A stretch of 64,000 bases of DNA, taken from the IMG/VR virus record IMGVR_UViG_3300029702_000002; one strand, 5' to 3'. The notes under the pieces are model-generated. The model ran no database searches. It saw only the letters and a list, made by a program, of their open reading frames with translations, and was not told the DNA's origin. The stretch is from a virus (Duplodnaviria > Heunggongvirae > Uroviricota > Caudoviricetes). Positions within the stretch are counted from its first letter, which is position 1. Every line of letters starts with the position of its first letter. Shown here piece after piece: positions 1 to 64,000 of the stretch. Both the position numbers and the translations under genes were made by a program.

Positions 1-908
1 TTACGTGATACCTCCTGGCTTATGCCTAATGCTGGGAAGTAACTACGCGCAGTACGGCGCAAATCTCGGGGTGTAAATGGCTCAAGCTCCATCAGTTCTG
101 GTCGTTCCAGAATACGACGTAATGCCTGGGCTATTGCCACTTTAGACATAGGAAGGTCTTTCCCGATTTTTTTATTCGAAGGCACGAGCCACTGGCTGTC
201 TTTACCATATTCGAACAACTCTTCAATACAAGTGCGCATTAATGAGCTTAAAGGCAGAGAATGCTCACGGGCAGATTTGTTCCTCTTGCCTTGATTCCAA
301 ACCCCACGCTTAAGATTGAACTCACTTTTTTTAGCCCGCAGTACTTCGTCAGGTCGTCTTGCGGATACAAGACATAGCCTGGCCGCCCATTTTGTACCAG
401 CACACACATTGAAGTAGTCCCATATATTCCAGAACACCCATACCTCTGCGTCGGTCAGCTTCCGCTCGCGAGGTGTGGGCTTTGCGCCACCGGCAACTTT
501 GTTAAGTGACATATCGTTTAACGGTGACACGTCTATCATCCCCTGGAAGGCGCACCAGCTAAGGAACTGCTTCATCAGAGAGAAAACGCGGCGGCCCATA
601 ACAATTTTGCCATCCAGTATTAGTGGGTTGACCAGTTGGTTCACCATGAACCTATTAATGTCACTTACTTTTACATCGGCAATGTGCGGCAAAACATGTA
701 TCAAAATACAATGAACAGCGATCTCTGGCCGACGTCTGGTTATCAGCAGAGATAAGCGAGTGAATAACATGAATGCGTCCGAGAATCTCATGTCATTGCT
801 GACCTGGGAGATCATAACGGCCTGCATTTGAGATGCTCTTTCGAGATACTCTATCGCCTCTTTTGAGGTGTTCTCCGCAGCGCGTGCTCTGTCAAAGCTA
901 TTTTTCAT
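1..908 (-). CDS. int: Tyrosine integrase (phage integrase family), partial; C-terminus outside window
   Basis: Minus-strand ORF from ATG at 908 with no stop in window; translation ends ...FTPRDLRRTARSYFPALGISQEV matching integrase box II region, with an upstream ARRPDEV...HSLPLS box I-like region. Confidence 0.6.
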   Translation of the reverse strand, partial: MKNSFDRARAAENTSKEAIEYLERASQMQAVMISQVSNDMRFSDAFMLFTRLSLLITRRRPEIAVHCILIHVLPHIADVKVSDINRFMVNQLVNPLILDGKIVMGRRVFSLMKQFLSWCAFQGMIDVSPLNDMSLNKVAGGAKPTPRERKLTDAEVWVFWNIWDYFNVCAGTKWAARLCLVSARRPDEVLRAKKSEFNLKRGVWNQGKRNKSAREHSLPLSSLMRTCIEELFEYGKDSQWLVPSNKKIGKDLPMSKVAIAQALRRILERPELMELEPFTPRDLRRTARSYFPALGISQEVSR

Positions 909-1010
909 ATGACAATCACCGAGTTACGCCGATGCACTGTATAAGTAAACAGTATATTAGGCATAGATTCTTATAGGATCAAGAGTAAAAGTAACTCATT
1001 TTCAGCAATG

Positions 1011-1041
1011 ATTCCATACATAGTAGGTATGGAATCATTGT
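1011..1041. promoter_or_regulatory. Perfect 12-bp inverted repeat ATGATTCCATAC-N7-GTATGGAATCAT about 100 bp upstream of int start; candidate operator
   Basis: Read directly from sequence; half-site copies recur at 4080-4101 and 5083-5101. Confidence 0.4.
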
Positions 1042-1158
1042 GGGCATTTTTTATAAAATCTGTGATTCTTCTCAGGATAAATTATCTAAACTAAAAATTG
1101 TGTTTTGTGTTGGCATCTGCTTGAATAGACGCATGTTTATTCAGATATGGAATAATCA

Positions 1159-1695
1159 GTGAACAACCAAATTCATTGGGACTACCCATTCTCAGAAGAA
1201 TTCGGCAGTGGGATGGTACACAGACAATTCACTGTGGGAAGCACTATTTATGCCGTTGGGTTTGAACAAATATTGACGATGGATGATTTCACACGTAAGG
1301 GAGTTGATATCCTAAATGTACATCCAACATTCCGGTTTCCTCTGAGTGGTGTATGGGGAGTGATTTTTGACGAAATTGACCCTGTAGAAATGGATTTCAA
1401 AGGATTTCGGCATATCCAACATCAAGGCTTGGCAGGTGGTCAAGTGCTTTTGAATGTTGCAAGTATAATCTTTGACCATTATACTGTTTGTAACGCAGGA
1501 GCTTATGTCTTCTCCGCCGCAGTCGACCATCAGCATTTACGCAGAACTGACTTGGTAGACATTTACTGTAAGATACTGGGTCTAAATGGAAAACGTAAAA
1601 GTAGATTGTTCGCCAATGGTTTTCCTGGATGGGAGGCATACTGTGATGTACCAACAGGAGGAAGAGGCTATGTCGTCACGACTGAAAGTTATTAA
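1159..1695 (+). CDS. Hypothetical protein (178 aa, GTG start)
   Basis: ORF with stop overlapping the next gene start; no recognisable motif. Confidence 0.45.
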   Translation: MNNQIHWDYPFSEEFGSGMVHRQFTVGSTIYAVGFEQILTMDDFTRKGVDILNVHPTFRFPLSGVWGVIFDEIDPVEMDFKGFRHIQHQGLAGGQVLLNVASIIFDHYTVCNAGAYVFSAAVDHQHLRRTDLVDIYCKILGLNGKRKSRLFANGFPGWEAYCDVPTGGRGYVVTTESY

Positions 1696-1897
1696 TTATT
1701 ACCCCACCTCTGCAGAACGTTTGAGCCTTGAAATGGGCGAAAGACTACAGAAAGCTGCTGGTCAGGATTTAAAGAACAAGTTGGGTTCAGGGGAAATTAA
1801 ACTGATTAACGGTAAATATGTAGGTGAAAGCCTGAAAGTTAATAGCACCTCTATGCTAAAAGCGCGGTTGCGTAAAGCGTATATCCCCGCTAAATGA
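1670..1897 (+). CDS. Hypothetical small protein (75 aa)
   Basis: ATG at 1670 preceded by AGGAGGAAGAGG ribosome-binding site; overlaps stop of upstream ORF; followed by hairpin terminator. Confidence 0.45.
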   Translation: MSSRLKVINYYPTSAERLSLEMGERLQKAAGQDLKNKLGSGEIKLINGKYVGESLKVNSTSMLKARLRKAYIPAK

Positions 1898-1926
1898 AAA
1901 GGCCTATATGGGCCTTTTCATTTTTA
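1897..1926. terminator. Bidirectional intrinsic terminator hairpin (AAAAGGCC-TATAT-GGGCCTTTT)
   Basis: GC stem flanked by A-run and T-run between convergent genes. Confidence 0.6.
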
Positions 1927-2169
1927 TAGTGTACTCACCAGCGCCGCAAATTCCGTATACCCCCCAATATGCTCTCCATGTATGAATATCTGAGGTATGG
2001 TATCCACTGGTTTACCAACCAGGTTGCTCAACGTTTCTTTGTTGATCCCCGCAGATGTAATATCTATATACTCATAATCACCGTAGCCATGTCCCTTTAG
2101 TTGCTTCGCCAGCTCGACCGCACGTTTGCAGTATGAGCAGTTATCTCGTCCGTAGATAGTGATCGTCAT
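1924..2169 (-). CDS. Glutaredoxin/NrdH-like redoxin (81 aa)
   Basis: N-terminal CSYC active-site motif (YGRDNCSYCKRA) and glutaredoxin-like length. Confidence 0.7.
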   Translation of the reverse strand: MTITIYGRDNCSYCKRAVELAKQLKGHGYGDYEYIDITSAGINKETLSNLVGKPVDTIPQIFIHGEHIGGYTEFAALVSTL

Positions 2170-2342
2170 AACTTAACAAATACCTTTATAAATATTGATT
2201 CGAACATATCAGACTATACTACAAACAGATTTTTTTGATAAGTATGTAGTAACTTATTGATTGACTAGTAAACAATTGAAGTGATTACGACAATAGATTA
2301 CAGTAAGGATTGCCTTGAAATGTACATTTTATAGAGGTTTTA

Positions 2343-3251
2343 ATGATTGGTAAGTTGTCTGATTCTTTGATTGAAAATAAATACAACGAATTTAGAGAAG
2401 AAATATCTTTACTTTTTGACTATTTAAATCAGATAAATGATACAACAAAGAAAAATATAAAACGTCTTCTTAAAGAAGTGGAGTATGCACAAAATCCAGA
2501 TACTATTATTAATATTAATGAAACTATTAAGATTAAGTGTGGCACAACGTTAGCTCGCCATTTATGTTCAAACCCATATACAGGTTCAACATTAGAGATA
2601 GGTAACAGCGCCATTGATTTAGAAGAAAAGATAAGATTGTGTAATACTTTGAAAAATAAACAATATCAGTGGGTTATTACTGAAGCCTATGAGTTACTGG
2701 AAGACTATATTGAGGCAATATATGTCTATACTGTATGTGTTCGAAATGATTTATGGTCCTCAAGTGATTTTGGTAAGGTTGAAGATGATGAAATTGGGAA
2801 AAGGGAAGTTTATTACAGATTATTAAAAGCAAAAAGTAACCCATCGAAAAAAATAACTAAAATTTTCAGAAATAAAATACCTGGCTTCAAAGAGATAGAA
2901 ACAAACAACAAGATTGGCAAAAACTATCGCTTTAACATCAAGCTAATTGAACTACTAAGACATACAATAGTACACAATAGTGGACGATTCAATGATACAG
3001 AAAAATTTATAAATAAGGTTTTAGATGAATCTGAAATAAACGGTAAGAAAAGAGTTATTGGAGAAAGAGCTGTTAGAAGTTACATTACTAAAGTGCAAGA
3101 AGATGATATTGTGATGCTCTTAGAAAGACCATCTGAAATTTTAGGTTCTTTTGGTGGGTATTTTAACAGAGCAAAATTTTTACTAAGTGATATTTTAGAA
3201 TACTCACTAATCATTAAAGAAGAACTAAAATCATATCTAGGCAATCATTAA
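2343..3251 (+). CDS. AT-rich hypothetical protein with HEPN-like Rx4H motif (LRHTIVHNSG); candidate abortive-infection protein
   Basis: 302-aa ORF with markedly lower GC than neighbours; R-x4-H motif in C-terminal half; own terminator. Confidence 0.5.
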   Translation: MIGKLSDSLIENKYNEFREEISLLFDYLNQINDTTKKNIKRLLKEVEYAQNPDTIININETIKIKCGTTLARHLCSNPYTGSTLEIGNSAIDLEEKIRLCNTLKNKQYQWVITEAYELLEDYIEAIYVYTVCVRNDLWSSSDFGKVEDDEIGKREVYYRLLKAKSNPSKKITKIFRNKIPGFKEIETNNKIGKNYRFNIKLIELLRHTIVHNSGRFNDTEKFINKVLDESEINGKKRVIGERAVRSYITKVQEDDIVMLLERPSEILGSFGGYFNRAKFLLSDILEYSLIIKEELKSYLGNH

Positions 3252-3252
3252 C

Positions 3253-3282
3253 AAAAAAGGGGCCGAAGCCCCTTTGGATTTT
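3253..3282 (+). terminator. Intrinsic terminator (AGGGGC-CGAA-GCCCCT followed by T-run)
   Basis: GC hairpin plus U-tract directly after stop of 2343-3251. Confidence 0.65.
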
Positions 3283-3429
3283 GCGCTTAAAAAAGTGTTG
3301 CTAGGATGTTAGCAAGCTATGGTTAAGAACGTCTGCCGTAATTGTCTATCACAGCGTTGAGCTGTCTGGTTTATGTTAGCGGAGTCTTAATCGAGTTGAT
3401 TAAAAGGCCAAACCGCTCAACGCTGTGTC

Positions 3430-3516
3430 TGGCGGAGAGTAATGGAATCGAACCATCATCGCTTGCGCAATGGGACGGTTTTCAAGACCGCTTGAGCACC
3501 ATGCTCCCTACTCTCC
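3430..3516 (-). tRNA. tRNA-Ser (anticodon UGA), long variable arm, CCA encoded
   Basis: Manual cloverleaf: acceptor GGAGAGT/ACTCTCC, anticodon loop CUUGAAA, T-loop TTCGATT, 3' GCCA. Confidence 0.85.
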
Positions 3517-3729
3517 AATTGTTGTGGTGCCGGGTGCTTCCCGGTGTCCTTTGGCTGGTTATCCACCGTGGACGGAGCCAATAGTCATCACAAAGGATCA
3601 ATATAACCATTTCCCCGCGTGCGCTTAGCCGCATTCACCACAACGAAAAGAGCACTGTATGACGTTTGCACGGACTTACGCTTCAAACAGGGCAGTCTCG
3701 GCGGTTCTCAATGCTCTTTCCTGTTGTGT

Positions 3730-3805
3730 TGGTGCCGGTTAACGGATTCGAACCGCTGACATCCTGCTTACAAGGCAGGTGCTCTACCAACTGAGCTAAA
3801 CCGGC
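3730..3805 (-). tRNA. tRNA-Thr (anticodon UGU), CCA encoded
   Basis: Acceptor GCCGGTT/AACCGGC, D-arm TAGCTCAGTTGGTAGAGC, anticodon loop CUUGUAA, T-loop TTCGAAT. Confidence 0.9.
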
Positions 3806-3807
3806 AT

Positions 3808-3882
3808 TGGCGATGGTGGGTGGATTCGAACCACCGACCAGTTGGTTAACAGCCAACTGCTCTACCGCTGAGCTACACCATC
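3808..3882 (-). tRNA. tRNA-Asn (anticodon GUU), CCA encoded
   Basis: Acceptor GATGGTG/CACCATC, anticodon stem GTTGG/CCAAC with loop CUGUUAA, T-loop TTCGAAT; 2 nt from tRNA-Thr. Confidence 0.85.
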
Positions 3883-4342
3883 AATTCGGCACTGCCAGTA
3901 TTTATTACTCAACAGTGCCAATCGCGACGGTTTAGTTTCTGCCAGGAAACGCACCGCTACTTGCACTTTTCGTTAGTGCCAGACGCTTTCGACTTCGCTC
4001 AATAGTAGAAGGCAAAATCTTTAAGTAGATGATGTTTCTGAGGACTGCACCTACTTTGTAATTTATACAATGTGATGTATGGAATCATTTGTTGTGAAAA
4101 CAGGCACCAATGGCAACAGTGGTTAAACCTACACAACTATCCTGTCTTCACAACGTTGAGGCCACTACTCCGATTGAATGTTTGCCCAACATGTTACATA
4201 TCAACGCTCGCCGGTATCTCTGTGAATAGAACCTTAGAATTGATAAAAATGTAATGGCCTCAACGTTGTGTGCTGGCTAACCATACCAGCCGGGCTACGT
4301 CGCCGCTTTTTAACCCAGTATAAACGACATAATTGAACAAAA

Positions 4343-4457
4343 TGACGTAACAGGATGGGCGGTCATTGGCTAAGAATCCGGGAGTCGTATATGAGTTGAA
4401 AATATACTGACCGCCCATCCTGTTACTTCATCGGAGGGAACATTCATGTTCCCTCCT
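4343..4457. ncRNA. Candidate structured RNA: 23-bp near-perfect inverted repeat (4343-4365 / 4408-4430, 42-nt loop) immediately followed by 10-bp GC hairpin (4434-4457)
   Basis: Arms TGACGTAACAGGATGGGCGGTCA and its complement read directly; no ORF support; next to tRNA cluster. Confidence 0.35.
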
Positions 4458-4661
4458 GCGTTCTGCAATCACACTCGCTCAGTGTGTCCCATTTCGGTAA
4501 CGAGGCTGGAAACTGACCTCGCTGGTGTTTGGCTTATTAGGCTACTGCCAGATAGACTTCTTCGTTTGCACTTGTATTTAAGTTCAAACAGTCGCGTCTC
4601 AACGAAAACAAAGTCATCTTATACATAAAAGATAAGTAAGTAAATACTTATCATTGTGTTT

Positions 4662-4952
4662 TTATTCGGTTGCGACTTTTTTGATCAAGGCCACTCTACG
4701 ACTAGGTGTTCTTGTGATGGTGGCAGTGAATCGTTTCGCTTGGATAGTAATGGTTTCGTTCTCCTTAAGTTGCCCGTAGCGAGTTTCCACCAGGGTGCCA
4801 AGACGCCACAGACCATCATCGATACGTTTATGACTAGCAAATTTAATCAGCAACAGTTTTACGACTAACTGACCTACGTAAAAGGCGAATGCGACTCCGG
4901 CCGCTAAGAAATAGGTGGCCAACCACCAGTCCCAAGAAGTTAAATTGCTCAT
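4662..4952 (-). CDS. Small membrane protein (96 aa, N-terminal hydrophobic segment)
   Basis: ORF start overlaps stop of upstream small ORF (ATGA). Confidence 0.5.
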   Translation of the reverse strand: MSNLTSWDWWLATYFLAAGVAFAFYVGQLVVKLLLIKFASHKRIDDGLWRLGTLVETRYGQLKENETITIQAKRFTATITRTPSRRVALIKKVATE

Positions 4953-5101
4953 TTTCTAACCTTTGTTTCATGAACTACCCGATACACACGCTTTCCGATG
5001 CACAGTGTTTTGGTTTTAAGTTCCTGCTTAATTAAATCACGACAGATGCCGAAGCCGATAAGGAAGCCACCCATAAAAGCTAATGAGATGTATGGAATCA
5101 T
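4949..5101 (-). CDS. Small hydrophobic protein (50 aa, MIPYISLAFMGGFLIGFGIC...)
   Basis: Below ORF-track size cut-off; ATG overlaps upstream stop (ATGA) and own stop overlaps downstream start; AGGAG site 8 nt upstream. Confidence 0.4.
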   Translation of the reverse strand: MIPYISLAFMGGFLIGFGICRDLIKQELKTKTLCIGKRVYRVVHETKVRK

Positions 5102-5313
5102 ATTAACACTCCTGATTCTACTAATTGCTGTAGCAATACTTTCCCTTTATCAGTTAACTGGTAGTTGGCCGAACACCACGTTTCAGAAACGTTTGCAACC
5201 AACCCTAAACGCTCTAACTTAGCTCGCGTTTTAGGCTTCCAGTACTCAGGGAACTCCGGCCACTTACTTATTTCATGAAGCGTTTCTTTCTCCCGTTTAC
5301 TTAATACGATCAT
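5098..5313 (-). CDS. Hypothetical protein (71 aa)
   Basis: Translationally coupled to ligase stop. Confidence 0.5.
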   Translation of the reverse strand: MIVLSKREKETLHEISKWPEFPEYWKPKTRAKLERLGLVANVSETWCSANYQLTDKGKVLLQQLVESGVLI

Positions 5314-6632
5314 TCTTTATCTCCGATTCGATCTTCGGTATCGCGTAAGCAACGCGGCCATTTCAGTCGTGGGTGGCGTAAGCTGCCGTCCGGTGTTTTC
5401 TCGTGACAATGAACCTCAACAATACGACCACGGTACTTCTCTTTGTTGTTCCAGATCTCGTCCAGATATTTATGCTTAATACCGCTCGCACGAACGATGA
5501 CGCCGTTTTCAAGACGAATAACAATTTTTCCAAGTGTGTTGGCAAAACCAGAGTCCGGGTCGCCCGGCTCAAAGTCGATAATTTCACCATCTTCTGAATC
5601 TTCGTCTTTTAACTTCCACCAGCTGCGGGTACGTTTAAACTCGTAAACAGAGTTCGGATCTTTGCCCATCTCCCCTTCTTCGTTATCGTCCAGGCGTTTC
5701 ATGAAGCGTTCGATGAAGTCTTCGTGGCTATGGATGATATAGAACGGATGCAGGTGAATGTCTTGTGTGTAGCCTTCACTGCGATCGTTTTTGAACAACG
5801 CCACCAGCATAGCCAGGCGCTCTTTCAGCTTCATACCTGTCTTTGCATACTCTTTGGATTTAGCCTGTGCTCGCCATTCCGGTAGGAAGAAGTCGAAAAC
5901 ATGATAAATAGCGCCAATTGCCTGCACGTTCTTTTTGCGCAATGCAGATACGGACTGGTTAAATGAACCGGCAGTTCCTTCACCATCGAAGAAGATGTGT
6001 TTGTGGCCTGAAAGTTTGCCTAATTCGAGCATGGCTGGCTTTAGGTGATCGAGAGACGTGATTGGATTACCAGTACGAGAAAGGAAGTTAACCTCTTCCT
6101 CGTCAACAATAACCTCGCAAATTACTCGCAAACCATCGAGCTTAAGACTGCCAATCATCGGCCATTTTGCTTTAGGATTTGGCTTGAAGGGGTATTTGTC
6201 GCCTTTTTCTTTATACGGTGACGCCAGCTGCACCTCGAATTTCGGAATGGGATTTTCAAAAACCTTGTTGCATAGGCTAATCCCAACGCCAGCTTTCGGG
6301 TCTTTTAAGAGGAAACGACGGAACACGTCCTGCCCATCGGCGCACATTGACGCCACGATAGACTCAACAGCTGCTATTGCTGCGTTCCCCGTTAGCTCGC
6401 GAGAGGCCAGCTTATTCAGTACATCAATGGCTTTTTCGTCACTTGGGATGGACTCACTAAGCGGCTCTGCCACTTTGTATTTCTTTACCCCAAAACGGAT
6501 GAAAGGGTTGAGCATCAATGAAACCATGCTTTGTTCAAAGTCATCCATGTTGGCCAATGCCTCTTTTTTTGCATTGGTTCCCATAGCTTTCATTTCGTCC
6601 AGCTTATGCTTAAGTGCGATCAACTTTTTCAT
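5310..6632 (-). CDS. ATP-dependent DNA ligase
   Basis: Adenylation motif I KLDGLR, FDGE motif and WWKLK motif V in 440-aa ORF. Confidence 0.8.
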   Translation of the reverse strand: MKKLIALKHKLDEMKAMGTNAKKEALANMDDFEQSMVSLMLNPFIRFGVKKYKVAEPLSESIPSDEKAIDVLNKLASRELTGNAAIAAVESIVASMCADGQDVFRRFLLKDPKAGVGISLCNKVFENPIPKFEVQLASPYKEKGDKYPFKPNPKAKWPMIGSLKLDGLRVICEVIVDEEEVNFLSRTGNPITSLDHLKPAMLELGKLSGHKHIFFDGEGTAGSFNQSVSALRKKNVQAIGAIYHVFDFFLPEWRAQAKSKEYAKTGMKLKERLAMLVALFKNDRSEGYTQDIHLHPFYIIHSHEDFIERFMKRLDDNEEGEMGKDPNSVYEFKRTRSWWKLKDEDSEDGEIIDFEPGDPDSGFANTLGKIVIRLENGVIVRASGIKHKYLDEIWNNKEKYRGRIVEVHCHEKTPDGSLRHPRLKWPRCLRDTEDRIGDKE

Positions 6633-7111
6633 TGTTGTTTTGCCTCCATATGTTGATCGATTTGCTCATGTGTTTTTTTTGTTGTTTCTTCAAGCAACGC
6701 CGCATACACGTCAGTGATCGCTGTTTGTGATGTGGCGCTCTTCTTAACCATGCTATTAATCGTTACACTGTCACGTTTTCGTTTTATAGTTCTGGCTTGT
6801 TTATTCCGTTCTTCAACCTCCTTAATGAGCGCGGTCATATCTTCGAAATACAGAGATTCTCCTTTACGAATCTCTTCAACCATCATTTTTAACGCCTTGC
6901 ATTTGCCTGCTTTGATAGCGGTTGCGCACGACTGGAATGAAGTTCGAGGAAGACGGTTTTCTTTGAAGGCAAGAATGGTGTGCTGGCAAACGGAGTAGCT
7001 GCAATATGCCGACTCACCGTTTATCTTTACTTCCTCACAACGAAGTGAATAACCATTATTTCCTGAAATAGAGGGGATTTTTGACAAATCAGCTTTCACA
7101 ACTACCGCCAT
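6629..7111 (-). CDS. Hypothetical protein (160 aa, Cys-rich N-terminus)
   Basis: ORF overlapping ligase start by 4 nt. Confidence 0.5.
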   Translation of the reverse strand: MAVVVKADLSKIPSISGNNGYSLRCEEVKINGESAYCSYSVCQHTILAFKENRLPRTSFQSCATAIKAGKCKALKMMVEEIRKGESLYFEDMTALIKEVEERNKQARTIKRKRDSVTINSMVKKSATSQTAITDVYAALLEETTKKTHEQIDQHMEAKQQ

Positions 7112-7166
7112 AAATAATCTTGTACTTACCTATCGTTATTTGCGTAAAAAACGACGCGCGGAGAGA

Positions 7167-7943
7167 TTACCAACTTCCCCAGCTAATCATCTTGCGCTGA
7201 TCGCTTTCTAAGCGATAAGGGGCAAGAAGCTCTGTGACATGATTGGTGGCGTATGATTTAGCCTCTTGCTTAATCATCGGTAATTCGTTAGCAATCCTGA
7301 CCATCTTCCCAGCAAATTCCGCCATTACGCCATCACAAGCCTTCCCCGCATCAACAACGATATGCACAAGATCCAACTGGCTTTTGCACATATCCCAAAG
7401 AGACGCGTATTCACTCTCTCTGATTACATTTACGGCACTATTAGCCCCTTTATTAATCAAAACTTCCAACAGATTTTTCGGGGTAACGAAATCTGCTTTC
7501 AGAGATAATGTCTTTTCACCACTTATCGAACGCAAGTACTCTTCGTAGTTATTCTTCATCAAACCGCTGCTGCGCATTGCTAGAACTGCTTCTTGAATGG
7601 CCGCTTCAATAGTTTCGTCGTTTGAAAGACAAAAAACGGTATTTGTGTAGATCACTCTGCCATCAAGCCATGCTCCAACCTGCACTTTAAGACTGAGCGG
7701 GTTTTCTTTGCTAATAAAAACAACTAATGCAGAACGCCGTGCACAAGAAGGTTCGCCCCATACGTGTAACTCAACTTTCAGATAAGGCAACCCTGGTAGC
7801 GGGATCTCGTCCATACGAGCAGCGATATGATTCATTGCTGTATTGACGGCCTTTCCAATGATGTCTAGTCGACTGCCCTCGCTGATTTCTAAACCTGTTT
7901 TATCAATGATGTCACAGGCCAATTTCTGAATTTCGTCTTTCAT
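7167..7943 (-). CDS. Hypothetical protein (258 aa)
   Basis: First gene of leftward operon 7943 to 4662. Confidence 0.55.
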   Translation of the reverse strand: MKDEIQKLACDIIDKTGLEISEGSRLDIIGKAVNTAMNHIAARMDEIPLPGLPYLKVELHVWGEPSCARRSALVVFISKENPLSLKVQVGAWLDGRVIYTNTVFCLSNDETIEAAIQEAVLAMRSSGLMKNNYEEYLRSISGEKTLSLKADFVTPKNLLEVLINKGANSAVNVIRESEYASLWDMCKSQLDLVHIVVDAGKACDGVMAEFAGKMVRIANELPMIKQEAKSYATNHVTELLAPYRLESDQRKMISWGSW

Positions 7944-8068
7944 ACCAACTCCTAGCTAACAGATGAAAGTATTCTTACAAAAAACTAAGTATGTATCTAC
8001 TTATCATTTTAGGCGCAATAGTTCCCTATACGAAGATGCCGGGCTTATAGTCTGCCCGGCATTCACCA

Positions 8069-8482
8069 TTAATGAGCTACAGCCTCACTGTTGCACATCT
8101 TTCTGTAGACCTGCTTATAACGCTGTAAGTCATGAGGATCATTAGGTGCCAACGACTTCGATAGGATTTTGTATACCACCCCTTTCGAAAACATGCCCTT
8201 TGGCTTCATTTCGAGTTCAACAACATATGAGTGATAGCCCACGTATGCACCAAAGCCATTTTTGGCGTTTAATTCACCACACACAAAGCCTGTCACACTC
8301 CCATCGTCATGATCAGTCCTGACAAACTTATCTTTCCTAAACATCACCGACGTGGGATCTTTCATGTCATCCGCAATGGCCTGTTGGCCCAGAGTAATAG
8401 CCTTCTCGTCTGTAGGCTTACACCCAACTAATGCAAACAAAGACAATAAAGCACCTGTTAAAATCAGCTTCTTTTTGCTCAT
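8069..8482 (-). CDS. Lipoprotein (137 aa); candidate superinfection-exclusion/lysogenic conversion protein
   Basis: Signal peptide with lipobox LVGC; isolated gene with own hairpin. Confidence 0.6.
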   Translation of the reverse strand: MSKKKLILTGALLSLFALVGCKPTDEKAITLGQQAIADDMKDPTSVMFRKDKFVRTDHDDGSVTGFVCGELNAKNGFGAYVGYHSYVVELEMKPKGMFSKGVVYKILSKSLAPNDPHDLQRYKQVYRKMCNSEAVAH

Positions 8483-8714
8483 TTTGACTTCCCTTTATTT
8501 ATATTTATCGTAGGTATTAGTTAACCAAAACACGAGCAGTGTCACAATAATTCCATAACTTATTATTTCCACTAGTGATTAATACCACATCAACTTTACG
8601 GTTCATAAATTAAATTATCAAAGCTGACAGATTAACTAAATTTAAGTACCCTTTTCGCACACTTGACGCTTGCCGCGTCTAAACTGTTCATCCTATATCA
8701 ACAGAATAAAAAAC

Positions 8715-9860
8715 ATGAAATACATAAAATCTTCTTCGTTGCTGGCATTAACTTTGCTTTTTAGCTCTGGATTCGTTAACGCAGACAATAAACAAACGTT
8801 GATAGAAGCCGCTACCGCAGGTGATACCGCAGCACAAAGTGAGTTAGGGACAAATTATTTGGATGGTGTCAATGGTTTTGATAAGGATGTAGTTGAGGCA
8901 AAGAAGTGGATTGATCTCGCTGCAGAAAAGGGAGATAAAGTAGCATATTATGCACTTGGAGTTATGTACACATTTGGCGAGGGTGTAGATAAAGACCTAA
9001 ATAAAGCTGTTGAGTACTACAAACTTGCGGGGGATGCTCGTGAAGGTAGAGCCTACAACAATCTTGGTGCTATTTATCAAAAGGGGATGCTTGGTAAAGT
9101 AGATCATGCACTCGCCATTAAATACTTCAAACTAGCCTCTGATGTCGGGTATGTTAAAGCAACTTCAGTTCTTGGGGCGTATTACCAATATGGTAAAGGC
9201 GTTAAAAAGAATTATAAAAAGGCTTTTACTTATTACAAAAAGGCGGCAGACCAAGGCAGTTCAGAAGCTATGATAGGATTAGGAATACTATACGATGATG
9301 GGTTAGGCGTTAAACGCAATGATGCAGAAGCAGTTAAGTGGTATAAAAAGGCAGCGGAACTTGGAAACGCCGACGCCATAACCAATCTTGGCATTATGTA
9401 TGAGAATGGGGAAGGTGTAAAAAAGGACTATAAAAAAGCAGCCGACCTTTATCAGACTGCTTGCAATAAAGGAGAAAAAAGAGGCTGTGAATACATTGCT
9501 GAACTGAAAGAAAGCGGAAAATATCGAGTATCTGATTCCAAAGCCAAATCAAAATCAGATGTACAGCGACTTATTGCTAAATCCATTGATAAAGGCGTTA
9601 ACGCAACATTTACCTGGCAGGGTGATGATGCCGTCTTCACCGCTAATGATGGCAAAGTTGACTGCACCTTCTTGAAGGATTTTTCAGAGAAAGGAGGCAA
9701 TCTGGCTACCTCGTTTGTTTGCACCGATAACGTTCAAATCATCCTGAAGCAATTCAGAGATACCAAGAATGCCTACCTCGCGGTAATGACTGACAACTTC
9801 AACACAGAAGTTAAATCATTTTCGGTCAATGTTTACGTGACTAATACTGGTTCAAACTAA
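8715..9860 (+). CDS. Secreted Sel1-repeat (TPR-like) protein
   Basis: Signal peptide MKYIKSSSLLALTLLFSSGFVNA then at least 6 Sel1-type repeats (G-x-x-Y/N-x-x-G-x-G-V-x-K-D/N-x-x-x-A-x-x-W/Y-Y-K-x-A-A); start taken at ATG 8715 inside longer ORF 8670. Confidence 0.7.
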   Translation: MKYIKSSSLLALTLLFSSGFVNADNKQTLIEAATAGDTAAQSELGTNYLDGVNGFDKDVVEAKKWIDLAAEKGDKVAYYALGVMYTFGEGVDKDLNKAVEYYKLAGDAREGRAYNNLGAIYQKGMLGKVDHALAIKYFKLASDVGYVKATSVLGAYYQYGKGVKKNYKKAFTYYKKAADQGSSEAMIGLGILYDDGLGVKRNDAEAVKWYKKAAELGNADAITNLGIMYENGEGVKKDYKKAADLYQTACNKGEKRGCEYIAELKESGKYRVSDSKAKSKSDVQRLIAKSIDKGVNATFTWQGDDAVFTANDGKVDCTFLKDFSEKGGNLATSFVCTDNVQIILKQFRDTKNAYLAVMTDNFNTEVKSFSVNVYVTNTGSN

Positions 9861-11105
9861 TGCTGCTATACCTTTTACCTTGCTTAAAAGTTCAAGCTGT
9901 CGTGAGTAAGGTTTTGCGCAATAGTAGGCTTTGATAATCTGCCCCGGTGTCGCATCGCCGGGGTCGAGTCCTTCCTCGCCCAAACACGCAACTTTGACAT
10001 TAAGACCAATACTTGTGAGTCGCCTGGCTGCGGCCATAGTGTTGCGTATAGCTTGCTTTTCACTATCCCACATCATGATCACATTACGTAATCCACGCGC
10101 CTTGAGCGTCAGGAACGCGCCCAGCTGATCTTCTGCATCCTGAGTGGTGTTGCCAGATAGATGCATCCCGAACGTTCCTATTGGTTCCACGTAATCACGT
10201 AATGTTTCTTCGTCAAAAATAGCTCGTTTGACCCCCATAACATCGAACGCCCCCTCACAGACAACTACCGTCTGTTTGCCGACTGCATTATGGCCGTTGT
10301 AGAGAAACTTACCTGAAGCTGGAAGCTGCATAGGAAAGAGGTAGCGACGTTCTGCTGTACCGGTAATGTCTCGTCCCTGAAATGTCTTCATTACCCCATC
10401 CAGATCGTAAACCGGTATGAGTATTCGCATATCGAATATCTGTCCTTTTACCTGATCTGTATACGGATCTACATAGGCGTGTTTGCCTTCGACGCAGTAT
10501 CGTAGGTCAAAATACTTTGCCATTTCAGGCGATATGTTTCGTTCAACCAGATAGTCTGGAAGACGGCCATCTATAGGCAGTTCGTAATGACGAGGGAGGG
10601 CAACTGGTCCCTCTAACTCGACTGTGCTTGCAAGCACTATCTCTTCTTTCTTTGGTGTCCATCCCTGAGAAAGAAGGGCGTTCTGCACATATTCTTCGAA
10701 CTGTCGCCGTGATTTACCGCTGTAGTGCTTGAGGAACACCAGCTTATTAAATTGTATTTCTTCAGGATGGTCGCCAGCGAAACATTTACCCACACCACTG
10801 GTCAGATTGAAATATACCTTCCAGTTGGAGCTGCCGCATACCGGACACTCCTTGATATTCACTTCACGACCGCGAGCACTCACGCCTCCGCGCCGATAAA
10901 TGATACCTTCAGTGTCCAACCATTGTTCAAAATCTAATTCGGTAATTAGCTCTTTCAGCTCGCTCACGATAATTCCACTTTTAACAGGCAATATTGTGAC
11001 CAACCTAAATGTTGATATAACATAAAGGCTCATGTGTTTTTCTTTTGTGGTTTGGCAAAAGAAAAGTTGTTTCACCAATGAATCAAGCGTGGAGGCGTTC
11101 TCCAC
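9852..11105 (-). CDS. DNA primase (zinc-ribbon + TOPRIM)
   Basis: CPVCGSSNWKVY...C zinc-binding motif and TOPRIM VVVCEGAFDVMG; true start probably internal (GTG near 10967 with GGA site or ATG 11033). Confidence 0.8.
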   Translation of the reverse strand: MENASTLDSLVKQLFFCQTTKEKHMSLYVISTFRLVTILPVKSGIIVSELKELITELDFEQWLDTEGIIYRRGGVSARGREVNIKECPVCGSSNWKVYFNLTSGVGKCFAGDHPEEIQFNKLVFLKHYSGKSRRQFEEYVQNALLSQGWTPKKEEIVLASTVELEGPVALPRHYELPIDGRLPDYLVERNISPEMAKYFDLRYCVEGKHAYVDPYTDQVKGQIFDMRILIPVYDLDGVMKTFQGRDITGTAERRYLFPMQLPASGKFLYNGHNAVGKQTVVVCEGAFDVMGVKRAIFDEETLRDYVEPIGTFGMHLSGNTTQDAEDQLGAFLTLKARGLRNVIMMWDSEKQAIRNTMAAARRLTSIGLNVKVACLGEEGLDPGDATPGQIIKAYYCAKPYSRQLELLSKVKGIAALV

Positions 11106-11114
11106 GCTTATTTT

Positions 11115-12455
11115 TTAGGTAACGTCTAAGATTCGCTCAATGAAGCGCATTTGTTCGAGGTTTTGTTTAACGCGAATGCTGATCCCTCCCTGCTGGTTAC
11201 GTGAACCAGCAAAGTAGAGACGAGCCTCTCCTTTCGCTTCTTCTTCTTCGGTTTTGTTGATCGTTATTACCAGGTCAGCAATACGTACTTTTTCGATGTT
11301 GTCGGCAGCGTGCATCATTGTGGCAACTTCTGACGCGCCACCTTCACGGTTTGTCTGCGATGCCGTGATCCCAGCAACGTTATGCTTGTCATAAAGAGCA
11401 CGTAAATCGGTGTAGATACTACGAATGTTGGCGCGATCATCACGAAGGTCATAACTGGCACGCATCAAATCTGCGTAGTCGACAACAACCATGTCAGGCA
11501 CCATGCCGTTGGCTTTCATGCTGTTAAGCATACGGTCCAGATCTGCCGGTGACATACTTCCTGACGGACGCTCAACCACCCACAAACTACCAATCCCCTT
11601 CGTGGCTCCCAACTCTGCCAACTTACGATGAACCTCATCGCGCCGTTCCACCAGCTTGGACATTTCTGTCTCCGACAATCTTGCATCAAAACGGTCGGAT
11701 AAAATGGTGGTGTGAACCTCCAGCGAGAGATACAGAACATTGTAGCCAGCAAGCGTTGCGTTTATGGAAAACTCACCCATTGCGGTCGATTTGCCGGATT
11801 TAGCGAACCCCATGAAGAGCACCATTTCACGCTTCGCCCAGCCTTTTTGGTACAGCAACCTATCGAGCAGAGGGAGTCCAGTTGTAATGCTGTTTGGCAC
11901 ATACTCCTCTGAAGCCTCATATTCACGCGCTTTCAATCGCTCACTTGCGGAGGTGTAGTAGTCATAGATTCCGGTCGCTTCGTTCGAGCCTATCTGCTGA
12001 ACCTTGGCCATGATTGCCATCGCCCCCTGAAAGTCGCCCTTCTCTTTCAGTTCAGCAGCTTTAATCAGAGCATCATCAAACGCTACACTTTTTGCGAATG
12101 TGGATACCTGGTCAACCATGTACGAGGTATCAGACAATTTTTCTGCAAGGATGCGCTTAAACGCAGCAACAACATCCGGGAAGAGTTCCTCACGGATGGT
12201 CTTATCGCGTTTCGCGCGCTTAAGCATATCCAGAATCGCAGATGAAGAAGGCGCGCTCTTGTACATACGGTAATAGCCCGAAACCATATTAACCAATATG
12301 GCATTGGCCGCATTGGCAAATTGGCTAGGCACAACCAGATCTCCCGCACGAGTAAGAAACTCGTGATCACGACAAAAATATGCCGTCAGTCTGTTCTGGA
12401 AATCTTCATCAAACTCTTCGGACAGCCCGCGTCCTGTATGGCAAAGTTCGGTCAT
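11115..12455 (-). CDS. Replicative DNA helicase (DnaB-like)
   Basis: Walker A GFAKSGKST, Walker B VVVDYADLM, DnaB C-terminal domain architecture. Confidence 0.85.
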   Translation of the reverse strand: MTELCHTGRGLSEEFDEDFQNRLTAYFCRDHEFLTRAGDLVVPSQFANAANAILVNMVSGYYRMYKSAPSSSAILDMLKRAKRDKTIREELFPDVVAAFKRILAEKLSDTSYMVDQVSTFAKSVAFDDALIKAAELKEKGDFQGAMAIMAKVQQIGSNEATGIYDYYTSASERLKAREYEASEEYVPNSITTGLPLLDRLLYQKGWAKREMVLFMGFAKSGKSTAMGEFSINATLAGYNVLYLSLEVHTTILSDRFDARLSETEMSKLVERRDEVHRKLAELGATKGIGSLWVVERPSGSMSPADLDRMLNSMKANGMVPDMVVVDYADLMRASYDLRDDRANIRSIYTDLRALYDKHNVAGITASQTNREGGASEVATMMHAADNIEKVRIADLVITINKTEEEEAKGEARLYFAGSRNQQGGISIRVKQNLEQMRFIERILDVT

Positions 12456-12498
12456 GTGCTTTCCTTTGTTTTTTAAACAAATTGTTTTCTAGTATTAG

Positions 12499-13248
12499 TT
12501 AATTAGATAGGGGATCAATAAACCGCCGTGCTTCTTCCAGTTCTTCTGGAAAGTGGGCGGAAATAAGGCGCTCTGGAACGATTTCCATTAGCCAGATAGC
12601 GGAGAAAATTGCGCGTATGCGCTTGCTGCGAGGTATGGTGCGCAAACGCTCCAGAATCCACTCAAAATAGCTTTCCTGAATCGGGTTGAACTGCATGTCT
12701 CCCATATGCTTAAAGCTAACAAGAGAGTCATCCAGACGGGTTGTTGCGCGTCTGGCTAATTTCTCTTCAAATATCTCAATCAGTTCTGGCTGCCACAAAT
12801 GCTGTGGGCGCGGCAGCTTGTCCCACAGCCGTCGTGCAGCTGCGGAAAGAACGGTGGAGATAAAGTAGTCGTATGAGCAGCAATAGCGATCCGCAAACTG
12901 GCGTGCTTTCCATAGCGACGTTTTGTTGGCAGTCGACAACTCCTGATAAGGCAGGCGTTTTAACCCGGTGGTGAACGGAGCTGTTTCAAAGTGTTCGCGA
13001 CCGTGCGTCAGCATGATATTTGAGTACTGACGTTTGTATGCCTCCGTAAAAAGACAGGTGGCCATGAGAGGATGCATGTCGCGGTAATCAAACCACTTCG
13101 TCTCGAAGAGTTCAGCCTCGTCTTTACAGCGCGACAAACCAATGTTTTCAGCGACCCACTTGTCCATAACAGCGGTATTCCACTCTGTCATGAAGTCGTA
13201 CTGGTCGTTGTCGATGGTATCGAAAAAGATTTGGCTCATGTGGCTCAC
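12499..13248 (-). CDS. Hypothetical protein (249 aa), possibly replication-associated
   Basis: ORF immediately upstream of helicase in same orientation. Confidence 0.55.
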   Translation of the reverse strand: MSHMSQIFFDTIDNDQYDFMTEWNTAVMDKWVAENIGLSRCKDEAELFETKWFDYRDMHPLMATCLFTEAYKRQYSNIMLTHGREHFETAPFTTGLKRLPYQELSTANKTSLWKARQFADRYCCSYDYFISTVLSAAARRLWDKLPRPQHLWQPELIEIFEEKLARRATTRLDDSLVSFKHMGDMQFNPIQESYFEWILERLRTIPRSKRIRAIFSAIWLMEIVPERLISAHFPEELEEARRFIDPLSN

Positions 13249-13355
13249 CTGGTAGGTAGTTACTTACTTATCACAATGAGCGGATGATAGCGACTGGTGG
13301 CAGTTTTTGGAAGTGGAAACGGAAGGGAGTTGTTCTGGTGGTGTCTTTTAAAAGA

Positions 13356-13410
13356 CCTGCTTCCGTATATATTTAATAAGTTACTTATTATTTATATATA
13401 CAGAAGCAGG
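13356..13410. repeat. 55-bp AT-rich near-palindrome, copy 1 (identical to 44652-44706)
   Basis: CCTGCTTCCGTATATATTTAATAAGTTACTTATTATTTATATATACAGAAGCAGG read in both places. Confidence 0.9.
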
Positions 13411-13521
13411 CATAACTTGTCGTCTTAGACGCCCAGAAGCTCTACACTTTGAGCCTGTTAAATTGATTAAAAACTTATGTGTAAAATAGAACGCATTAGT
13501 CAGTAGCAAAGAGATGCAATA

Positions 13522-14289
13522 ATGGACGATTTATCGGTATACGCGAGATCATTGGATAAGGCTAAATACTATGTTTACTGTCTCTATGATACAGAAGACA
13601 AGATGAAAAGACCGTTTTACATAGGAAAAGGCAAATCGACTCGTTGTCTCGATCACATCAAGTATCCCGATGACTCTCCCAAATCCATGCGGATCAAAGA
13701 ACTTTTGGCTAATAAAAAATTAGGCATAGATATACTTCGTCATGGTATGGATGAAACCACAGCCAAACTTGTTGAGGCGACATGCATCGACCTTATGGGG
13801 GTCGGAGAGCTTACGAATAAGGTACGAGGAAGTGGTTCCATGATGGGCAGAATATCACTGGACGCCTACCATCACTTAGTGCTGCAAGAGGAAACTGAAA
13901 TTGCTCCTGAGCACGCCGGTCTTGCCTTCCTGCTAAACAGCACCTACAAGTCAGGAATGTCCGCTCTGGCATTATATGAAGCTACGCGTGGCGTATGGGC
14001 AAAGGTTCCAAGAGACGAGAATCTCAAATATGCCTACGCTACATATGGTGGGCTGATAATGGAAGTTTATCAGATTGAATGCTGGGTCAAAGCCGGTTCT
14101 CAGCAGTACTTTACAAGGGATATAGCTCTTGGCCCCGACACAAAACGTTATGAATTTGTTGGCAGAATAGCCGATGAGCATATTAGAAAACTGTATGTAG
14201 GCAAATTAATCAAGAAGCCACCAAGCTACGGTAGCCCTTTTGTGAAGGTTGGGGTGGTTAGGACTGAACATAGTGTTAGCGCGGCATAA
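13522..14289 (+). CDS. GIY-YIG nuclease domain protein (free-standing, 255 aa)
   Basis: N-terminal YYVYCLYD...PFYIGKGKSTRCLDH matches GIY-YIG catalytic motif; lone plus-strand gene in minus-strand region. Confidence 0.7.
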   Translation: MDDLSVYARSLDKAKYYVYCLYDTEDKMKRPFYIGKGKSTRCLDHIKYPDDSPKSMRIKELLANKKLGIDILRHGMDETTAKLVEATCIDLMGVGELTNKVRGSGSMMGRISLDAYHHLVLQEETEIAPEHAGLAFLLNSTYKSGMSALALYEATRGVWAKVPRDENLKYAYATYGGLIMEVYQIECWVKAGSQQYFTRDIALGPDTKRYEFVGRIADEHIRKLYVGKLIKKPPSYGSPFVKVGVVRTEHSVSAA

Positions 14290-14341
14290 AGCTGACACTG
14301 TAGTTATGCATTGGCGCAATGTACGCGCCAATGCATGATTT

Positions 14342-14701
14342 TTAACCTTTCTTCATCAACTCTCGTTTGATTTCATCGGTACGCATCGTGACATCGGCAG
14401 CGGTGATCGCCTCATTCAATTTCACGATGTCCTCGATTTCCTGCGGTGACTTCTCTGCCAGATGGAAAATGGCTGCTCGAATCACGTCAGAACGAGTGAA
14501 CTTCTCGAAGCGAGGGATGAACTTCATCATCTCCAGCAGTTCGAAGTATTCGTCCTCCAGTGACATTGTGCGGCTTTTAATTTTCTCTTTGCCACGAGTC
14601 GGGCGTCCCTGTGGTCTGACTGGTTGGCGCAAAGGAGTTGTGTTCTTAGCCGGTGCATCAGGCTCTTTGCGCTTTGCTAGGTCACCCATTTTCATGGACA
14701 T
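14342..14701 (-). CDS. ParG-like small partition protein (basic N-terminal tail, putative ribbon-helix-helix C-terminus)
   Basis: 119-aa ORF translationally coupled (ATGA) to ParA-like gene. Confidence 0.5.
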   Translation of the reverse strand: MSMKMGDLAKRKEPDAPAKNTTPLRQPVRPQGRPTRGKEKIKSRTMSLEDEYFELLEMMKFIPRFEKFTRSDVIRAAIFHLAEKSPQEIEDIVKLNEAITAADVTMRTDEIKRELMKKG

Positions 14702-15369
14702 TATTCTTCTTCCTCCAGACTCAACAGATAATCTACAAATTCTTCAAACTCGGCTTCCGCCTTTTTGTCGCGCTCGCTACCGGTCATTTCAAAGATAGAA
14801 CGACCAGACTCTTCCGCATCATCATAGACGTTGCGGTTATATAGATTGACTGGCGCAGACTCGATTCCAAACGTCTCAACAATCTCTTTAGCCGCCAGAA
14901 TGCGAGACACTTGTGATGGCAAAGCCGGGCACTGGTTCATGACCGCGCGGACCTTCACTTTATCGTTTACATTGCGAACATTGTCGATAATAGGATCGAT
15001 GTCACGTAAAGATTTCAAATCACGACGCTTAGGACGCAGCGGGATAATGATAACGTCAGCCATCAGCATCGCTTGTCGCTGAATTTCGGAGTCGAAGCCA
15101 CCAGCATCTACCACTACAAACTCAGCTCTACCCTGAAGCGATTTTAGGTGCTTAATGATGTCATCCTGAACGTATGCAAAAGGAATCAGCTCCAGGTCTT
15201 CGTTCTGTCGACGGTCTTCACACCAGCTCGTTGTCGTGCGCTGAATATCTATATCGGTAATATAAACCTTCTTCTTCTTTTTGACTTTCAGGCAAACGGC
15301 AATTTGCTGGGCAACGGTGGATTTGCCAGGCCCGCCCTTTGTGCCGCCAACCACAAAGATCTTGGTCAT
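14701..15369 (-). CDS. ParA/MinD-family partition ATPase
   Basis: Deviant Walker A KIFVVGGTKGGPGKST at N-terminus, 222 aa. Confidence 0.85.
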   Translation of the reverse strand: MTKIFVVGGTKGGPGKSTVAQQIAVCLKVKKKKKVYITDIDIQRTTTSWCEDRRQNEDLELIPFAYVQDDIIKHLKSLQGRAEFVVVDAGGFDSEIQRQAMLMADVIIIPLRPKRRDLKSLRDIDPIIDNVRNVNDKVKVRAVMNQCPALPSQVSRILAAKEIVETFGIESAPVNLYNRNVYDDAEESGRSIFEMTGSERDKKAEAEFEEFVDYLLSLEEEE

Positions 15370-15687
15370 TGGAGAGTTCCCTTTGCGTATATAATTATCG
15401 TCTGAAACAACTTGTTTTCTTATATGTGATATAGCCTAAATGCCTACGGCTGCGGTGTAAAGGTTAAATGGTAGGTTGTGATTAACAATTGGCAAACATA
15501 GCTTGTATTTGTCTGTTGAAAAAAGTAACAATGACCTCTATATTACAAGTACGGTGATATGCCGTACACAATTTGATAATGCACACGTAATGGGCTATAG
15601 CCTTTTAAAGTAATTTTTGAGTCGAAAACTCAGTTTGAACAGAGGAGATTGATGGCCTTCCTACATCACGGCCATCAGGAGGAATAC

Positions 15688-15957
15688 ATGTCAGCACTAA
15701 AAAAGCAGCGCATCGATTTGAGATTAACCGATGACGATAAAAGCATCATCGAGGAAGCTGCCGCAATGTCTAACCAGAGCATTACTCAGTTTATGGTTAG
15801 CAGTGCATCTGAACGTGCCGTGAAAGTTATAGAGCAACACCGTAGACTAGTTCTGAATGAAGAATCCTGGAATCTGGTTATGGACGCTATAAGCAATCCT
15901 CCGGCACCGAACGACAAGCTGAAACGAGCTGCTGATCGTCTGAAAAGCATGGAGTAG
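15688..15957 (+). CDS. DUF1778/TacA-like antitoxin
   Basis: Small ORF immediately upstream of GNAT toxin; ATG 15688 preceded by CAGGAGGAA. Confidence 0.7.
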   Translation: MSALKKQRIDLRLTDDDKSIIEEAAAMSNQSITQFMVSSASERAVKVIEQHRRLVLNEESWNLVMDAISNPPAPNDKLKRAADRLKSME

Positions 15958-15964
15958 TTTACTC

Positions 15965-16486
15965 GTGGATAATATAAAGATAGAAATTTTCTCTGGAGAG
16001 AAAGATTATGATTTGAATGGTTTTGATTGCGGTGAAGAATCACTAAATGCCTTTTTAACCAACCACTTAAAAAGGCAGCATGAGGGAAAAATTCTTCGCG
16101 CTTATGTGCTTTGCACGAAAGAAGGCAGACCAAAAGTGTTAGGGTATTACACTTTGTCAGGTAGCTGCTTTGAAAAGGAGTCCTTACCTTCAAGAAGCCA
16201 GCAAAAGAAGGTACCTTATCGGAATGTTCCAAGTGTTACTTTGGGTAGGCTGGCTTTGGACAAGTCCCTTCAAGGTCAAGGATTTGGCTCAATGCTTGTA
16301 ACACATGCAATGCGCGTTGTGTACAATGCATCTCTTGCTGTAGGCATTCATGGACTTTTCGTTGAGGCGTTAAATGACAAAGCCAAGGCGTTTTATAAAA
16401 GTTTAGACTTTATCCAGCTGGTTGGTAACAACGAGCGTTCTTTGTTCTATCCTACAAAATCTATCGAAAAATTGTTCGAAGAATAA
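15965..16486 (+). CDS. GNAT acetyltransferase toxin (TacT/AtaT-like)
   Basis: 173-aa GNAT fold with LQGQGFGSMLV acetyl-CoA motif, 8 nt after antitoxin stop; GTG start. Confidence 0.75.
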   Translation: MDNIKIEIFSGEKDYDLNGFDCGEESLNAFLTNHLKRQHEGKILRAYVLCTKEGRPKVLGYYTLSGSCFEKESLPSRSQQKKVPYRNVPSVTLGRLALDKSLQGQGFGSMLVTHAMRVVYNASLAVGIHGLFVEALNDKAKAFYKSLDFIQLVGNNERSLFYPTKSIEKLFEE

Positions 16487-16517
16487 TGTACTCCCCTCAA
16501 GTGAGGGGAACTTCGCA

Positions 16518-16733
16518 TCACCAACCGCAAACTCTCTCTCCCATCGTATTGTGAAAAAGGATTTGGCGTTCGGTTTCTTCGGTCATCACATCATTATTGC
16601 TGATATAGATAGGCCCAGCTCCATCGCAGAACAATACGCTGGCGGTTTGTGGTTTAATGACGCACCCACTTATCATACAACTCACGATGAACGGCAGAAG
16701 CATCTTTCTGACGTATTTTATTGCTCGTCTCAT
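16518..16733 (-). CDS. Outer-membrane spanin (Rz1-like lipoprotein), overlapping i-spanin
   Basis: Signal peptide with lipobox ISGC; ORF overlaps 3' end of 16654-16905 in another frame. Confidence 0.5.
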   Translation of the reverse strand: MRRAIKYVRKMLLPFIVSCMISGCVIKPQTASVLFCDGAGPIYISNNDVMTEETERQILFHNTMGERVCGW

Positions 16734-16905
16734 TCACCACTTCCACTGTGCTTTGAAGTCGTTTTCTGTCTTCCTGTTTTGCCTTCTCTTCCATTGCTCG
16801 TCGCGCCGCATTCCCGCCCATCGTGTAAGCGCCGACAAGAACGAAAAGAACGGCAGCCAGCGTAATCAAAGCAACTTTTAGCTTTGTCATCAGGCTGCCT
16901 AGCAT
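16654..16905 (-). CDS. Inner-membrane spanin (Rz-like)
   Basis: N-terminal transmembrane segment then charged coiled-coil-like region; directly downstream of endolysin. Confidence 0.5.
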   Translation of the reverse strand: MLGSLMTKLKVALITLAAVLFVLVGAYTMGGNAARRAMEEKAKQEDRKRLQSTVEVVNETSNKIRQKDASAVHRELYDKWVRH

Positions 16906-16906
16906 A

Positions 16907-17626
16907 TTAGACCATCCCTTTCTGGTATTTTCTTACCTGCGACCAGGCAATGAATCCTGCCACAACAATAGTGGCAATACCGAAGATGATGCGTACTGTA
17001 TCCCCGCTAGAGATATGACCTTGTGCTTTATCCATAGCAGCGGAAACCTGCGGCATAACATCGGCCAGCTGCGCCAGACCAATACCTGCTGTAACAGTTG
17101 CGCCTGCAGTTTCTTTAGTTACAGGAACAGCCTTCACGGTTTTCACCGGCTTAACAACGCCAGCTCGACGCAGACCTTCCTCAATAACTTCTGCCGCATA
17201 CCAGGTGTTCAGCGTTTTTAGCGGGCCTCGGCCATTCTCGTGGCGAATGATTGCCTCAACCAAAGGTCGAAGGATGTCGTAATCATGCAGATCGATGATC
17301 ATGTCTGCGGTTACACCAACGGCTTTAGACACCTCATTAATGTAGGCGTCAGTATTGTTTTCATTCGGCGGTGCCCAGCGTTCAATAACTTCACGAATGG
17401 TATCGATACTTGTGCCGTCTTTTGCGCGACGTTTATCGTGGTAGGTAATTAGAGTCACCGCCAGCGCACGAATCCCCCAAACAGGGTCTTTAAACGTGCA
17501 AAAGCGCGGTTCGTCTGGATTCGCAACCAGACCTTGCCACGGTGATCCTTTATCAAGATTACCGGGGTTATTATTACGAATGCCTCTCGGAGTCTTCATC
17601 CTTGATCTCCTGTTATTGCAGTCCAC
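16907..17626 (-). CDS. Putative endolysin/peptidoglycan hydrolase with C-terminal hydrophobic segment
   Basis: GIRNNNPGNL motif-containing domain, position between holin-like and spanin genes; C-terminal VRIIFGIATIVVAGFIAW hydrophobic stretch. Confidence 0.55.
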   Translation of the reverse strand: MDCNNRRSRMKTPRGIRNNNPGNLDKGSPWQGLVANPDEPRFCTFKDPVWGIRALAVTLITYHDKRRAKDGTSIDTIREVIERWAPPNENNTDAYINEVSKAVGVTADMIIDLHDYDILRPLVEAIIRHENGRGPLKTLNTWYAAEVIEEGLRRAGVVKPVKTVKAVPVTKETAGATVTAGIGLAQLADVMPQVSAAMDKAQGHISSGDTVRIIFGIATIVVAGFIAWSQVRKYQKGMV

Positions 17627-17948
17627 TTTTTACGCCATACGCGGCTAACCCCAAAAGCAGTGCGGTAATAATGAACGACGTTATTTTAGAAACAATGCCG
17701 CCAAAGAACCCACTTGAGATGGAATCTAACCGGTTAAGGAGTTTGTCCAGATTGGAGTGTTGAATACTATGTTGCGCCGGGGTCATATCACCAAAGTAGG
17801 TTTTCAGCTGATCATTGACCTCCTGGCCAATTTCTTCACGTAGCTCTTTACCTAATTTGCCAACAACCTCCCGAGCAACGATCGCGGCAATACGCTCAAC
17901 TTGCTCTGTTGTAACGCCCGCCATCTCGTTCGACATGTTTTCCTCCAT
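17613..17948 (-). CDS. Holin-like membrane protein (single C-terminal TM)
   Basis: Position upstream of endolysin; C-terminal ITSFIITALLLGLAAYGV segment. Confidence 0.4.
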   Translation of the reverse strand: MEENMSNEMAGVTTEQVERIAAIVAREVVGKLGKELREEIGQEVNDQLKTYFGDMTPAQHSIQHSNLDKLLNRLDSISSGFFGGIVSKITSFIITALLLGLAAYGVKSGLQ

Positions 17949-18138
17949 GAAAAGTCAAATCGGGATGGCGGATTTATATCACACTTCTCCTTTCAATTAT
18001 AGGTATATACTTACCTATCTATGCATATGCCGTTTAACGGCTGTTCAAATTCGTATCTAGTAACTCACTAATATATCCCTATGATTGCGGCTGTGAGATC
18101 GCATTTTAAACCTCACAGCCATATAAATAATGTCTAAA

Positions 18139-21100
18139 TCAGTTACTTGTTGCCCCAACAGTACCTGCAAATTTCAGCCATTGACCTGACGGACTTCTAT
18201 TACTACGGTAGTGATAAACGAGGATTGCGTTTGTAACTCCACCGTAGTCAGCTTTATGTGACGTTGTTAAACGAATTGTATAATCACCGTTAGGTAGATT
18301 AAAAACTTCGATTATAGATTCTGCTAATTCTACAGCACCAAATCCCGTTATATTGTTGATACTGCCAGCATTGAATCCCATAGCATCGCCAAAGCCAATC
18401 CAATAACTTTTGCTAAACGCCCCATTTGATTTTAGGTGGCTAATGAATGCGGACAAGCTCATGCCCATATCCCCACCTGAAACAGAGGAAGTTCGCACAG
18501 TCATGCTTGGAAGAGCACTGCTCTTCACATAGGAACTTAGAAGGTTTGTTACCTCTGTTTTCGTGTAAGCATTAAGGTTAGCCGCAGTCAAAGTTATATC
18601 GGCAGAGCCATCAAACGCCACACCAGCAATTTTCCTTGCTGTCTGCAATTTTGTGGCGGTTGCGGCATTACCAGTAGTGTTCTGATTACCAGTTGTATTC
18701 ACACCAGGGATTGAATCCTTAGCGGTATATACCTGCGCCCACGCTGACCATGCCGCACCTGTGTTATCTCTTCGTGAGCGAATGAAAACTGGCGCATGTG
18801 CACCGCTCGTACCACTCCAGCCAATAAGCAACTCTCCCTCACCAGCAGCACTCGCACCTTTCATGTGCAATACGTTGCCATACATGGTCGGGTAGCTATT
18901 GTTGTACGCCTCATACATTTGAATGCCAGCAGTGCCTTGAGTAGAGCCGCTTAACGCCGTAACTCGGCCACGAGATACCAATGTATTAATATTGATATCG
19001 CCTGAACCATCAAACTTAACACCATTGATGTTTCTCGCTGTTTGCAACTTCGTAGCTGTTGAAGCATTACCGTTCAAACTACCATTTACGCCACCAGTCA
19101 CATTTAGTCCATTACCAATTGATACAGCACCGCTGGTATTATTAATTGTAATAGGTCGCAAACCGTTCCATGAACCTAATGTGTCTCCTGATGCTGTTAG
19201 CATGAAATATGTGTTCGATCCATCATTACGGATAAAGAACCCAAAGCTACCGTAAGCAATGCGGAAACCATTTGCATATTTTGAAATGATCTCGCCAGAA
19301 GATGTCAAACCTCCAGATAATGTACCACCGGTAAGAGGTAATGCACCGACATCAGAGGCTGTTGGTTTGTTTTTCGTGTTATATACTCTTCGCCATCCTG
19401 GAGAATAATCTGTGCCATTAAATACATAGATAAACTCCGCATTAGTGAGAGCACCGGAAACACTTGTCGTTGTGGCCGTTGTTATGCGGATCGTATAATT
19501 ATTTGAACTACTACCGTTATTAAATACTTCTATAACAGCTCCTGCCAATGGAATAACGCCACAACCAGTTTCACTATTTGGTATGGTTGCGCTATTGGCA
19601 TAGGCCCACGCACATCGAGCAATCCATGCCTTTGTGTTAAAGGCTCCATTATTTTGCAATAACGTCACTAACTGGGCTGTTGTTATTGCTCCGCCATTAC
19701 TTCCTGTAGTTAACCAACCAGTAGGAGATGCTGGGCAACCTATATTTGCTGGTGACAAGGAAATATTTGCCGAACCGTCAAACGACACCCCATTAATAGT
19801 ACGCGCAGTCTGCAACTTCGTAGCAGTAGCCGCATTACCTGTTGTATTCTGATTACCAGTCGTATTAACACCTGGCAAATTAATATTTGCAGTACCATCA
19901 AAGCTCACGCCGCCGATAGTTCTTGCCGTCTGTAGTTTTGTAGCAGTTGCGGCATTACCAGTGGTGTTCTGATTACCCGTAGTGTTTACACCTGGAAGAT
20001 TAATATTGGCAGAACCGTCGAAACCAACTCCACCGATAGATCTTGCCGTCTGTAATTTCGTTGCTGTAGCAGCATTTCCTGAAAGACTTGAAATAAATGG
20101 ATGTGAACAGTAATAACCTCGTCCATTTTTAAAGTCCAAAATTATCTGTGCATTCGTACTTTCTGATAAAGGATCAGTTGCCCCCCACTTATAAGTGGTT
20201 TGACCAACTGCATAATCAGCCGTTGGAACAATCACATTTAATCCTTCCTCAGCAAAAATCTGGATAGGGAATGCTCTTGTCTCAACGTAAAATACACTAC
20301 ACAAATCATCATCTTTCACGCTTGCGATAATCGAGTGTATAGATCGTTCAACGGTTGAATATATTGAGAAAAAACCAACAGCATATGAACCGCGATCAGA
20401 CCAACCGCCCGGCATAACAAAACCATTAAACTCACAATTATTCATAGCGTATCCGCCAGCTGAGGAATAAGTGGTGATAACCACTCGTGAGGCTAATTCA
20501 TCTGTGCCACCACCAGTTCGGCGAAAGACTACAGGATACCACTTACCGCTTACTGCATTTGCAGGAGCAGAGAAAGTGTATTTTCGCATCCCCTTTTTCT
20601 TATCCACTTCACCTTTGCTGTAAACATTAATGTTATTCAGGAAGCGGCCCTTGTCGGGGATATCAGCACCATTCTGATCCTTCTGTAGTCTTTTTTCAGC
20701 ATTATCATATGCGGCCTTAACTGCTTTTGGCGTTGCGGCCAGCGATTCACTGGTGCTATCGACAGCACTGCTAAGTTTCACAACACCTTTAGTTGTAAGG
20801 CTTGCGTCTTCCATCGCAACTGCACCGGCAATCTCTTCAGCACGATCAGCAGCAGCTTCCGCACGGGTCGCAGCGGATTCAGCAGCAGTTTTGCTCTGAG
20901 ATGCTGCCGTCGCACTGCCTGCCGCCTCTGTTGCTTTCGTGGATGCTGTCGTGGCGCTGCCCTTCGCTGCGGACGCTTGTCTGGTCGCCTCATCTTTTGA
21001 AGCAGACGCCGATGATGCCGATGACGCTGCCGAACTGGCGGACGATGCGGCTGCCGTTTTTGAGGATTCTGCACGGGTTTCCGACGCTTTCGCGTTCGTT

Positions 21101-22176
21101 TCGGATGTCTTCGCTGCGGAAGCAGACCTCGCTGCTGCGCTGGCCTGTTCAGTGGCTTCGCCAGCCTTCGTTGTGGCTGTTGAAGCAGACGATGCGGCAC
21201 TTTCTGCCGATTTTCCGGCGGCGGTGGCACTGGCTGAGGCCTGCCCGGCACTTGTTGACGCGGCACTGGCAGACGACGCAGCCGCTGTTTTTGAGCCTGC
21301 CGCAGCCGAAGCGCTCTGTCCCGCTGCCGTTTCAGAAGACCTGGCGTTCGTCTCGGACGTTTTTGCCGCCTTCGCGGAATTTCCTGCCGCCGTTGCCGAG
21401 GAAGCGGCATTACTGGCGCTCGAGGCTGCGCTCGTTTCTGATGATTTCGCTGCCTCTTTTGAGGCCGCCGCATCCCGGGCTGAGGTGGCAGCTTCTGACG
21501 CTTTCGTGGTCGCGGTGGATGCAGAAGTGGCTGCTGATTGTTGTGACGCTGCGGCATTCGTTTCAGATTTTTTCGCAGCAGTTGCACTCGCACTTGCGGC
21601 ACTTTGTGAGGATGCCGCAGCGGATGCACTTTGAGACGCTTGAGAGGCTTTTTCTCCAGCGGTATTGGCGCTTTCTGCTGCTGCGGCAGCACTGGCCGCC
21701 GCCTCACGAGCTTTGTCGCCAGCAGCATCAATCGCGTCAGTGTTATTTTTATACCACTCAACGTTTTCGTTGTGCTCGTTGACGATCTGCATTAGCGGCT
21801 TAACGGTTACTTCTGTACCGTCTTCACGCTCGATTGTCACCTCATCCAGAGCAGTCAACCAACTGCGCATAGACTTGGAATCAGCCGACATACGCGACAT
21901 TAGTGCTGTAAAGCGCGCGCTAAACTGTGTTAAGTCGCCTTCATAGGTCGTAATGATTCGGCACGGAACCTCAGACTGAGTTTCGCCGGTATAAGGTTCT
22001 GAGAGAACAATATTCGTATCGCTTATTACGCGCTTGATCTCATACAGCTTATTGTCGGGGCCAATGACGATCATCCCCGGCAACACACCATTAGCTGTTA
22101 CGTTCCAGGCTGTCCCTGCCCCAACCAGAGTATTGCTACCCTGTGTAAATGTGATAGTACCTTCCCTGTACCACAT
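18139..22176 (-). CDS. Tail fibre protein (1345 aa)
   Basis: Long Ala/Ser-rich low-complexity region followed by at least 5 copies of NTTGNAATATKLQTAR..GV.FDGSA fibre repeat. Confidence 0.9.
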   Translation of the reverse strand: MWYREGTITFTQGSNTLVGAGTAWNVTANGVLPGMIVIGPDNKLYEIKRVISDTNIVLSEPYTGETQSEVPCRIITTYEGDLTQFSARFTALMSRMSADSKSMRSWLTALDEVTIEREDGTEVTVKPLMQIVNEHNENVEWYKNNTDAIDAAGDKAREAAASAAAAAESANTAGEKASQASQSASAAASSQSAASASATAAKKSETNAAASQQSAATSASTATTKASEAATSARDAAASKEAAKSSETSAASSASNAASSATAAGNSAKAAKTSETNARSSETAAGQSASAAAGSKTAAASSASAASTSAGQASASATAAGKSAESAASSASTATTKAGEATEQASAAARSASAAKTSETNAKASETRAESSKTAAASSASSAASSASSASASKDEATRQASAAKGSATTASTKATEAAGSATAASQSKTAAESAATRAEAAADRAEEIAGAVAMEDASLTTKGVVKLSSAVDSTSESLAATPKAVKAAYDNAEKRLQKDQNGADIPDKGRFLNNINVYSKGEVDKKKGMRKYTFSAPANAVSGKWYPVVFRRTGGGTDELASRVVITTYSSAGGYAMNNCEFNGFVMPGGWSDRGSYAVGFFSIYSTVERSIHSIIASVKDDDLCSVFYVETRAFPIQIFAEEGLNVIVPTADYAVGQTTYKWGATDPLSESTNAQIILDFKNGRGYYCSHPFISSLSGNAATATKLQTARSIGGVGFDGSANINLPGVNTTGNQNTTGNAATATKLQTARTIGGVSFDGTANINLPGVNTTGNQNTTGNAATATKLQTARTINGVSFDGSANISLSPANIGCPASPTGWLTTGSNGGAITTAQLVTLLQNNGAFNTKAWIARCAWAYANSATIPNSETGCGVIPLAGAVIEVFNNGSSSNNYTIRITTATTTSVSGALTNAEFIYVFNGTDYSPGWRRVYNTKNKPTASDVGALPLTGGTLSGGLTSSGEIISKYANGFRIAYGSFGFFIRNDGSNTYFMLTASGDTLGSWNGLRPITINNTSGAVSIGNGLNVTGGVNGSLNGNASTATKLQTARNINGVKFDGSGDININTLVSRGRVTALSGSTQGTAGIQMYEAYNNSYPTMYGNVLHMKGASAAGEGELLIGWSGTSGAHAPVFIRSRRDNTGAAWSAWAQVYTAKDSIPGVNTTGNQNTTGNAATATKLQTARKIAGVAFDGSADITLTAANLNAYTKTEVTNLLSSYVKSSALPSMTVRTSSVSGGDMGMSLSAFISHLKSNGAFSKSYWIGFGDAMGFNAGSINNITGFGAVELAESIIEVFNLPNGDYTIRLTTSHKADYGGVTNAILVYHYRSNRSPSGQWLKFAGTVGATSN

Positions 22177-22269
22177 GTTGAATATGCTCCTTGATTTGGC
22201 GGGTTATCCTTGCCCGCCATTAAGTAAATACTTACCTATTTTTACCGATATAAAATTTTTTTTCCACCA

Positions 22270-25200
22270 TCACAGACGGCCAATTCTTACTCGTAGGACG
22301 TTGTTATCGTCATAAACGTCAATCCGCTGACCATTTATAACCAATCGCCCATTGCCGCCGCTATTACCGTTGATCTCAAGCGTTCCATTTTTGCCGAACC
22401 GCCATCCAGATCTACCGCTAACAAAATTGGTAGATTGCAGATCGCCTACTTTTGCATTGGTGATTGTGCCATCCTTGATATACGCTCCATTCATATAGGC
22501 GATACTGTTTTCGATAACAAATGGCGTTGTGATCTTCCCGTTAACAGAGTTGACCAAACCAAACCTGTCCGCCTGAACCAAAAACTGAGATAGCCCAGTG
22601 GTGTCAATACCAAGCGCAATACCGGCAACATACTTCTGCCCTCCGCTCGTTGAAGTCTCCATTTTCAACGTCCACGCGGTTGACACTTTTTTGTTGGTAT
22701 CAGCAATAGCTGTTGCCTGCTGTTGAATTGTCGCGGTATTTCCATCCACCTCTGCTTTCAGAGTATCGATTCGCCCACTTAGAGCATTATCTGCCTGCGT
22801 TCTCGCTGTCGTTTCAGTTGTGACCGCCGCAGAAATGTTGGCTGCTGTTTGAGACTCTAAGTTTGTGATTTGGGTCGCCAATGCCGCATCTTGCTCTGTA
22901 CGCGTTTTCGTTTCGGTTGCCACAGCCGCTTTAATATCCTCTTTGTATTGAGAGGTCAGCTTGGTGATCTGAGATGACAACGCCGAGTCAGCATCAGTTC
23001 GAGCCTGCGTTTCCACTGCAACGGCCGCACTAATATCTTTCGCAGTCTGTGCTTTTAAACTTGAAACCTCTTTTGTTAAAGCGGTATCACCATCTGCACG
23101 AGCCGTTGTTTCTTTGGCAAGAGACGCCTCGAGATCATTAGCTTTTGCTGTAAGAGATGTAATCTGGCTGGACAATGCACTATCGGCGTCAGTCCTTGCC
23201 TTTGTCTCTACAGCAACGGCTGCGGCAATGTCAGTTCCGGTCTGCGCCCGCAGGCTGTTAATTTCTCGTGAGAGCGCCTCGTCAGCACTTGCTCTGGCCT
23301 CCTGCTCCTGAGTGATGGCGGCTGATATATCACCGTCAACCTTTGCTTGAAGCTGGTTTATTTGTTTAGCTAACGCAGAGTCTCCGCTCGCACGAGCCTC
23401 CTGCTCACTGCGTATTGCAGCAGAAATATCATCATCAACTTTTGCCTGAAGTTGGGTGATCTGGCTTGCCAGAGCCGAATCTTCCGTTGCTCGGGCTTCT
23501 TGCTCTTCCTTAATGGCTGCGACAATATCGTTGCTTACTTTCGACTCAAGCTGAGTTATTTGTTTCGTCAAAGCTTCATCGGCAGATGTACGAGCCTCCT
23601 GTTCTGTACTAATCGCCGCGCTGATATCTCCTTCAAACTTAGATTGCAGCTGAGTGACACGCTTTGCCAACGCTTCATCGCCATCGGCACGAGCGGTGGA
23701 CTCTTCCAGAATACTGGCCTTAATGTCTTCGCCAATTTCTACGCGAATTTCTTCAACCTTCGTAGCCATTGCAGACATATCATCAGCAAAGGTTTTCTGT
23801 GTTGTTGCGATCTTCGCGTTATTGACCATCTGCTTGTGCTGGTCTTCATCTTGACGAAGAGCCAGGTCAATATTTGTTTTGGCTAACGCCTCAATGTTCG
23901 TAGTCAGTTCTGCACTTGCACGATCGACCTCTGCAACCGTCTTTTTCATTTCTTCAACGGCAGCGGAGCTTTCCTCTACCGTTGACTGCAACACTTCCAG
24001 TTGTTTAGCGTTTGCAGCATCGCCTTCAACACGAGCCTCGCTTTCCTTAGCAATAAGAGCCGCCGCTTCATCTCTTGCAGCCTTTATTGCCTCGACTGTA
24101 TTAGCGAGAGCTTTATCGTGTTCAGATACGGTATTTTCGATTTCAACAATTGCAGCATCAGTAGCATCAATTTTTTCAAACGCTTCATTGACCTTGTCGA
24201 TCGTTGCCGAAACCTCACCTTTAAGCTCGGTTTGTGCGTTCTCCAAAGCATCGCTACGCTCGTTGAATTTTATTTCAAAATCCGCGAGGTTATCGCTGAA
24301 CTGCTTATCTAATTCAGCTATATCTTCCTTAACGTCGTTTACCGCCCCCTCCAAAGATTCGACGCTCTGGTTGATATGCTCATTTAACTCGTCAACGGCT
24401 TCTTGAGAGGCTTTGCTGTTGATGTCCTCAAGCAGAGCCTGACCAAGCTCGGAAGATGTAATTTTGCCAGTCAGGAACGACAGTACATCGCGAGTTGTCG
24501 CCTCTGTACCCAAGTTTGAGTTCGGAGGACTTAACATACCTCGCTTGTTCGATGCTCGAACCCAGTAATACCACGTTTCGCTATCCCCAAGACCAGCATG
24601 TGTAAAGGTGGTGCTTGCAGACTCTGCGATCAGTTTCGCCGTATCCAGATTATTGGTCTGGGACGCGTAAACATTAATGTGATCAAGGTCTACCGAATCT
24701 GGATTAACCCAATTCAGTATCACATTACGATAGTCTCCAACGGCCGTTAATGACGTTGGGGCATCTGGCGGTGTCATTGTGCCCAGCACCTGATAAACGG
24801 TACTGATAATCTCTGTTTTTTTACCGTTGAATGAAACCGCATACAGCTGGAAGTCGTAGCGTCCATTCTCCGCAACATTAACGATTTCGTATTGCTCTTC
24901 GGTTACACGCGCCGATTGCCAGTTCGATACATTGTTTTCATCAGAACGTCGCCAACTGATCCAATACTCTGGAGATTTCCCTTCCCATGTTGCAGTCAGT
25001 TTTACTGACAGGTTGCCAGGGCTTGAGAGATAAGTCCCTTCGGTGATTTGCAAATTAGACGGCTTGGAGTAAGTCGGGTCCAATACCGTCGTATTTTGCG
25101 GGATAAGCGTTGCACCATTGTCGATCGCCTCATATTTAGACGGATTGTTCTCAACAGCGGTGATGTCAAAGCTACCCGGCGTTTCCCCCTGCGCGATGTT

Positions 25201-27003
25201 AACGATGCGAACGCGCATAGGTTCGAGGTCTGGTTCTGTAATAGTCCAGACGCCGTTCAAAACAGGCGTTTCAGCCGAAGACAGGGCTTTTGAAAACGTA
25301 ACTTTTGTTATATTTTCGCCAGTTTCAAGAACATCGCGTTCAACGATTTTGCCTTCCTGATTCAGTATTCGAATAAAGCAGCCGCCTTTGGCTAACGACA
25401 CAGGCGCATCGAGTGTGACGCTGTTTTTGGTAAACGCCACAATTCGACCTGAGTTACGTTTGCCTGCGCGATATTTGTTCTGAATCAGAACGGTTTCACC
25501 AGGCATCAGAAATGACGCGTCTAAGCCGGCAGTAAATGTAATTACATCCGACTCCATTCTGGCGGTATATAAAAGCCATAAACCAACTCGGTGAGCCTGC
25601 CCTCGGCTTGTACAGCCAAATGCTACGACTTCTGTCTTACGCTCACCATAACGGCGCATTGCGTCCTGATCTTCAACGTACTCGATGTTTTGCTTATAAC
25701 CGTCCTCCTTGTTGTTGTAGGTTACGAGCGCAACGGATGGGCGATCTTTACGCGCAGAACCTTTATAGGTAAACAATCCATCTTTGACGTTAGAGTTGGT
25801 AAACATCATTACCGGATCTGATGGGCTATCCTGCATGATGTTAACCATCCCACCAGCCCAAAACACCATGCCGCGGAATGCTCCAGCAATATCCTGAATT
25901 AGCCGGTATGCGTCCTGTCGACTGGTGATCTGCGTATTGATTGCAAAGCGTTTCTCTTTGCCACCAAAGCCATCATCGACCTCTTCGTCACAATATCGAC
26001 CAATCTGGTACAACTGGCCAAGGTCAATCATAGATTCCGACACATACTGACCAAGGCCATATCGAGCATTGGTCAGCAAATCAAAGAGAATCCACGCGGG
26101 GTTCGAAGAAGACAACAGCTTAAAAGTACCATCCCATACCCCAGCGTAAGTGTTACTTGACTCGTTATAGTTTGAAGGTACTCGAATTTTTAGGCCACGC
26201 ACCAGATAAGAGCGAGATGGCATGGTGCTGCCGAATTGCTCAGAGTTTACCTTCAATCCAACCAAAACAGAGTTTGGATAGTTCATCGGTGTATCGACAA
26301 TTTCCCCGATTGAATCCACCCATGTATCGTTATAGAGATACTGGCTACTGTTATCATCGGTAATACGGACTACACGAACCTTGTATGCGCGTCCAGGCTT
26401 AGGCAGCTTAAGCTCGTAGCTACGGTAATAAACGCCGGTCTTCTTTGCTGTTAGCTTAATGCCAACGCTTTTTTCACCTTCCGCGACCACATCTACAAAT
26501 GTTGAGTCGCCATTTGCTATCTGGAACTTGTACTCAACAGTCGTACCGTTCGTGTCACCAGTTTTTTTATCTATGCTTCGCAAAGAAGGAAACTTCATGA
26601 TGACACGAACCCGATCAGCTTCATCGTTATCGATTGAAACCGTTACATAATGTGTTTTTTTTAACTGGATATTGACGGATTTAGGCGTTTCAACGAAATC
26701 AAAGCCAGACATTGGAGTCTGGTCTTGTGAACCGTCGCGAAAATCCCATGTGATTCCGCTGAAGTTGGAGGAACCGTCTTCATTTACAATCGGCAGATCG
26801 TCGATAAAAATAGATCTTGCGCCATTTACTAAGCCGCCAATTACCCCTTCCCCAAGAAGATCGAGGATAGCGGCCATTGCACGAGAATTTACGGTATCGT
26901 CGGCTTCAACCGGTGTACGGCTGGAGCTTTTGCTGCTTTTTTTACCACCCGCACCGGCAATAAACAGCGGTAGCTTTTTCTTCTTGAACTGTTCCATGTT
27001 CAA
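22270..27003 (-). CDS. Tail tip/host specificity protein, lambda J-like (1577 aa)
   Basis: N-terminal two-thirds aligns by eye with lambda J (NPAWILFDLLTNARYGLG, SYLVRGL); C-terminal third has about 10 tandem coiled-coil repeats (ISAAI..EQEARA.ADEAL...ITQLQ.KV). Confidence 0.9.
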   Translation of the reverse strand: MNMEQFKKKKLPLFIAGAGGKKSSKSSSRTPVEADDTVNSRAMAAILDLLGEGVIGGLVNGARSIFIDDLPIVNEDGSSNFSGITWDFRDGSQDQTPMSGFDFVETPKSVNIQLKKTHYVTVSIDNDEADRVRVIMKFPSLRSIDKKTGDTNGTTVEYKFQIANGDSTFVDVVAEGEKSVGIKLTAKKTGVYYRSYELKLPKPGRAYKVRVVRITDDNSSQYLYNDTWVDSIGEIVDTPMNYPNSVLVGLKVNSEQFGSTMPSRSYLVRGLKIRVPSNYNESSNTYAGVWDGTFKLLSSSNPAWILFDLLTNARYGLGQYVSESMIDLGQLYQIGRYCDEEVDDGFGGKEKRFAINTQITSRQDAYRLIQDIAGAFRGMVFWAGGMVNIMQDSPSDPVMMFTNSNVKDGLFTYKGSARKDRPSVALVTYNNKEDGYKQNIEYVEDQDAMRRYGERKTEVVAFGCTSRGQAHRVGLWLLYTARMESDVITFTAGLDASFLMPGETVLIQNKYRAGKRNSGRIVAFTKNSVTLDAPVSLAKGGCFIRILNQEGKIVERDVLETGENITKVTFSKALSSAETPVLNGVWTITEPDLEPMRVRIVNIAQGETPGSFDITAVENNPSKYEAIDNGATLIPQNTTVLDPTYSKPSNLQITEGTYLSSPGNLSVKLTATWEGKSPEYWISWRRSDENNVSNWQSARVTEEQYEIVNVAENGRYDFQLYAVSFNGKKTEIISTVYQVLGTMTPPDAPTSLTAVGDYRNVILNWVNPDSVDLDHINVYASQTNNLDTAKLIAESASTTFTHAGLGDSETWYYWVRASNKRGMLSPPNSNLGTEATTRDVLSFLTGKITSSELGQALLEDINSKASQEAVDELNEHINQSVESLEGAVNDVKEDIAELDKQFSDNLADFEIKFNERSDALENAQTELKGEVSATIDKVNEAFEKIDATDAAIVEIENTVSEHDKALANTVEAIKAARDEAAALIAKESEARVEGDAANAKQLEVLQSTVEESSAAVEEMKKTVAEVDRASAELTTNIEALAKTNIDLALRQDEDQHKQMVNNAKIATTQKTFADDMSAMATKVEEIRVEIGEDIKASILEESTARADGDEALAKRVTQLQSKFEGDISAAISTEQEARTSADEALTKQITQLESKVSNDIVAAIKEEQEARATEDSALASQITQLQAKVDDDISAAIRSEQEARASGDSALAKQINQLQAKVDGDISAAITQEQEARASADEALSREINSLRAQTGTDIAAAVAVETKARTDADSALSSQITSLTAKANDLEASLAKETTARADGDTALTKEVSSLKAQTAKDISAAVAVETQARTDADSALSSQITKLTSQYKEDIKAAVATETKTRTEQDAALATQITNLESQTAANISAAVTTETTARTQADNALSGRIDTLKAEVDGNTATIQQQATAIADTNKKVSTAWTLKMETSTSGGQKYVAGIALGIDTTGLSQFLVQADRFGLVNSVNGKITTPFVIENSIAYMNGAYIKDGTITNAKVGDLQSTNFVSGRSGWRFGKNGTLEINGNSGGNGRLVINGQRIDVYDDNNVLRVRIGRL

Positions 27004-27014
27004 AAAATCCTTGT

Positions 27015-27608
27015 TTACATTAGCTGGTCAATCGTGATTGAAGAACTCACAACCTGTGAGCCAACCAGAATTTCCTCGCCATAGATAAGTTGTACTGGGT
27101 TGCCCTGGTTTTCTGTATTTTGAGGGCCGTCGAAATAATAAGAGTTCGAGTTATCTGCCTGTCTCACACTTTCGTTAGTGGCTTGCGGCGATATGATTTG
27201 TGATATGCCGCCCATCATCAGTGACAAACCGAGAGGTGCTAAAGCAGGCATCACTACCGCCGATACAACCAACAAAGCGGCCCCTACTACCGTCTGAAAC
27301 CACCCAAAAGCAGATCCACCGCTTCCTCGCGGAACAGGTGTAATGCGGATTTTGGCAATGTTGTCAGACTGCCCCATCATCTGATATTCACTTTCGTCAA
27401 CAGACCACTTGTGGCCCTGTTTATTGGTGATCTGGATGTGGTAACTGTCATAGGTTTTGATATTGCGCTTCATCCATGCTTTAAACCCAGGCTTGTTGGC
27501 TTCAATTAAATCCAGAGCCTGTTTTGTATTGCGCACCTTTAGATGCCAGTGGCGACCAAAATGTTTAGCCATAGGTCCGCCAAGCTGCACATGAACTAAC
27601 TCAGACAC
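27015..27608 (-). CDS. Tail assembly protein, lambda I-like
   Basis: Position between K-like and J-like genes; RITPVPRGSGG motif and C-terminal hydrophobic segment. Confidence 0.75.
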   Translation of the reverse strand: MSELVHVQLGGPMAKHFGRHWHLKVRNTKQALDLIEANKPGFKAWMKRNIKTYDSYHIQITNKQGHKWSVDESEYQMMGQSDNIAKIRITPVPRGSGGSAFGWFQTVVGAALLVVSAVVMPALAPLGLSLMMGGISQIISPQATNESVRQADNSNSYYFDGPQNTENQGNPVQLIYGEEILVGSQVVSSSITIDQLM

Positions 27609-28420
27609 GTCTCATCTCCCTTGAGCAAGTCTCTGTGACGCAAGTGATGCGTCGTATGTTTCTGATACATTCCGCCGTAATAAGCACGACAACTAAGACG
27701 GTCGATCTGGTGATGAAGAATCATTCCATCGCCGATATAAACCGCGCAGTGATCTGGCATTTTCCCGTATTGAATAAAGAAGACGTCCCCACGTTGAGGC
27801 TCTGTTCCAGGCGCAAGCCGTACCAACCCTTCGTTTCGGTAGTTCTGGTCGAGAATGTCGTTATCGCCGGTGTACCACGATGGAATATGCAGGTGTGCGT
27901 TCGGGTTAAGCTCGACGTTAAACTCACGCTTCAAATAGTCCCGACACAACATCCAGCAATCGAATACGCCAAATACATACGGTCTACCCAGGTATGGCAT
28001 TTCGAAACCATCAGGTGTGATCACATTCATCTCGCTAAAATGGAAAGGGGCATCTCCCTCAACATTCTTGCGAATAGCCAGAATCATCCACGGAACTTCC
28101 GTCGCTTCACAGCCTGCACGATCGGCATCAGATGCTTCTGCTGATTCATCAGTATGTGAATGCCAGATTGCGATTACGTCACCTGCATCCTCTGCCGCTA
28201 TAATGTCGTCAACGTGCATTACAAAAGTGTTCTGCGGGTTCTCCGAAACATTTCGCGCTTCCATAAAGCGATATTTGTCGCCATTAGTTCTCACCAGAAA
28301 GCCACACGCTTCATTAGGGTAGCGATTTATGGCGCAGAGATAGATTTGCTGCATAACATCAGAGCCAAGCTCAGGGATTGCTTTATTACCCATATCGCGT
28401 AGCTCCAATAAACCCGCCAA
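27596..28420 (-). CDS. Tail assembly protein, lambda K-like (JAB/MPN + NlpC/P60)
   Basis: EACGFLV...AIWHSHTD JAB motif and Cys/His NlpC-like C-terminus, similar to lambda K. Confidence 0.8.
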   Translation of the reverse strand: MAGLLELRDMGNKAIPELGSDVMQQIYLCAINRYPNEACGFLVRTNGDKYRFMEARNVSENPQNTFVMHVDDIIAAEDAGDVIAIWHSHTDESAEASDADRAGCEATEVPWMILAIRKNVEGDAPFHFSEMNVITPDGFEMPYLGRPYVFGVFDCWMLCRDYLKREFNVELNPNAHLHIPSWYTGDNDILDQNYRNEGLVRLAPGTEPQRGDVFFIQYGKMPDHCAVYIGDGMILHHQIDRLSCRAYYGGMYQKHTTHHLRHRDLLKGDETCLS

Positions 28421-29084
28421 AATGGATCACTCCGTTGGCAAAATAATTCCGACGCGCATTACAGGCGTCATAACGTTTTGTGCAGTAATCAGCACCAGAC
28501 ATAGACGTCTGCTGGTTATTTTTGTCGAAATATGGACCGGTATAGCCGCATTCTGGCCCTCGGTATTTCCACGGGCAGGTGTTTTTAATGATCTGACGAT
28601 ACGGCAGTTGCACCCCCATCAAATCGAACACACTGGACAACTCAAACTCGACAACCTGATGAGTTTCGAGCGTTTTCTGTTCGATAAACCACATTTCATC
28701 CGGGAAATGTTGGTTTGGATCTGCTGTTGGATTACCGTCTTTAAAATTAACGGCATCGAGGAAGCGAGCCAGCGTCATCTTGCGAATAATGCGGCAGCCA
28801 ACAAGATCGTCGTTTGCCTGAACTTCCGCAGAGACGGTTCCGGCAAAGTTCGATACCTGAATTTTTGGACGTGGCAACGTTCCCTGGCCCGTTTTGTCAA
28901 AGCCTGATGCTTTGATTGGCCACGGCTCGTATGTCACTCCTTGCCAGACGACCGGTTGCATCAGTTCGTTTGTTCCGGCGTGGAAGAATAGCTTCCCCCC
29001 TGAAGTTGTGTTCGACATATCCAGTACGAACAACTCAATGAGTGCAGAGGGAGATAAGCTCTGAATATCAGCTTTAATTCCCAT
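28386..29084 (-). CDS. Minor tail protein, lambda L-like
   Basis: ARFLDAVNF and RGPECGYTGP motifs match lambda L; start set at ATG 29084 with AAGGA site (longer ORF to 29117 runs into hairpin). Confidence 0.8.
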   Translation of the reverse strand: MGIKADIQSLSPSALIELFVLDMSNTTSGGKLFFHAGTNELMQPVVWQGVTYEPWPIKASGFDKTGQGTLPRPKIQVSNFAGTVSAEVQANDDLVGCRIIRKMTLARFLDAVNFKDGNPTADPNQHFPDEMWFIEQKTLETHQVVEFELSSVFDLMGVQLPYRQIIKNTCPWKYRGPECGYTGPYFDKNNQQTSMSGADYCTKRYDACNARRNYFANGVIHFGGFIGATRYG

Positions 29085-29166
29085 TGTTTCATCCTTGAAA
29101 TAAGTAGGCGCTAACATCCTGTCAGCGCCACAATGATAGTAAATTAGTACTTACTTATCCAGATAC

Positions 29167-29502
29167 TTAAGCCTCAAATACTTGTCTGAATGGAGCGGTT
29201 AATACTGCGTACCCCTGATATCGCTTGACCGTATGACTGTCACATACAACTACAATCCGTTTTCCTCTTGGATTAACCCAATAGAACGACTCAACGCCTG
29301 CTCGCTCAGTCAGGAAGTCATCGATTGCATTAATTTCGTTGTATGATCTGGTAAAGGTTAACGACCATTCTTCTTTAATACGATTAAGACCTTGAGCCTG
29401 TCGCTGCTCGTAGTCATCACCAAAATTAAGTACCGTTACATTCGGTTTTACGCTTTTTTCAGATTCGTAATCTGGATACCAATTAAACGTTTGTCTTTCC
29501 AT
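29167..29502 (-). CDS. Minor tail protein, lambda M-like
   Basis: 111 aa; position and FGDDYEQRQAQGLN similarity to lambda M. Confidence 0.75.
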   Translation of the reverse strand: MERQTFNWYPDYESEKSVKPNVTVLNFGDDYEQRQAQGLNRIKEEWSLTFTRSYNEINAIDDFLTERAGVESFYWVNPRGKRIVVVCDSHTVKRYQGYAVLTAPFRQVFEA

Positions 29503-29544
29503 CTCACATCCTTGTGAGACTGCCCCGACCGGGGCAGTCGATAG

Positions 29545-32500
29545 TTAGTTACGTTGAGTGTTTGGGTTGAGTGATCCGCCAGGGCGTTTCTCTTGAGCGA
29601 TAGTCTCAAGCGCGATTGCTTTCATCCGTTGAGCGGCATTGTTCCATATGCTTTCTGTATCGCCGGATTCAGTTGTGCTACCGTCACTATGGACGTTGAT
29701 CTCAATTGATACCGGAGAAAGAACATTTCCTCCTCCACTCATACCATCGGTACTGAGCGTTACAGGGATTGTTCGACCATCAGGCAATGGAACATACGCC
29801 TCATTCATATCGCCTTCCCCAAACAACGCCAATTGAGGTGAGTTGGCGATACCGCCTTTCTGGTATGCCCGGAGCGGGATCACGCCGTCTTTTCCGAATA
29901 TGCCACCATTTGCAAACTTCGGAATTGCAGGAATACCATTCGTGCCATCGGCAGCAGAACTGGTCAGATTGTTGAACCCGGAAGTTGAGCCAGAAGAACC
30001 GGACATCAATCCATCGAATCCACCACCAGCCCATACTGAAACCAAACCAGATGCAACTGTCGCGCCGAAATTCAACCACTTATTACCAGAGCCGGAAGCA
30101 TTAGCTCCAAGCATTGCAAACGCGGCAGACAGAGCGCCGGTAACAGAGCTGAGGTTCTGCATCGAGAAGATGGAGTCCTTCACTGCTTTTGTCTCAGCAT
30201 CTTTGGCTTCGGTGCTATCAAATAGCCCCGATACCCAGCTACCAATCGCATTTGTTGCTGTGCCAATTGCGCTGGTGGTCTGCTGTGTTGTTTGCCCCAA
30301 TCCAGTTACCGAACTGGACGTCTCCTTCGTGGCTTCTCCTACAGACTTGTCGCCGTTAACAGTGTTGCCCATTCGTACCCCTTGATTGGCAACGGCGGAA
30401 GCAACCCCGGTCAGCAAATTACCACTCTGTGAACTACCAGCAGCGGTGGTTCCCATCCCCAACATGTTCATTAGAGGCAGCGTGATCTGCGACTTCACGA
30501 CCATATTGGTGATATCTTTCAAAATGGACTGAGATAGGCTGGAGAAGCTCATCTTCCCGTTAATAACGAAATCAGTCAGGACATCAGTTAAGCCACTAAA
30601 CAAATCAGTCCAGGTGCTTTCGATCTGCTCTGCCAGGTTTTCGTATTCCAGTGCCAACTTCTGCGTCGCAGTCCCCGTCTCTTTAATAAGCGCGGTATTG
30701 CCAGCAGCAATCAGTTGATTGATTTTCTTTGTATAAAGCGCCACAACTTTAGGATCAGACGCCTTATCACGAAGTTCTATCAACGCTTTGAGATTGCGGT
30801 TGTAGGTGTCTTCGAAATCAGCAACTTTATCTTCGCGAGACGGCGTATAGCCAGCACTAATAATGGAATCCGACTCCGGTGCCCAGGTGGAGATCATCTG
30901 CTCAACATTGCGGCGATTAAACATCTCGCGATATTCAGGTGTCGCATTTTTGAGGTCTTCAAGACGTTTTTTCGCCTTGTCGATCATCTCTTGAGTGATG
31001 AACTCGTTAGGAACCGCATTAGCCAAATCTGTCAGCGATTTCGTTGTATCGCGAAGAGACTGATCAAACGATACCGTAGCCTTAGAGCTTTCACCCATTT
31101 GCCCCATAAGCTGATCGGCTTTGTCCAGAGCCTTCTGGTATCCGGCTGCCAGTTTCTGTTGCGCTGCCTGTTCCTTCTTGGCCGCACGCTGCGAGGCGTT
31201 AGCTGATCGTTGGGCTGCTTTCTCGGCAGCTGCTGCATCCTGTTCACGAGCTTTAGTCAGTGCAGCAATAGCTGCGGCACGCTCTTCATCGCTCATTTTC
31301 TCCAGAGAGCTGGCGCTGGATGCTTTCTGCAAATTAAGCTGCGTCTTGAGTTGTTTAGGCCCAATAATCGGCTTACCTTCGAAGTCCATCATCGGAGTGC
31401 CGTCAGGCAAAGTACGTTGATAAGTCGCAGAATCCATCTGGTTTCGCATATATTGCGCCAGCGCCTTCTGAGCAGCTTTATCAGTTGTACCTAACCCAAG
31501 AACAGTCCCCTGGTTTGACATTACGCCCTTACCAGTTTTGGCCGCGTTATCTCTCTCGAACTCTGCCTGAGTCAGCTCCTGAGCAACGGCTTCCAAATGC
31601 TCCTGATAACCACGAATACTGCCTTGCAGTTTCTGGATCTGCTCGGTATTTCCATCCTTTTTGGCTTTTTCAAGCTGATCATTAAGAGTCGCAATTTGCT
31701 TCTCGGTCGCATTCTTACGAGAAGAAAGTGAATCAACCAGTTTTTGCGCAGGCTCCAGATAGCTTTTGTTTACCGTTTCACGTAACGGTGCCAATAGCTT
31801 GTTCTTTTCGTCATCTGAAAGTGAACCGTCATCATTGATTTTCTGGATCTTATCCAGAGCCTCTTGCCGGGCTTTCACGAATGTTGCCGCGAAAATCTGG
31901 TTTTCCGCTCGAATTTTCTCAATCTGAGATTCGGCAGCCTCTTTAGCCAAACGCTTTGCTACAGCGCCGTCACCAAGAGCTATCGTGCCGGTTATCTTTT
32001 GATACTCCTCCTGATTTTTTTTCAGGCGTGCTTCGATGTCAGCCTTCGACTCTTTGTGAGTAATAACACCGGCAGAGTTAGATACGTAATTAACACCCTC
32101 ACCAGTTTTTAATGCTCGTTGATCAGCAAGAATCTGCTTTTCGAGCTTTTCTGCGCGGTCGGCCATTTGTGCACGTTTGGCCGCTGTCATCGCTTCTGGT
32201 ATTTTCCTAATCTCGTCAACGACCTTTGAAGTTTCGCTGCGGAGCATGGTCATGTACGTGATTAGGCCAGCAACAGCTACAGTGGCAACTGTAAATGCTG
32301 CCCCTATAGGGTTTGCTGCAATGAACGCCGTTAATCCAGCAAAAGCGCCTTTAAGCCCCGTAATCGCCCCACGGATGGCGAAAATAAGAGAGGGGATCGG
32401 AGCCAGCCCCATACGTGCCGCACGATTGAATCGAGTTACTGCTGTAGCGCCGAGGTTAAATGGAGTCTGTATGGCGGTCGCCATCGTGGCAAAGGTGCTA

Positions 32501-34125
32501 ACCATCTGGCTCCCAGCGCCAACTACCCCCATGATCCCTGCTCGCATCAGTTTGAACGCAACCATCGCGGCCACGACCTTACCGAGATTAATTACCAGCT
32601 CTTGGTTCTTTGCTAACCATTGAGCAAGCTGACGCAACCCATCGATTGCCGTTGTTAACCCCGAACCTAAAGAATTGGCAAACGAAATCCCTTCGGCGCT
32701 ATTCATGATTGAAGCCAGTTCTTTCATCCCCTTCGATAGAGAATCCAGATATCCGGCCTGACCAACCCGATCAGCAAATAACGTGAATGACGTCTGAAGT
32801 TGCGCCAGCGCACCTGTGTAGGTTTGCATCATGTCTTTCGCTGCGTTCTCATTCTCCGCACGCAGACCAACAAACATCAGAGACAACGCCTGTTTTGCCT
32901 CAACCGTACCGCTGGCAACGGCTTTAGTCAGTTCCCCCATAGTGATGCCTGCGGCGTCTGCCATTGCCTGCATCGCGTTAGGAACGGCTTCACCTAATTG
33001 CTGACGTAGCTCTTCCATTGACACAACGCCCTTACCGGACATCTGCTGAACGGCCACAGCCGCACGTTTCAACAGCTCACTATCACCACCAAAACGAGCA
33101 ACGGAGTCCACCAGCGCCTTCAGAGAACCATCGGTTGGATCTAAGCCAGCAGAACGAAACTTCACGAAGGAGTCTGTTAACGCCTGCATCGCGAACGGCG
33201 CATTTTGAGCCATGTCTACGATGTACTTCATATCATCAGCGGCAGCCTGGCCCGGGTTGGACTTCTCCTTATTCAACCCTCGAAGCATCACCCGCATACG
33301 TTCCATTTCGGCCGCAGCTTCAACAATAGGCTTCTGCCACCCAAACATGATGTCAGTAACCGTTCTGGCTGCATCTCCGATCTCGCCAAGCAGGAAAATG
33401 TTGCCACGCAGGCCAGAGAACATACCTCCTTCGTTACTTTTACCGCTATGGCCAGAAGCGCCGCTACGCCGCCCGCTACCACCATCACCACTTCCAGATG
33501 TACGAACGCGTACCGGCTTGCTAATCAGTTGCTGACGTCCGATAACTTCGTCCATCTGCTCACGAACCTTTTTCAGTCCCTCGGCAGCCTGACTCGTTGT
33601 GACACCCCAATTACTGAGTCGCTTCGTCGTGGTATTAAGGCGCGTATTCATGCCACTCACGGACGCAGAGGCTTCTTTGACCTCCGTACCAAAGCGGCTT
33701 GCGCTTTTGCTTGCATAGGTCGCCCAATCAGAGAAATCATTTAGCTCTGATTGCACTTTACGTAATGACGCGGTGAGTTTATCTACTGAAGAAGTTGTCG
33801 TATCGACGCGCTCAATCAGGGCTTTAAGGCTGGTGATGTTGCCACGCATTTTACGCGTAGCATCTGAAGCAAGCTCAAAACCGGCAGCTACATCCTGTAG
33901 TTTATCTGCCGTAGAATCGAGCTTGCTTTCCAGAACGCCAATGATACGGGCGACCGAACCCAAAGAGCGTTCAAAGGTTTGGATTTTTTGAGCAGGCTTT
34001 GTTACCTGCTCACCAAATCGAGTAAGCAGTTTCCCCGCACGATCGATTGACGCTGTAAACTGTTTGTCTTCCAGCGACAGGATAAACTCTACGTTTTGTG
34101 ACATTCCCTTGTCATCCTCTGCCAA
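29545..34125 (-). CDS. Tail tape measure protein (1526 aa)
   Basis: Size, coiled-coil-rich N-half, Gly/Ala-rich hydrophobic segments, position upstream of M/L/K/I/J. Confidence 0.9.
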   Translation of the reverse strand: MAEDDKGMSQNVEFILSLEDKQFTASIDRAGKLLTRFGEQVTKPAQKIQTFERSLGSVARIIGVLESKLDSTADKLQDVAAGFELASDATRKMRGNITSLKALIERVDTTTSSVDKLTASLRKVQSELNDFSDWATYASKSASRFGTEVKEASASVSGMNTRLNTTTKRLSNWGVTTSQAAEGLKKVREQMDEVIGRQQLISKPVRVRTSGSGDGGSGRRSGASGHSGKSNEGGMFSGLRGNIFLLGEIGDAARTVTDIMFGWQKPIVEAAAEMERMRVMLRGLNKEKSNPGQAAADDMKYIVDMAQNAPFAMQALTDSFVKFRSAGLDPTDGSLKALVDSVARFGGDSELLKRAAVAVQQMSGKGVVSMEELRQQLGEAVPNAMQAMADAAGITMGELTKAVASGTVEAKQALSLMFVGLRAENENAAKDMMQTYTGALAQLQTSFTLFADRVGQAGYLDSLSKGMKELASIMNSAEGISFANSLGSGLTTAIDGLRQLAQWLAKNQELVINLGKVVAAMVAFKLMRAGIMGVVGAGSQMVSTFATMATAIQTPFNLGATAVTRFNRAARMGLAPIPSLIFAIRGAITGLKGAFAGLTAFIAANPIGAAFTVATVAVAGLITYMTMLRSETSKVVDEIRKIPEAMTAAKRAQMADRAEKLEKQILADQRALKTGEGVNYVSNSAGVITHKESKADIEARLKKNQEEYQKITGTIALGDGAVAKRLAKEAAESQIEKIRAENQIFAATFVKARQEALDKIQKINDDGSLSDDEKNKLLAPLRETVNKSYLEPAQKLVDSLSSRKNATEKQIATLNDQLEKAKKDGNTEQIQKLQGSIRGYQEHLEAVAQELTQAEFERDNAAKTGKGVMSNQGTVLGLGTTDKAAQKALAQYMRNQMDSATYQRTLPDGTPMMDFEGKPIIGPKQLKTQLNLQKASSASSLEKMSDEERAAAIAALTKAREQDAAAAEKAAQRSANASQRAAKKEQAAQQKLAAGYQKALDKADQLMGQMGESSKATVSFDQSLRDTTKSLTDLANAVPNEFITQEMIDKAKKRLEDLKNATPEYREMFNRRNVEQMISTWAPESDSIISAGYTPSREDKVADFEDTYNRNLKALIELRDKASDPKVVALYTKKINQLIAAGNTALIKETGTATQKLALEYENLAEQIESTWTDLFSGLTDVLTDFVINGKMSFSSLSQSILKDITNMVVKSQITLPLMNMLGMGTTAAGSSQSGNLLTGVASAVANQGVRMGNTVNGDKSVGEATKETSSSVTGLGQTTQQTTSAIGTATNAIGSWVSGLFDSTEAKDAETKAVKDSIFSMQNLSSVTGALSAAFAMLGANASGSGNKWLNFGATVASGLVSVWAGGGFDGLMSGSSGSTSGFNNLTSSAADGTNGIPAIPKFANGGIFGKDGVIPLRAYQKGGIANSPQLALFGEGDMNEAYVPLPDGRTIPVTLSTDGMSGGGNVLSPVSIEINVHSDGSTTESGDTESIWNNAAQRMKAIALETIAQEKRPGGSLNPNTQRN

Positions 34126-34381
34126 ATATTTGCATCAGTTGCTCTTTGGCGTCAGGGTCTGCCTTATCCTGGCTTGGATCGTAGACTTTATCTGTTACGA
34201 CTGGTCTTCCAATCCTGAGTTGCAAACCCTCCATGAACGCCTTCACAGCCTCGCCATCCGCCTGGGACGCACGAGCGACTTGTAAGTTGCGGACATCCTC
34301 TTCCGCACGCAGACGGTCTATATTGCGACTGAGCATCCAGAACATCGTGAGAGGAACGTTCAGTAGCTCTAATGGCGACAC
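34112..34381 (-). CDS. Tail assembly chaperone extension (lambda T-like; probable -1 frameshift product with upstream G-like ORF)
   Basis: ORF frame is open across the stop of 34462-34779 and is -1 relative to it; canonical G/T position before tape measure. Confidence 0.45.
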   Translation of the reverse strand: MSPLELLNVPLTMFWMLSRNIDRLRAEEDVRNLQVARASQADGEAVKAFMEGLQLRIGRPVVTDKVYDPSQDKADPDAKEQLMQIFGRG

Positions 34382-34461
34382 GGCGTAGTGAGCAACTACA
34401 CGACTGAAATAGAATCCGAGATCTATTGAGACGGTCCTTGTCCCGGATTCATCGCGGGAAA

Positions 34462-34779
34462 TTACTTTGCCCCTTCGCCAGCCGCTTTTTCGTTTTCTTC
34501 ATCAATCACTTCCATAGCGAAGGTGAAGATCTGCTGGAGTTGCGGAACAGTCAGTTTTTCAAGAACTTCGTCAGGTACTGAAGGGATAACCTTACGAACC
34601 AGATCTGCATAAGCTGTCACTTGCTCAACAGGAGACATGTTCATGAGATCTTTGCCTTCCATCTGCTTGATGGAAACGAACAGACCTACCGTCATTTCAA
34701 CGATGGGATATTCCTGACCGCCAAATTTGATGCTTTTCTTCGGAGGCAGAATGGAATCGAGATCGAGTAATTTGGTCAT
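34462..34779 (-). CDS. Tail assembly chaperone (lambda G-like)
   Basis: 105-aa acidic ORF between major tail protein and tape measure. Confidence 0.55.
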   Translation of the reverse strand: MTKLLDLDSILPPKKSIKFGGQEYPIVEMTVGLFVSIKQMEGKDLMNMSPVEQVTAYADLVRKVIPSVPDEVLEKLTVPQLQQIFTFAMEVIDEENEKAAGEGAK

Positions 34780-34834
34780 TGGTTAAAATCCTTTTAAAAG
34801 AGAGGCTCATCCTGAGCCTCTGCTTAATTACTGA

Positions 34835-35617
34835 TTAACCTGCGGAGTTAATCGTTACTGACTTAGTAGCCTTCTTAGAACCGCTATTGCTGGTGAAGGA
34901 GATGTTTGCAGTACCCTGCGCCACACCGCGCACAAGACCCGTTTGATCTACCGTGGCCTTTTCCTGGTCTTCGGATTCCCAAACACCGGTTTTGTCTGCG
35001 GCATCAGCTGGAGTGATTTCGGCTGTCAGTTGCACAGTTTCTCCAGCTTTTACGGTTGGAGATTCCGGTTTGATCGACACGGTTTTTACCGGTTTAGGGC
35101 CGCTCATTCTTCCCAGAACGCCTTCGTCATCAGGGTACGCACTGAACTGAACAGAGAACACACGAACATCATCAGACTGGTAAGTCATGGTGAAGTTACC
35201 TGCGGTCGCAGCTTTCGGGATGGTCAGAACGTAGTCGGTAGTGTCCTGCGGAGTCAGAACCAGCTCTTTGGCTACGTCGATCAGGTTGACACCCTGTGCG
35301 GAAGTGATGGTCACAGCGTTGTCGTCTTCGTTCAGAGTAGACCCCGGCATCAGATCGACCATATTTTTCAACACAGACTCGGCCAGCGGCGCAGTAATGG
35401 TAATGTTACGACCCTGCACCAGCTCGGACATAATTGTCTGCCCGTGCTGGTCGACAGTGACTTTCAGCGTTTCAGTGGCTACTTCAACCTGAACACCACC
35501 TTTGGTGTAACCCAAATCCACACCACCAAACGACACCTTACAGGCACCAAGTTTGATGTTTTTTACATGGGTATTAGACATTGATGGAAAACTCCTTTTT
35601 CCGTTAATTCTACGCAT
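34835..35617 (-). CDS. Major tail protein with C-terminal Ig-like (Big_2) domain
   Basis: Position; C-terminal VKTVSIKPESPTVKAGETVQLTAEITPADAADKTGVWESEDQEKATVDQTGLVRGVAQGTANI is a Big_2-type repeat. Confidence 0.65.
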   Translation of the reverse strand: MRRINGKRSFPSMSNTHVKNIKLGACKVSFGGVDLGYTKGGVQVEVATETLKVTVDQHGQTIMSELVQGRNITITAPLAESVLKNMVDLMPGSTLNEDDNAVTITSAQGVNLIDVAKELVLTPQDTTDYVLTIPKAATAGNFTMTYQSDDVRVFSVQFSAYPDDEGVLGRMSGPKPVKTVSIKPESPTVKAGETVQLTAEITPADAADKTGVWESEDQEKATVDQTGLVRGVAQGTANISFTSNSGSKKATKSVTINSAG

Positions 35618-35655
35618 TCATTGCGCTAATAGTAAGTATATACTTACCGATTAAC

Positions 35656-36039
35656 TTAATTCAATAAATAGCCAGCAAATTCAACAGGAATGCCTGCTTC
35701 TATTAATGCTCCATCATTTTTGGGATAAATGATTGGCATCGCAATCGGTCGTACCAGTCGAAAATAAACACCACCAGATTCCGTTTCCTCTACTGGAAAC
35801 ATCTCAATGATTTTATTGGCTTTCTCAACCGTCGTAGTAATTGACGAACCACGCACAATGATTGTGAATGATTCGTGATAAAAGCCCTGTAGCTCATGAT
35901 CGATGCTGATACCGGTATTTGGGTTAATAAGCAGGACGCCAGATTTCACATTGGCAGGCAAGTAGTGACAGAAAATGTCAGTCCCGACCGTGCCAATCTT
36001 TGCCTTCTGCATCAAACTTGCAAACGCTTCAATAAACAC
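35656..36039 (-). CDS. Tail completion/terminator-type protein (start uncertain)
   Basis: ORF 35656-36162 overlaps upstream gene; GTG at 36039 with GAGAGG site chosen. Confidence 0.45.
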   Translation of the reverse strand: MFIEAFASLMQKAKIGTVGTDIFCHYLPANVKSGVLLINPNTGISIDHELQGFYHESFTIIVRGSSITTTVEKANKIIEMFPVEETESGGVYFRLVRPIAMPIIYPKNDGALIEAGIPVEFAGYLLN

Positions 36040-36040
36040 A

Positions 36041-36514
36041 TTAACCTCTCGTAAATCCGGCTTTTCTGGCAGCCTCAAGAATCGCTTCTGAGAACTGCTT
36101 CTCGCTAATTTCCACCGCTCTTTCCAGAAAGTGTGGCCCAACACGGGGTTTAACACCGGCAATTGGTGGGTTTGTCACGTTCTTCATTCGAGAAAGATAA
36201 CCGAGTCGGTATTTACCCAGCTCCATGTACTTAGCATAGTCACCTACTTCTACGCCCGGATGCCCCTGACGTGGTTTTGCTCCAGACACAGAAAGCTCAA
36301 TACGCAGCCCTGAATAACCTTCTTTAATCACCCTGGCAAAGATGGCTGTCTCCAGAGATCCGGTTTCCAGCGGGGCCATTGCACGGCTGAGGCGCTCAAC
36401 CAAACGCGCCAGCTTTTCCATGTCCCGAATAAGATATCGCTTAAATGCTTTCTGGCTGTTGTTGAGTCTATTCCCCGCACGTTTGAACTGATGCGCATCG
36501 TATTTCAGACCCAT
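36041..36514 (-). CDS. Head-tail joining/neck protein (hypothetical, 157 aa)
   Basis: Position in head-tail connector region. Confidence 0.5.
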   Translation of the reverse strand: MGLKYDAHQFKRAGNRLNNSQKAFKRYLIRDMEKLARLVERLSRAMAPLETGSLETAIFARVIKEGYSGLRIELSVSGAKPRQGHPGVEVGDYAKYMELGKYRLGYLSRMKNVTNPPIAGVKPRVGPHFLERAVEISEKQFSEAILEAARKAGFTRG

Positions 36515-36849
36515 ATATTCGCCCCTACTTCAAGATGCCCAGGTCTTCCTCGTAGCCCCCAGCGGCGATGAACACTGGACACCTTTAATTTTTGACCTTC
36601 AAGGATCAGTACATCATCAAGTTGTACAGCCGCTTCTAAAGGGACAACTAACACAGCATCAAACAGCTCCAGACTCGCCTTACCACGACTACCAGAGCTA
36701 TCAGCACGAACTGACGATTTCTCATTACTCTGTTCGAACTTAACCACGCCGACATTCGTCTTCCTGACGAATTGTAATTGCGCCTCACCGTAAACGTTCT
36801 TTGCGCCAAAGCGGTAGATCGCAATTTCTGTTTGCCATGAAATATTCAT
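36505..36849 (-). CDS. Head-tail adaptor-like protein (hypothetical)
   Basis: Start placed at internal ATG with GGGAGAGAGC site; longer ORF to 36945 also possible. Confidence 0.45.
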   Translation of the reverse strand: MNISWQTEIAIYRFGAKNVYGEAQLQFVRKTNVGVVKFEQSNEKSSVRADSSGSRGKASLELFDAVLVVPLEAAVQLDDVLILEGQKLKVSSVHRRWGLRGRPGHLEVGANIWV

Positions 36850-36928
36850 GCTCTCTCCCTGTTGTTGTCGGTCGCTCTCATTACTGGCCAAAAAACCTTT
36901 CGACCAAAAGTAAATAATGCGACTGGCG

Positions 36929-37762
36929 TTACGCACGGCGAACAATCATACGGTTGTTGATGTAACTGACCAGCAAGCGCCAGGTACTACGAGCCACATG
37001 CACGTTTGCAGCTTTACCGGTACGGTACATGTTGGTTGTTTCACCGATGGACTCTGACAAAATGCCATCCTCTCGTGCTGCGGCTACATCATTGCCATTT
37101 GCGATCTCACACGCTTCGTTGACAACGGCAAGCATCAACGCTTCTTTGAAGTAGTCAGGGAACTCTTCAAACTTCTCCTGCGTCATCTTTTCCCAATCGA
37201 CTAAATCATGCCGGTACGCTCCATCTGCTCCCCACGGAATGTCATACACATTCAGCATATTTTGAGGGCGATCGTATCGGTCAAAGTCGATACGTAGAAT
37301 TTTGCGGATTGAGAACGGTAAAGTTTTAATTCGTCTGGTAGCCTCAATGAGACGCTTGCGCATTAAGCCTTCACCATCCGACAGCAAAGTGTCCCCATTC
37401 AGCATATCGATCGCCTGCATTTGAGCATCAGCGACAGTTGCAAACGACTGTTCTGGTATCGACAGTTCAAAACTATTCAGCAGAACATACATTTGCCGCT
37501 CTTCATGCGTCAGACCCGATGCAACAGCCTTCACAATGACGTACCGCAGATCTCGCTCTTTCTCAGAGAGCTGGTTATATTCAGCCGACACGACAACCGG
37601 AATCGACATTTGACCGATGGTAATTTCTAGCGGCTCGCCATCAACGAGAATAGCCCCGGTGCTGTCCTTTACTGTGTAGGTGGCAGATTCGATATCCAGC
37701 ACGTTGAAGGCAAATGAAAGAGAAACAGCTTCACCGCTACGATACGAGTCGATCTGCGCCAT
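36929..37762 (-). CDS. Hypothetical virion morphogenesis protein (277 aa)
   Basis: ORF in structural operon. Confidence 0.55.
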   Translation of the reverse strand: MAQIDSYRSGEAVSLSFAFNVLDIESATYTVKDSTGAILVDGEPLEITIGQMSIPVVVSAEYNQLSEKERDLRYVIVKAVASGLTHEERQMYVLLNSFELSIPEQSFATVADAQMQAIDMLNGDTLLSDGEGLMRKRLIEATRRIKTLPFSIRKILRIDFDRYDRPQNMLNVYDIPWGADGAYRHDLVDWEKMTQEKFEEFPDYFKEALMLAVVNEACEIANGNDVAAAREDGILSESIGETTNMYRTGKAANVHVARSTWRLLVSYINNRMIVRRA

Positions 37763-38196
37763 TACTCACCGCCTTGTGCTTTCAGGATGCCGTCAATCAT
37801 TTCGACAATTCCTTTCGCTTTGACACCAACCTGATTACCAATAACTCGTAGACCGGCAATACCTTCGTTGTCTGCAATTGACTCCAGCTCTTCTCGTGTG
37901 AAAGTCTGGATCTGTTTGGCCGGTTCATCTGGTGTCCCACGTTTCATTGGCACAATGTCAGGCGCTGCTGGCTCGGTAATCAGGTCTGCTGTCAATTCAC
38001 CACGATCACTGTATGCGGCAGACGGAGAAACATTTTTGCCCTCTACTGTTGACGCTCGCATTGAAGCACAAATCCTTTGCTGATCGATAAAAGGCAACTC
38101 CGCTACGGACACCCCGTTCTCGAACTGAACGCCGCACAACATTCCCGAATAACCGGAAAATTGCGGTTCTAATAAAACAATTTTTGCTGGTTTCAT
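37762..38196 (-). CDS. Hypothetical structural protein (144 aa)
   Basis: ORF in structural operon, ATGA overlap with next gene. Confidence 0.5.
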   Translation of the reverse strand: MKPAKIVLLEPQFSGYSGMLCGVQFENGVSVAELPFIDQQRICASMRASTVEGKNVSPSAAYSDRGELTADLITEPAAPDIVPMKRGTPDEPAKQIQTFTREELESIADNEGIAGLRVIGNQVGVKAKGIVEMIDGILKAQGGE

Positions 38197-38240
38197 AACG
38201 CATTCTCTCTACATGGGCGGCTTTCGCCGCCCAATATTGA

Positions 38241-39161
38241 TTATTCCTGTGCAGCAGTGACTTCTACGGTCGCTGTCGCTTTGTGGCTACCATCTTGGGT
38301 AGTAACCTCGATTGTGGCAGTACCAGCCGCAACACCAGTTACAACACCGGTTTCGCTGTCAACCGTTGCAAACTCGGTATTTTTAGATTCCCAAGTAACG
38401 GTTTTATTTGTGGCTCCTGCCGGCTCGACATTTGCTGTCAGCTGAACAGTTTTGTTTGCCTCAACGGTTGTGCTATTTGGGTCGATTTCGACGCCGGTAA
38501 CAGCCACAACAGGCGCAGTTACTTCCACCGTTGCAGTTGCCTTTTTGCTACCATCTTGGGAAACGATCTCAATCGTCGCAGTGCCAACTTCTACACCAGT
38601 TACGTTCCCGCTCTGGTCTACCGTTGCCTTATCTTCATTTTTGGAAGACCAGGTAACAGCCTTATTCGTCGCATTTGACGGCTGAACATTCGCTTTCAGA
38701 CTGACTGATTTTCCTTTCTCAACAGAGGTTGAGTCTGGCGTTACCGTTACGGATTGAACGGCTACCGGATTTACGGTGACTTCCACTGAAGCGGAAAGCT
38801 GGGTTTCCTGATCAGTTGCAGTAATTTTTACTTTACCTGGGGCTACGCCAGTTACTAATCCAGTGCCGTTAACGGTTGCAATTTGGTCATTGGCTGACTT
38901 CCAGGTGAATGAACTGGCACTCTTACCCATACTAATACCTGCACTAAGTTGAACAGTTTTCCCAACCAAAACTGACGGTGAAGCCGGGGTTATGTTTACG
39001 GATTGGGAGAGGGGAACCGCCTGCAAACAAGCAGATAGCTGACTTTGTTGCCGCTCGGTTAAAGGTTCATCGGAGATAGAATTGGTAAATCCGGCACGGC
39101 ACATATGCCCCGTAAAATCCGAAAATGCCTCTTCCGTAATCTTCATCTTTTGTTCTGGCAT
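38241..39161 (-). CDS. Ig-like (Big_2) repeat protein, probable capsid decoration protein
   Basis: Three tandem Big_2-like repeats (VTVTP..T.V..GK.V.L.A.V.P..ATNK.VTW.S.N...ATVD..G.VTGV..GTATI). Confidence 0.7.
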   Translation of the reverse strand: MPEQKMKITEEAFSDFTGHMCRAGFTNSISDEPLTERQQSQLSACLQAVPLSQSVNITPASPSVLVGKTVQLSAGISMGKSASSFTWKSANDQIATVNGTGLVTGVAPGKVKITATDQETQLSASVEVTVNPVAVQSVTVTPDSTSVEKGKSVSLKANVQPSNATNKAVTWSSKNEDKATVDQSGNVTGVEVGTATIEIVSQDGSKKATATVEVTAPVVAVTGVEIDPNSTTVEANKTVQLTANVEPAGATNKTVTWESKNTEFATVDSETGVVTGVAAGTATIEVTTQDGSHKATATVEVTAAQE

Positions 39162-39234
39162 TTCTCGCTCCTACAAAAAGGGTGGGCGTATAGCCCACCC
39201 TTTAACATAGATAACTACTTATCTACTACACTGA

Positions 39235-40110
39235 TTAAATTTTTACATTGGTCAGTGCAGCGATAGCCTTATCGTGCTTATTCGCCAGAGAGCAGTACCA
39301 CTTCACACGGGTACGTACTGCGTCTTTGTTCTGTACAGTACCAATGTTTTCAACAACGATACCTGCGTTGTCGCCGCCATACAGACCAGTAACGCCGTTC
39401 TCTTCTGACAGATGCAGGCAGTAGATGCTTGCTTTGCCAGAATCGGTCGGGATGAAGTCGTTGATGATGAACGGAACGCCGTTATGACACAGCATCGGAC
39501 GACCGAAGTTCTCCATCATGATTTCAGACGGACCTACGTTTACTGTACGCAGCAGCGCACGGTAAGCACGCAGGTGCTCTGAACGCATCATGATGCAGTC
39601 AGCACCAAGATCTTTCACCGCATCGACCAGTTCGTCGAACATAGAGAAAGTCATAGATGCACCGGCGATATCGATCTTCTGATCTGCGTGCATCAGGCGT
39701 GGAATGCCGTCAAACGCCTTGTTGTTGGAGCTGGAGTCACCCAAAATCAGGTTGCGACGGAACGCACGAGCCAGACCTTTAACTTTCTGACGAACCTGAA
39801 TAGCCAACTGGTTGTTGGTGTCGGCCATAGTGGTCGCCAGGAATTTATCAACGTCTACGTCACCAGCCAGAATACGCAGTTTCGCAACGCATTCTTCGAA
39901 GGTTGCTGCACCTTCAGGGATGGTGTCGTTAACGTCGATGAAGGTAGCTTCACTCAGCGTTTTTTCACGGTTGTACAGATATGCCTTTGAATTAATTTTC
40001 ATAAAAGGCAGGATGGCAAACAGGTCATCGCGATCGATGATAGTTTCGATCACACCCTGTTCAAGTTCGTTGTTAGACAGCTTTTCAGCTTCTTCACGCA
40101 GTAATGGCAT
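39235..40110 (-). CDS. Major capsid protein
   Basis: 291-aa ORF after scaffold-like gene and before decoration protein; strong codon bias. Confidence 0.75.
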   Translation of the reverse strand: MPLLREEAEKLSNNELEQGVIETIIDRDDLFAILPFMKINSKAYLYNREKTLSEATFIDVNDTIPEGAATFEECVAKLRILAGDVDVDKFLATTMADTNNQLAIQVRQKVKGLARAFRRNLILGDSSSNNKAFDGIPRLMHADQKIDIAGASMTFSMFDELVDAVKDLGADCIMMRSEHLRAYRALLRTVNVGPSEIMMENFGRPMLCHNGVPFIINDFIPTDSGKASIYCLHLSEENGVTGLYGGDNAGIVVENIGTVQNKDAVRTRVKWYCSLANKHDKAIAALTNVKI

Positions 40111-40135
40111 CTATCAATTCCCTTTGATTTAGATG

Positions 40136-41023
40136 TTACTTAAGTCCAATTTTCCCCAGACCGGAGGCCAACTTATCCATAGTCGACTTGTTCTTCGGTT
40201 GGGATATTGTGTAGGTCGATTTGGAATGTGAGCCTACACCCTGCTTGGCTTCGCTACGCATCAATGCGTCAGCTTCCGGATCTGCCCGCACAATGCGTTC
40301 AATCGCGGATTCAAACGGCAACGGCTTACCTTCACCGTCAACCAGAACAGCTCGTTCTTTATGACCTGCCGGTTTGTCATAACCCACTACGCTACCGTCT
40401 TCACCCACTTCAAAATGAGAACCGTAGATCACGCGGGCTTTTGCCGGGGTCATCAGAACTTTGTCACGTAGGAAGAGAGAGTTACTGAAGGAAGCGCCCA
40501 CGGTCATCTCGACTAATTGAGATTTCAGTGATGCGTTTTCACTTTCCAGTGCTGCATAACGTTCGTCACGCTGTGCCAGCTCTGCCTGGTGTGCTTCGAT
40601 CATCTGTTTTTTAACAGCATCGAACTCACCACGACGCTCCAGTTCAGCTTGCTCCGCCTCACGACGTGCGTTTTCTGCGGCCTGTTCAGCTTCTAAAAGC
40701 TGGCGAGCACGAGCCGGATCGATATCACCGTACTGAGCAAGCTGATCGGCCAATGTGCGCTCTTTCTCTTTGCGCTTCATGTTCTCCTTCAGCAGTTCAG
40801 CACCAGCTTTCTTGGTTTTACGAAGTTCGGCCAGTAACTCTTCCTGAGTCATGCCAGCGTATTCGTCATCGCCCTTCGGCTGCTCTTTTTGTTCACCCTG
40901 TTTGTCAGGATCTTGTGTACTCTGCTCATTATCAGCAGCTACACCGCCAGCGCCTCCACGCTCATGCGCTTCAGCGACATCCATCAGACCACGACGGGCC
41001 AAAAGCATTTGCCACAGATTCAT
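40136..41023 (-). CDS. Scaffolding protein
   Basis: Charged, E/Q/A-rich coiled-coil-type 295-aa ORF between portal and capsid genes. Confidence 0.6.
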   Translation of the reverse strand: MNLWQMLLARRGLMDVAEAHERGGAGGVAADNEQSTQDPDKQGEQKEQPKGDDEYAGMTQEELLAELRKTKKAGAELLKENMKRKEKERTLADQLAQYGDIDPARARQLLEAEQAAENARREAEQAELERRGEFDAVKKQMIEAHQAELAQRDERYAALESENASLKSQLVEMTVGASFSNSLFLRDKVLMTPAKARVIYGSHFEVGEDGSVVGYDKPAGHKERAVLVDGEGKPLPFESAIERIVRADPEADALMRSEAKQGVGSHSKSTYTISQPKNKSTMDKLASGLGKIGLK

Positions 41024-41044
41024 AAAAATTCCTTTTGTTACTTA

Positions 41045-42619
41045 TCACTCGTTCTCTTGAGTAGATGAGTCCCCATTCCCTCGGGGTTGATCTTGCCCGC
41101 TTTCTTGGGCTGCACCACGATCATAAGTAAGTACTGACTTATTTTCAAGGGTATTTAGATCATTTTTTGGAGGAAAATTCAAGAGATCTTTATCAAATTC
41201 CTTTTTCATCGCCTCAGTAATGTTCGGGAAAATCTTCTCAATAAGCATTTCCATCTGGTGACGACGTACAGAGTCCGGTGCCTGAAGTAATGACAGTTTC
41301 TCGGCAACAGAAAATTCATCAGTAAGGCCACGAATATCGAAACTTTCTGGATACGCAATTAAAGAGTGGTCTTCGTCCAGATCTACCCCCATCCATTTCG
41401 CAACCAGTAGCATGATTTGGCGTTCAGCCCTTTCCAGACGCTCTGCTTTTGTGACAAGCAAGCTATTTACACGCTGGAAGTCATACATTTTTGCGGCACC
41501 AGATGAATTATCGATTCCCTGTGCGTTGTCCTGCTTCGTTCGCTCACCAGCTACACCAACTGAATGGTAGATTTCGTTAATCACCGTCTTAATCGTAGTG
41601 ATGATCATCTGAGCTTGTTTCGGGTCTGGTGACAGATAAAACGGCTGGTTTCCACCTTCAGAATCGTAGGTGAAGACTCGCTTTGTGCCCATTTCAAGCA
41701 CTTTAGTGTGGTTTTCATCACCAGGTAAAAGCGACTGTACCGGTATAGCCAACTGGCTAAATGTCTGATCCTGAATAATGGCATCAAGGTTTGACAGATA
41801 GTTTGCAACCGCACGATCAAGATAAGCGATATCATCGATCAACGATGGGCTGAAATACGGTGATTCACTTTCTCCAATACAATCAACAGGAAACACAGGA
41901 ACTACGCCGAGATTATGCTCACCGCTATCCTCTAAAATAACTTTTGCCTGACGGCGACCTGCTCCACCAGCGCCCTTCTTCACTTCCTCACGGAACAGAT
42001 ACCACTCGTTTTGTGTCCACAGACGATAACGTTGGTATTCCTGACCTGTAGAAGTAAAAGGATCTGCGTCATCACGAGCGACTTCCACAATTAACGCCCA
42101 CAACATATTCCCGTCGTCGTCCCATGCCACATCCAGCATTTGCTGAGGTGAAATCCAGTAGGCGTAGGCGCGAGCATCTTTCTTTTTCTCGTCAGCTACT
42201 GACTCAACATCACCACTCATCGTGCTATCGACAACAACCCATATGCGACCGTAAATAGACGACTGCAAATCAATAGCGGCCATAAATGAGTCAATAGAGG
42301 CATTCTGGCGAGTCGCACGTTTCCAGAAATTGCGGATCTGCTCTGGTGCCTCTTCGATATTTCTATGAATGTCTTCTTTAAAGAGATATTTGTTGATGAG
42401 GTTTACCACCTCACGAGTGTGGTTGAAGCGATAAGCACGCTCAACTCGCTCCTTAAACTCCTGATCTCCCTCTTTAAAGTAACGAAAGATATTGTCTGTA
42501 AACCAACCACGCCCGCCAGCGTAAGTGCTGGCGAGGAAGTCCCAATGTTCTTTTTTCTTTTCGTATTCCGGGTGGCGTCGCGCCACCAGATCCTTAATTT
42601 GTTTGTCGTTCAATTCCAT
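41045..42619 (-). CDS. Portal protein
   Basis: 524-aa ORF directly after large terminase. Confidence 0.8.
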   Translation of the reverse strand: MELNDKQIKDLVARRHPEYEKKKEHWDFLASTYAGGRGWFTDNIFRYFKEGDQEFKERVERAYRFNHTREVVNLINKYLFKEDIHRNIEEAPEQIRNFWKRATRQNASIDSFMAAIDLQSSIYGRIWVVVDSTMSGDVESVADEKKKDARAYAYWISPQQMLDVAWDDDGNMLWALIVEVARDDADPFTSTGQEYQRYRLWTQNEWYLFREEVKKGAGGAGRRQAKVILEDSGEHNLGVVPVFPVDCIGESESPYFSPSLIDDIAYLDRAVANYLSNLDAIIQDQTFSQLAIPVQSLLPGDENHTKVLEMGTKRVFTYDSEGGNQPFYLSPDPKQAQMIITTIKTVINEIYHSVGVAGERTKQDNAQGIDNSSGAAKMYDFQRVNSLLVTKAERLERAERQIMLLVAKWMGVDLDEDHSLIAYPESFDIRGLTDEFSVAEKLSLLQAPDSVRRHQMEMLIEKIFPNITEAMKKEFDKDLLNFPPKNDLNTLENKSVLTYDRGAAQESGQDQPRGNGDSSTQENE

Positions 42620-42645
42620 TTGAATAACCTTAGATAATTACTTAC

Positions 42646-43902
42646 CTATCGAGAACCACCAAGAATAACACGGTTTTTGACTGGATACCTACGATGTACT
42701 GGATAGCCCAATGCGTCTGCACTATGCTCAATGCCACCTGTCTTATCCATATCTCGTGTTCCAGGCTTGTAGATGACTTTTTCCAGTGAATCAATCAAAT
42801 GCTTGCACTTCGGATCGATATACAACCGGATATCTCCAGATGCGGTCATCAGCATTCGGTTAACAGCATTAACACGATCCGCAATTGGCGGGTGCTTTTT
42901 CGAATAATCGACACGTAAGAATCCCTTCTCTTTGAATATGTCGACGTCAGACTCCCCGCGAGCATGTTGGCGATAAGCACCTGCCGGATCTGGAAATACC
43001 GTTATCTGTGATTTCCAGCGCCAGAAGCGTCTCTCAAGCTCATCACAAACCTCTGCCGTGTTAGAGGAAAAGAGCACCAATTCATCAATTGCCCATAGCT
43101 CACCATTTGGCTGAGGTTGCAAAATTACTGAAGACATCGGGTCAATGTTGAAGTCCTGCCCTACCCATATAGGCAACCGAGGGTTGAACTGAAGCGGTTT
43201 TACATGCACGTTACGATCGAACGGGTAGTAAACGCGCCCGGACATGTTCTCAAAGCTCGCCAGGTACTCCTGAGCGAACGATTTCGGGTCCATATCGTTC
43301 TTAGCAGCTTCAATTTCCGCCGTAGGCACAAACGGAGAATCGGCAGTTACAAACTGCCAGCTCTTCCACTGTCCCTTTCTTTGCAGCTCTACGTTCTGGC
43401 CTATAGTCCACAGTTTGTGAAATTCCGAGAAACCTTTTGGCGTACCAATGATCAGTGCACCGCCGCGTGTCGATGAAAGAGTAGGTCGTAACACCTTGTA
43501 CCAGGTGTCAGCCTTCATATCCTGAAATTCATCAAGCACTACAAAATGCAACGCTACGCCGCGCAGAGTGTCAGGCTTATCAGCACCTTTGAGGGCGATC
43601 TCCGAACCGTTCTTCAACACGATTGTCATCGTGGTGTCGTTCTTTTTCCTAACCCACTTACGAGGCAGAACTTCCTGTAGATCGTCCCACAAAATCTGGC
43701 GAGCCATCTGGTAAGTAGGAGCGACATACCAGACCCTTTGCTTTTTTTCCTTTGCCGCCGCACGAATAATAGTGGAGATCGACAACCGGGATTTTCCCCA
43801 GCGTCGACCAGCACAAACAACTTTAAATCGATGCGGAGACTGGAAGACTTTCATCTGTCCAGAATGCAGTTGCACAAGACTGAGCGAGGACGGGATTGCC
43901 AT
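42646..43902 (-). CDS. Terminase large subunit
   Basis: N-terminal Walker A VVCAGRRWGKS, ATPase + nuclease two-domain size, overlaps terS stop. Confidence 0.9.
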   Translation of the reverse strand: MAIPSSLSLVQLHSGQMKVFQSPHRFKVVCAGRRWGKSRLSISTIIRAAAKEKKQRVWYVAPTYQMARQILWDDLQEVLPRKWVRKKNDTTMTIVLKNGSEIALKGADKPDTLRGVALHFVVLDEFQDMKADTWYKVLRPTLSSTRGGALIIGTPKGFSEFHKLWTIGQNVELQRKGQWKSWQFVTADSPFVPTAEIEAAKNDMDPKSFAQEYLASFENMSGRVYYPFDRNVHVKPLQFNPRLPIWVGQDFNIDPMSSVILQPQPNGELWAIDELVLFSSNTAEVCDELERRFWRWKSQITVFPDPAGAYRQHARGESDVDIFKEKGFLRVDYSKKHPPIADRVNAVNRMLMTASGDIRLYIDPKCKHLIDSLEKVIYKPGTRDMDKTGGIEHSADALGYPVHRRYPVKNRVILGGSR

Positions 43903-44534
43903 TATTCGTCCTCCCCTTCACTTCCATCATCTGTCGCATCAAATTCGCTTAGAGCTTCTTCTTCCAACGTCTCAAGCAATTCGTCATCGATGATTTCAGG
44001 CTCGTCGTCTTCCTGACGTAATTTCGCCACCTGGGAAGGCGTAAGCTCACCAAATACCAGGTTCGGAATTTCTTCCTCGTCATTTTCCGCATGATCCATG
44101 CCCAATGCTTTGGACGAAACTTCAAAGCATTTTGCAAGGGTATTACTGGCTCTCTGTAAGCTCTTGAGAGAATCCTCAATCGCCCCTAAAGGCTTACCCT
44201 CACGTTTGGCCGTAGTGACTTCGACCATCACCATCTGCCCCAACGCATACGCCCAGCCGTCATAACGTGTACGACGTTCTTCTATCTTTTCCGCACGGGC
44301 TTTAGCGCGAAGCTCTGCGTCAGATTTAAGAGACTCACGAACCATCTTCCCAACAGAGTCCGCGCCTTTCTCTAATCCTCGCTTTTTGAAATGTCTGGAG
44401 AGTGTTTCACGACGAATGCCGTACTCTTCCTCCAGCTTTGAGAGTGTATATTCGCCTGACGTCCATTTGGCTTCAGCTTCGGCCCACTCCGCTGGTGTCA
44501 GGCGAGTTTTTACCTCGTCTTTTTCGACCGTCAT
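43902..44534 (-). CDS. Terminase small subunit
   Basis: N-terminal HTH-like region, acidic C-terminal tail, immediately upstream of terL. Confidence 0.7.
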   Translation of the reverse strand: MTVEKDEVKTRLTPAEWAEAEAKWTSGEYTLSKLEEEYGIRRETLSRHFKKRGLEKGADSVGKMVRESLKSDAELRAKARAEKIEERRTRYDGWAYALGQMVMVEVTTAKREGKPLGAIEDSLKSLQRASNTLAKCFEVSSKALGMDHAENDEEEIPNLVFGELTPSQVAKLRQEDDEPEIIDDELLETLEEEALSEFDATDDGSEGEDE

Positions 44535-44651
44535 AGATCCCTCTAAAACACACAGAGCGCGTCCATGCGCTCTAAAACAACTTGTTTACTGCATTTTCTA
44601 ACCAACTTGTTTTCTGGGTTGTTTAATTAGGTCTGGGCATGTCTTATTAAG

Positions 44652-44706
44652 CCTGCTTCCGTATATATTTAATAAGTTACTTATTATTTATATATACAGA
44701 AGCAGG
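44652..44706. repeat. 55-bp AT-rich near-palindrome, copy 2 (identical to 13356-13410), about 120 bp upstream of terS
   Basis: Exact 55/55 identity to copy 1. Confidence 0.9.
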
Positions 44707-44730
44707 TCTTTAAATAAGCTCCCAGACCGA

Positions 44731-44997
44731 TTACATCACCAGTAACTTCGCTTTGGCTCGACCTAAAGTGGTTAACCCAAGAGTTCGGCGGTGATAGCGA
44801 TTGTCACTGCGTTGGCGCGTATGCCCTTTCTCCACAAGCCCCTTTTTTATCAGAGCGCGAATTGAGAACTGGATACTTTGCTTGGTTGTCTTGTACGGCA
44901 AAACTTCAAGCAATTCGTCCAGATCAAGTAGATGACCTCGCTCATAACCGAGATTGAGCGTTTTGATGATGTCCTTTTGTTTATCGGTTAACGTCAT
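44731..44997 (-). CDS. Small putative DNA-binding protein (88 aa)
   Basis: AAGGA site; basic C-terminus; last gene of ParB/ATPase/GNAT operon. Confidence 0.45.
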   Translation of the reverse strand: MTLTDKQKDIIKTLNLGYERGHLLDLDELLEVLPYKTTKQSIQFSIRALIKKGLVEKGHTRQRSDNRYHRRTLGLTTLGRAKAKLLVM

Positions 44998-45006
44998 GGC
45001 AAATCC

Positions 45007-45897
45007 TTATGCCGGTAAAGCAATTTCTAACGGTTTATCCAAAGGTTGTTTGTCGAATGCCAGCAGTGGCAGCGTGTCAGGCAGTCGACGACCAAAGTCA
45101 GGGTTTCGATACACCCCATACAACGGAGACGTAAAGCTCAGGTTGTGAATGTCCTTGAGCAACTTCACAATGCTGGCCTCGTCCACCAGACTGTCGGCAA
45201 TGTCCTGAATCGTCGTGCCACGATTCCGCCCAGCTTTTGCCAGGGAACTGTTCTTATGGTAGTCCGCCACCAGATCACGCAGTGCACGGCGACGACGAGA
45301 CTCGCTCATTGCGAACAACTCTTTGACGATCGCCTCGTTATCACCCGGGTCGGAACGAAAATGGCGCTGGAATACACGCAGTGCACTTTCATAGCTCTTC
45401 GGTCGCTCAGGGCGGATGAACTTAAACCCTGCTTTCATGGCGAAGGGATTGTATTTGCTCATCGAGGACTGGATCTCAATGATTGGCCGGTCATGCATCC
45501 TGCTAACCAGGTTAATCATTCGATAAGAGACGCCTACGCCACGATACTGAGTATCCACAACTGAGCGACTGATCACCGCAAAGTTGTTATTCACGTACCG
45601 ACCCCAGTACTGGTTAGCCACGGTGGTATTAGTGGTTGGTTTCAACTTAGGAAACATGCGGTGGCGAGGTGCCAACAGTAGTTTCGGGTAAGCCATAACC
45701 ACGACGCCCACCAGACGGTCATCAAGTTCGCAGCGATAGTAAGTTGGCGCGAAAGGTTTGCCGTCTGTTTTGTAGTGAAGCGACTTAAGAGCGTGCCAGT
45801 CCTCTACAGTTCCCTTTGTAACAGTCATTCGCTCCAGAAAGTCCAGATGACGCGGAAACTCTTCAGGGCGGTAGCGTTTAATGATGATGTCCGTCAT
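45007..45897 (-). CDS. GNAT-like acetyltransferase-fold protein with C-terminal extension (296 aa)
   Basis: VVDTQYRGVGVSYRMI resembles GNAT motif A (Q/R-x-x-G-x-G/A); 4-nt overlap with upstream ATPase. Confidence 0.45.
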   Translation of the reverse strand: MTDIIIKRYRPEEFPRHLDFLERMTVTKGTVEDWHALKSLHYKTDGKPFAPTYYRCELDDRLVGVVVMAYPKLLLAPRHRMFPKLKPTTNTTVANQYWGRYVNNNFAVISRSVVDTQYRGVGVSYRMINLVSRMHDRPIIEIQSSMSKYNPFAMKAGFKFIRPERPKSYESALRVFQRHFRSDPGDNEAIVKELFAMSESRRRRALRDLVADYHKNSSLAKAGRNRGTTIQDIADSLVDEASIVKLLKDIHNLSFTSPLYGVYRNPDFGRRLPDTLPLLAFDKQPLDKPLEIALPA

Positions 45898-46559
45898 GAA
45901 TGGACCTCATCATGACTACCATTGTGATATTCCACCTTCACGCGTTCTTTGTAGTGCTTGGTGATCTGCATATCCGGGCGCAGCGCGTTCTTCAGGTCTT
46001 CGTGAGTCGTCGCCACCATTACCGTCGCACCAACCTTTCGCGCGGCACGCTGGAGGTTAGACGCCACAACCTGAGCGGTTACACGGTCGAGAACAGCGCC
46101 GAACTCGTCAGCAGCCCACACTTTAGCGCCTGACTCAATCAGTTTGGCAATCTTGAGACGATATTTCTGGCCGTCTGACATTTCAGAAGGCTTGCGAACA
46201 AACAGATATGCATCGTTCAGACCAGCCATAGATAACAACCCAAGCGCATCACTGGTCGTTTTGCCCAACTGATCGATGACGTTAACCTCATTATCGAAGG
46301 TAAAATCATCGATGGAGGCTACAGACAGCCCTTCATCCTTCATCTGTCGTTGCAACTCGCGCAGCACAACGGATTTGCCGGAACCGGATTGGCCGGTGAT
46401 GTACACCACATCGCCCTGCTTCACTTCCAGCTCCAGATTGTCGTAAAGCGTCCACTCTTTTTCGTCCAGGCCAAGCCCGAACGACTCAGCGATTTCCAAC
46501 GTGCGCGTGGTTTTATTTACGCGTGTCTGAAACGATATGTTGATGATGTATTTGCTCAT
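45894..46559 (-). CDS. ABC-type ATPase (single nucleotide-binding domain, 221 aa)
   Basis: Walker A GQSGSGKS, signature-like MSDGQKYR, Walker B VWAADEF, H-loop TTHE. Confidence 0.7.
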   Translation of the reverse strand: MSKYIINISFQTRVNKTTRTLEIAESFGLGLDEKEWTLYDNLELEVKQGDVVYITGQSGSGKSVVLRELQRQMKDEGLSVASIDDFTFDNEVNVIDQLGKTTSDALGLLSMAGLNDAYLFVRKPSEMSDGQKYRLKIAKLIESGAKVWAADEFGAVLDRVTAQVVASNLQRAARKVGATVMVATTHEDLKNALRPDMQITKHYKERVKVEYHNGSHDEVHS

Positions 46560-47224
46560 GCAGCCATCTCCCCGGAAGAGATCTTCTCCGCATATGCCAC
46601 AAATGCGTCTACCCCGCTTTCTCCCGTCATTTCTTCCATATGGGCAAGCAAATCACCAACAACAATGGCAGAGCCAGCAGGGAGCGTTTTAAAGCCCAAT
46701 ACGTCGACAACACGTACTTCTTCCGCTGCAACTTCACGACTGATCTCGGTGTGTTCATCCTTCTGTCGTTTAGTTTCTTCGCCAAGATCGATAACTAGCG
46801 AGTCGGTGTCCATTTCTTCTGTCATACTGCCAACGAGAACATTCAACTCACGCTCTTCAAAGCCGAAAACCTCGATATCGTCCAGAACAAGCGACTCAAG
46901 CTCTTTCTGTAGCTTAATTGCATCGTAATCAATGCTGGCAAGTCGGTTATCTTCAAGGCGCTTCGCACGAACCTCGTCATCACTGAGATCATCGCGAACA
47001 ATAACCGGTACGCGCTCAAGTCCAGCAAAAATTGCAGCCTCACGGCGGCCGTGGCCAGTAATAATTACGTCGTTCTTATCGACCGTAATTGGCTGGTCAA
47101 ATCCGCGCTTTTTAATGGCTGCGGCCAGATCTCGGATCTGCTGTTCATCATGCTTTTTGGCATTCATCTCATAGGGAATAAGATCTGCCGGGTCGCGATA
47201 TACGATTTCAAACTTTTTGGTCAT
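46556..47224 (-). CDS. ParB-like nuclease domain protein
   Basis: ParB N-terminal motif ITGHGRREAA; start at ATG 47224 overlapping upstream stop. Confidence 0.65.
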   Translation of the reverse strand: MTKKFEIVYRDPADLIPYEMNAKKHDEQQIRDLAAAIKKRGFDQPITVDKNDVIITGHGRREAAIFAGLERVPVIVRDDLSDDEVRAKRLEDNRLASIDYDAIKLQKELESLVLDDIEVFGFEERELNVLVGSMTEEMDTDSLVIDLGEETKRQKDEHTEISREVAAEEVRVVDVLGFKTLPAGSAIVVGDLLAHMEEMTGESGVDAFVAYAEKISSGEMAA

Positions 47225-47922
47225 TACATACGCTCCTTGTAGTAGTCGACCAGCCACACCAGAGCCTCACCAGCGTTCTCCATTTCATTACCGGTGTTAA
47301 TAGCCTGCTCTTTGATGATGTTTTTTATGGTTTCTGCAACACGATCTGACGCATCGAAAGTTACTTTGAAGCGCATGGTCTGATGTTCCGCACCCACACG
47401 TTCGGTTTTCTCTCGTTTGTCGGTATCGACAGGCTCATCACTACCACGAGACAACGCCTCCAGTGCTTCAAGGTCGATTGCCGCCTCTTTTGCTAAAACC
47501 ATCGAGATTTCGTCGTCATACGGGGCGATTTCAGACAGTTGATAGTCAAGTTCTGACTGAATTTCTTCAATGAAGCGTTGCAATGCGATTTGGTCGTCTT
47601 CACCGTATCGCTCGTTGTCCACCAGTGACATCTGTTTAGCTACGACATCGCTAATTTTGCCCACAGAAAGCACCGGAACCGTTGAAATTCCTTGCTCAAT
47701 AGCAGCACGCCAGCGATGTTCGCCGCCGAGGATTTCAAAAAATCCATCTTCAAGTTCACGAGCCAAAATTGGCTTAAAAAAGCCCAATTTTTCGATAGAA
47801 CCTTTCAGTTTTTCAAAATTCTGCGCACCAACCGAATTGGTGTTCCAGGTATTCGGGCGAAGGTTGGCAACATCAACCTGCAAAATCGTGATTTTTACAT
47901 CCATTTTATTGCTACAATCCAC
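47224..47922 (-). CDS. ParB-like nuclease domain protein
   Basis: ParB N-terminal motif ILGGEHRWRAA. Confidence 0.65.
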   Translation of the reverse strand: MDCSNKMDVKITILQVDVANLRPNTWNTNSVGAQNFEKLKGSIEKLGFFKPILARELEDGFFEILGGEHRWRAAIEQGISTVPVLSVGKISDVVAKQMSLVDNERYGEDDQIALQRFIEEIQSELDYQLSEIAPYDDEISMVLAKEAAIDLEALEALSRGSDEPVDTDKREKTERVGAEHQTMRFKVTFDASDRVAETIKNIIKEQAINTGNEMENAGEALVWLVDYYKERM

Positions 47923-47986
47923 TAAGTAATCACTTACTTATTATAATAGCCAAATAACATACAAAAGGCACTAAGGAAAGAGGTTT

Positions 47987-49546
47987 ATGACTGTTCGGAT
48001 TGTATCTAACGCAGTTAATGCGCTTATTTCTGGCGCAGATGACAAGGTAAAGCAAATGGTGCAACAGATGTTGAGCTACGAAGTCGAGACTGGCGACTGG
48101 AAGGGCACAAGCACGATGTTCAACTGGAGTAAAAACTCGTTCCCTGCTGGCTTTGCCAAGCCTGTAGCGGCGAACTTGAACAAGGCGGGCATCAAATGTG
48201 TTCATATCCGCAAAGACAAAGCCCCGGCGCTTGGTAAACCAAATCCGGCGGTTAACCCATTCCCATACAATCCTGATTATGCGTATCAGGATCAGACTGT
48301 GGAAACACTGGTTCGAGAGGGAATGATGATTGCGCAGATCGCTACTGGTGGCGGGAAATCTAACGTTGCCTGCAAAGCAGCTGCACGTATCGGTCGAATG
48401 ACATTATTTTTAACAACCCGCTCTGTTCTGATGTTTCAAATGGCCGAAAACTTCCAGAGATCCATCGACTACCGCGCCGAAAATGGCGAACCGTGGTTAA
48501 AGGGCCAAAAGGTTGGAGTCATTGGCTCGGGTGAGTTCCAGGTATCACGACATATCAACGTCGCTACAGTTCAAACTCTGGCAAGTTTCCTTGAAGAACC
48601 ACCACGCGATGCAACACCAGATAAAAAGAGCTACCACCTCAAACGTCGGGAGTTGGTGAAACGCTTCCTTTCAAGTGTGTCTCTGCTTATTCTGGAAGAA
48701 GCGCATGAGTCTTCAGGCTCTAATTTCTATGACATTGCCAGATTATGTGTGAACGCAGACTATCGTCTGGCGCTTACAGCCACGCCGTTCATGAAGGATT
48801 CGACGGAAGCCAACATGCGCCTGATGGCGGTGGCCGGGCGAATTGAAATTAAAGTCACAGAAAAGTACCTGATTGATCGAGGCATTCTGGCAAAGCCGTA
48901 CTTCCTTTATCATAAAGTTGCCTACAAGCCAGACGAGGCCAGAATCAAGGCCGAACTTGCCAACAAACACCTCAATTTTAGAGTTGGTATGAGCACCGCC
49001 TACCAAAAGGCTTATCAGTTGGGGATCGTGTATAATTTGGGACGTAACGAGGCCATAGTGCGCGAGGCATTGCTTTATAAGCAACATTCACTCAACTGCA
49101 TGACTCTGGTTCGTCTTAAACGCCACGGGCAAATCCTGATGGAGATGATGAAGGAGTCAGGTCTTAAAGTTGATTTCATCTATGGGGAATCTAACCAGAC
49201 GACAAGGCAAGCAAAGCTGAACAGTTTAGCGTCTGGAGAAATAGATGTTTTAATAGGCTCGACTATTCTGGATGTCGGTGTTGATGTGCCAAGCGTTGGT
49301 GCGGTCATTCTTGCTGGTGGTGGGAAAGCAGAAGTTGAAATGAGGCAGCGTGTCGGTCGTGGCTTACGAGCCAAAAAAAATCAGGCAAACGTGTGTTTTA
49401 TCACTGATTTCATTGACATTAGCAACAAATACCTGTTGTCTCACTCTTATGAGCGAAAACACATCATCGACACCACACCTGGCTTTGCAGAAGGTGTATT
49501 GCCTATTGATGGAGCATTCGATTTTGGAGTTCTGAAACGAGATTAG
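47987..49546 (+). CDS. Superfamily 2 DNA helicase (DEAH box)
   Basis: Walker A ATGGGKSN, DEAH-like LILEEAHE, C-terminal helicase domain motifs. Confidence 0.8.
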   Translation: MTVRIVSNAVNALISGADDKVKQMVQQMLSYEVETGDWKGTSTMFNWSKNSFPAGFAKPVAANLNKAGIKCVHIRKDKAPALGKPNPAVNPFPYNPDYAYQDQTVETLVREGMMIAQIATGGGKSNVACKAAARIGRMTLFLTTRSVLMFQMAENFQRSIDYRAENGEPWLKGQKVGVIGSGEFQVSRHINVATVQTLASFLEEPPRDATPDKKSYHLKRRELVKRFLSSVSLLILEEAHESSGSNFYDIARLCVNADYRLALTATPFMKDSTEANMRLMAVAGRIEIKVTEKYLIDRGILAKPYFLYHKVAYKPDEARIKAELANKHLNFRVGMSTAYQKAYQLGIVYNLGRNEAIVREALLYKQHSLNCMTLVRLKRHGQILMEMMKESGLKVDFIYGESNQTTRQAKLNSLASGEIDVLIGSTILDVGVDVPSVGAVILAGGGKAEVEMRQRVGRGLRAKKNQANVCFITDFIDISNKYLLSHSYERKHIIDTTPGFAEGVLPIDGAFDFGVLKRD

Positions 49547-49649
49547 TTATGAGCGAAAAGAAAACAACTTATTGTCAGGTAGCATTGTCTGATAAGGCCA
49601 ATGACAAACTTGGAAAGTTTCAAGTGAAACTAAAAGAAAAAATATCAAA

Positions 49650-49826
49650 ATGTCTAAGGCTGAAGTCATAAATACCATTCTGGAACAATTGACAATGGCC
49701 GACTTTGACAAGGTTATATCTTCTGTCGGGGCTTCCGCTAAGACTCGTGAGAAAATCATGCGTATCTATGAGAACTCTAATATGACAAAGGAAGATCTCG
49801 AAACGCTATTAAGCAGATTAAAATAA
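49650..49826 (+). CDS. Small hypothetical protein (58 aa)
   Basis: Short ORF below track cut-off between helicase and lipoprotein gene. Confidence 0.3.
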   Translation: MSKAEVINTILEQLTMADFDKVISSVGASAKTREKIMRIYENSNMTKEDLETLLSRLK

Positions 49827-49852
49827 TCACGCTATCAATTAGGGAGACAAAG

Positions 49853-50317
49853 ATGAAGTCTCCCATACTGTTCACTTTCTGTTCTAAAACTATCATGAAA
49901 TACTCGCTTCTCCCTCTACTAACGTTACCAGTGTTGATGCTTACCGCGTGCCAATCACGCCCAATATCAATCCATGACGCCAAACCAGCACCGCAGGCCA
50001 AAGTGTTCAAGTATCAAAGCGCAGCGCCAGCTACGTTGGTGGTAATGAGAGACACAGGTTTTGTAGGAGCTGGATGTGATGCTTCCATTTTCATCAACGG
50101 CGAAACTGTCGCAAAACTGGCTACAGGCGAAAAAGCGACTTTCCATTTAAATGCCGGAGAATTAATTGTGGGTGCATCTCTTGAAGGTGCAGGTTTATGT
50201 GCTCTAAACCCCGCTCGTCAAGAGCGAGAAACGACTCTGAAGAATGGAGACACAAAAGCGTTCAGGGTGTTCACCAGCAATTCTGGTGACATCGACATTC
50301 TGCCAACAACTCTGTGA
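49853..50317 (+). CDS. Lipoprotein (lipobox LTAC)
   Basis: AGGGAGA site before ATG 49853; internal ATG 49895 would give a canonical 19-aa lipoprotein signal peptide. Confidence 0.6.
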   Translation: MKSPILFTFCSKTIMKYSLLPLLTLPVLMLTACQSRPISIHDAKPAPQAKVFKYQSAAPATLVVMRDTGFVGAGCDASIFINGETVAKLATGEKATFHLNAGELIVGASLEGAGLCALNPARQERETTLKNGDTKAFRVFTSNSGDIDILPTTL

Positions 50318-50321
50318 TGAC

Positions 50322-50846
50322 ATGACAACCAAAGATATTACCTACGGTATCCAAGCTGAACTCTGGCCGCGAGATTACACTAACGTTGAAAAACTACTGA
50401 TGTTCTGGCGCAGAGAACAAATTCCTGTAAGGGTCACTCTCGAAGATGGCCAGGCGTTTTGCATGTACGTTTATGGCCTCATGCCATCTCGTAACAAAGT
50501 TGACCTTTGCCCAGCCCCTTTTGACAAAGAAAATCGTATAAGGCTCCCACTTGAACGCATTAGTACAATTGAATCAGGTGTGGTTGACAGTATCGCTCAC
50601 GATTTCAAAGGTCGACTAACAGTTCACCCTGATTATGTCGATAATCGGCCATCACGCCGCGATTTTTTTGCAATTTGCAACCAAGCCTACAAAGCAAACA
50701 AATCTATAAGGGTGTACATGGCGGATGGCCGTGAAATTGAGGGGGTGTCAGCAGGCGCAGATGCTTGTCAGGTTACACTACGTGTCGAGAACGTTAGAAA
50801 AATAGTTGTTTTGTTCGATTGGGTTGAACGAATTTTGCCTTTTTGA
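50322..50846 (+). CDS. Hypothetical cytoplasmic protein (174 aa)
   Basis: ATG 5 nt after lipoprotein stop. Confidence 0.5.
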   Translation: MTTKDITYGIQAELWPRDYTNVEKLLMFWRREQIPVRVTLEDGQAFCMYVYGLMPSRNKVDLCPAPFDKENRIRLPLERISTIESGVVDSIAHDFKGRLTVHPDYVDNRPSRRDFFAICNQAYKANKSIRVYMADGREIEGVSAGADACQVTLRVENVRKIVVLFDWVERILPF

Positions 50847-50849
50847 GTT

Positions 50850-51158
50850 ATGAAATCGATATTGTTACCACCATTATTTTTACTTTGCTCAGTTGCGGCA
50901 AATGCAATGGACTATAAGCCTGTCATTCAGTCGCTGATGAATGACGTGTGCTCAACGTCTCAGAATGTATCAGTTTGCATGTATCAATTTTCGGCAGCCG
51001 TAAAAGCAGGAAAAGCGATAGGTGAGAATGTGGAACTGTGTAAGAAAGTGGCAAATGAAGAACGGGCAATGTTGGATTGCGAATCTAGCGAGTCATCGGC
51101 ACAGTTCGTTGATGCGCTATTTGACACCAATCGTAAGGCTGTAGAGTCTGTTCAATAA
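50850..51158 (+). CDS. Secreted small Cys-containing protein (102 aa)
   Basis: Signal peptide MKSILLPPLFLLCSVAANA; followed by hairpin 51171-51195. Confidence 0.55.
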   Translation: MKSILLPPLFLLCSVAANAMDYKPVIQSLMNDVCSTSQNVSVCMYQFSAAVKAGKAIGENVELCKKVANEERAMLDCESSESSAQFVDALFDTNRKAVESVQ

Positions 51159-51348
51159 ATCTATAAGGTTAATAACCGGCTAAGTCCGGTTATTATTTTT
51201 CACATCACTTCTTTATATCTATAAATCAAATAATCTAAATATATATAAGGTCGAAAGCCGGAATCGATTATTTATTTAGGGAACACCTTCGACGATCTCG
51301 CTTTTATTTCTAGGACTTTCATCCCTGCAAAAAATTTTAAAAAAACAC

Positions 51349-51377
51349 TTGCAATCTTTTTTCGCGTATCGATAATT
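51349..51377 (+). promoter_or_regulatory. Sigma70-like promoter (TTGCAA-N16-GATAAT) for AT-rich cassette
   Basis: Hexamers read from sequence about 65 nt upstream of ATG 51442. Confidence 0.45.
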
Positions 51378-51441
51378 GAACTCGTCGAAAGCGAAGACGC
51401 TAACGACAATAAATTTTAAATTTACATAAGGAAAAATTATC

Positions 51442-52092
51442 ATGGCTAACATTATCATTTCTAAAAAATCCATCATTGAAGCTGCTTCCATTGTATCCGA
51501 TGAACTGCGCGAAAAAGCAGATCTGGCAACTCAAACATATAACGAACATTATAAAAATGGTACGCACACTAAAGCAGACAAAGCAAATATGCAAGCTGCG
51601 ACCACTAAACTTGCTTACTTCATCAACAACGTCGTAAACGCAGTAGAAGACGAAAAATTATGCTCTGTTTTCTACTATGCGATTAAAGCAAGCAAACAAG
51701 CGCCAGAAGTATTTTTTCGTGATGCAATGACTAATAGTTATTCTCTGGAAAAACTGGTTTATCTGGTTAAATCAATTAAATCTGGTAAATGCGTTTATTC
51801 CATCGCTGATATGTCTGGATCTCGTGTATTCGCTTTAATCGATATGATTAACGACGAGATCGACACGTTCACCAATGGCGCTGTTTTCGATTTAATGAAT
51901 GAAGCTAAAAAAGCGTGTGAAATTAAATTGGACGCTGGCTATACTCAAGCCAACCAGTTGATCAATCTTTGCGAACGTCTTGGACTTGTTGAAAAAGTCA
52001 AAGGAGCTGGGAGTGCGAAAGCTGGTACTCAGCAATATCGCTTCATTAAAAATGATTTCTACAATTATTTAGCTGATGCTTTCAAAGCGTAA
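51442..52092 (+). CDS. AT-rich hypothetical protein (216 aa)
   Basis: Low-GC ORF with AAGGAAAAA site; no recognisable motif. Confidence 0.55.
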   Translation: MANIIISKKSIIEAASIVSDELREKADLATQTYNEHYKNGTHTKADKANMQAATTKLAYFINNVVNAVEDEKLCSVFYYAIKASKQAPEVFFRDAMTNSYSLEKLVYLVKSIKSGKCVYSIADMSGSRVFALIDMINDEIDTFTNGAVFDLMNEAKKACEIKLDAGYTQANQLINLCERLGLVEKVKGAGSAKAGTQQYRFIKNDFYNYLADAFKA

Positions 52093-52140
52093 TTAATGGA
52101 ATCAAGCGCCCATAGTGGGCGCTTTAAAGGAGCTTTAAAA

Positions 52141-52344
52141 ATGGTCAGCTATGACAAGATCCGCGCGGAATATCGCGCAAAGTATCGCGCTTATAAACTG
52201 GAATTAATCGATGATTTGATCGCGCAACGCGACCAATTAAATTTTACGTTTTCTGATTTGCTTAACAGCAAGCGAGATTGCAAGCGCAAACGTGAATACT
52301 TACGTTTAAGCGCATTAATCGGAAAACTTCAAAATTCTATTTAA
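52141..52344 (+). CDS. Small basic hypothetical protein (67 aa)
   Basis: ATG with AAAGGAGCTTTAAAA leader. Confidence 0.45.
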   Translation: MVSYDKIRAEYRAKYRAYKLELIDDLIAQRDQLNFTFSDLLNSKRDCKRKREYLRLSALIGKLQNSI

Positions 52345-52365
52345 TTTTTTTTAAGGAGCTTAATC

Positions 52366-52596
52366 ATGTTTGTTCTTATCGCTGGCGTTAACGTCCATAA
52401 TGAATATTATGTTAGTCGCATCGCTGGGATCGCTGGTTACGCTGGGCGCGCAGTCGAGCTTATAGATGAAACGACGCGCAAAATTGACTTATTGAGCGAC
52501 CAGGAGCGAAAAAAAGCAGACGTGAACGACGCTGATATATTTTTAATGCTGAAAGCGTTTGTAGAAATGGGATTTGAAATCAGTTTACATAAATAA
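52366..52596 (+). CDS. Small hypothetical protein (76 aa)
   Basis: ATG with TAAGGAGCTTAATC leader; strong terminator follows. Confidence 0.5.
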   Translation: MFVLIAGVNVHNEYYVSRIAGIAGYAGRAVELIDETTRKIDLLSDQERKKADVNDADIFLMLKAFVEMGFEISLHK

Positions 52597-52602
52597 AATC
52601 GA

Positions 52603-52632
52603 GCGCCCACTATGGGCGCTTTTTTCGTTTCC
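52603..52632 (+). terminator. Intrinsic terminator (GAGCGCCCACTATGGGCGCTTTTTT); tandem second hairpin at 52650-52680
   Basis: GC hairpin plus T-run after 52366-52596; same stem also at 52107-52125. Confidence 0.65.
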
Positions 52633-53069
52633 AATACTTCCACAATAACGCGCCATCAATGGCGCGTTTTTTATTGTCTTTAACTCACTCCAACAACATA
52701 AAAATAAGCACCAAAATAACGCCATAGACGCGCTTTTATATCCTTGCCAGTACATACCCATTACTTAACACATTAACGCGCTTAAAACGCGTTATATTGC
52801 GCTATAGAGTATGGTTAATCATTGGCTTTTAGTCTTGCTATGTGATCCGCGTTTATTTGTCGGTGCGGATCGGCATTTTGTTTTGTTCTGTATCCGCTCG
52901 CGTATTATGTGCGCGTGATTTTTCACATAATCACACCACTTAATCACGTATGTGATTATGCTACGAAAGAAATCTGGATGTCTCAGGTGACGAAAGTCAT
53001 CATAATTTTCCCCGCTCACCTGTCCGACAACCGCTGGTTGGATTCCACCAGCTTCCCGATGTTTTTCTA

Positions 53070-53155
53070 CATAAAGGCGAATGCAGCCGTTTCCCGAAAA
53101 AATCCTGTCCGTTCCCCGTCGGCTCATGAATACGTTCCTCGCCGTTTCTGAAAAT
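53070..53155. repeat. Iteron-like direct repeats (AGCCGTTTCCCGAAAA family), cluster A
   Basis: 3-4 imperfect copies at about 21-bp spacing; Chi-like GCTGGTGG at about 53145. Confidence 0.5.
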
Positions 53156-53211
53156 TTCCCTGCGGCAGCTGGTGGCTATAGAGAAAGGGCCGTTTCTGGC
53201 CCTCTTCTCAG

Positions 53212-53694
53212 TTACACGCCATCAAGGATGTGGATGCGGTTGCTTGCGTATACATTCAGCATAAAGTTAGCGCAAAACAGTTTCCATGTATCAACGCCAG
53301 CGGTATACGTAATGTTTTTGCATTTAATTGCATTGTTGGCGATCCGCATCCCCTGCGATACTGCTTCATCGTCGGAAAATTTGAACGACGATTGAGTTTT
53401 AATCCAGACAGAAATCTGCGTAGCGAACTCAATCAGCTTGGACTGGCAGAATCGCCCGGAGCGCACCGGAAAGACGAACGTTCCGAATCCAGAATTTACC
53501 ACATACGCTTTTTCAAATACCCGCGAGTAACGACGATTGCCAATGATGTCGCGTGCAATAATGCATTTTTCTTGTGCTGACAGTTCTACCGTCTCATTGT
53601 CGCGCCATGCACCAAGTACTCGTTTTTCAATGTCAGAGAACGTTACAGCGATATTGCCATGTGCGGGTGCGTTTACAGTAGCGATAAAATTCAT
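53212..53694 (-). CDS. Hypothetical protein (160 aa), monocistronic cassette
   Basis: Shared upstream promoter/operator element. Confidence 0.55.
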   Translation of the reverse strand: MNFIATVNAPAHGNIAVTFSDIEKRVLGAWRDNETVELSAQEKCIIARDIIGNRRYSRVFEKAYVVNSGFGTFVFPVRSGRFCQSKLIEFATQISVWIKTQSSFKFSDDEAVSQGMRIANNAIKCKNITYTAGVDTWKLFCANFMLNVYASNRIHILDGV

Positions 53695-53898
53695 GATTAA
53701 TTCCTTATCGTAAATAACAAATTGTTTTCTTGTTGGTGTTAATTATCGTTGTACGAATAAGGCGTCAAAGTGGAAAGTTACGGTAGCCGGACGGGAACAG
53801 GTGGGTTTGTCGGTTGCCTGGAGGTAAGAGGTTGGTGTTTTTAGCCTGCGGGAAACAAGATAGTCATTTAAGGCCACCAATGCTGGTGGCCTTAGCCT

Positions 53899-54180
53899 TT
53901 AGTGGAGCAGACCGATGTCGATGGTATCCCCTGAATCATCCACACGGATCATCAGCATGGCAAAGGCGTTTAGTGGATAGCTTGCGTGCCATTCAGGGAA
54001 GCGGTCATCTCGCATGAAGTCGACAATGTCGTAAACGCATCCCTCAAAGTGGAAGAATCGCGTGCTTACCTGCTCGTCATAATCCACATGATCCATTTCT
54101 TGCTGTTCTGTTTCCGGCAAGTCCAGCCATGATTCAAGAAATACATTTTGTGCTTTAGGGGTAATGGTGAAATCAGTCAT
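53899..54180 (-). CDS. Small acidic hypothetical protein (93 aa), monocistronic cassette
   Basis: ATG at 54180 with GAGGA site; conserved upstream element and 3' hairpin 53871-53895. Confidence 0.5.
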   Translation of the reverse strand: MTDFTITPKAQNVFLESWLDLPETEQQEMDHVDYDEQVSTRFFHFEGCVYDIVDFMRDDRFPEWHASYPLNAFAMLMIRVDDSGDTIDIGLLH

Positions 54181-54369
54181 GAGCATATCCTCACTGCGTA
54201 AACATGTTGTTTTCTTGTTGGTGTAATTATCGCAGTGTAGATAAGGCATAAAAGAAGTTAATACAGGCTGAATACACAAGAAAGGTTATGGAAGTTGATA
54301 GCCAGGTTTCAAACTAACCTTCGGTTATTAAAAGTCATTTAAGACCACCAATGCTGGTGGCCTTAATAA

Positions 54370-54513
54370 TTATCGCCCGATTACGCTAAGGATCTTTTCC
54401 TCAACTGATTTGTTGTTGCGACTAAACTGCCTTGCGTATCTGATGACAGAAGAGGCGTTTTGCTTTCTGACCATCTCGGCTCTTTCCTTCAGGCGTTTCT
54501 TGAAATCGCCCAT
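54370..54513 (-). CDS. Small basic protein (47 aa), coupled to upstream gene
   Basis: Short ORF starting 2 nt after stop of 54516-54890 and ending 5 nt before conserved hairpin. Confidence 0.3.
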   Translation of the reverse strand: MGDFKKRLKERAEMVRKQNASSVIRYARQFSRNNKSVEEKILSVIGR

Positions 54514-54515
54514 AT

Positions 54516-54890
54516 TTACCACCAGGCGCAGAAGGTCAGTCTGTTATTGTGAAAGTCGTGGTTCTTAATCAGATCTTCCACAAGCTCTTTCAACTGCCCC
54601 ACATCATGCCAGTAACCTTCATCGTACTCCTGACTGCCGAAGAAAAAACCTTCCCGGGTAGGCAAGTACTCTTCGCAATTACTTTCGTTTATGTGCATCA
54701 AATGAGCCTTCAGAAAACAAATGTCATTCATCGTTAATTCTAAAAGCTCACAATTTTCGACTTCACCTACGTTGCGCTCCATCCACCCAACGAGCGCATT
54801 GAACTTACGGAAGTAAGCAACCTGCTTTCTGGATGCCTCGTTATTCAGATCGTTTTTAGGCTGCGTCTCGATATAGATATCAAGTCCCAT
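54516..54890 (-). CDS. Hypothetical protein (124 aa), monocistronic cassette
   Basis: ATG 54890 with AAGGAAACC site; conserved upstream element. Confidence 0.5.
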   Translation of the reverse strand: MGLDIYIETQPKNDLNNEASRKQVAYFRKFNALVGWMERNVGEVENCELLELTMNDICFLKAHLMHINESNCEEYLPTREGFFFGSQEYDEGYWHDVGQLKELVEDLIKNHDFHNNRLTFCAWW

Positions 54891-55007
54891 GATGGTTTCC
54901 TTATTAAGTTGCTTCAGTGAAATCATTTTCACAAATCAGATAAGGCAGAAAACAAATTGTTATCGGGCATAATAAAATGGCGCGGTTTACGCGCCATTTA
55001 AAGAGGA

Positions 55008-55403
55008 TTAAGCGAATACGCTTTCAGGGATTAAGGTGTCGGCAGGAATGCCAGAGGTAATGCGCAGGCCGTACTGACCAATCCAGGTAGTGTTGGTATT
55101 CAGGCTGGAGGCGAATACGGTGTTAACCATATTCATCATGGTTTCAAACACCTCTTCATTAACCTGGCGGAAGTAGTTCTCGATTTTCAGCAGCAGCGGG
55201 TCAGTTGCATCGAGAATGGACTGGTATTGAGTCGCGTACTCGCCGCCGGAGGCATCACCTTTACGCACGATCGTACTGGCCTGGACTTCGGCACCAGTTT
55301 CGGTGTTGTACGTAACAACGGTGATTTTTGCCACATTCTTACCTTCGGCGGTTTCAGAGGCATAGTAAACATCAACTGTCAGTTTTTCGCGTTTAACGGT
55401 CAT
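55008..55403 (-). CDS. Hypothetical protein (131 aa)
   Basis: ATG 55403 with GGAGAG site. Confidence 0.5.
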   Translation of the reverse strand: MTVKREKLTVDVYYASETAEGKNVAKITVVTYNTETGAEVQASTIVRKGDASGGEYATQYQSILDATDPLLLKIENYFRQVNEEVFETMMNMVNTVFASSLNTNTTWIGQYGLRITSGIPADTLIPESVFA

Positions 55404-55529
55404 TTCACTCTCCGTAGTGTTTTGGTTATTTTTATATTCTATGATCGTAAGTATGTACTTACAATACAAAAAAGCCCCGTAAGGATGGCGGGGCTGTCGT
55501 ACGGTCGACTAATTACCACTTGCACATTA

Positions 55530-55841
55530 TCAGGCTATTGCCATCACTGATGCTCTCTGAATCTCTTGCTGGGCCACGCGGTTAACTTCCATCAAAGCCA
55601 GTTCGAGCTGATGTTCCGGCCACATTCTTTGAAATGCCACCCAGCCTTTTCCACGCTGGCGACGAACATTCATTACATAACGAGTAAAGGTGTTTTTATC
55701 GAAAGACACCGCTGTTTCACGGAACAGACGAATAGAGGTTCCATTGGCAACGATGTCCAGCAAAGTTAATTGAGCAACCAGCGCAGGCTTCTCTTTTCTC
55801 TTCTGGTCTTTGTCCAGACCAAGAACCAATGATTTTTTCAT
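55530..55841 (-). CDS. Hypothetical basic protein (103 aa)
   Basis: ATG 55841 with GGAG site; conserved upstream element at 55853-55867. Confidence 0.5.
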   Translation of the reverse strand: MKKSLVLGLDKDQKRKEKPALVAQLTLLDIVANGTSIRLFRETAVSFDKNTFTRYVMNVRRQRGKGWVAFQRMWPEHQLELALMEVNRVAQQEIQRASVMAIA

Positions 55842-55994
55842 CACAACTCCGTAAACAACTTGTTTTCTCAATGGCGTAAATAATACCAGTAAGAAAACGG
55901 CTACAAAGCATATTGATCAGGTGCATGAGCTATATGCAGGTTCTTCCCTGCGGCTATAGAGAAATTAAGCCAGCAATGCTGGCTTTGGTTGGGG

Positions 55995-56324
55995 TTACTC
56001 GAATACTTCAAGAAACTCCTGAACGTCCCAATGCTGGACGAGGTGAAGATAGACCTTAGAAATCACGTCATTTTCGCTATCGCATGTGAAGTAGTACTTC
56101 TGGCTGCGGTTGTATGTGTCCACACAAAATTCGCTCATATCCATAAAGTCAGCATCTTCACCCAGGTCGCTGATCATCAAAGCAGGTGCGTCATCACGAG
56201 TCATCAGTTCCAGCACCCATCTTGAATTGATCAGAGTGGAAGACCAACCTTCTAACTCATAAAACTGATCAAACTCTTTTTGAGTTAATTTCTTGATTTG
56301 GTTGATGTCGATATTTGTAAACAT
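55995..56324 (-). CDS. Small acidic hypothetical protein (109 aa)
   Basis: ATG 56324 with AAGGA site; conserved upstream element; 3' hairpin 55968-55986. Confidence 0.5.
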   Translation of the reverse strand: MFTNIDINQIKKLTQKEFDQFYELEGWSSTLINSRWVLELMTRDDAPALMISDLGEDADFMDMSEFCVDTYNRSQKYYFTCDSENDVISKVYLHLVQHWDVQEFLEVFE

Positions 56325-56679
56325 AAAGCAATCCTTAAACAACATGTTTTCTTGATGGTGTTATTATCGCAATAACGCACAGGCGAAAAAGGATTTTGTT
56401 CCGGTGAATGTGGTTTTGGCAGTGAGTTTTCAGGTTCAGTACCGAGTACACTTTTTACATTATTCTGATTTAGTGGCCGAAAGTGGCTGGTGGCAGAGTA
56501 ATCCTCTCCCCAAAAACCTACTGAAATCGATTGTGACCCGTTGGCTGTCTGGCACAATTACGCTGTAGCTGGGCATTCAGAGGGAATCCAGCGGTAAGCA
56601 AGTCCGCCTACGTGAGCGCCTCTCTTCTTCCCGCACATTACAGGTGGGTAGCCGCAACTCTCCCTCTCGCTATACCGGT

Positions 56680-56830
56680 ACGCCACCGTTCCTGAACCGG
56701 CATCGAGCCTTTTCCCGAAATCCACACAGGCAACTCGACCGTTTCCCTGAAAACCTCCAGCCGTTCCCCGAAGGCAACCCAGCCGTTTCTGTAGCGGGAT
56801 GCAGCCTTTTCCCTGTATGGACCGAAGGCT
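56680..56830. repeat. Iteron-like direct repeats (CCGTTTCCCTGAAAACC family), cluster B, 6 copies
   Basis: Six imperfect 20-23-bp units in tandem, same family as 53070-53155. Confidence 0.55.
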
Positions 56831-56859
56831 GACCGTAGGGGTGTTACGGGGGGATAAAA

Positions 56860-57780
56860 TCAGGAGTTGAATAAATACGAAAAAGGAGGCGACACCCCTC
56901 CTTCCCTCCCCACTTATACATACCTGGCTTCTTCGCTATACATGTTGTGTTTTATCTGTCTCAACCTCTCTATAGGCGTTAATGCTCACTCCTTCCAGAA
57001 TGTTCTATACGGCGACTATTTCTGTTGGTGAATTGGGTGTGTTGTTTTCTCTGTCGGTGTATGTGGTTTCGTTCGTTTTGCGGTGGTTCTTCTATGGGGT
57101 GTTCTCGTCGTTTTGGTGATTGTTCTTCTCCGTGTATGGAGTAATGGCAGGTGGGCGATTCCTTTCGTTGTTGTGTTTGAGTTGTTTGTCTGGAGTGTGT
57201 GAAAGGCTTTTGTAGTTATTCGTGTATTGGGTAATGGCGTTTCCCGTGATTGTTATGTTTCGTGTCTTTTGGGATTGAGAGAATCCTTGCGGTTACAGGC
57301 TTCGTTGGGGTTTCAGCGGTTCAGGTGTTTCTTCGCTGTTTGGGTAATGGCGTGTCGTGGGTATCGCGCGTATGAATGTTTTCGGATTGCCTGTGAAAGT
57401 TAGGTTGGTTGTCCGGTAGCCTGGGGAGAAGAGGTGGGTCTTTTCGGTAGCCTGCCATAAAGAGGTTGGTTGTTTTTGGGAATGGCATGTGTGTTATTTA
57501 GTTGTTTTGTTATGCCTGAAAATAAGTTGTTTATATGGTTGTGTAACGCAACGGGAGCGATTTTGAGCGTGTGTTTTTGTTGGTAGTGTGTTGGGTCGTC
57601 TGTGGTGAAAATTGGACGCTGTGGCGCTGTCTGCTGCGTAGCAGTTACGGGTATAAGAAGTGATGTGTGAAAACGTCAATTTTTTAGACCAAATCGGGTG
57701 AAAGCGTTGACGTTTCGTTGATCTGTTATTTAGTTGTTTTCTTATTTGTATAAACAACCATAACCTATTGATATTTAAGG
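56860..57780. repeat. ORF-free GT-skewed region with degenerate direct repeats of about 115 bp (units begin GGGTAATGGCG)
   Basis: Plus strand almost exclusively G/T-rich for about 900 bp; three GG(G/A)GTAATGGC copies and two CGGTAGCCTG copies. Confidence 0.55.
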
Positions 57781-57876
57781 GTATGATTGCAGGTATGGAA
57801 GGGGAGTAGTGGCGATCAACGGATTCTTATAGAAAAGAATCAAATTGTGACCGCCATTATCAATAAGTTGCAACCG

Positions 57877-58446
57877 TTAGTTGTTCAGATAAACATTTGG
57901 AACACGGACGTAGAAGTTCCTGTCACCGGTAAGTTCCAGAGTAATGTTAATGTCATTACCATTGTCTAGTGTAGCCGTTGCTCTATAGAACTTATCCGTC
58001 ACCTTGTCCTCTATTGTCACCTTCATACATTTTGGTGCAGTCGAACCGTTATTCTCTTTCAGAATAGTTGTCACGAGAGGGCAGGCTGCTTCTTCAAGAG
58101 CAACCTCGTCCTTGTGTGGGATGCCGATGAAGATAATCCAAGCCAGCGACGCAACGATTATGATAAATGGCACTCTGCTGCCTTTTGTAATAGTCGCGCG
58201 CTTCCAGAGATAGACAGGCAGGAGGAATACCCCCCATAGAATTGAAGGTGGTTCACAGCCAGACTCCGATAGAGCCATTCTGTCAGCTACTAACAAACCG
58301 ATGGTAGTTACACCCCCAATTATAATAGCGTAATTGGTATACTCTTCCGGCAATACTCCAAAGAAGAAAGGCATGAACGCTAGAATCCACGCATAAATGT
58401 TATTCAGAGGTTTTGTTTGTTGGTTCTGGGTTTCCATCACATCCAT
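57877..58446 (-). CDS. Integral membrane protein (189 aa)
   Basis: Several hydrophobic segments. Confidence 0.5.
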   Translation of the reverse strand: MDVMETQNQQTKPLNNIYAWILAFMPFFFGVLPEEYTNYAIIIGGVTTIGLLVADRMALSESGCEPPSILWGVFLLPVYLWKRATITKGSRVPFIIIVASLAWIIFIGIPHKDEVALEEAACPLVTTILKENNGSTAPKCMKVTIEDKVTDKFYRATATLDNGNDINITLELTGDRNFYVRVPNVYLNN

Positions 58447-58598
58447 TCCATCACATAAAAATCGCGTTTATATATTATCAATTTTCTCACTTGTATAACC
58501 TAAATACGCATCCGTTTATCAATCCACCTTCCACAAACATCAGCTTTGGCTATGAAAAATAACAATCTCAAAGTGAAACCATTATCATAGGATAACGA

Positions 58599-58784
58599 TT
58601 AGATGAGATGGTCTAATTCATCATCTATCATCGCTTTAACACTTGAGTCATTAACCCCGTATTGATTTATGAGCCGTTTCAGCTCCGGTGAAAACTGAAG
58701 GTAGATATCGTGGGCGTTTTTCACTGTAGGTTCAACGCCACGCATTTCAAGCGCCTTTAGTAGATATGAGTCTTCTTTAAGCAT
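58599..58784 (-). CDS. Small hypothetical protein (61 aa)
   Basis: Short ORF, weak support. Confidence 0.3.
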   Translation of the reverse strand: MLKEDSYLLKALEMRGVEPTVKNAHDIYLQFSPELKRLINQYGVNDSSVKAMIDDELDHLI

Positions 58785-58820
58785 AAATTCTCCGTTATCT
58801 AGTATGAAGCGATTGCCGGA

Positions 58821-59120
58821 TTACCATTGCCAGCACTCAAGCCCTTCAACGACCGGTGCGCCACAATCAAAATGTACAGAGTCAAAGCCTACATCAAGTA
58901 CTTTCTGAATGTTCGCAATCGCGCCCTCGGATATACCATATCGACGCAACTCATCTTTCCAGTCATCGTCCTGTAACCCGGCGTGGACAATGCAACCGTA
59001 CTCAATTTGTGAAACCCAATCCAGCTCATTGCTTGCGATCATGAATCGGCGAGCATCTTCCTCTGATGTATGAGATGAGCTGATCAATGCCACCTGGTAG
59101 GCTTGGGTAATGTTCAACAT
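58821..59120 (-). CDS. Hypothetical protein (99 aa); rightmost prophage gene
   Basis: Preceded by two copies of the shared AAACAA-N-TTGTTT operator element (59133-59148, 59184-59198). Confidence 0.5.
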   Translation of the reverse strand: MLNITQAYQVALISSSHTSEEDARRFMIASNELDWVSQIEYGCIVHAGLQDDDWKDELRRYGISEGAIANIQKVLDVGFDSVHFDCGAPVVEGLECWQW

Positions 59121-59236
59121 TTAAACCACTCCAAAACAAGTTGTTTTCTTATGTGGTTTATTATCTCAATCAACAAAAGGCAGAAAACAAATTGTTTTAG
59201 GGTATGTGTAAATCAGAAGGGATTGTGTCTAAATGA

Positions 59237-59265
59237 AAATGCCCAGCGTATTGCCGGGCATTGTG
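59237..59265 (-). terminator. metG intrinsic terminator
   Basis: GC hairpin (GCCCGGCAATACGCTGGGC on gene strand) with flanking T-run just after metG stop. Confidence 0.6.
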
Positions 59266-59281
59266 AAGAATGGTTGCTTAA

Positions 59282-61315
59282 TTACTTAACCTGGTGGCCT
59301 GGTTTAGCACCAGCATCCGGGCTTAACAGGAAGATATCTTTCCCGCCGGGGCCAGCAGCCATCACCATGCCTTCGGAGATACCGAAGCGCATTTTACGCG
59401 GAGCCAGGTTGGCCACCATAATGGTGTGACGACCAATCAGTGCCTGTGGATCTGGATAAGCGGAACGAATGCCGGAGAAGACATTACGTTTTTCGCCACC
59501 GAGATCCAGCGTCAGGCGAAGCAGTTTGTCAGAACCTTCGACAAACTCCGCGTTTTCAATCAGAGCCACGCGCAGGTCAACTTTGGCGAAGTCGTCAAAG
59601 GTGATGGTTTCCTGAATCGGATCATCTGCCAGTGGGCCAGTTACTGGCGCGGCAGCGGCTTTTACTTCCTCTTTGGATGCTTCCACCAGTGCTTCAACCT
59701 GCTTCATGTCGATGCGGTTATACAGTGCCTTGAACGGATTCACTTTATGGCCCAGCAGCGGTTGCTGGATACCATCCCAGGTCAGTTCTGTATTCAGGAA
59801 TGCTTCTGCACGTTCAGTCAGTTTCGGCAGTACCGGTTTCAGGTACGTCATCAGCACGCGGAACAGGTTAATGCCCATAGAGCAAATCGCCTGCAGATCG
59901 GCATCGCGCCCTTCCTGCTTCGCCACCACCCACGGAGCCTGTTCATCGACATAGCGGTTAGCCAGATCAGCCAGCGCCATGATTTCACGAATCGCTTTAC
60001 CAAATTCGCGGCTTTCCCATGCTTCACCAATCACTTCAGCAGCATCAGTAAAGGTTTTGTACAGTTGCGGGTCAGCCAGTTCGCTTGCCAGCACGCCGTC
60101 AAAACGCTTGTTGATAAAGCCTGCATTACGGGAGGCCAGGTTAACCACTTTGTTCACGATATCGGCATTCACGCGCTGAACGAAATCCTCCAGGTTGAGA
60201 TCGATATCATCAATGCGCGAAGAGAGTTTCGCAGTGTAGTAGTAACGCAGGCTGTCAGCGTCAAAATGATTCAGCCAGGTGCTGGCTTTAATAAAGGTGC
60301 CGCGAGACTTGGACATCTTCGCACCGTTCACCGTCACATAGCCATGAACAAACAGGTTGGTCGGCTTGCGGAAATTGCTGCCTTCCAGCATGGCAGGCCA
60401 GAACAGGCTGTGGAAGTAAACGATATCTTTACCGATGAAGTGGTACAGCTCGGCGGTGGAGTCTTTCTTCCAGTATTCGTCGAAGCTGGTAGTGTCGCCG
60501 CGTTTGTCGCACAGATTCTTGAAGGAACCCATGTAGCCAATCGGCGCGTCCAGCCAGACGTAGAAATATTTGCCCGGTGCGTTCGGAATTTCAAAACCGA
60601 AGTACGGCGCATCGCGGGAGATATCCCACTGTTGCAGGCCAGATTCAAACCACTCCTGCATTTTGTTTGCCACCTGCTCCTGCAACGCACCGCTGCGGGT
60701 CCATGCCTGCAACATTTCGCTGAAAGAAGGCAGATCAAAGAAGAAGTGTTCGGAATCACGCATTACCGGCGTAGCACCAGAAACTACCGATTTCGGCTCG
60801 ATCAGTTCAGTCGGGCTGTAAGTAGCGCCGCAGACTTCACAGTTATCGCCGTATTGATCCGGTGCTTTACATTTCGGGCAGGTGCCTTTCACAAAACGGT
60901 CCGGCAGGAACATGCCTTTTTCCGGATCGTACAGCTGAGAGATGGTGCGGTTTTTAATAAAACCGTTCTCTTTCAGGCGAGTATAGATAAGCTCGGACAA
61001 CTGACGGTTCTCTTCGCTGTGCGTCGAGTGATAGTTGTCATAGCTGATGTTAAAGCCTGCAAAATCAGTCTGGTGTTCCTGACTCATTTCGCCAATCATC
61101 TGTTCCGGTGTGATACCAAGCTGCTGTGCTTTCAGCATGATCGGTGTGCCGTGGGCATCGTCGGCACAGATGAAATTAACCTCGTGGCCGCGCATTCGCT
61201 GGTAACGAACCCAGACATCAGCCTGGATGTGCTCCAGCATATGGCCGAGGTGGATTGAGCCGTTAGCGTACGGCAGCGCGCACGTCACCAGAATTTTCTT
61301 CGCGACTTGGGTCAT
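59282..61315 (-). CDS. metG: Methionine--tRNA ligase
   Basis: Translation from [25 protein letters not shown] (HIGH motif), KMSKS motif, C-terminal ...AKPGHQVK; start placed at internal Met 44 of the 720-aa ORF to give the 677-aa enterobacterial MetG. Confidence 0.95.
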
Positions 61316-61472
61316 AGTAGGCATTACTTCTTTGTAGTGAAAAGGGGCTTGATAGTAACAAAATGGCCTTATGTCTGCCATGTGATAACAGCATTTCTCA
61401 TAAATGATTAAATGTCGTAGCTGGAGTACACTACAAGGCGACAATTGCGCAAATTAAAATAAAGGAGACGGG

Positions 61473-62573
61473 ATGAGCGAGTCCAAATCGCCGGATGCCC
61501 TGAGAGCAATGGTAGCCGGTACGCTGGCTAATTTTCAGCACCCAACCCTGAAACACAACCTGACTACGCTTAAAGCGTTACACCATGTTGCGTTGATGGA
61601 TGACACACTGCATGTCGAACTAATCATGCCTTTCGTGTGGAATAAGCCTTTTGAAGACCTGAAAGAGCAATGTAGTGGTGATCTGCTCCGTATCACTAGC
61701 GCAAAGGCTATTGACTGGAAGCTGTCGTACAACATTGCCACGCTTAAGCGCGTCAAAAACCAACCAGGCATTAATGGCGTGAAGAACATCATTGCGGTCA
61801 GCTCCGGTAAAGGCGGCGTGGGTAAATCCTCCACGGCGGTAAACCTGGCGCTGGCGCTGGCGGCTGAAGGTGCGAAAGTTGGTATTCTGGATGCCGATAT
61901 CTACGGGCCATCAATTCCAACCATGCTGGGCGCGGAAAACCAACGTCCAACCTCACCGGACGGTACTCACATGGCACCTATCATGTCTCATGGCCTGGCA
62001 ACCAATTCAATTGGCTATCTGGTCACCGACGACAATGCAATGGTGTGGCGTGGACCGATGGCCAGCAAGGCGCTGATGCAGATGTTGCAGGAAACACTGT
62101 GGCCTGATCTGGACTATCTCGTTCTCGATATGCCGCCGGGCACTGGTGATATTCAGTTGACGCTGGCGCAGAACATTCCTGTAACTGGTGCGGTTGTGGT
62201 AACTACGCCGCAAGACATCGCGCTGATCGATGCGAAGAAAGGCATTGTGATGTTCGAAAAAGTCGAAGTGCCGGTACTGGGTATCGTCGAAAACATGAGT
62301 GTGCATATTTGCAGTAACTGCGGTCATCACGAGCCAATTTTTGGCACCGGTGGCGCACAGAAACTGGCCGAGAAATACAACACGCAGTTGTTAGGCCAAA
62401 TGCCACTTCATATCTCTCTTCGTGAAGATCTGGATAACGGAACACCAACCGTTATTAGTCGTCCAGATAGCGAATTTACGGCTATTTATCGTGACCTCGC
62501 AGATCGCGTTGCTGCCCAAATGTATTGGCAAGGTGAAGTAATACCTGGCGAAATCGCATTCCGCGCAGTGTGA
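61473..62573 (+). CDS. apbC: Fe-S cluster carrier ATPase ApbC/Mrp
   Basis: AVSSGKGGVGKSSTAVNLALALA Walker A and CxxC motif; near-identical to enterobacterial Mrp by recall; divergent from metG as in E. coli. Confidence 0.95.
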   Translation: MSESKSPDALRAMVAGTLANFQHPTLKHNLTTLKALHHVALMDDTLHVELIMPFVWNKPFEDLKEQCSGDLLRITSAKAIDWKLSYNIATLKRVKNQPGINGVKNIIAVSSGKGGVGKSSTAVNLALALAAEGAKVGILDADIYGPSIPTMLGAENQRPTSPDGTHMAPIMSHGLATNSIGYLVTDDNAMVWRGPMASKALMQMLQETLWPDLDYLVLDMPPGTGDIQLTLAQNIPVTGAVVVTTPQDIALIDAKKGIVMFEKVEVPVLGIVENMSVHICSNCGHHEPIFGTGGAQKLAEKYNTQLLGQMPLHISLREDLDNGTPTVISRPDSEFTAIYRDLADRVAAQMYWQGEVIPGEIAFRAV

Positions 62574-62575
62574 TA

Positions 62576-62600
62576 AAAAGGCGGTGCATTGCACCGCCTA
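62576..62600. terminator. Bidirectional terminator hairpin (AGGCGGTGCATTGCACCGCCT) between apbC and the UmuD'-like gene
   Basis: GC palindrome flanked by A-run and T/A-rich sequence. Confidence 0.55.
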
Positions 62601-62610
62601 ATCAGTTCTC

Positions 62611-63000
62611 CTACATCACGGGACAATCATCAAACTCGCCACTTCTTGCGTCGTTGATAATGTGAGTGATCACACCAAACACGGCATTGCTGCCCGTGCA
62701 TCCATCGTCATCCTTTGGCAATGCTTCCTTCTTACCGGTTCTTAAATCCTCCAGATGCTGACGTGGGTACTTCCGGTATCTTTTTACGCGATATTCCCCA
62801 TCCAGAGCGCATACAAGCAGAGAACCATCAACCGGGGTAAGTGAGGAATCGACCACCAGCAATGCACCCTGTAATATTCCCTCACGATGATGACTATCAG
62901 CTGCCCTCATGAAGTAGGTCGCTGAAGGATGTCTAATTATCTGCTGATCAAGAGAAATACGGCTCTCAGCATAATCCGCCGCAGGAGAAGGGAAGCCCAT
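62611..63000 (-). CDS. UmuD'-like (S24 peptidase-fold, pre-processed form) protein, apparently lacking Ser/Lys dyad
   Basis: 129-aa product starts MGFPSPAADY (UmuD begins ...CGFPSPAADY after its cleavable N-terminus); SGDSM region replaced by AADSHH; no umuC partner downstream. Confidence 0.65.
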   Translation of the reverse strand: MGFPSPAADYAESRISLDQQIIRHPSATYFMRAADSHHREGILQGALLVVDSSLTPVDGSLLVCALDGEYRVKRYRKYPRQHLEDLRTGKKEALPKDDDGCTGSNAVFGVITHIINDARSGEFDDCPVM

Positions 63001-63016
63001 AATACTCGCCTCTTAA

Positions 63017-63036
63017 TACTGTATGCACATACAGTA
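63017..63036. promoter_or_regulatory. LexA (SOS) box TACTGTATGCACATACAGTA
   Basis: CTGT-N8-ACAG consensus, 17 bp upstream of UmuD'-like start codon. Confidence 0.8.
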
Positions 63037-63662
63037 TATATTGAAGCTATATATTTTTGAACTCTATCTCTTAAAAAAGATGTTAATAAGATGCTAACTA
63101 TTGAAAGGCATAAATATATACAATTCAAACAAACGTTATTTTTAACAAATTTTTTCTTCCCATTGACTTTTTCAAACGCCTTGTCCGGTCTAAAGTGCGC
63201 AGAAGTCACTTTTTCCTTCCTGAGTTATCCACAGGCTTATGCACTTGCATGAAAAATCTATTCACACTATCTTAATTCGCAAGACACTGATGTTGCAGTA
63301 TTGAGGGTATGTTGGGTTAAAAATAGACATTAAAAAGCCCAGTTGACTAGGCTGGGCTTTTTAAAAGGAAACAGAGTTTGCGGCTCTGTTCCTGAGCCAT
63401 AAGTATCTGGCGACTGAATTAAGATTAACCGAATGTACTGGATTCATCAAGAAACGTTGAGTGGTCATACCAGGTAATAATGACCATTTACTAAACATCG
63501 TTGTTCTCAAAGAAGATTTAAGTCCAGGTTTTTGGTGACTCTAAAACCTTACCTTAACTCGAAATCGTGCCGTAAGTATCTGGCGACTACAGATATTGCA
63601 ACTGCAAAGGCAAGCCCAAAGGTATTTGCAGCTAGGCGCGATAAAACTAAGTGAGGCCTGTT

Positions 63663-63746
63663 ATGGTTAACTTACTGTTCAAAATCGTGCCGCCGATGTT
63701 CGCGATTATCAAAGCGATCATTGAGTACGTAAACCAGCGTCCATAA
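63663..63746 (+). CDS. Candidate small hydrophobic peptide (27 aa, MVNLLFKIVPPMFAIIKAIIEYVNQRP)
   Basis: Short ORF with GTGAGG site; speculative. Confidence 0.2.
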   Translation: MVNLLFKIVPPMFAIIKAIIEYVNQRP

Positions 63747-63801
63747 CGCTAGTTGCTACAGGCCCCATCAAGAGCATGGGGCCTCTTTATCGTACTATTG
63801 C

Positions 63802-64000
63802 TTATTTTTTACGGACTGAGTTGTTCACTGCTCTGGCAATTTTCTCCCGCAATTGCTGCGCTCCGTGGTACTGAACCGCAATATCCCGCAACTCGTTCAC
63901 CAGTTCTCTAATCTGGTGATCTTTAAGCTCATTATTTGGGTGATGGGTAACAACTCTGGTTAATTCACCCTTGTCTTTTGCTCTTACGTATGCAGCTCTT
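63802..64000 (-). CDS. Hypothetical protein, C-terminal fragment (N-terminus outside window)
   Basis: Open frame to window end, stop at 63802-63804; product ends ...IRELVNELRDIAVQYHGAQQLREKIARAVNNSVRKK. Confidence 0.3.
   Translation of the reverse strand, partial: RAAYVRAKDKGELTRVVTHHPNNELKDHQIRELVNELRDIAVQYHGAQQLREKIARAVNNSVRKK

What the first reader, a model, noticed from the sequence alone, without database searches (positions are those of the whole stretch)
3430..4457. Phage tRNA cluster followed by long perfect hairpins
Three tRNAs (Ser-UGA, Thr-UGU, Asn-GUU) lie within 450 bp, followed by a 23-bp inverted repeat with a 42-nt loop (4343-4430) and a 10-bp GC hairpin (4434-4457) in a region without credible ORFs. 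This may be a structured small RNA or tRNA-processing element.
Basis: seen in the sequence. Interest (0 to 1): 0.4.

Follow-up and report, generated by a model that had tools for sequence, protein, structure and literature searches.

The report
Phage tmRNA-like message RNA without tRNA domain
The two hairpins are real and belong to a roughly 460-base non-coding RNA gene beside the phage tRNA genes whose front half looks like the message part of bacterial tmRNA (a start-less 10-codon degradation-tag frame plus pseudoknots) but has no tRNA-like part, and instead carries a leader complementary to the host's own tmRNA, which suggests that the phage tampers with ribosome rescue.

Summary
In detail: three tRNA genes, a 24-bp inverted repeat (4342-4431) and an 11-bp GC hairpin (4433-4456), with folding z = -9. 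All tRNAs are on the minus strand, so the hairpins lie upstream of them.

The hairpins are the 3' part of a conserved structured RNA (about 4611 to 4149, minus strand). It occurs in SSU5/pHCM2/pMT1-type phage-plasmids.

Its 5' 165 nt (4447-4611) belongs to a family also found in Felix O1-like, Webervirus-like and HK620-like phages. It contains:
- a tmRNA-type resume signal with A at -4;
- a frame of exactly 10 codons with no start codon (here ANEEVYLAVA, stop, stop), under coding-type selection;
- a stop-codon hairpin;
- two covariation-supported pseudoknots (the second is degenerate in this lineage).

No tRNA-like domain exists: ARAGORN and Rfam call no tmRNA, and relatives give only sub-threshold hits to the message part.

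The invariant 5' leader is antisense to host ssrA around its resume codon, and fits the host tag better than the RNA's own.

Best reading: a tmRNA-derived RNA that acts on, or through, host tmRNA. The RNA's identity is well supported. The mechanism is inferred. No expression data were found.

The parts
4616..4644 (-). Promoter-like site: TTTACT (4644-4639), 17-nt spacer, TAAGAT (4621-4616). The predicted start is near G4609.
   Evidence: Read from the sequence. It matches 8 of 12 consensus positions, so the consensus scan did not list it. The hexamers and spacing are invariant in SSU5-like relatives; Klebsiella has TATGAT. Felix O1-like and siphovirus relatives have TTGACA-17-TATAGT/TAGATT at the same place. 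Inferred, not shown.
4570..4611 (-). 5' leader. GUUUUCGUUG (4609-4600) and GCGACUGUUU (4595-4586) are complementary to E. coli ssrA nt 95-104 (tag codons 2-5) and 82-91 (the frame-setting -8..-1 region plus G90 C91 of the resume codon).
   Evidence: RNAduplex. Leader versus reverse-complemented ssrA, at ssrA 68-111 in every lineage: as-good dinucleotide shuffles were 0-1/500 (Felix O1-like), 5/500 (siphovirus ZCKP8), 13/500 (HK620), 22/500 (ANDTQY group), 0-1/500 (ANDNTF and ANDEQF groups), but 112/500 for this window's own lineage. The seed 12-mer pairs with the host tag at 10-12 of 12 positions and with the RNA's own tag at 5-9 of 12, in all variants.
4534..4569 (-). tmRNA-type tag frame: GCA AAC GAA GAA GTC TAT CTG GCA GTA GCC TAA TAA = ANEEVYLAVA**. 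It is preceded by AUACAAGU, with A at -4.
   Evidence: Always 10 codons plus a stop. About 24 peptides are seen across the two sets. UAA, UAG and UGA all occur as the stop. Synonymous share of codon differences: 415 of 1709 in this frame, against 22 of 1664 and 135 of 1653 in the other two frames. About 120 of 166 copies have no in-frame start codon, and A at -4 is present in all. ARAGORN reports a 'resume consensus' and this tag in the relative Moogle.
4522..4551 (-). Helix enclosing the stop codons (CUGG 4551-4548 / CCAG 4525-4522), the counterpart of tmRNA helix 5.
   Evidence: The outer pairs are invariant in 62 distinct sequences. Relatives with other tags have CUGAU/AUCAG instead.
4487..4521 (-). 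Pseudoknot A: stem CGAGG (4521-4517) / CCUCG (4505-4501). The loop UUCCA (4511-4507) pairs with UGGGA (4491-4487).
   Evidence: Three of the 5 stem pairs covary. The loop-to-downstream helix appears in six complementary versions: CCGA/UCGG, CCAA/UUGG, CCAG/CUGG, UUCCA/UGGGA, UUCCA/UGGAA, CUCCA/UGGAG.
4458..4486 (-). Pseudoknot B, degenerate in this lineage: stem CACAC (4486-4482) / GUGUG (4474-4470). The loop GCG (4478-4476) can pair with CGC (4460-4458).
   Evidence: The stem has 2 covarying pairs. In other lineages the second stem is GCCCG/YGGGC, GCCCUGA/UCAGGGC, GCCCAC/GUGGGC, GGCGGGAG/CUCCCGCC or GACGGGAGG/UCUCCCGUC. In SSU5-likes only an invariant 3-bp GCG/CGC remains.
4433..4456 (-).
   Evidence: Pairs carry 3, 10, 21 and 16 double (compensatory) changes among 50 relatives. 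The loop is 2 to 13 nt long.
4342..4431 (-). On the minus strand it is followed by UUUUGUU.
   Evidence: The arms are nearly invariant. Changes are mostly G.U, with AU->GC and GC->AU doubles in L116/L137/L172. The loop is variable except for UCCCGG. The U-run is not conserved; relatives have UUUCCAUUAC.
4272..4332 (-). Conserved 3' helices: UUAUGUCGUUU (4332-4322) with GCGGCGACGUAG, and the hairpin GCUGGU (4290-4285) / GCCAGC (4277-4272).
   Evidence: RNAalifold on 50 relatives. The sequence is nearly invariant, changes are one-sided, and one GC->AU double occurs.
4149..4270 (-). Long hairpin I2 (20-bp stem CACAACGUUGAGGCC...), the probable 3' boundary of the RNA unit.
   Evidence: z = -6.9. 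Many double changes, e.g. GC<->AU 14 and 20 times. Y. pestis pMT keeps the sequence up to this hairpin and then diverges into the caf1R region.
3808..3882 (-). tRNA-Asn(GUU).
   Evidence: It sits 634-698 nt after the tag start in most SSU5-like relatives that carry it (one at 583).
3730..3805 (-). tRNA-Thr(UGU).
3494..3662 (-). STnc100/PasD-like sRNA inserted between tRNA-Thr and tRNA-Ser.
   Evidence: Rfam RF02076: 44.1 bits against a gathering score of 47. It is absent from phage Cyrano, where Ser and Thr are 8 nt apart.
3430..3516 (-). tRNA-Ser(UGA).
3256..3427 (-). Hairpin I3 (3350-3427; its arms share CACAGCGUUGAG with I2), then a strong intrinsic terminator (3275-3256) that probably ends the RNA/tRNA operon.

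Best explanation
SHOWN. The window is an SSU5/pHCM2-type phage-plasmid. The gene lies between a small-ORF cluster and the tRNA genes and is co-oriented with both. Its 5' 165 nt is one copy of a module shared by unrelated enterobacterial phages. The module comprises a short leader, an A-rich tract with the tmRNA frame-setting A at -4, a start-less 10-codon frame that reads as an ssrA-type tag, a helix holding the stop codon, and two H-type pseudoknots. No tRNA-like domain is present anywhere in the family. It is therefore a tmRNA-derived 'message-only' RNA and not a tmRNA.

INFERRED (probability about 0.35-0.4). The invariant 5' leader base-pairs with host tmRNA from the 3' side of PK1 across U85/A86, the resume codon and tag codons 2-5. 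That pairing would mask the host message. It would also tether the phage message, which has its own resume signal, next to PK1. The host tmRNA-SmpB complex would then supply the alanyl-tRNA-like entry while the phage RNA supplies the template, in effect a hybrid two-piece tmRNA that changes the tag (here AANEEVYLAVA in place of AANDENYALAA). A simpler version of the same idea is pure antisense inhibition of trans-translation.

In SSU5-like elements the GC hairpin, the 24-bp hairpin and the helices after them stand where tmRNA has PK3 and PK4. They probably act as stabilising or processing structures; the 20-24-bp stems look like RNase III substrates. The whole unit may be co-transcribed with the tRNAs.
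For: Identity. BLAST of the non-coding stretch hits unannotated DNA of 317 phage and 773 plasmid records, in 258 of 5426 complete E. coli genomes, almost all on plasmids. The matches are always co-oriented with neighbouring tRNA genes, or lie in the pR'-qut-to-terminator leader of HK620. A covariance model finds exactly one copy in the window (4447-4611 minus, 121 bits, E = 4e-20) and one in each of 71 of 72 searched sources; only host ssrA was missed.

Coding signature. The tag is always 10 codons plus a stop, and all three stop codons are used. Synonymous differences make up 24% in the tag frame, against 1% and 8% in the other frames. A at -4 is invariant, and most copies have no start codon. 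A86 is the key frame determinant in E. coli tmRNA (PMC2481249).

Structure. 94.5% of cells are paired, against 40% or less in slid controls. Five stem pairs in pseudoknots A and B covary (plus one in the stop-codon helix), and both pseudoknot second stems exist in 5-6 complementary versions.

Independent tmRNA signals. ARAGORN reports the resume consensus and tag in Moogle. Rfam tmRNA models hit the module in relatives below threshold, and only on model positions 56-295 or 83-140 of 374.

No tRNA-like domain. ARAGORN on 162 contexts gave only one call, and it was spurious.

Leader.

Hairpins.
Against: No expression data were found. Two published pMT1 sRNAs are elsewhere on the plasmid. The promoter in this lineage is weak by consensus and was not listed by the scan. 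In this window's own lineage, leader-to-ssrA complementarity is not significant alone: 112/500 shuffles align as well, and the RNAduplex z is -1.6. The argument therefore leans on homologous leaders in other lineages. The target site is invariant among the hosts, so leader and target could not be tested for covariation. The leader can also form weaker helices with its own resume region, so a cis role is possible. No known case exists of a message entering a ribosome through a non-covalent tether to tmRNA's message region. In the E. coli lineage alone, the tag frame is open for 26 codons upstream with an ATG at 4625, giving a 29-aa ORF. Relative L064 lacks the GC hairpin and half of the long hairpin, so those two structures may be dispensable.
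Confidence: 0.6

Rival explanations
1. Pure antisense inhibitor or decoy. The RNA binds host tmRNA (and perhaps S1 or SmpB) and shuts down trans-translation. The phage tag frame is never translated.
For: The leader is complementary across U85/A86, the resume codon and the first tag codons. A helix around the resume codon is known to abolish tmRNA activity (PMC2481249). There is a precedent for a partial phage tmRNA proposed as an inhibitor: mycobacteriophage DS6A, which has the tRNA-like domain only (PMC4131195).
Against: It does not explain why the frame keeps exactly 10 codons, a stop codon (UAA, UAG or UGA), A at -4, conservative amino-acid replacements and a 24% synonymous share, across about 24 tag variants.
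Confidence: 0.2
2. Decaying remnant of a once complete phage tmRNA, with no function. The hairpins are simply terminators or RNase III sites of the tRNA operon.
For: There is no tRNA-like domain. Pseudoknot B is degenerate in the SSU5 lineage. L064 carries a 39-nt deletion. The long hairpin is followed by UUUUGUU in the window.
Against: The module is kept in at least five unrelated phage groups with compensatory changes, synonymous substitutions and an invariant leader. It is nearly invariant from E. coli to Yersinia pMT and S. Typhi pHCM2. The U-run is not conserved and conservation continues past it.
Confidence: 0.08
3. Small protein gene. The frame is translated by normal initiation into a peptide of 10-29 aa ending in ...LAVA.
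For: In the window's lineage the frame is open upstream, with ATG at 4625 and TTG codons.
Against: About 120 of 166 copies have an in-frame stop 5-20 codons upstream and no ATG, GTG or TTG after it. A 1-nt indel breaks the longer frame in pHCM2, pMT and the Enterobacter and Klebsiella relatives. No Shine-Dalgarno sequence is present, and the ATG lies inside the predicted -10 region.
Confidence: 0.04
4. DNA-level element. The perfect inverted repeats act as DNA, for example as a replication origin, single-strand initiation site, recombination site or protein-binding site.
For: The hairpins fold equally well on both strands. The arms of the 24-bp repeat are conserved in sequence rather than through covariation. 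CACAACG...CGUUGUG repeats recur at module boundaries.
Against: Many helices contain G.U pairs that would be A.C on the other strand. The adjacent module has strand-specific coding and promoter features. The GC hairpin and I2 vary freely in sequence while keeping their pairing.
Confidence: 0.05
5. One reading: a tRNA-processing element or leader of the tRNA operon.
For: It is adjacent to and co-oriented with tRNA genes in most lineages. The 20-24-bp stems could be RNase III sites.
Against: The module occurs without any tRNA gene within 1.3 kb in HK620-like and several other groups. In pMT the tRNAs are gone but the RNA is kept.
Confidence: 0.03

Closest known systems
Bacterial tmRNA (SsrA; Rfam RF00023)
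   Same: A-rich tract with A at -4. GCA resume codon without a start codon. A 10-codon tag AN[DE]xxx..A(A/V)A followed by one or two stops (E. coli: ANDENYALAA). Stop codon held in a helix. H-type pseudoknots after the tag.
   Different: No acceptor stem, T arm or CCA, so it cannot be charged or enter the A site alone. No recognisable PK1 or helix 2. It carries a 5' leader antisense to tmRNA. In SSU5-likes, long hairpins stand in place of PK3 and PK4. It fails the ARAGORN and Rfam thresholds.
Two-piece (permuted) tmRNA of Alphaproteobacteria, cyanobacteria and some phages (e.g. phage Melnitz, PMC9004378)
   Same: The coding piece is held to the acceptor piece by base pairing only. This is the closest mechanistic analogy to the proposed hybrid with host tmRNA.
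   Different: In true two-piece tmRNAs both pieces come from one gene, and each contributes a strand of the tRNA-like domain. Here no acceptor piece is encoded, and the proposed pairing is to the host's message region. Rfam tmRNA_permuted scores only 20-29 bits in relatives, against a gathering score of 47.
Complete phage-encoded tmRNAs and the 'TLD-only' RNA of mycobacteriophage DS6A (PMC4131195)
   Same: Phage carriage of all or part of ssrA. DS6A is a partial tmRNA that has been proposed to interfere with host trans-translation.
   Different: DS6A keeps the tRNA-like half. This family keeps the message half, so it is the mirror image. It was not recorded in that exhaustive 2014 survey of RefSeq phages and plasmids.
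Prophage-encoded anti-sRNAs (AgvB, AsxR) and Pas/STnc100 sRNAs
   Same: Small RNAs carried as cargo next to tRNA genes or in late-leader regions of enterobacterial phages. Some act by pairing with a host non-coding RNA. An STnc100-like copy sits 800 nt away in this window.
   Different: Different sequences and structures. None of them carries a translatable tag frame or targets tmRNA.
ARAGORN 'tmRNA (ssrA)' calls in Felix O1-like phages (Moogle, PMC4319497; Felix O1 as cited in PMC4392139)
   Same: It is the same element: the tag ANDNVFLAVA in Moogle.
   Different: Those notes accept a permuted-tmRNA call whose two tRNA-like halves are pieces of upstream tRNA genes, with three tRNAs in between. 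The element itself has no tRNA-like domain. Its wider family and its leader were not described.

Membership tests
tmRNA (SsrA) | tRNA-like domain: 5'/3' acceptor stem with G3.U70, T arm, and an encoded or added CCA. | tested here: not met
   ARAGORN finds no tmRNA in the window or in 161 of 162 contexts. The single call uses pieces of upstream tRNA genes. Rfam hits in relatives cover only model positions 56-295 or 83-140 of 374. Reading the minus strand by eye found nothing.
tmRNA (SsrA) | Resume codon without a start codon, preceded by a conserved upstream signal (A86 at -4). | tested here: met
   GCA is preceded by AUA(A/C)NU, with A at -4 in all 166 copies. About 120 of 166 copies have no in-frame start. 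ARAGORN labels it a 'resume consensus'. The role of A86 is from PMC2481249.
tmRNA (SsrA) | Short tag frame ending in hydrophobic/Ala residues plus a stop, under coding constraint. | tested here: met
   10 codons plus a stop in every copy. About 24 peptides, ending in AVA, MAA, AAA, IAA, VAA or QAA. Synonymous share 24%, against 1-8% in the other frames.
tmRNA (SsrA) | Helix 5 around the stop codon, with pseudoknots flanking the message. | tested here: inconclusive
   The stop-codon helix and two downstream pseudoknots are supported by covariation. No PK1 or helix 2 was recognised. The second pseudoknot is only 3 bp in the window's lineage.
tmRNA (SsrA) | Score above the curated Rfam gathering threshold of a tmRNA model. 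| tested here: not met
   No tmRNA hit in the window even at E <= 10. Relatives score 11-29 bits against a gathering score of 47. The custom model does not hit E. coli ssrA.
tmRNA (SsrA) | Alanylation, SmpB binding and tagging activity. | not testable with these tools
   Needs biochemistry.
Trans-acting antisense sRNA (proposed target: host ssrA) | Conserved, accessible seed complementary to the target, with better fit than chance. | tested here: inconclusive
   Significant in the Felix O1-like, siphovirus, ANDEQF and ANDNTF lineages (0-5 of 500 shuffles), weaker in the HK620 (13/500) and ANDTQY (22/500) lineages, and always at ssrA 68-111. Not significant alone in the window's lineage (112/500). 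The seed fits the host tag at 10-12 of 12 positions and its own tag at 5-9 of 12. No target covariation is available.
Trans-acting antisense sRNA (proposed target: host ssrA) | Own promoter and a discrete transcript. | not tested
   Only promoter-like hexamers are seen. No transcript data were found.
   The GC hairpin has no U-run on either strand. The long hairpin has a 42-nt loop, and its UUUUGUU becomes UUUCCAUUAC in relatives while conservation continues downstream.
STnc100/PasD sRNA (for the insert at 3494-3662, not the finding itself) | Rfam RF02076 gathering score. | tested here: inconclusive
   44.1 bits against a gathering score of 47, over the full model length.

The most novel reading that the evidence does not exclude
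Enterobacterial phages and phage-plasmids, including S. Typhi pHCM2 and Y. pestis pMT1, encode a message-only tmRNA. It docks by antisense pairing onto host tmRNA next to PK1 and replaces the host tag template. Host tmRNA-SmpB then rescues stalled ribosomes but appends a phage-specified tag. This would be a hybrid two-piece tmRNA assembled from host and parasite RNAs.
Probability: 0.25. Interest if true: 0.95.

Novelty: new variant of a known kind. Interest (0 to 1): 0.8.

Why it matters
tmRNA has been surveyed exhaustively, and a message-only relative on mobile elements was not recorded (PMC4131195). If this RNA acts on host tmRNA, it would be the first natural RNA known to reprogram or block trans-translation. 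That would show that phages contest ribosome rescue as well as tRNA supply, and the module sits in the same cargo islands as phage tRNAs.

It would also bear on plasmids of major pathogens: pHCM2, pMT1, and the SSU5-like phage-plasmids present in about 5% of complete E. coli genomes. It would give a natural design for retargeting the ssrA tag in trans.

Even if the mechanism is wrong, this is a widespread, well-structured RNA family missing from Rfam. It is mis-called, or not called at all, by annotation pipelines.

Tried and rejected
1. Rfam at gathering and at permissive thresholds in the window found only tRNAs and an STnc100-like hit.
2. I searched for a tRNA-like domain by ARAGORN, by Rfam and by eye, including T-arm-like hairpins (GCUGGU...GCCAGC) and the tRNA genes that follow. 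None is consistent across lineages.
3. The permuted-tmRNA call in Moogle was rejected because its tRNA-like halves belong to other tRNA genes.
4. Exact k-mer matches between the whole 475-nt RNA and ssrA, on either strand, are no more frequent than in shuffles outside the leader and tag. An apparent T-loop match (UUCAACUC, in the loop of the long hairpin) and a PK1-like GGGCGGUUGG were dropped as chance.
5. A species-representative genome scan gave only three true hits, all Enterobacterales, so no relatives bearing a tRNA-like domain and no distant hosts were found.
6. Literature: none of six representative tag strings tried appears in any held paper. Searches for tmRNA-like or antisense phage RNAs found nothing specific.
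7. Y. pestis sRNAs sR082 and sR083 on pMT1 are not this RNA.
8. Pfam gave no hit for any overlapping or neighbouring small ORF.
9. Pas sRNAs were considered, but that paper gives no sequences and describes terminator-ended Hfq sRNAs.
10. BLAST of the leader against E. coli genomes was not attempted, because no 11-nt seed word is shared.
Full report
**1. Observation**

ARAGORN finds tRNA-Ser(UGA) at 3430-3516, tRNA-Thr(UGU) at 3730-3805 and tRNA-Asn(GUU) at 3808-3882. All three are on the minus strand (Rfam confirms Thr and Asn). The repeat finder gives a 24-nt inverted repeat at 4342-4365 / 4408-4431, 96% complementary with 42 nt between the arms. It also gives an 11-bp perfect hairpin at 4433-4443 / 4446-4456. 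As RNA, 4338-4460 folds at -62.2 kcal/mol, with z = -9.1 against dinucleotide shuffles. The small ORFs across the region have no Pfam match and are not conserved.

Because the tRNAs are on the minus strand, the hairpins lie upstream of them. The flanking genes from 6632 down to 4662 (DNA ligase and three small ORFs) are on the same strand.

**2. Context**

The window is an SSU5/pHCM2-type phage-plasmid, 97-100% identical to Escherichia phages CMS-2020a and Cyrano and to E. coli plasmids of about 110 kb. The non-coding stretch 3884-4661 is conserved at 77-81% in Enterobacter, Salmonella Typhi pHCM2, Cronobacter, Klebsiella and Yersinia pestis pMT, where it abuts caf1R.

Unexpectedly, positions about 4467-4621 also match unannotated DNA of hundreds of unrelated phages:
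- Felixounavirus, inside the tRNA array;
- Webervirus-like Klebsiella siphoviruses and Aeromonas phage pIS4-A, just upstream of tRNA-Arg and tRNA-Met;
- the P22-like phage HK620, between pR'/qut and the late terminator.

In every case the match has the orientation of the neighbouring tRNA genes or the late transcript. That orientation corresponds to the minus strand of this window.

**3. The shared module**

On the minus strand the conserved core reads ...AAAUACAAGU GCA AAC GAA GAA GUC UAU CUG GCA GUA GCC UAA UAA, which translates to ANEEVYLAVA** (4569-4534). This resembles the E. coli ssrA tag, ANDENYALAA.

I ran three pattern scans of viral contigs and one of species-representative genomes. 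One scan was anchored on the downstream pseudoknot, so the tag itself was unconstrained. Together they recovered more than 250 copies.
- The frame is always exactly 10 codons followed by a stop.
- About 24 different peptides occur, for example ANEDTYLAVA in pHCM2 and pMT, and ANDNQYLAVA, ANDNVFLAVA, ANDDVVLMAA, ANDDLMLMAA, ANDNYALAAA and ANDSEIRVAA elsewhere.
- UAA, UAG and UGA all serve as the stop.
- Synonymous changes make up 415 of 1709 codon differences in this frame, against 22 of 1664 and 135 of 1653 in the other two frames.
- About 120 of 166 copies have an in-frame stop 5-20 codons upstream and no ATG, GTG or TTG in between. In pHCM2, pMT and Enterobacter the stop is a TGA six codons upstream.
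- The base at -4 is A in all 166 copies. This position corresponds to A86, the main frame-setting nucleotide of E. coli tmRNA; U85C and U85G are tolerated there (PMC2481249).

ARAGORN itself prints a 'resume consensus' and the tag ANDNVFLAVA** for the copy in Citrobacter phage Moogle. Rfam's tmRNA models hit the module in relatives below threshold, and only over the message part (model positions 56-295 or 83-140 of 374).

**4. Structure**

A covariance model built on 22 sequences finds one copy in the window (4447-4611 minus, 121 bits, E = 4e-20) and one in each of 71 of 72 searched sources; the only source without a hit was host ssrA. On the resulting alignment 94.5% of cells are paired, against 40% or less when the partners are slid. 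The stem after the tag has three covarying pairs and the next stem has two.

Both stems are the first helices of H-type pseudoknots:
- the loop of the first pairs downstream as CCGA/UCGG, CCAA/UUGG, CCAG/CUGG, UUCCA/UGGGA, UUCCA/UGGAA or CUCCA/UGGAG;
- the loop of the second pairs downstream as GCCCG/YGGGC, GCCCUGA/UCAGGGC, GCCCAC/GUGGGC, GGCGGGAG/CUCCCGCC or GACGGGAGG/UCUCCCGUC.

In the SSU5 lineage the second pseudoknot is reduced to an invariant GCG/CGC.

**5. No tRNA-like domain**

ARAGORN calls no tmRNA in the window or in 161 of 162 contexts. The single 'permuted tmRNA' call, in Moogle, takes its two tRNA-like halves from pieces of upstream tRNA genes with three tRNAs lying between them. 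No tRNA gene is consistently linked to the module. SSU5-likes have Asn about 670 nt away. Siphoviruses and Felix-likes have Arg(UCU). HK620 and several other groups have none.

The exhaustive 2014 ssrA survey of RefSeq phages and plasmids lists only mycobacteriophages, Bacillus phage G and the 'TLD-only' DS6A (PMC4131195). Two genome announcements mention an ARAGORN 'ssrA' in Moogle and Felix O1, without analysis.

**6. The leader**

I fetched E. coli K-12 ssrA for comparison. The predicted 5' end of the RNA is (UA)GUUUUCGU. It is invariant across lineages, and consensus promoters sit just upstream in the Felix O1-like and siphovirus relatives.

In the window:
- GUUUUCGUUG (4609-4600) pairs with ssrA 95-104, which are tag codons 2-5;
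- GCGACUGUUU (4595-4586) pairs with ssrA 82-91, which includes U85, A86 and the first two bases of the resume codon.

Siphovirus leaders are antisense to ssrA 56-107, with RNAduplex z between -4 and -5.5.

I aligned the leaders to reverse-complemented ssrA and compared with dinucleotide shuffles. As-good shuffles numbered 0-1 of 500 for the Felix O1-like leaders and for the ANDEQF and ANDNTF groups, 5 of 500 for the siphovirus ZCKP8 leader, 13 of 500 for HK620 and 22 of 500 for the ANDTQY group. For the window's own lineage the figure was 112 of 500. Every alignment lands at ssrA 68-111.

The seed 12-mer pairs with the host tag at 10-12 of 12 positions in every variant, but with the RNA's own tag at only 5-9 of 12. 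It stays fixed while the RNA's own tag codons 3-6 vary. The variable leader positions are those that fall in the internal loop of the predicted duplex. A helix around the resume codon is known to abolish tmRNA function.

**7.

I aligned 50 distinct SSU5-like 3' regions.
- The GC hairpin shows 3, 10, 21 and 16 double changes at four pairs, and its loop is 2-13 nt long.
- The long hairpin has nearly invariant arms. Changes are mostly to G.U, with compensatory doubles in the most divergent group, and the loop is variable except for UCCCGG.
- Further helices follow: 4332-4295, 4290-4272, and the 20-bp hairpin I2 at 4270-4149, which has many double changes.

Frequent G.U pairs fix the strand as minus. 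Y. pestis pMT keeps the sequence exactly through I2. One relative, L064, has deleted the GC hairpin and the 5' arm of the long hairpin. The U-run after the long hairpin is not conserved.

These structures are therefore real parts of the RNA, specific to the SSU5 lineage. They stand where tmRNA has PK3 and PK4. Their role as stabilisers, RNase III sites or a partial terminator is inferred.

**8. Interpretation**

Well supported (about 0.85): a tmRNA-derived, message-only RNA gene family on enterobacterial phages and phage-plasmids, of which 4611-4149 is the SSU5-type member.

Inferred (about 0.35-0.4): it works through base pairing with host tmRNA. Either it substitutes its own tag template, forming a hybrid two-piece tmRNA, or it simply blocks the host template. 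The coding signature argues for real translation of the tag. The lack of a tRNA-like domain argues that entry must be borrowed from the host.

From memory (Flynn et al. 2001), SspB reads AAND..Y of the ssrA tag and ClpX reads the terminal LAA. The phage tags keep the first motif and alter the second in the LAVA group, so a changed fate for tagged proteins is conceivable. This was not tested.

**9. Limits**

- No expression data were found; the published pMT1 sRNAs lie elsewhere on the plasmid.
- Leader complementarity is not significant in this lineage taken alone.
- No target covariation was available.
- The family seems confined to Enterobacterales elements: only 3 true hits among 185,579 species-representative genomes.

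Noticed in passing
window 3494-3662 (minus), between tRNA-Thr and tRNA-Ser: A 205-bp insert matches the prophage sRNA family STnc100/PasD just below threshold (44.1 bits against 47). Phage Cyrano lacks it, and there Ser and Thr are 8 nt apart. The insert is bracketed by CACAACAGGAAAGAGCAUUG / CAGUGCUCUUUUCGUUGUG, an inverted pair that also brackets variable cassettes after the module in siphovirus relatives.
   Followed up: partly
window 4149-4270 and 3350-3427; also L188-type loci just upstream of the module: Long hairpins whose stems begin CACA(A/G)CG...CG(U/C)UGUG recur at the boundaries of the RNA and tRNA cassettes. I2 lies before the tRNA block and I3 after tRNA-Ser, and pHCM2 has an I3-like hairpin after tRNA-Asn. 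They may be RNase III processing sites or recombination boundaries.
   Followed up: partly
L002 (phage wV8) 2322-2400, minus strand, directly after the module: An odd tRNA-like gene (Rfam tRNA, 31.7 bits). It has no D arm, a UCU anticodon loop and a 20-nt variable insert. Its acceptor stem has C1-G72, G3.U70, A73 and an encoded CCA, which are alanine-identity-like features. Other Felix O1-like phages have a normal tRNA-Arg(UCU) at this position.
   Followed up: partly
L146 1600-1748 and 1957-1973: In one prophage relative the module is followed by a Sib antitoxin RNA (107.8 bits) and, 570 nt downstream, by a 17-nt match to the 3' end of tmRNA. The latter is probably an att-site remnant of integration into ssrA.
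   Followed up: no
window 3730-3882: tRNA-Thr and tRNA-Asn are about 90% identical to trnT and trnA of phages P1, P7 and D6. The tRNA cassette is therefore shared between unrelated phage-plasmid families, while the upstream RNA is not.
   Followed up: no
L107 (Y. pestis Pestoides F pMT) 1480-1967: In pMT the tRNA genes are missing and the RNA ends against the caf1R / F1-capsule locus. The module and all 3' helices through I2 are intact.
   Followed up: partly
L064 3248-3734: A natural 39-nt deletion removes the GC hairpin and the 5' arm of the long hairpin but leaves the module untouched.
   Followed up: no
window 4625-4534 (minus): Only in the E. coli lineage, the tag frame is open upstream to an ATG inside the predicted -10 region, giving the 29-aa ORF MYKMTLFSLRRDCLNLNTSANEEVYLAVA. 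A 1-nt indel closes this frame in the other genera.
   Followed up: yes
window 2343-3251 (plus): A 302-aa ORF with no Pfam match is convergent with the RNA/tRNA operon, and the two share the bidirectional terminator at 3256-3275. In a Klebsiella relative this slot holds an AbiGi-family gene, so it may be a variable defence-cargo site.
   Followed up: no

Follow-up and report, generated by a model that had tools for sequence, protein, structure and literature searches.

The 64,000 nucleotides of viral DNA analysed here (the window) are, judged by nucleotide similarity, a 64-kb part of an SSU5-like phage-plasmid of the genus Cyranovirus. We propose that the element is a temperate siphovirus kept as a low-copy plasmid, in which a conserved primosome-ligase operon would provide a replisome for lytic use, and we put the probability of this account as a whole at about 0.88. 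The gene identities, plasmid location, synteny and motif conservation reported below were obtained in this analysis. Lambda-like tails paired with a self-contained, T4-like replication kit are already known as the hallmark of the SSU5, pHCM2 and Cyrano phage-plasmids. The practical gain is the right label, a Cyranovirus phage-plasmid rather than an integrated mosaic prophage; the discovery value is small, as the lineage is common (about 5% of complete E. coli genomes) and already classified.

Classification and plasmid state

Over its full 64 kb, the window matches positions 17901-81913 of the circular E. coli plasmid pRHB13-C13_2 (CP057834.1) at 99.97% identity. The plasmid record is circular, 108,954 bp in length, non-mobilizable and typed as rep_cluster_488. 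Comparison of the whole plasmid with Escherichia phage Cyrano (pLF82) gave 97.2% identity and 88.1% coverage, with a product of 0.856 (0.850 for the window alone), calculated as nucleotide identity multiplied by aligned fraction and distinct from a formal VIRIDIC value. By the usual ICTV criterion, phages share a genus when this product, taken over the whole genome against the type phage, reaches at least about 70%, and the usual species line is at least 95% by the same measure. At 0.856, the whole plasmid lies within the genus Cyranovirus and below the line for the same species as Cyrano, and the pRHB13-C13_2 element is probably a separate species within this genus. Cyrano belongs to Cyranovirus and SSU5 to the genus Suquintavirus, both within the subfamily Santaclaravirinae. 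The original prediction, a mosaic prophage or a member of a poorly characterised temperate lineage, had proposed whole-genome comparison with classified phages and named a close full-length match to a classified temperate genus as the result that would count against it; because the whole plasmid closely matches the classified phage Cyrano, this is the result obtained. A separate temperate lineage was correctly anticipated, but it is one that has already been classified.

The element exists as an extrachromosomal circle and encodes both a plasmid initiator and a partition system. RepA, with a Rep3_N domain, is encoded at positions 1-1095 of the plasmid record, and the window encodes a ParA-type partition ATPase for plasmid maintenance (14701-15369, minus strand; Pfam MipZ, AAA_31, CbiA and ParA; phrog_164, 4.2e-51) as well as two ParB-like genes. 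The replication module is present in 254 of 5426 complete E. coli genomes, where 293 of its 296 copies are plasmid-borne. Three of the 296 places are chromosomal, and the one listed covers no more than part of the primase gene (13% of the span). Among the matching PLSDB plasmids, 919 of 966 are non-mobilizable. Because the whole window falls within a circular plasmid that encodes RepA and ParA, and nearly all copies are plasmid-borne, we conclude that the element is a phage-plasmid and not the integrated prophage originally assumed. We also considered chromosomal integration by way of the integrase and nearby tRNA genes, and rejected it, as so few of the 296 places are chromosomal. The SSU5 supergroup has been described as the largest set of phage-plasmids, mostly IncFIB, with tail genes common to lambdoid phages (PMC7969092).

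The helicase-primase-ligase operon

The operon spans positions 5310-12455, with the genes for ligase, primase and DnaB-like helicase all on the minus strand. The DnaB-family, T4 gp41-like replicative helicase (11115-12455; Pfam DnaB_C, 3.9e-13; phrog_19, 1.2e-87) has T4 gp41 as its best solved relative in a PDB sequence search (8dtp/8due, about 1e-11). The DnaG-type primase (9852-10967/11105, minus strand; phrog_47, 3.6e-63; TIGR01391, 3.4e-9) is encoded by a gene separate from that of the helicase, and its translation carries an N-terminal zinc-binding motif, CPVC-x18-CFAGDH, and a TOPRIM domain, confirming the separate zinc-finger/TOPRIM primase that had been predicted. Pfam DNAG_N and Toprim_2 match it at scores slightly under the curated cut-offs, and its solved relatives in the PDB search are 5guj (7e-6) and, weakly, T4 gp61 (8gao, 1.7e-3). 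The ATP-dependent DNA ligase is of T4 type (5310-6632; Pfam DNA_ligase_A_M, 5.8e-13; phrog_114, 8.3e-126), with 6rau (1.8e-26) and T4 ligase 6dt1 (6.2e-25) as solved relatives. The module thus combines a gp41-like helicase, a separate gp61-like primase, for which the match is weak, and a gp30-like ligase. The view that such a gene set is typical of virulent phages agrees with these nearest solved structures, namely T4 gp41, T4-type ligases (T4 and cyanobacterial) and, weakly, T4 gp61.

The operon order is a 249-amino-acid protein, helicase, primase, a variable cargo slot, two conserved unknown genes and ligase, and it is kept in Cyrano, SSU5 and Klebsiella pJN2-26. Members from Escherichia, Salmonella and Klebsiella share both the module and its order, with identities of 80-97%, and the replication genes of the window are free of frameshifts. 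The G+C content of the genes for the ligase, primase, helicase and 249-amino-acid protein is 0.47-0.50, similar to the tail and head genes, and that of the two small unknown genes is slightly lower (0.42-0.44). Because the order is conserved in SSU5 and pJN2-26 and the G+C content is near that of the structural genes, we interpret the sequences as showing no recent mosaic graft of the replication module, with mosaicism limited to small cargo slots.

Tail, lysis and dispersed replication genes

We identified a complete and intact siphovirus gene set, comprising terminase, portal, capsid, tape measure, the tail-tip genes M, L, K, I and J, tail fibre, holin, endolysin and spanins. The structural open reading frames match those of Cyrano in length (terL 1257 nt, portal 1575, major capsid 876), and the tape measure (about 4580), J (about 4730) and tail fibre (1345 amino acids) are likewise equal. 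The lambda-type tail-tip genes occupy positions 22270-29502 on the minus strand. Pfam supports four of the five that were predicted: gpM (Phage_min_tail, 4e-34), gpL (Phage_tail_L, 7e-97), gpK (NlpC/P60 and JAB) and gpJ (FNIII-A_GpJ, Phage-tail_3 and Phage_Tail_Tip). The gene annotated as I (27015-27608) had no Pfam match; all five are named in the Cyrano annotation.

An SF2 helicase and a glutaredoxin had been counted with the ligase, primase and DnaB-like helicase in the 5310-12455 interval, but both lie outside it. The UvsW/XPB-like SF2 DNA helicase is located 35 kb away (47987-49546, plus strand; Pfam DEAD, ResIII and Helicase_C; phrog_16, 7.5e-94); it matches XPB (7e-13) and T4 UvsW (2oca, 2.4e-8) in the PDB, and its homologue is named UvsW helicase in the Cyrano annotation. 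The glutaredoxin (1924-2169, minus strand; Pfam Glutaredoxin, 1.1e-11) is annotated as a GrxA family glutaredoxin in the plasmid record. The predicted integrase is present as a tyrosine recombinase at 1-908 on the minus strand (Pfam Phage_integrase, 1.9e-8, and Phage_int_M); the window edge cuts it after the first 302 of 367 codons, and the full gene occupies positions 17705-18808 of the plasmid record. Elsewhere on the plasmid and in Cyrano, the annotation lists Pol III alpha, an epsilon-like exonuclease, RNase H, NrdAB, thymidylate synthase and DHFR, to which that of Cyrano adds a gp32-like SSB, UvsX/RecA, UvsY and SbcCD. A nearly complete phage replication and recombination kit is dispersed over the genome, and the operon forms part of it.

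Lysogenic expression and alternative explanations

Low expression in lysogeny, inducibility and virion production may be expected for this element by analogy with the literature on its 97%-identical relative. Cyrano is maintained at 5.5 copies per cell; ciprofloxacin induces it 39-fold, and it forms siphovirus particles (PMC9928086). A 2026 preprint on phage-plasmid copy number was set aside, as it covers an unrelated 49-kb family. In the Cyrano lysogen transcriptome (published supplementary table), the values are 21 for the helicase, 10.6 for the primase and 5.9 for the ligase, and 133 for RepA, 96 for the repressor and 50 for ParA. Against a local background of about 10, the helicase is elevated about twofold and RepA about 14-fold, and transcripts of the primase, the ligase and the gene that precedes the helicase do not exceed this background. 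The helicase level means that it may have some use in the plasmid state. That the replisome genes are near background while RepA is expressed fits maintenance driven by RepA and a phage replisome for lytic use. In the plasmid state, the host replisome would replicate the element from the Rep3-family RepA initiator, ParA would segregate it, and the phage replisome genes would stay nearly silent; DNA-damage induction would then switch the phage replisome on, amplifying the 109-kb genome for packaging. We infer both this division of labour and the role of the palindromic motif described below.

The original prediction amounts to an integrated prophage of lambdoid type into which recent mosaic recombination brought a foreign replication module of virulent-phage type. 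The lambda-derived families of the tail-tip genes, the encoded tyrosine recombinase and the T4 proteins nearest to the helicase, ligase and primase all speak for it. However, the entire 64 kb lies within a circular plasmid with no chromosomal flank, in keeping with the plasmid-borne E. coli copies, and the genome measures 109 kb rather than 40-60 kb, with a recombinase less than 30% identical to canonical phage integrases. Nor is a recent graft compatible with a module whose order and sequence are conserved in three host genera at a G+C content near that of the structural genes. We regard this explanation as highly improbable, and the mosaic part of the claim does not survive the conserved operon order in SSU5 and pJN2-26.

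A domesticated or defective plasmid that makes no virions, whose replication genes serve plasmid upkeep or are in decay, is somewhat less improbable and still unlikely. A Klebsiella SSU5-like plasmid, predicted to be an intact prophage, is reported to have behaved otherwise (PMC8969562), but here the large structural reading frames are intact and as long as in Cyrano, the replication genes carry no frameshifts, and Cyrano itself is inducible and forms particles. Only slightly better are the chances that the operon mainly serves the plasmid state, giving a self-sufficient replicon that frees the element from host DnaB and DnaG. The element does encode Pol III alpha and an epsilon-like exonuclease, and helicase transcripts exceed the local background in Cyrano lysogens. 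Against this, the primase, the ligase and the gene upstream of the helicase do not rise above background while RepA does so strongly, and Rep3-type initiators normally recruit the host replisome. We therefore prefer the RepA-maintained phage-plasmid with a replisome that would be used in lytic growth.

Comparison with known phages

Cyrano shares with the plasmid the order of the replication, partition, lysis, tail and head genes, as well as RepA, ParA, the integrase, the glutaredoxin, three tRNAs and the metG-apbC pair. It differs in about 12% of the sequence, in cargo islands: it lacks the Sel1/lipoprotein block of the window, carries a PDC-S31/DUF2971 gene where the window has a PD-T4-3-like gene, and differs in further islands at window positions 1053-3251, 49802-51155 and 57865-58820. 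In the SSU5/pHCM2 group, the helicase-primase-slot-ligase operon recurs, as do ParA, the lysis cassette and the lambda-like tail genes. SSU5 itself, in the genus Suquintavirus, is more distant, with about 81% nucleotide identity over about 45% of a 20-kb test region and no integrase/glutaredoxin/repressor block at the corresponding place.

T4 proteins are among the nearest solved relatives of the helicase, the ligase and, weakly, the primase, and the T4 replication and recombination set (gp41, gp61, gp30, gp32, UvsW/X/Y, gp46/47, NrdAB, Td and Frd) has the same functions as that annotated in Cyrano. Unlike T4, which uses the family-B polymerase gp43, the element has an annotated polymerase of the DnaE type, Pol III alpha with a 3'-5' exonuclease; no gp43, gp45 or gp44 homologues appear in the annotation. 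Lambdoid phages share the tail-tip genes M, L, K, I and J, whereas the element is plasmid-borne with its own helicase, primase, ligase and polymerase, and its annotation contains no lambda O/P-type replication genes. The P1 prophage, too, persists as a low-copy plasmid and encodes a Rep initiator, a partition system, toxin-antitoxin genes and a tyrosine recombinase, but P1 is a myovirus without its own polymerase, primase and ligase set, and we found no sequence relationship for the module.

Palindromic motifs

A palindromic motif, AAACAAATTGTTT, is located at 12475-12487, 20 nt upstream of the helicase ATG, and is preceded by -35/-10-like hexamers. The window contains 12 sites of this motif against 0.5 expected by chance, and the whole pRHB13-C13_2 and Cyrano elements contain 18 each. 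Its position upstream of the helicase is conserved in four elements including Cyrano, SSU5 and pJN2-26; the same motif precedes parA, at 15405, and in SSU5 its distances from the helicase and parA start codons are equal to those here. The helicase-upstream palindrome is a candidate operator over the predicted transcription start, and the occurrence of AAACAANTTGTTT ahead of many other operons suggests common control by one shared regulator. However, parA carries the motif upstream and is expressed in Cyrano lysogens, which makes it a poor fit to a simple operator of a lysogeny repressor.

We advance tentatively, at somewhat less than even odds, the idea that SSU5-like phage-plasmids possess an undescribed genome-wide circuit in which one dimeric regulator acts on AAACAANTTGTTT, together with two exchange slots. 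The regulator would bind about 18 promoter-proximal AAACAANTTGTTT sites, which lie ahead of the helicase-primase-ligase operon, parA, a cobT-like gene, nrdB, terS and a cluster of small early genes, and would switch the T4-like replisome on or off jointly with these genes. Two fixed slots, beside and inside the operon, would serve for the exchange of defence or moron genes; from element to element they contain PD-T4-3-like, PDC-S31/DUF2971, Sel1-repeat or unrelated genes. In P1, C1 repressor operators are dispersed around the genome, one of them controlling the DnaB analogue ban, and the dispersed palindrome would be analogous to these. Searches of the available literature for an operator or a repressor-binding site described in SSU5-like elements, and for an account of the pHCM2 replication genes, returned nothing relevant. 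The dispersed motif and the defence-gene slots are possible leads for research on phage-plasmid regulation and cargo exchange.

We also identified a 55-bp AT-rich palindrome upstream of the helicase operon (13356-13410), with an identical copy upstream of terS (44652-44706). The copies form a perfect direct repeat, with a DNA fold of -14.1 kcal/mol (z -4.9). The palindrome is found at the same place in SSU5 and in three copies in Cyrano, each just 3' of a gene, and is probably a hairpin that acts as a terminator or insulator between operons. The start of the Cyrano record falls within the palindrome, which could point to a packaging end. We judged this less likely because the other copies lie just 3' of unrelated genes, as terminator hairpins do, and the record start may be arbitrary.

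Conserved operon proteins and cargo slots

The operon contains three conserved proteins with no match in sequence searches of PDB, Pfam, NCBIfam and PADLOC. The all-alpha, 249-amino-acid protein encoded directly upstream of the helicase gene (12499-13248, minus strand) is a candidate helicase-associated factor. The other two lie between primase and ligase on the minus strand and are a 258-amino-acid protein (7167-7943) and a 160-amino-acid protein (6629-7111; phrog_5055, 5.1e-85) whose stop overlaps the ligase start; the latter had no Pfam, NCBIfam or PDB match.

These two genes, together with those for a Sel1-repeat protein and a lipoprotein, extend the gene content of the span beyond that originally predicted. 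The Sel1-repeat protein (8670-9860; Pfam Sel1, 1.1e-52) is a cargo gene within the operon on the opposite, plus strand, and the small lipoprotein (8069-8482, minus strand; phrog_2320, 1.9e-39) has the lipobox LVGC in its translation. They form one 1.9-kb block, and window positions 8005-9876 have no match in Cyrano. The block is carried by 54 of the 254 module-bearing E. coli genomes (at least 80% of the span covered), and the same slot is filled by unrelated genes in SSU5 and pJN2-26. The second variable slot, beside the module, contains a PD-T4-3-like GIY-YIG protein (13522-14289, plus strand; PADLOC PD-T4-3, 1.3e-23; Pfam LEM-3_GIY-YIG, 5.5e-7), in place of which both Cyrano and SSU5 carry PDC-S31/DUF2971 genes.

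Identity and classification

The element is an ordinary member of a phage-plasmid genus that is already known, classified and common. Megablast against annotated phage genomes identified Escherichia phage Cyrano (pLF82; OV696614, 108 kb) as the best match of positions 5000-25000, with 96.8% identity over 81% of the query, followed by Salmonella phage SSU5 (81% identity over 45%). In PLSDB, three 108,954-bp E. coli plasmids from pig faeces, including pRHB13-C13_2 (CP057834.1), match this segment from end to end at 100% identity; in all, it matches 966 PLSDB plasmid records, 919 of them typed as non-mobilizable. By local alignment to this circular plasmid, the entire 64,000-base window maps to CP057834.1 17901-81913 (99.97% identity, 7 mismatches and 4 gaps), and it contains no chromosomal flank.

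In a local comparison with the whole Cyrano genome, 88.1% of the full plasmid aligns, with 97.2% identity, giving a product of identity and coverage of 0.856 (0.850 for the window alone). In the NCBI taxonomy, Cyrano belongs to the genus Cyranovirus and SSU5 to Suquintavirus, both within the subfamily Santaclaravirinae. Applying the customary thresholds of 70% (genus) and 95% (species) to the product of identity and coverage, we assign the element by sequence comparison to Cyranovirus, in which it is probably a different species from Cyrano. The original prediction was of a prophage that is either mosaic or from a poorly characterised temperate lineage. Given the close, full-length match to a classified temperate genus, that reading is refuted as regards poor characterisation; what survives is a distinct temperate lineage with a replication kit of virulent type.

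Replication module

The flagged span (5310-12455) encodes, all on the minus strand, an ATP-dependent DNA ligase (5310-6632; Pfam DNA_ligase_A_M, 5.8e-13; phrog_114, 8e-126), a primase (9852-10967; phrog_47, 3.6e-63; TIGR01391, 3.4e-9; DNAG_N and Toprim_2 just below the Pfam cut-offs) and a DnaB-family helicase (11115-12455; DnaB_C, 3.9e-13; phrog_19, 1.2e-87), as had been predicted. The zinc motif of the primase, CPVC-x18-CFAGDH, is visible in the translation. Two conserved genes of unknown function lie inside the span (6629-7111, 160 aa; 7167-7943, 258 aa) and a third just upstream of it (12499-13248, 249 aa). The operon order (249-aa protein, helicase, primase, a slot on the opposite strand, 258-aa protein, 160-aa protein, ligase) is identical in Cyrano, SSU5 and the Klebsiella phage pJN2-26.

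The solved structure nearest to the helicase is T4 gp41 (about 1e-11), and those nearest to the ligase are T4-type ligases (6rau, 1.8e-26; T4 6dt1, 6.2e-25). The primase is closest to DnaG (5guj, 7e-6) and weakly to T4 gp61 (1.7e-3). AlphaFold2 models of the 249-aa and 258-aa proteins are confident (pLDDT 88 and 85.5), and a fold search with these models found no convincing structural neighbours.

The other genes named in the original prediction all exist, outside the flagged span. These are an SF2 helicase (47987-49546, plus strand; DEAD, ResIII and Helicase_C) whose nearest solved structures are XPB (7e-13) and T4 UvsW (2.4e-8), a glutaredoxin (1924-2169), a tyrosine recombinase cut by the window edge (1-908) and the lambda-type tail-tip genes M, L, K and J (22270-29502, by Pfam); the gene annotated as I (27015-27608) had no match in Pfam. 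The recombinase is <30% identical to canonical phage integrases, and may plausibly act in multimer resolution. Outside the window, the plasmid and Cyrano records annotate Pol III alpha, a 3'-5' exonuclease, RNase H, NrdAB, thymidylate synthase and DHFR, and the Cyrano annotation additionally lists a gp32-like SSB, UvsY, a RecA/UvsX-like protein, SbcCD, RuvC and polynucleotide kinase. With this annotated kit and the T4-like nearest structures, the comparison of the gene set with virulent phages was a fair one, and the virulent-type replication kit is a fixed feature of the lineage.

Cargo slots and the extent of mosaicism

The operon is interrupted by a slot (8005-9876) that in the window holds two genes absent from the original description, a Sel1-repeat gene on the plus strand (8670-9860), opposite to the replication genes, and a small lipoprotein gene beside it (8069-8482). 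The slot carries mutually unrelated genes in SSU5 and pJN2-26, whereas in Cyrano it is empty. Of the 254 module-bearing E. coli genomes, 54 cover at least 80% of the span and so carry the Sel1/lipoprotein block. Another variable slot (13421-14343) separates the par and replication operons. It encodes a PD-T4-3-like GIY-YIG protein (13522-14289, plus strand; PADLOC, 1.3e-23) in the window but holds a PDC-S31/DUF2971 gene in Cyrano and SSU5; defence genes seem to be exchanged at this slot.

At 0.47-0.50, the ligase, primase, helicase and 249-aa genes have the same G+C content as the tail and head genes; the two small genes of unknown function are slightly lower (0.42-0.44). Among the segments with no counterpart in Cyrano are islands of reduced G+C (0.29-0.44). 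Thus, mosaicism is confined to small cargo islands, and the notion of a mosaic prophage does not hold. We also noted a very AT-rich island (2170-3251, G+C 0.29) without a match in Cyrano; its gene (2343-3251, plus strand) encodes a 302-aa protein whose sole match is phrog_35492, of unknown function.

Phage-plasmid lifestyle

The carrier plasmid is recorded as circular and non-mobilizable and encodes a Rep3-family RepA in its first 1095 bases, as well as a ParA ATPase (window 14701-15369) and two ParB-like proteins (46556-47922). The 7.1-kb span was found in 254 of 5426 complete E. coli genomes, where plasmids account for 293 of its 296 occurrences; the one listed among the chromosomal occurrences covers just part of the primase gene. 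Cyrano itself is described as a phage-plasmid present at 5.5 copies per cell; ciprofloxacin induces it 39-fold, and siphovirus particles are associated with it (PMC9928086). The SSU5 supercommunity, described as the largest set of related phage-plasmids, is mostly IncFIB, shares its tail genes with lambdoid phages and includes tyrosine recombinases in its persistent gene set (PMC7969092).

In the plasmid state, the element would probably be replicated from RepA via the host machinery and segregated by ParA; after induction, the phage replisome, including the flagged operon, would amplify the genome. This division between RepA maintenance and a replisome for lytic amplification is probable, and is supported by the normalised transcriptome of the LF82 lysogen (PMC9928086, supplementary table). 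RepA reaches 133 there, the repressor 96, ParA 50 and the integrase 49.5; the values for the helicase, primase and ligase are 21, 10.6 and 5.9, and the gene upstream of the helicase stands at 6.2. The repressor is 10-fold above the local background (PMC9928086), which places the replisome genes near background.

Candidate regulatory palindromes

Conserved TTGATC and TAATAC-like hexamers precede a palindrome, AAACAAATTGTTT, that is located 20 nt ahead of the helicase start codon. The dispersed palindromic motif AAACAANTTGTTT, allowing up to 1 mismatch, occurs at 12 sites in the window (12475, 15405, 44575, 44600, 53715, 54200, 54950, 55853, 56337, 57520, 59134 and 59185), against 0.5 expected, and at 18 sites each in the whole plasmid and in Cyrano. 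Most of the mapped sites are followed by a start codon after 10-66 nt; in the window the genes concerned are the helicase, parA, terS and a series of small ones at 53.7-59.2 kb, and in Cyrano also a cobT-like gene and nrdB. SSU5 and pJN2-26 have the helicase and parA sites at matching positions.

From its sequence and placement, AAACAANTTGTTT looks like a candidate operator over the transcription start, or alternatively a promoter element, common to many operons. Its dispersal is reminiscent of the C1 operators of P1, which are likewise scattered. A simple lysogeny-repressor model does not fit with a site at parA, a gene expressed in lysogens. Candidate regulators that may bind the motif are an HTH protein encoded at 17324-17710 of the plasmid record and the putative regulator at window 50244-50846. 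We found no prior description of the motif in the literature searched.

A 55-bp sequence is repeated perfectly in direct orientation at 13356-13410, upstream of the helicase operon, and at 44652-44706, upstream of terS; the repeat unit is an AT-rich palindrome (DNA fold -14.1 kcal/mol, z -4.9). SSU5 carries it at the equivalent position, and in Cyrano there are three copies, all of them immediately 3' of a gene. The hairpin probably acts as a terminator or insulator, and a function as an origin or in packaging is conceivable. The linear Cyrano record begins inside the terS-side copy.

Additional genes

Three tRNA genes (Ser-TGA, Thr-TGT and Asn-GTT; 3430-3882, minus strand), about 2.5 kb from the tyrosine recombinase, are present in Cyrano; in SSU5 and pJN2-26 the equivalent region shows tRNA-Asn alone. 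The small gene that follows parA (14342-14701, minus strand) is a RelE/ParE toxin by the Cyrano annotation, had no Pfam match here, and could instead encode the small centromere-binding partner of a type Ib ParA. A pair consisting of a TacA-like antitoxin and a GNAT toxin (15649-16486, plus strand) adjoins this parA-linked gene.

The window also encodes a 200-aa protein (50244-50846, plus strand) with matches to Pfam Flag1_repress (FljA, repressor of phase-1 flagellin; 4.8e-83) and phrog_1444 (transcriptional repressor), in a region only 77.5% identical to Cyrano. It might silence host flagellin or serve as a phage regulator.

A full methionyl-tRNA synthetase gene (metG) and a divergent apbC/mrp gene are located at 59282-62573 (G+C 0.51), and the pair is conserved in Cyrano (CYRAN_99/100). 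The plasmid MetRS is about 99% identical at the protein level to E. coli MetRS (PDB 1f4l), whereas the metG-apbC DNA is only about 91% identical to its chromosomal counterpart, implying a non-recent capture that has apparently been kept under strong purifying selection. A 129-aa protein (62611-63000, minus strand) consists of a Peptidase_S24 domain only (UmuD-like, phrog_811), without a DNA-binding domain, and is annotated in Cyrano as a LexA-like peptidase.

Follow-up and report, generated by a model that had tools for sequence, protein, structure and literature searches.

Two divergent genes inside a replication module

The window, the 64,000-nucleotide stretch of DNA that was analysed, is an E. 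coli SSU5-like phage-plasmid (plasmid-like prophage). E. coli, Enterobacter, Salmonella, and Klebsiella from clinical settings and livestock often carry elements of this type, which are monitored chiefly as vehicles of resistance genes. Within the replication module here, a lipoprotein gene and a gene for a Sel1-repeat protein lie back to back between a conserved hypothetical gene and the primase gene, with the following features.

5310-6632, minus strand: DNA ligase gene, downstream, beyond the conserved hypothetical gene
7167-7943, minus strand: left flank, conserved hypothetical gene of the replication module (phrog_4248)
8005-9876: accessory segment of ~1.87 kb (1872 bp), missing from empty-site relatives (blastn against phage Cyrano)
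8035-8065, minus strand: G+C-rich hairpin without a U-tract, just 3' of the lipoprotein stop codon
8069-8482, minus strand: lipoprotein gene, 137 aa, N-terminus MSKKKLILTGALLSLFALVGC
8237-8281, minus strand: most conserved motif of the lipoprotein family (68 members), CGELNAKNGFGAYVG, residues 68-82
8420-8482, minus strand: signal peptide and lipobox L-V-G-C of the lipoprotein, residues 1-21, Cys21, read from the sequence
8483-8714: divergent AT-rich intergenic spacer, 232 bp (G+C 0.34 over 8400-8799)
8621 to 8593, minus strand: promoter-like element TTGATA-17-TAAAGT, lipoprotein side
8624-8652, plus strand: promoter-like motif CTGACA-N17-TACCCT of the Sel1 unit, 91 nt 5' of the ATG
8715-9860, plus strand: gene for the Sel1-repeat protein, 381 aa, predicted to be secreted
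8715-8783, plus strand: Sec-type signal peptide, residues 1-23, MKYIKSSSLLALTLLFSSGFVNA followed by DNK, cleavage after VNA, read from the sequence
8826-9473, plus strand: six Sel1-like repeats of 36 aa, residues 38-253 (Pfam)
9474-9563, plus strand: Cys-containing capping helix and variable linker, residues 254-283
9564-9842, plus strand: conserved C-terminal domain of ~93 aa, residues 284-376, RLIAKSIDKGVNATFTWQGDD...FSVNVYV
9852-9860: convergent 9-nt overlap between the 3' ends of the Sel1 and primase genes, from the ORF coordinates
9852-11105, minus strand: right flank, DnaG-type primase gene (DNAG_N and Toprim_2 matches, both weak)
11115-12455, minus strand: DnaB-like helicase gene, upstream of the primase gene

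Both ORFs, first proposed from the letters of the window, are real and stand at these coordinates. They are not chance ORFs, because their PHROG matches are near full length (phrog_2320 at 1.9e-39 for the lipoprotein; phrog_8741 at 1.7e-206, over the full length, for the Sel1 protein), because they are annotated and conserved in PLSDB plasmids (74 for the lipoprotein gene and 91 for the Sel1 gene), and because they are under purifying selection. With dN/dS values of 0-0.09 for the lipoprotein and 0.13-0.24 for the Sel1 protein, both genes are kept intact, and this measure gave no sign of positive selection across either gene as a whole, which an ongoing arms race could have left. The convergent overlap of the Sel1 and primase genes, at 8-9 nt, is also annotated in pMS-37c, C6 p1, pECOH89, and others. 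The longest ORF of the primase begins with GTG and encodes 417 aa; its relatives in RefSeq are annotated at 371-394 aa.

The intergenic spacer holds back-to-back promoter-like elements. That of the Sel1 unit recurs as CTGACA-N17-TAnnnT in 9 of 13 diverse Sel1-Cbeta loci, each time 88-107 nt before the start codon; among them are one chromosomal locus and one non-SSU5 viral contig, the flanks of which are otherwise unalignable. Its -10 element is weak, and the motif was missed by a consensus scan because this hexamer matches at 3 of 6 positions. On the other side, the lipoprotein gene may be co-transcribed with the replication genes, being co-oriented with them. The hairpin behind it is a possible terminator, to judge from the stability of the 63-nt stretch that contains it (8010-8072; -22.2 kcal/mol, z -2.5 versus shuffles). 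A consensus terminator scan performed at chance level and did not call the hairpin, and no Rfam match was found within 7800-10000.

A cargo hotspot beside the primase gene

Comparison of the window with phage Cyrano by blastn gave homology at 6500-8004 and 9877-11498, with 39 bp between the two blocks in Cyrano. The real boundary of the insert is near 9851, and positions 9852-9876 are the 3' end of the primase gene in a diverged version. The first-pass annotation had described the two genes as isolated units, which was borne out: the whole of 8005-9876 is gone in Cyrano, and in most E. coli relatives, too, the 1872-bp segment is replaced by the 39 bp. The segment is either present or absent between genes that adjoin one another in related phages, which marks it as a moron in the Hendrix/Juhala sense, and so does a base composition unlike that of its surroundings, with G+C of 0.34-0.45 inside the insert (400-bp windows; the minimum is the central spacer) versus 0.42-0.51 in the flanks. 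The segment is carried whole by 52 of 378 matching plasmids. A survey of 5426 complete E. coli genomes found it in 62, plasmid-borne every time. The carrier isolates come from gut, urine, and blood, in humans and livestock.

The interval that separates the primase gene from the next gene in the module is a cargo hotspot, for which the following states were found.

Empty: Cyrano and most E. coli relatives
Sel1 gene only: C6 p1, pMS-37c, Citrobacter elements, and most Enterobacter elements
Lipoprotein gene only: eight Cronobacter plasmids, including pCS1 (lipoprotein 60% identical)
Both genes: the window
An unrelated 321-aa gene (SSU5_041): SSU5 itself
Phd/Doc and a fimbrial operon: another element
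Deletion scar

SSU5_041 was considered as a relative of the Sel1 gene and proved to be unrelated; it has no Pfam or PADLOC match. A search for target-site duplications or flanking repeats yielded a sole 10-nt repeat (8013 and 9916), which is about what chance gives for 2 kb.

Because either gene can occupy this site without the other, as is seen in other phage-plasmids, the two are independent morons that were separately acquired, and the pairing implied when they were first noted does not hold. A conserved gene pair was ruled out by these single-gene configurations, together with the lack of a partner near the distant homologues. It is highly probable that the locus is a hotspot occupied by two independent accessory cargo genes that encode exported envelope proteins. 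On present evidence the genes are accessory cargo of an ordinary kind rather than a surprising system; what is defined here is a cargo hotspot in a replication module and two recurrent families of envelope-targeted cargo.

The closest comparison is with lambda bor and lom, HK97-type morons, and P2-like hotspots, which are likewise discrete inserts between genes that are adjacent in relatives. The insert shares with these named morons a lower G+C content, a promoter-like element of its own, envelope-targeted products, and recurrence in unrelated temperate phages. It differs in lying inside the replication module of a phage-plasmid and not in a late or tail region or beside att, and neither of its proteins is related in sequence to Bor, Lom, or other named morons.

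The lipoprotein and the Sel1-repeat protein

The N-terminus of the lipoprotein consists of a basic n-region followed by a hydrophobic core, a lipobox, and Lys at +2. The SPase II substrate pattern [LVI][ASTVI][GAS]C follows the basic and hydrophobic signal as MSKKKLILTGALLSLFALVG-C21, and the lipobox Cys is kept in the family consensus LxGC. By the Lol rule of E. coli, Lys at +2 directs a lipoprotein to the outer membrane, the destination predicted here. The family is widespread in prophages of many Proteobacteria and splits into over 1,300 clusters at 50% identity; Pfam has no model for it, and the protein itself gave no match in Pfam, NCBIfam, or PADLOC scans. When 68 family members were scanned one by one, only fused SPOR or SH3 domains were found, in a few of them; these fusions to cell-wall-binding domains fit a location in the envelope. 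Homologues were seen as cargo between ogr and int in the P2-like SEN5, after ogr at a prophage end, and within a tail module.

The mature lipoprotein (~116 aa) is predicted to adopt a compact cystatin/NTF2-like alpha+beta roll, a generic fold. The most conserved motif of the family, in which C68, G69, N72, K74, N75, G78, Y80, and G82 are invariant or nearly so among the 68 members, maps to the hairpin that beta2 and beta3 form in the model (strands 63-74 and 80-94), and a conserved disulfide pair is predicted. A profile search against PDB sequences found nothing, a Foldseek search of the model against the PDB gave no match at E<=1e-3, and a fold search of BFVD returned uncharacterised phage proteins only. 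Identity to roll proteins of the cystatin, latexin, NTF2-like, and VirB8-like types is 4-17%, and the cystatin motifs QxVxG and PW are absent. The resemblance suggested by the model to cystatin/NTF2-like proteins is one of fold only and does not prove an inhibitor function.

Llp of T5 and Cor of phi80, N15, and HK022 are also small phage lipoproteins with an outer-membrane sorting signal. The present lipoprotein is larger, with its 116-aa mature roll, and no homology to Cor or Llp was detected by sequence or by structure. Its family is far broader than theirs and includes members with SPOR or SH3 fusions. A tblastn search with the lipoprotein matched 14 phage records, none of the T5, phi80, N15, or HK022 type.

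The Sel1-repeat protein matches Pfam Sel1 (PF08238) in six stretches with 175.4 bits against a cutoff of 30.7 (E 8e-53), which places it in that family, and the repeat region has a DNA periodicity of 108 nt. An N-terminal signal peptide is present in all full-length Sel1-Cbeta homologues, with a lipobox instead in two. The repeats are the variable part of the protein, with 47-100% identity to other phage-plasmid alleles and allele lengths of 345, 381, and 417 aa; the solved structures nearest to them, EsiB (4bwr) and HcpC (1ouv) among them, belong to generic Sel1-repeat proteins. The linker segment is the least conserved (17-97% identity), and C250 and C258 are invariant. The C-terminal domain, predicted to be all-beta with two invariant Cys, is always more conserved than the repeats, at 91-100% identity among Escherichia alleles and 66-85% across genera. 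Recombination tracts from the adjacent conserved primase gene could contribute in part to its identity among E. coli alleles. The protein is, on alignment, a mosaic of a constant beta domain and variable repeats. The beta domain is present in just 5 of 185,579 species genomes; it has no Pfam match and no PDB match by profile at E<=10, and its AF2 model is poor (pLDDT 50, from a shallow alignment of 11 sequences). NCBIfam equivalogs scored far below cutoff (MerG 79/350, MotX 60/330, AlgK 58/700, and ExoR 36/450 bits).

The same architecture of a signal peptide and a protein-binding solenoid of tandem 36-aa Sel1 repeats is known from EsiB (E. coli c5321), HcpB and HcpC (Helicobacter), LpnE and EnhC (Legionella), and Sel1E (Klebsiella), and the Cys pair in the last repeat is shared with the Hcp proteins. 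Unlike all of these, the protein described here adds a family-specific, conserved all-beta C-terminal domain, is borne by phages, and is confined to a few Enterobacterales. Its homologues occur as cargo at prophage ends, after tail-fibre genes. An intact copy lies in an Escherichia whittamii chromosome amid decayed phage remnants, its neighbours being IS fragments, a primase pseudogene, and what is left of the lipoprotein (21 aa), and one homologue lies within a Pseudenterobacter island of orphan CdiA-CT modules.

Candidate roles at the cell envelope

The first-pass annotation had put the two genes forward as envelope-targeted candidate lysogenic-conversion genes set apart inside the replication region. 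Polymorphism of the hotspot, lower G+C, the conserved promoter-like motif, and purifying selection all speak for this part, and the label of lysogenic-conversion cargo is well supported, also by recurrence in unrelated prophages and by the intact Sel1 copy that a chromosome has kept; only the pairing has to be given up. Both products probably change the envelope of the host cell. Superinfection exclusion or receptor masking, named as a common role of such proteins, is a guess, and other roles would suit the findings just as well. No link by homology to a known exclusion, defence, or immunity protein was found for either gene: in PADLOC-DB v2 the lipoprotein had no match, and the Sel1 protein had only a weak, spurious one (22 bits, partial, against helical repeats in PtuA), no stretch of which passed the threshold. 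In the literature, no characterisation was found of this lipoprotein family or of Sel1 or lipoprotein cargo in SSU5-like elements.

The explanation proposed here is one of two independent, divergently transcribed units at a recurrent hotspot rather than a two-gene system. The lysogen would produce both proteins and export them to the periplasm. There each would bind or block envelope targets stoichiometrically, and the result would be a changed susceptibility to agents that cross the envelope or act in it. In the Sel1 protein, binding to a conserved partner would fall to the beta domain and variable specificity to the exchangeable repeat solenoid, the unit travelling with its own promoter-like element. 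Expression in lysogeny, periplasmic location, protective function, and all targets are what we infer, and for the explanation as a whole, protective role included, the arguments for and against are about evenly balanced. The likeliest agent would be a superinfecting phage, a tentative choice, followed by periplasm-acting interbacterial toxins, which are doubtful. If either protein does protect lysogens from phages or toxins, this would help to explain the persistence of the element, and protection of lysogens would affect host-range predictions in phage therapy. A bolder version, which is unlikely, would see in the two genes two uncharacterised classes of periplasmic effectors borne by phages. 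The lipoprotein family would be a widespread set of cystatin-fold inhibitors whose conserved CGxVNAKNxFGAYxG hairpin blocks a periplasmic enzyme of the invader, such as a lysin of the phage tail or a cell-wall hydrolase delivered by a T6SS. Sel1-Cbeta would be a modular exclusion or immunity adaptor, with the constant beta domain docking on a conserved envelope component and the exchangeable Sel1 cassette setting the invader that is recognised.

Small phage lipoproteins such as T5 Llp and phi80/N15 Cor work by blocking receptors, and a lipoprotein with an outer-membrane sorting signal that is encoded as phage cargo could do likewise, with or without the Sel1 protein, by masking an outer-membrane receptor such as FhuA, LamB, or OmpC from the periplasm and so blocking adsorption or DNA entry. 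Without similarity to Cor, Llp, or any PADLOC model, and with no receptor inferable, this is rather improbable. Periplasmic and lipoprotein immunity proteins are common against envelope-targeting effectors, and it is with equally low probability that the two proteins are orphan immunity proteins that protect the lysogen from the periplasm-acting toxins of its neighbours (T6SS effectors, some colicins, or CDI). The mosaic of a constant domain and variable repeats resembles specificity swapping, and the homologue in the orphan CdiA-CT island fits as well, but CDI immunity proteins are normally cytoplasmic. Among Sel1-repeat proteins, Sel1E of Klebsiella has been shown by experiment to be a T6SS immunity protein against VgrG4 (PMC7108748), yet the likeness is only at the generic level of the repeats. 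No effector gene (vgrG, tle, or other toxin) was found beside any copy examined, and from the rarity of the beta domain among species genomes no matching widespread toxin is evident.

A role in host interaction or colonisation, in which the Sel1 protein would act like EsiB, LpnE, EnhC, or Hcp on the animal host or on envelope physiology and the lipoprotein would be an unrelated fitness factor, is quite unlikely. It draws on EsiB of ExPEC (4bwr, E 3.5e-72) as one of the best solved matches of the repeat region, on the gut, urine, and blood isolates from humans and livestock that carry the segment, on the fimbrial operon at the same hotspot in another element, and on the intact copy kept in a chromosome. 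The similarity is repeat-driven, however, without orthology; the signal peptide provides no route across the outer membrane, and neither EsiB nor the Hcp proteins have anything that corresponds to the beta domain. That the two form one cooperating system, in which the lipoprotein would anchor the Sel1 protein or regulate it, is most unlikely: they are adjacent and diverge from a shared promoter region in ~50-60 E. coli phage-plasmids, but each stands alone at the same site (the Sel1 gene in C6 p1, pMS-37c, Citrobacter, and most Enterobacter; the lipoprotein gene in the eight Cronobacter plasmids), and homologues elsewhere never have the partner nearby. It is also very unlikely that the genes serve the phage cycle rather than conversion, through lysis timing, protection of progeny from adsorption to debris, or remodelling of the envelope for release. 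Receptor-blocking lipoproteins such as Llp also protect progeny, and the lipoprotein gene is co-oriented with the primase gene, lies 32 bp downstream of it in pCS1, and may share the expression of the replication genes. Against this, both genes are missing from most related phage-plasmids, including the characterised Cyrano and SSU5, and so are dispensable, and the Sel1 gene persists intact in a chromosome without a phage.

Occupancy of the site between the primase and phrog_4248 genes

By nucleotide identity the window is assigned to an SSU5-like phage-plasmid of E. coli. A 5-kb query (7000-12000) finds plasmids such as CP057798.1 at 100% identity and the pECOH89 group at 93-97%, and the flanks are 93.5-94.5% identical to Escherichia phages Cyrano, CMS-2020a, and PhiR41_1. 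According to Pfeifer et al. (PMC7969092), no other group of related phage-plasmids is as large as the SSU5 supercommunity, whose phage genes are conserved and whose accessory genes vary. Three tRNA genes (Ser-TGA, Thr-TGT, and Asn-GTT) are clustered at 3430-3882 on the minus strand, and the same three are found in Cyrano.

7167-7943, minus strand: conserved hypothetical gene, phrog_4248, on one flank
8069-8482, minus strand: lipoprotein ORF, 137 aa, N-terminus MSKKKLILTGALLSLFALVGC, lipobox L-V-G-C
8715-9860, plus strand: Sel1 protein ORF, 381 aa, Sec signal peptide, cleavage after VNA23
9852-11105, minus strand: DnaG-type primase, on the other flank

The first-pass annotation had described a lipobox lipoprotein and a divergent exported Sel1-type protein as isolated units in the replication region. 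Both ORFs were recovered at the exact coordinates, the former with an SPase-II signal and the latter with a signal peptide and six Sel1 repeats. A ligase gene lies farther downstream and a DnaB-like helicase gene upstream of the primase, so that both genes do fall inside the replication module. Annotated primase starts vary among relatives, giving 371, 393, or 394 aa; in the window the longest primase ORF opens with a GTG and spans 417 aa, and its Pfam matches, DNAG_N and Toprim_2, are slightly under gathering thresholds.

The isolation of the genes was borne out by comparison with Cyrano, in which homology at 6500-8004 and 9877-11498 brackets 39 bp as against 1872 bp in the window. Of 378 PLSDB plasmids with a match to the 5-kb region, 52 have the insert in full, most E. 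coli relatives having an empty site, and the segment was found in 62 of 5426 complete E. coli genomes, plasmid-borne in every case. Its G+C content, by windows, runs from a minimum of 0.34 in the spacer up to 0.45 (flanks, 0.42-0.51). The last eight primase codons have diverged, carriers ending in …SKVKGIAALV(stop) and empty-site elements in …SKVLGIKALS(stop) (window 9852-9876 versus Cyrano 7026-7050), with a 9-nt overlap between the Sel1 and primase stops in all carriers examined. One copy of a perfect 10-nt direct repeat, GCGCAATAGT, is found near each insert end (8013-8022 and 9916-9925); as our own estimate puts the chance expectation at about two such repeats per 2 kb, a target-site duplication is improbable.

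Table. States of the site in SSU5-like elements
Empty: Cyrano; an Enterobacter plasmid
Sel1 gene only: E. coli C6 p1 (345 aa); Enterobacter pMS-37c (417 aa)
Lipoprotein gene only: Cronobacter pCS1 (60% identical, 32 bp downstream of the primase)
Both genes: the window
Unrelated 321-aa gene (SSU5_041): phage SSU5 itself
Phd/Doc toxin-antitoxin pair and chaperone-usher fimbrial operon: pYPE3-114k
Apparent deletion scar: pLR-62-2_1

The window was compared with the equivalent site in eight loci (L001, Cyrano; L014, pLR-62-2_1; and L007, L013, L015, L019, L020, and L021), and the states found show 7944-9851 to be a multi-state cargo hotspot of SSU5-like phage-plasmids. No Pfam or PADLOC match was obtained for SSU5_041. 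In pLR-62-2_1, a spacer of ~345 bp (3432-3777) retains both insert ends (two stretches amounting to 16% of the query) and neither gene, an apparent deletion scar and evidence that elements lose the module as well as acquire it.

Independence and upstream sequences of the two genes

The first-pass annotation implied that the two genes form a pair. A cooperating pair is a less likely reading, the implied pairing being refuted by natural single-gene configurations. In a PLSDB census the lipoprotein was found in 74 plasmids, 8 of them from Cronobacter, and the Sel1 C-terminal domain in 91 (22 Enterobacter, 8 Citrobacter, and 0 Cronobacter). This distribution and the single-gene site states therefore show two independent cargo units that are neighbors by chance here. 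Pairwise Nei-Gojobori dN/dS against five other carriers was 0-0.09 for the lipoprotein, 0.13-0.24 for the Sel1 protein, and 0.01-0.06 for the primase, and both cargo genes appear to be functional. Sharp dS differences between adjacent genes within the same plasmid pair show recombinational mosaicism.

The genes diverge from an AT-rich spacer of 232 bp that contains two abutting elements.

8621->8593, minus strand: promoter-like site facing the lipoprotein gene
8624-8652, plus strand: promoter-like Sel1 upstream motif, a conserved sequence pattern

The latter, CTGACA-N17-TA(A/C/T)(C/T)CT, precedes the start codon by 88-107 nt in 9 of 13 diverse loci encoding Sel1 repeats with the same C-terminal domain (the Sel1-Cbeta family), including loci with otherwise unalignable flanks; its chance expectation is ~0.001 per 260-nt upstream region, a figure estimated by us rather than by a tool. 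The lipoprotein stop is followed by a G+C-rich hairpin without a U-tract, in a 63-nt stretch that folds at -22 kcal/mol (z -2.5). An Rfam search of the insert region gave no match.

Features of the two protein families

The Sel1 protein matches phrog_8741 over its full length, with six Pfam Sel1 repeats at residues 38-253 (E 8e-53). After these come a capping helix that contains Cys, then a variable linker, and then a domain of ~93 aa (284-376) with two invariant cysteines. The repeats match generic Sel1-repeat structures (EsiB, HcpC, LpnE-like, and SEL1L); scores against MerG, MotX, AlgK, and ExoR models were far under cutoffs. For the C-terminal domain no Pfam match was obtained and, at E<=10, no related PDB sequence, and its AF2 model is all-beta but poor (pLDDT 50). 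The domain is taxonomically narrow: 185,579 species genomes yielded 5 loci (Escherichia whittamii, Pantoea, two in Leclercia, and Pseudenterobacter), and 24 IMG/VR contigs, the majority SSU5-like, also carry it. It is also the most conserved part of the protein, with identities of 91-100% within Escherichia and 66-85% between genera, compared with 44-100% for the repeats and 17-97% for the linker. In E. coli phage-plasmids a near-identical C-terminal domain is combined with three or more repeat alleles (345, 381, and 417 aa), and the adjoining primase and helicase genes show 97-100% identity. Recombination tracts that also take in the primase could account for part of this conservation; the same ranking in non-SSU5 contexts argues that the constraint is real. 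An adaptor would fit the pattern, the constant domain being a fixed anchor and the repeats exchangeable specificity. All full-length Sel1-Cbeta homologues have signal peptides, and in two (L051, …LSVGC; L029, …LLGC) a lipobox takes the place of the plain one, which makes lipid anchoring probable for some relatives.

The lipoprotein N-terminus is a typical SPase-II signal with Lys at +2, which under the E. coli Lol-sorting rule predicts anchoring in the inner leaflet of the outer membrane. The protein matches phrog_2320 (unknown function), and at E<=1e-3 an exhaustive HMMER search recovered 1311 cluster representatives. Most are lipoproteins 100-150 aa long in which KDPxSAxF...VCGxVNAKNxFGAYxG recurs, along with a near-invariant pair of cysteines, C68 and C130. 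The core is matched by no Pfam or NCBIfam model. Among 68 sampled members, 4 carry a fused SPOR domain and 1 carries fused SH3 domains, compatible with an envelope or cell-wall location. The AF2 model is confident (pLDDT 89.8): an antiparallel sheet of four strands follows a first helix and precedes a C-terminal one. Foldseek returned no significant PDB match and only uncharacterised phage proteins from BFVD. The conserved motif falls in the beta2-beta3 hairpin, where cystatins have their inhibitory loop, a likeness that is suggestive only. Homologues are cargo in other elements also: in the P2-like Salmonella phages SEN4 and SEN5 they sit between ogr and int, in an Enterobacter prophage one follows ogr at the prophage end, and another lies within a prophage tail module.

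Predicted role and chromosomal retention

Both families belong to a known category, phage morons encoding envelope proteins, although themselves uncharacterised, and the earlier view of the genes as lysogenic-conversion cargo is supported. Both proteins would be exported to the lysogen's periplasm and act by binding envelope components, most likely reducing susceptibility, tentatively to superinfecting phage or, with still lower probability, to periplasm-acting toxins. The toxin reading has a precedent in Sel1E, a Sel1-repeat immunity protein (PMC7108748). Exclusion or receptor masking, the specific mechanism put forward initially, is unsupported by homology: PADLOC models gave no real match for either protein, no lipoprotein matches were found in phages carrying Llp or Cor, and searches found no literature on either family and no link of either protein to a known mechanism. 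Roles in host interaction or in the phage's own cycle are considered less likely than such envelope protection.

Sel1-Cbeta was also found at prophage ends after tail-fibre genes, within an island of orphan CdiA-CT modules on the Pseudenterobacter timonensis chromosome (L002, 4200-11900), and at a plain chromosomal site in Pantoea; no lipoprotein homologue was found nearby in these contexts. Its neighbors in the island are CdiA fragments (Fil_haemagg_2, PT-VENN), a NERD-domain gene, and transposases, and the upstream motif is kept (CTGACA-N17-TAACCT). In prophage loci L004/L005, which carry a 422-aa homologue after tail-fibre genes, a second, shorter Sel1-like protein (8047-8982; 311 aa, ~25-36% identical in the repeats) is encoded ~800 bp downstream.

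The E. whittamii chromosome (NZ_JACSQI010000004.1; locus L028, 5600-9100) has an intact 419-aa Sel1-Cbeta gene between ompW-yciCB and yciA-tonB. Around it lie fragments of IS3-family transposases, a remnant of the lipoprotein gene coding for 21 aa, and a primase pseudogene. The site is a captured phage-plasmid fragment with Sel1 the sole gene left intact, and such retention counts as evidence of benefit to the host. In another assembly (L018, 7001-7549) the same trp-ompW-yciC neighborhood holds a 123-aa C-terminal Sel1-Cbeta fragment, which suggests decay of the same capture; a convergent 61-aa ORF overlaps the end of the fragment.
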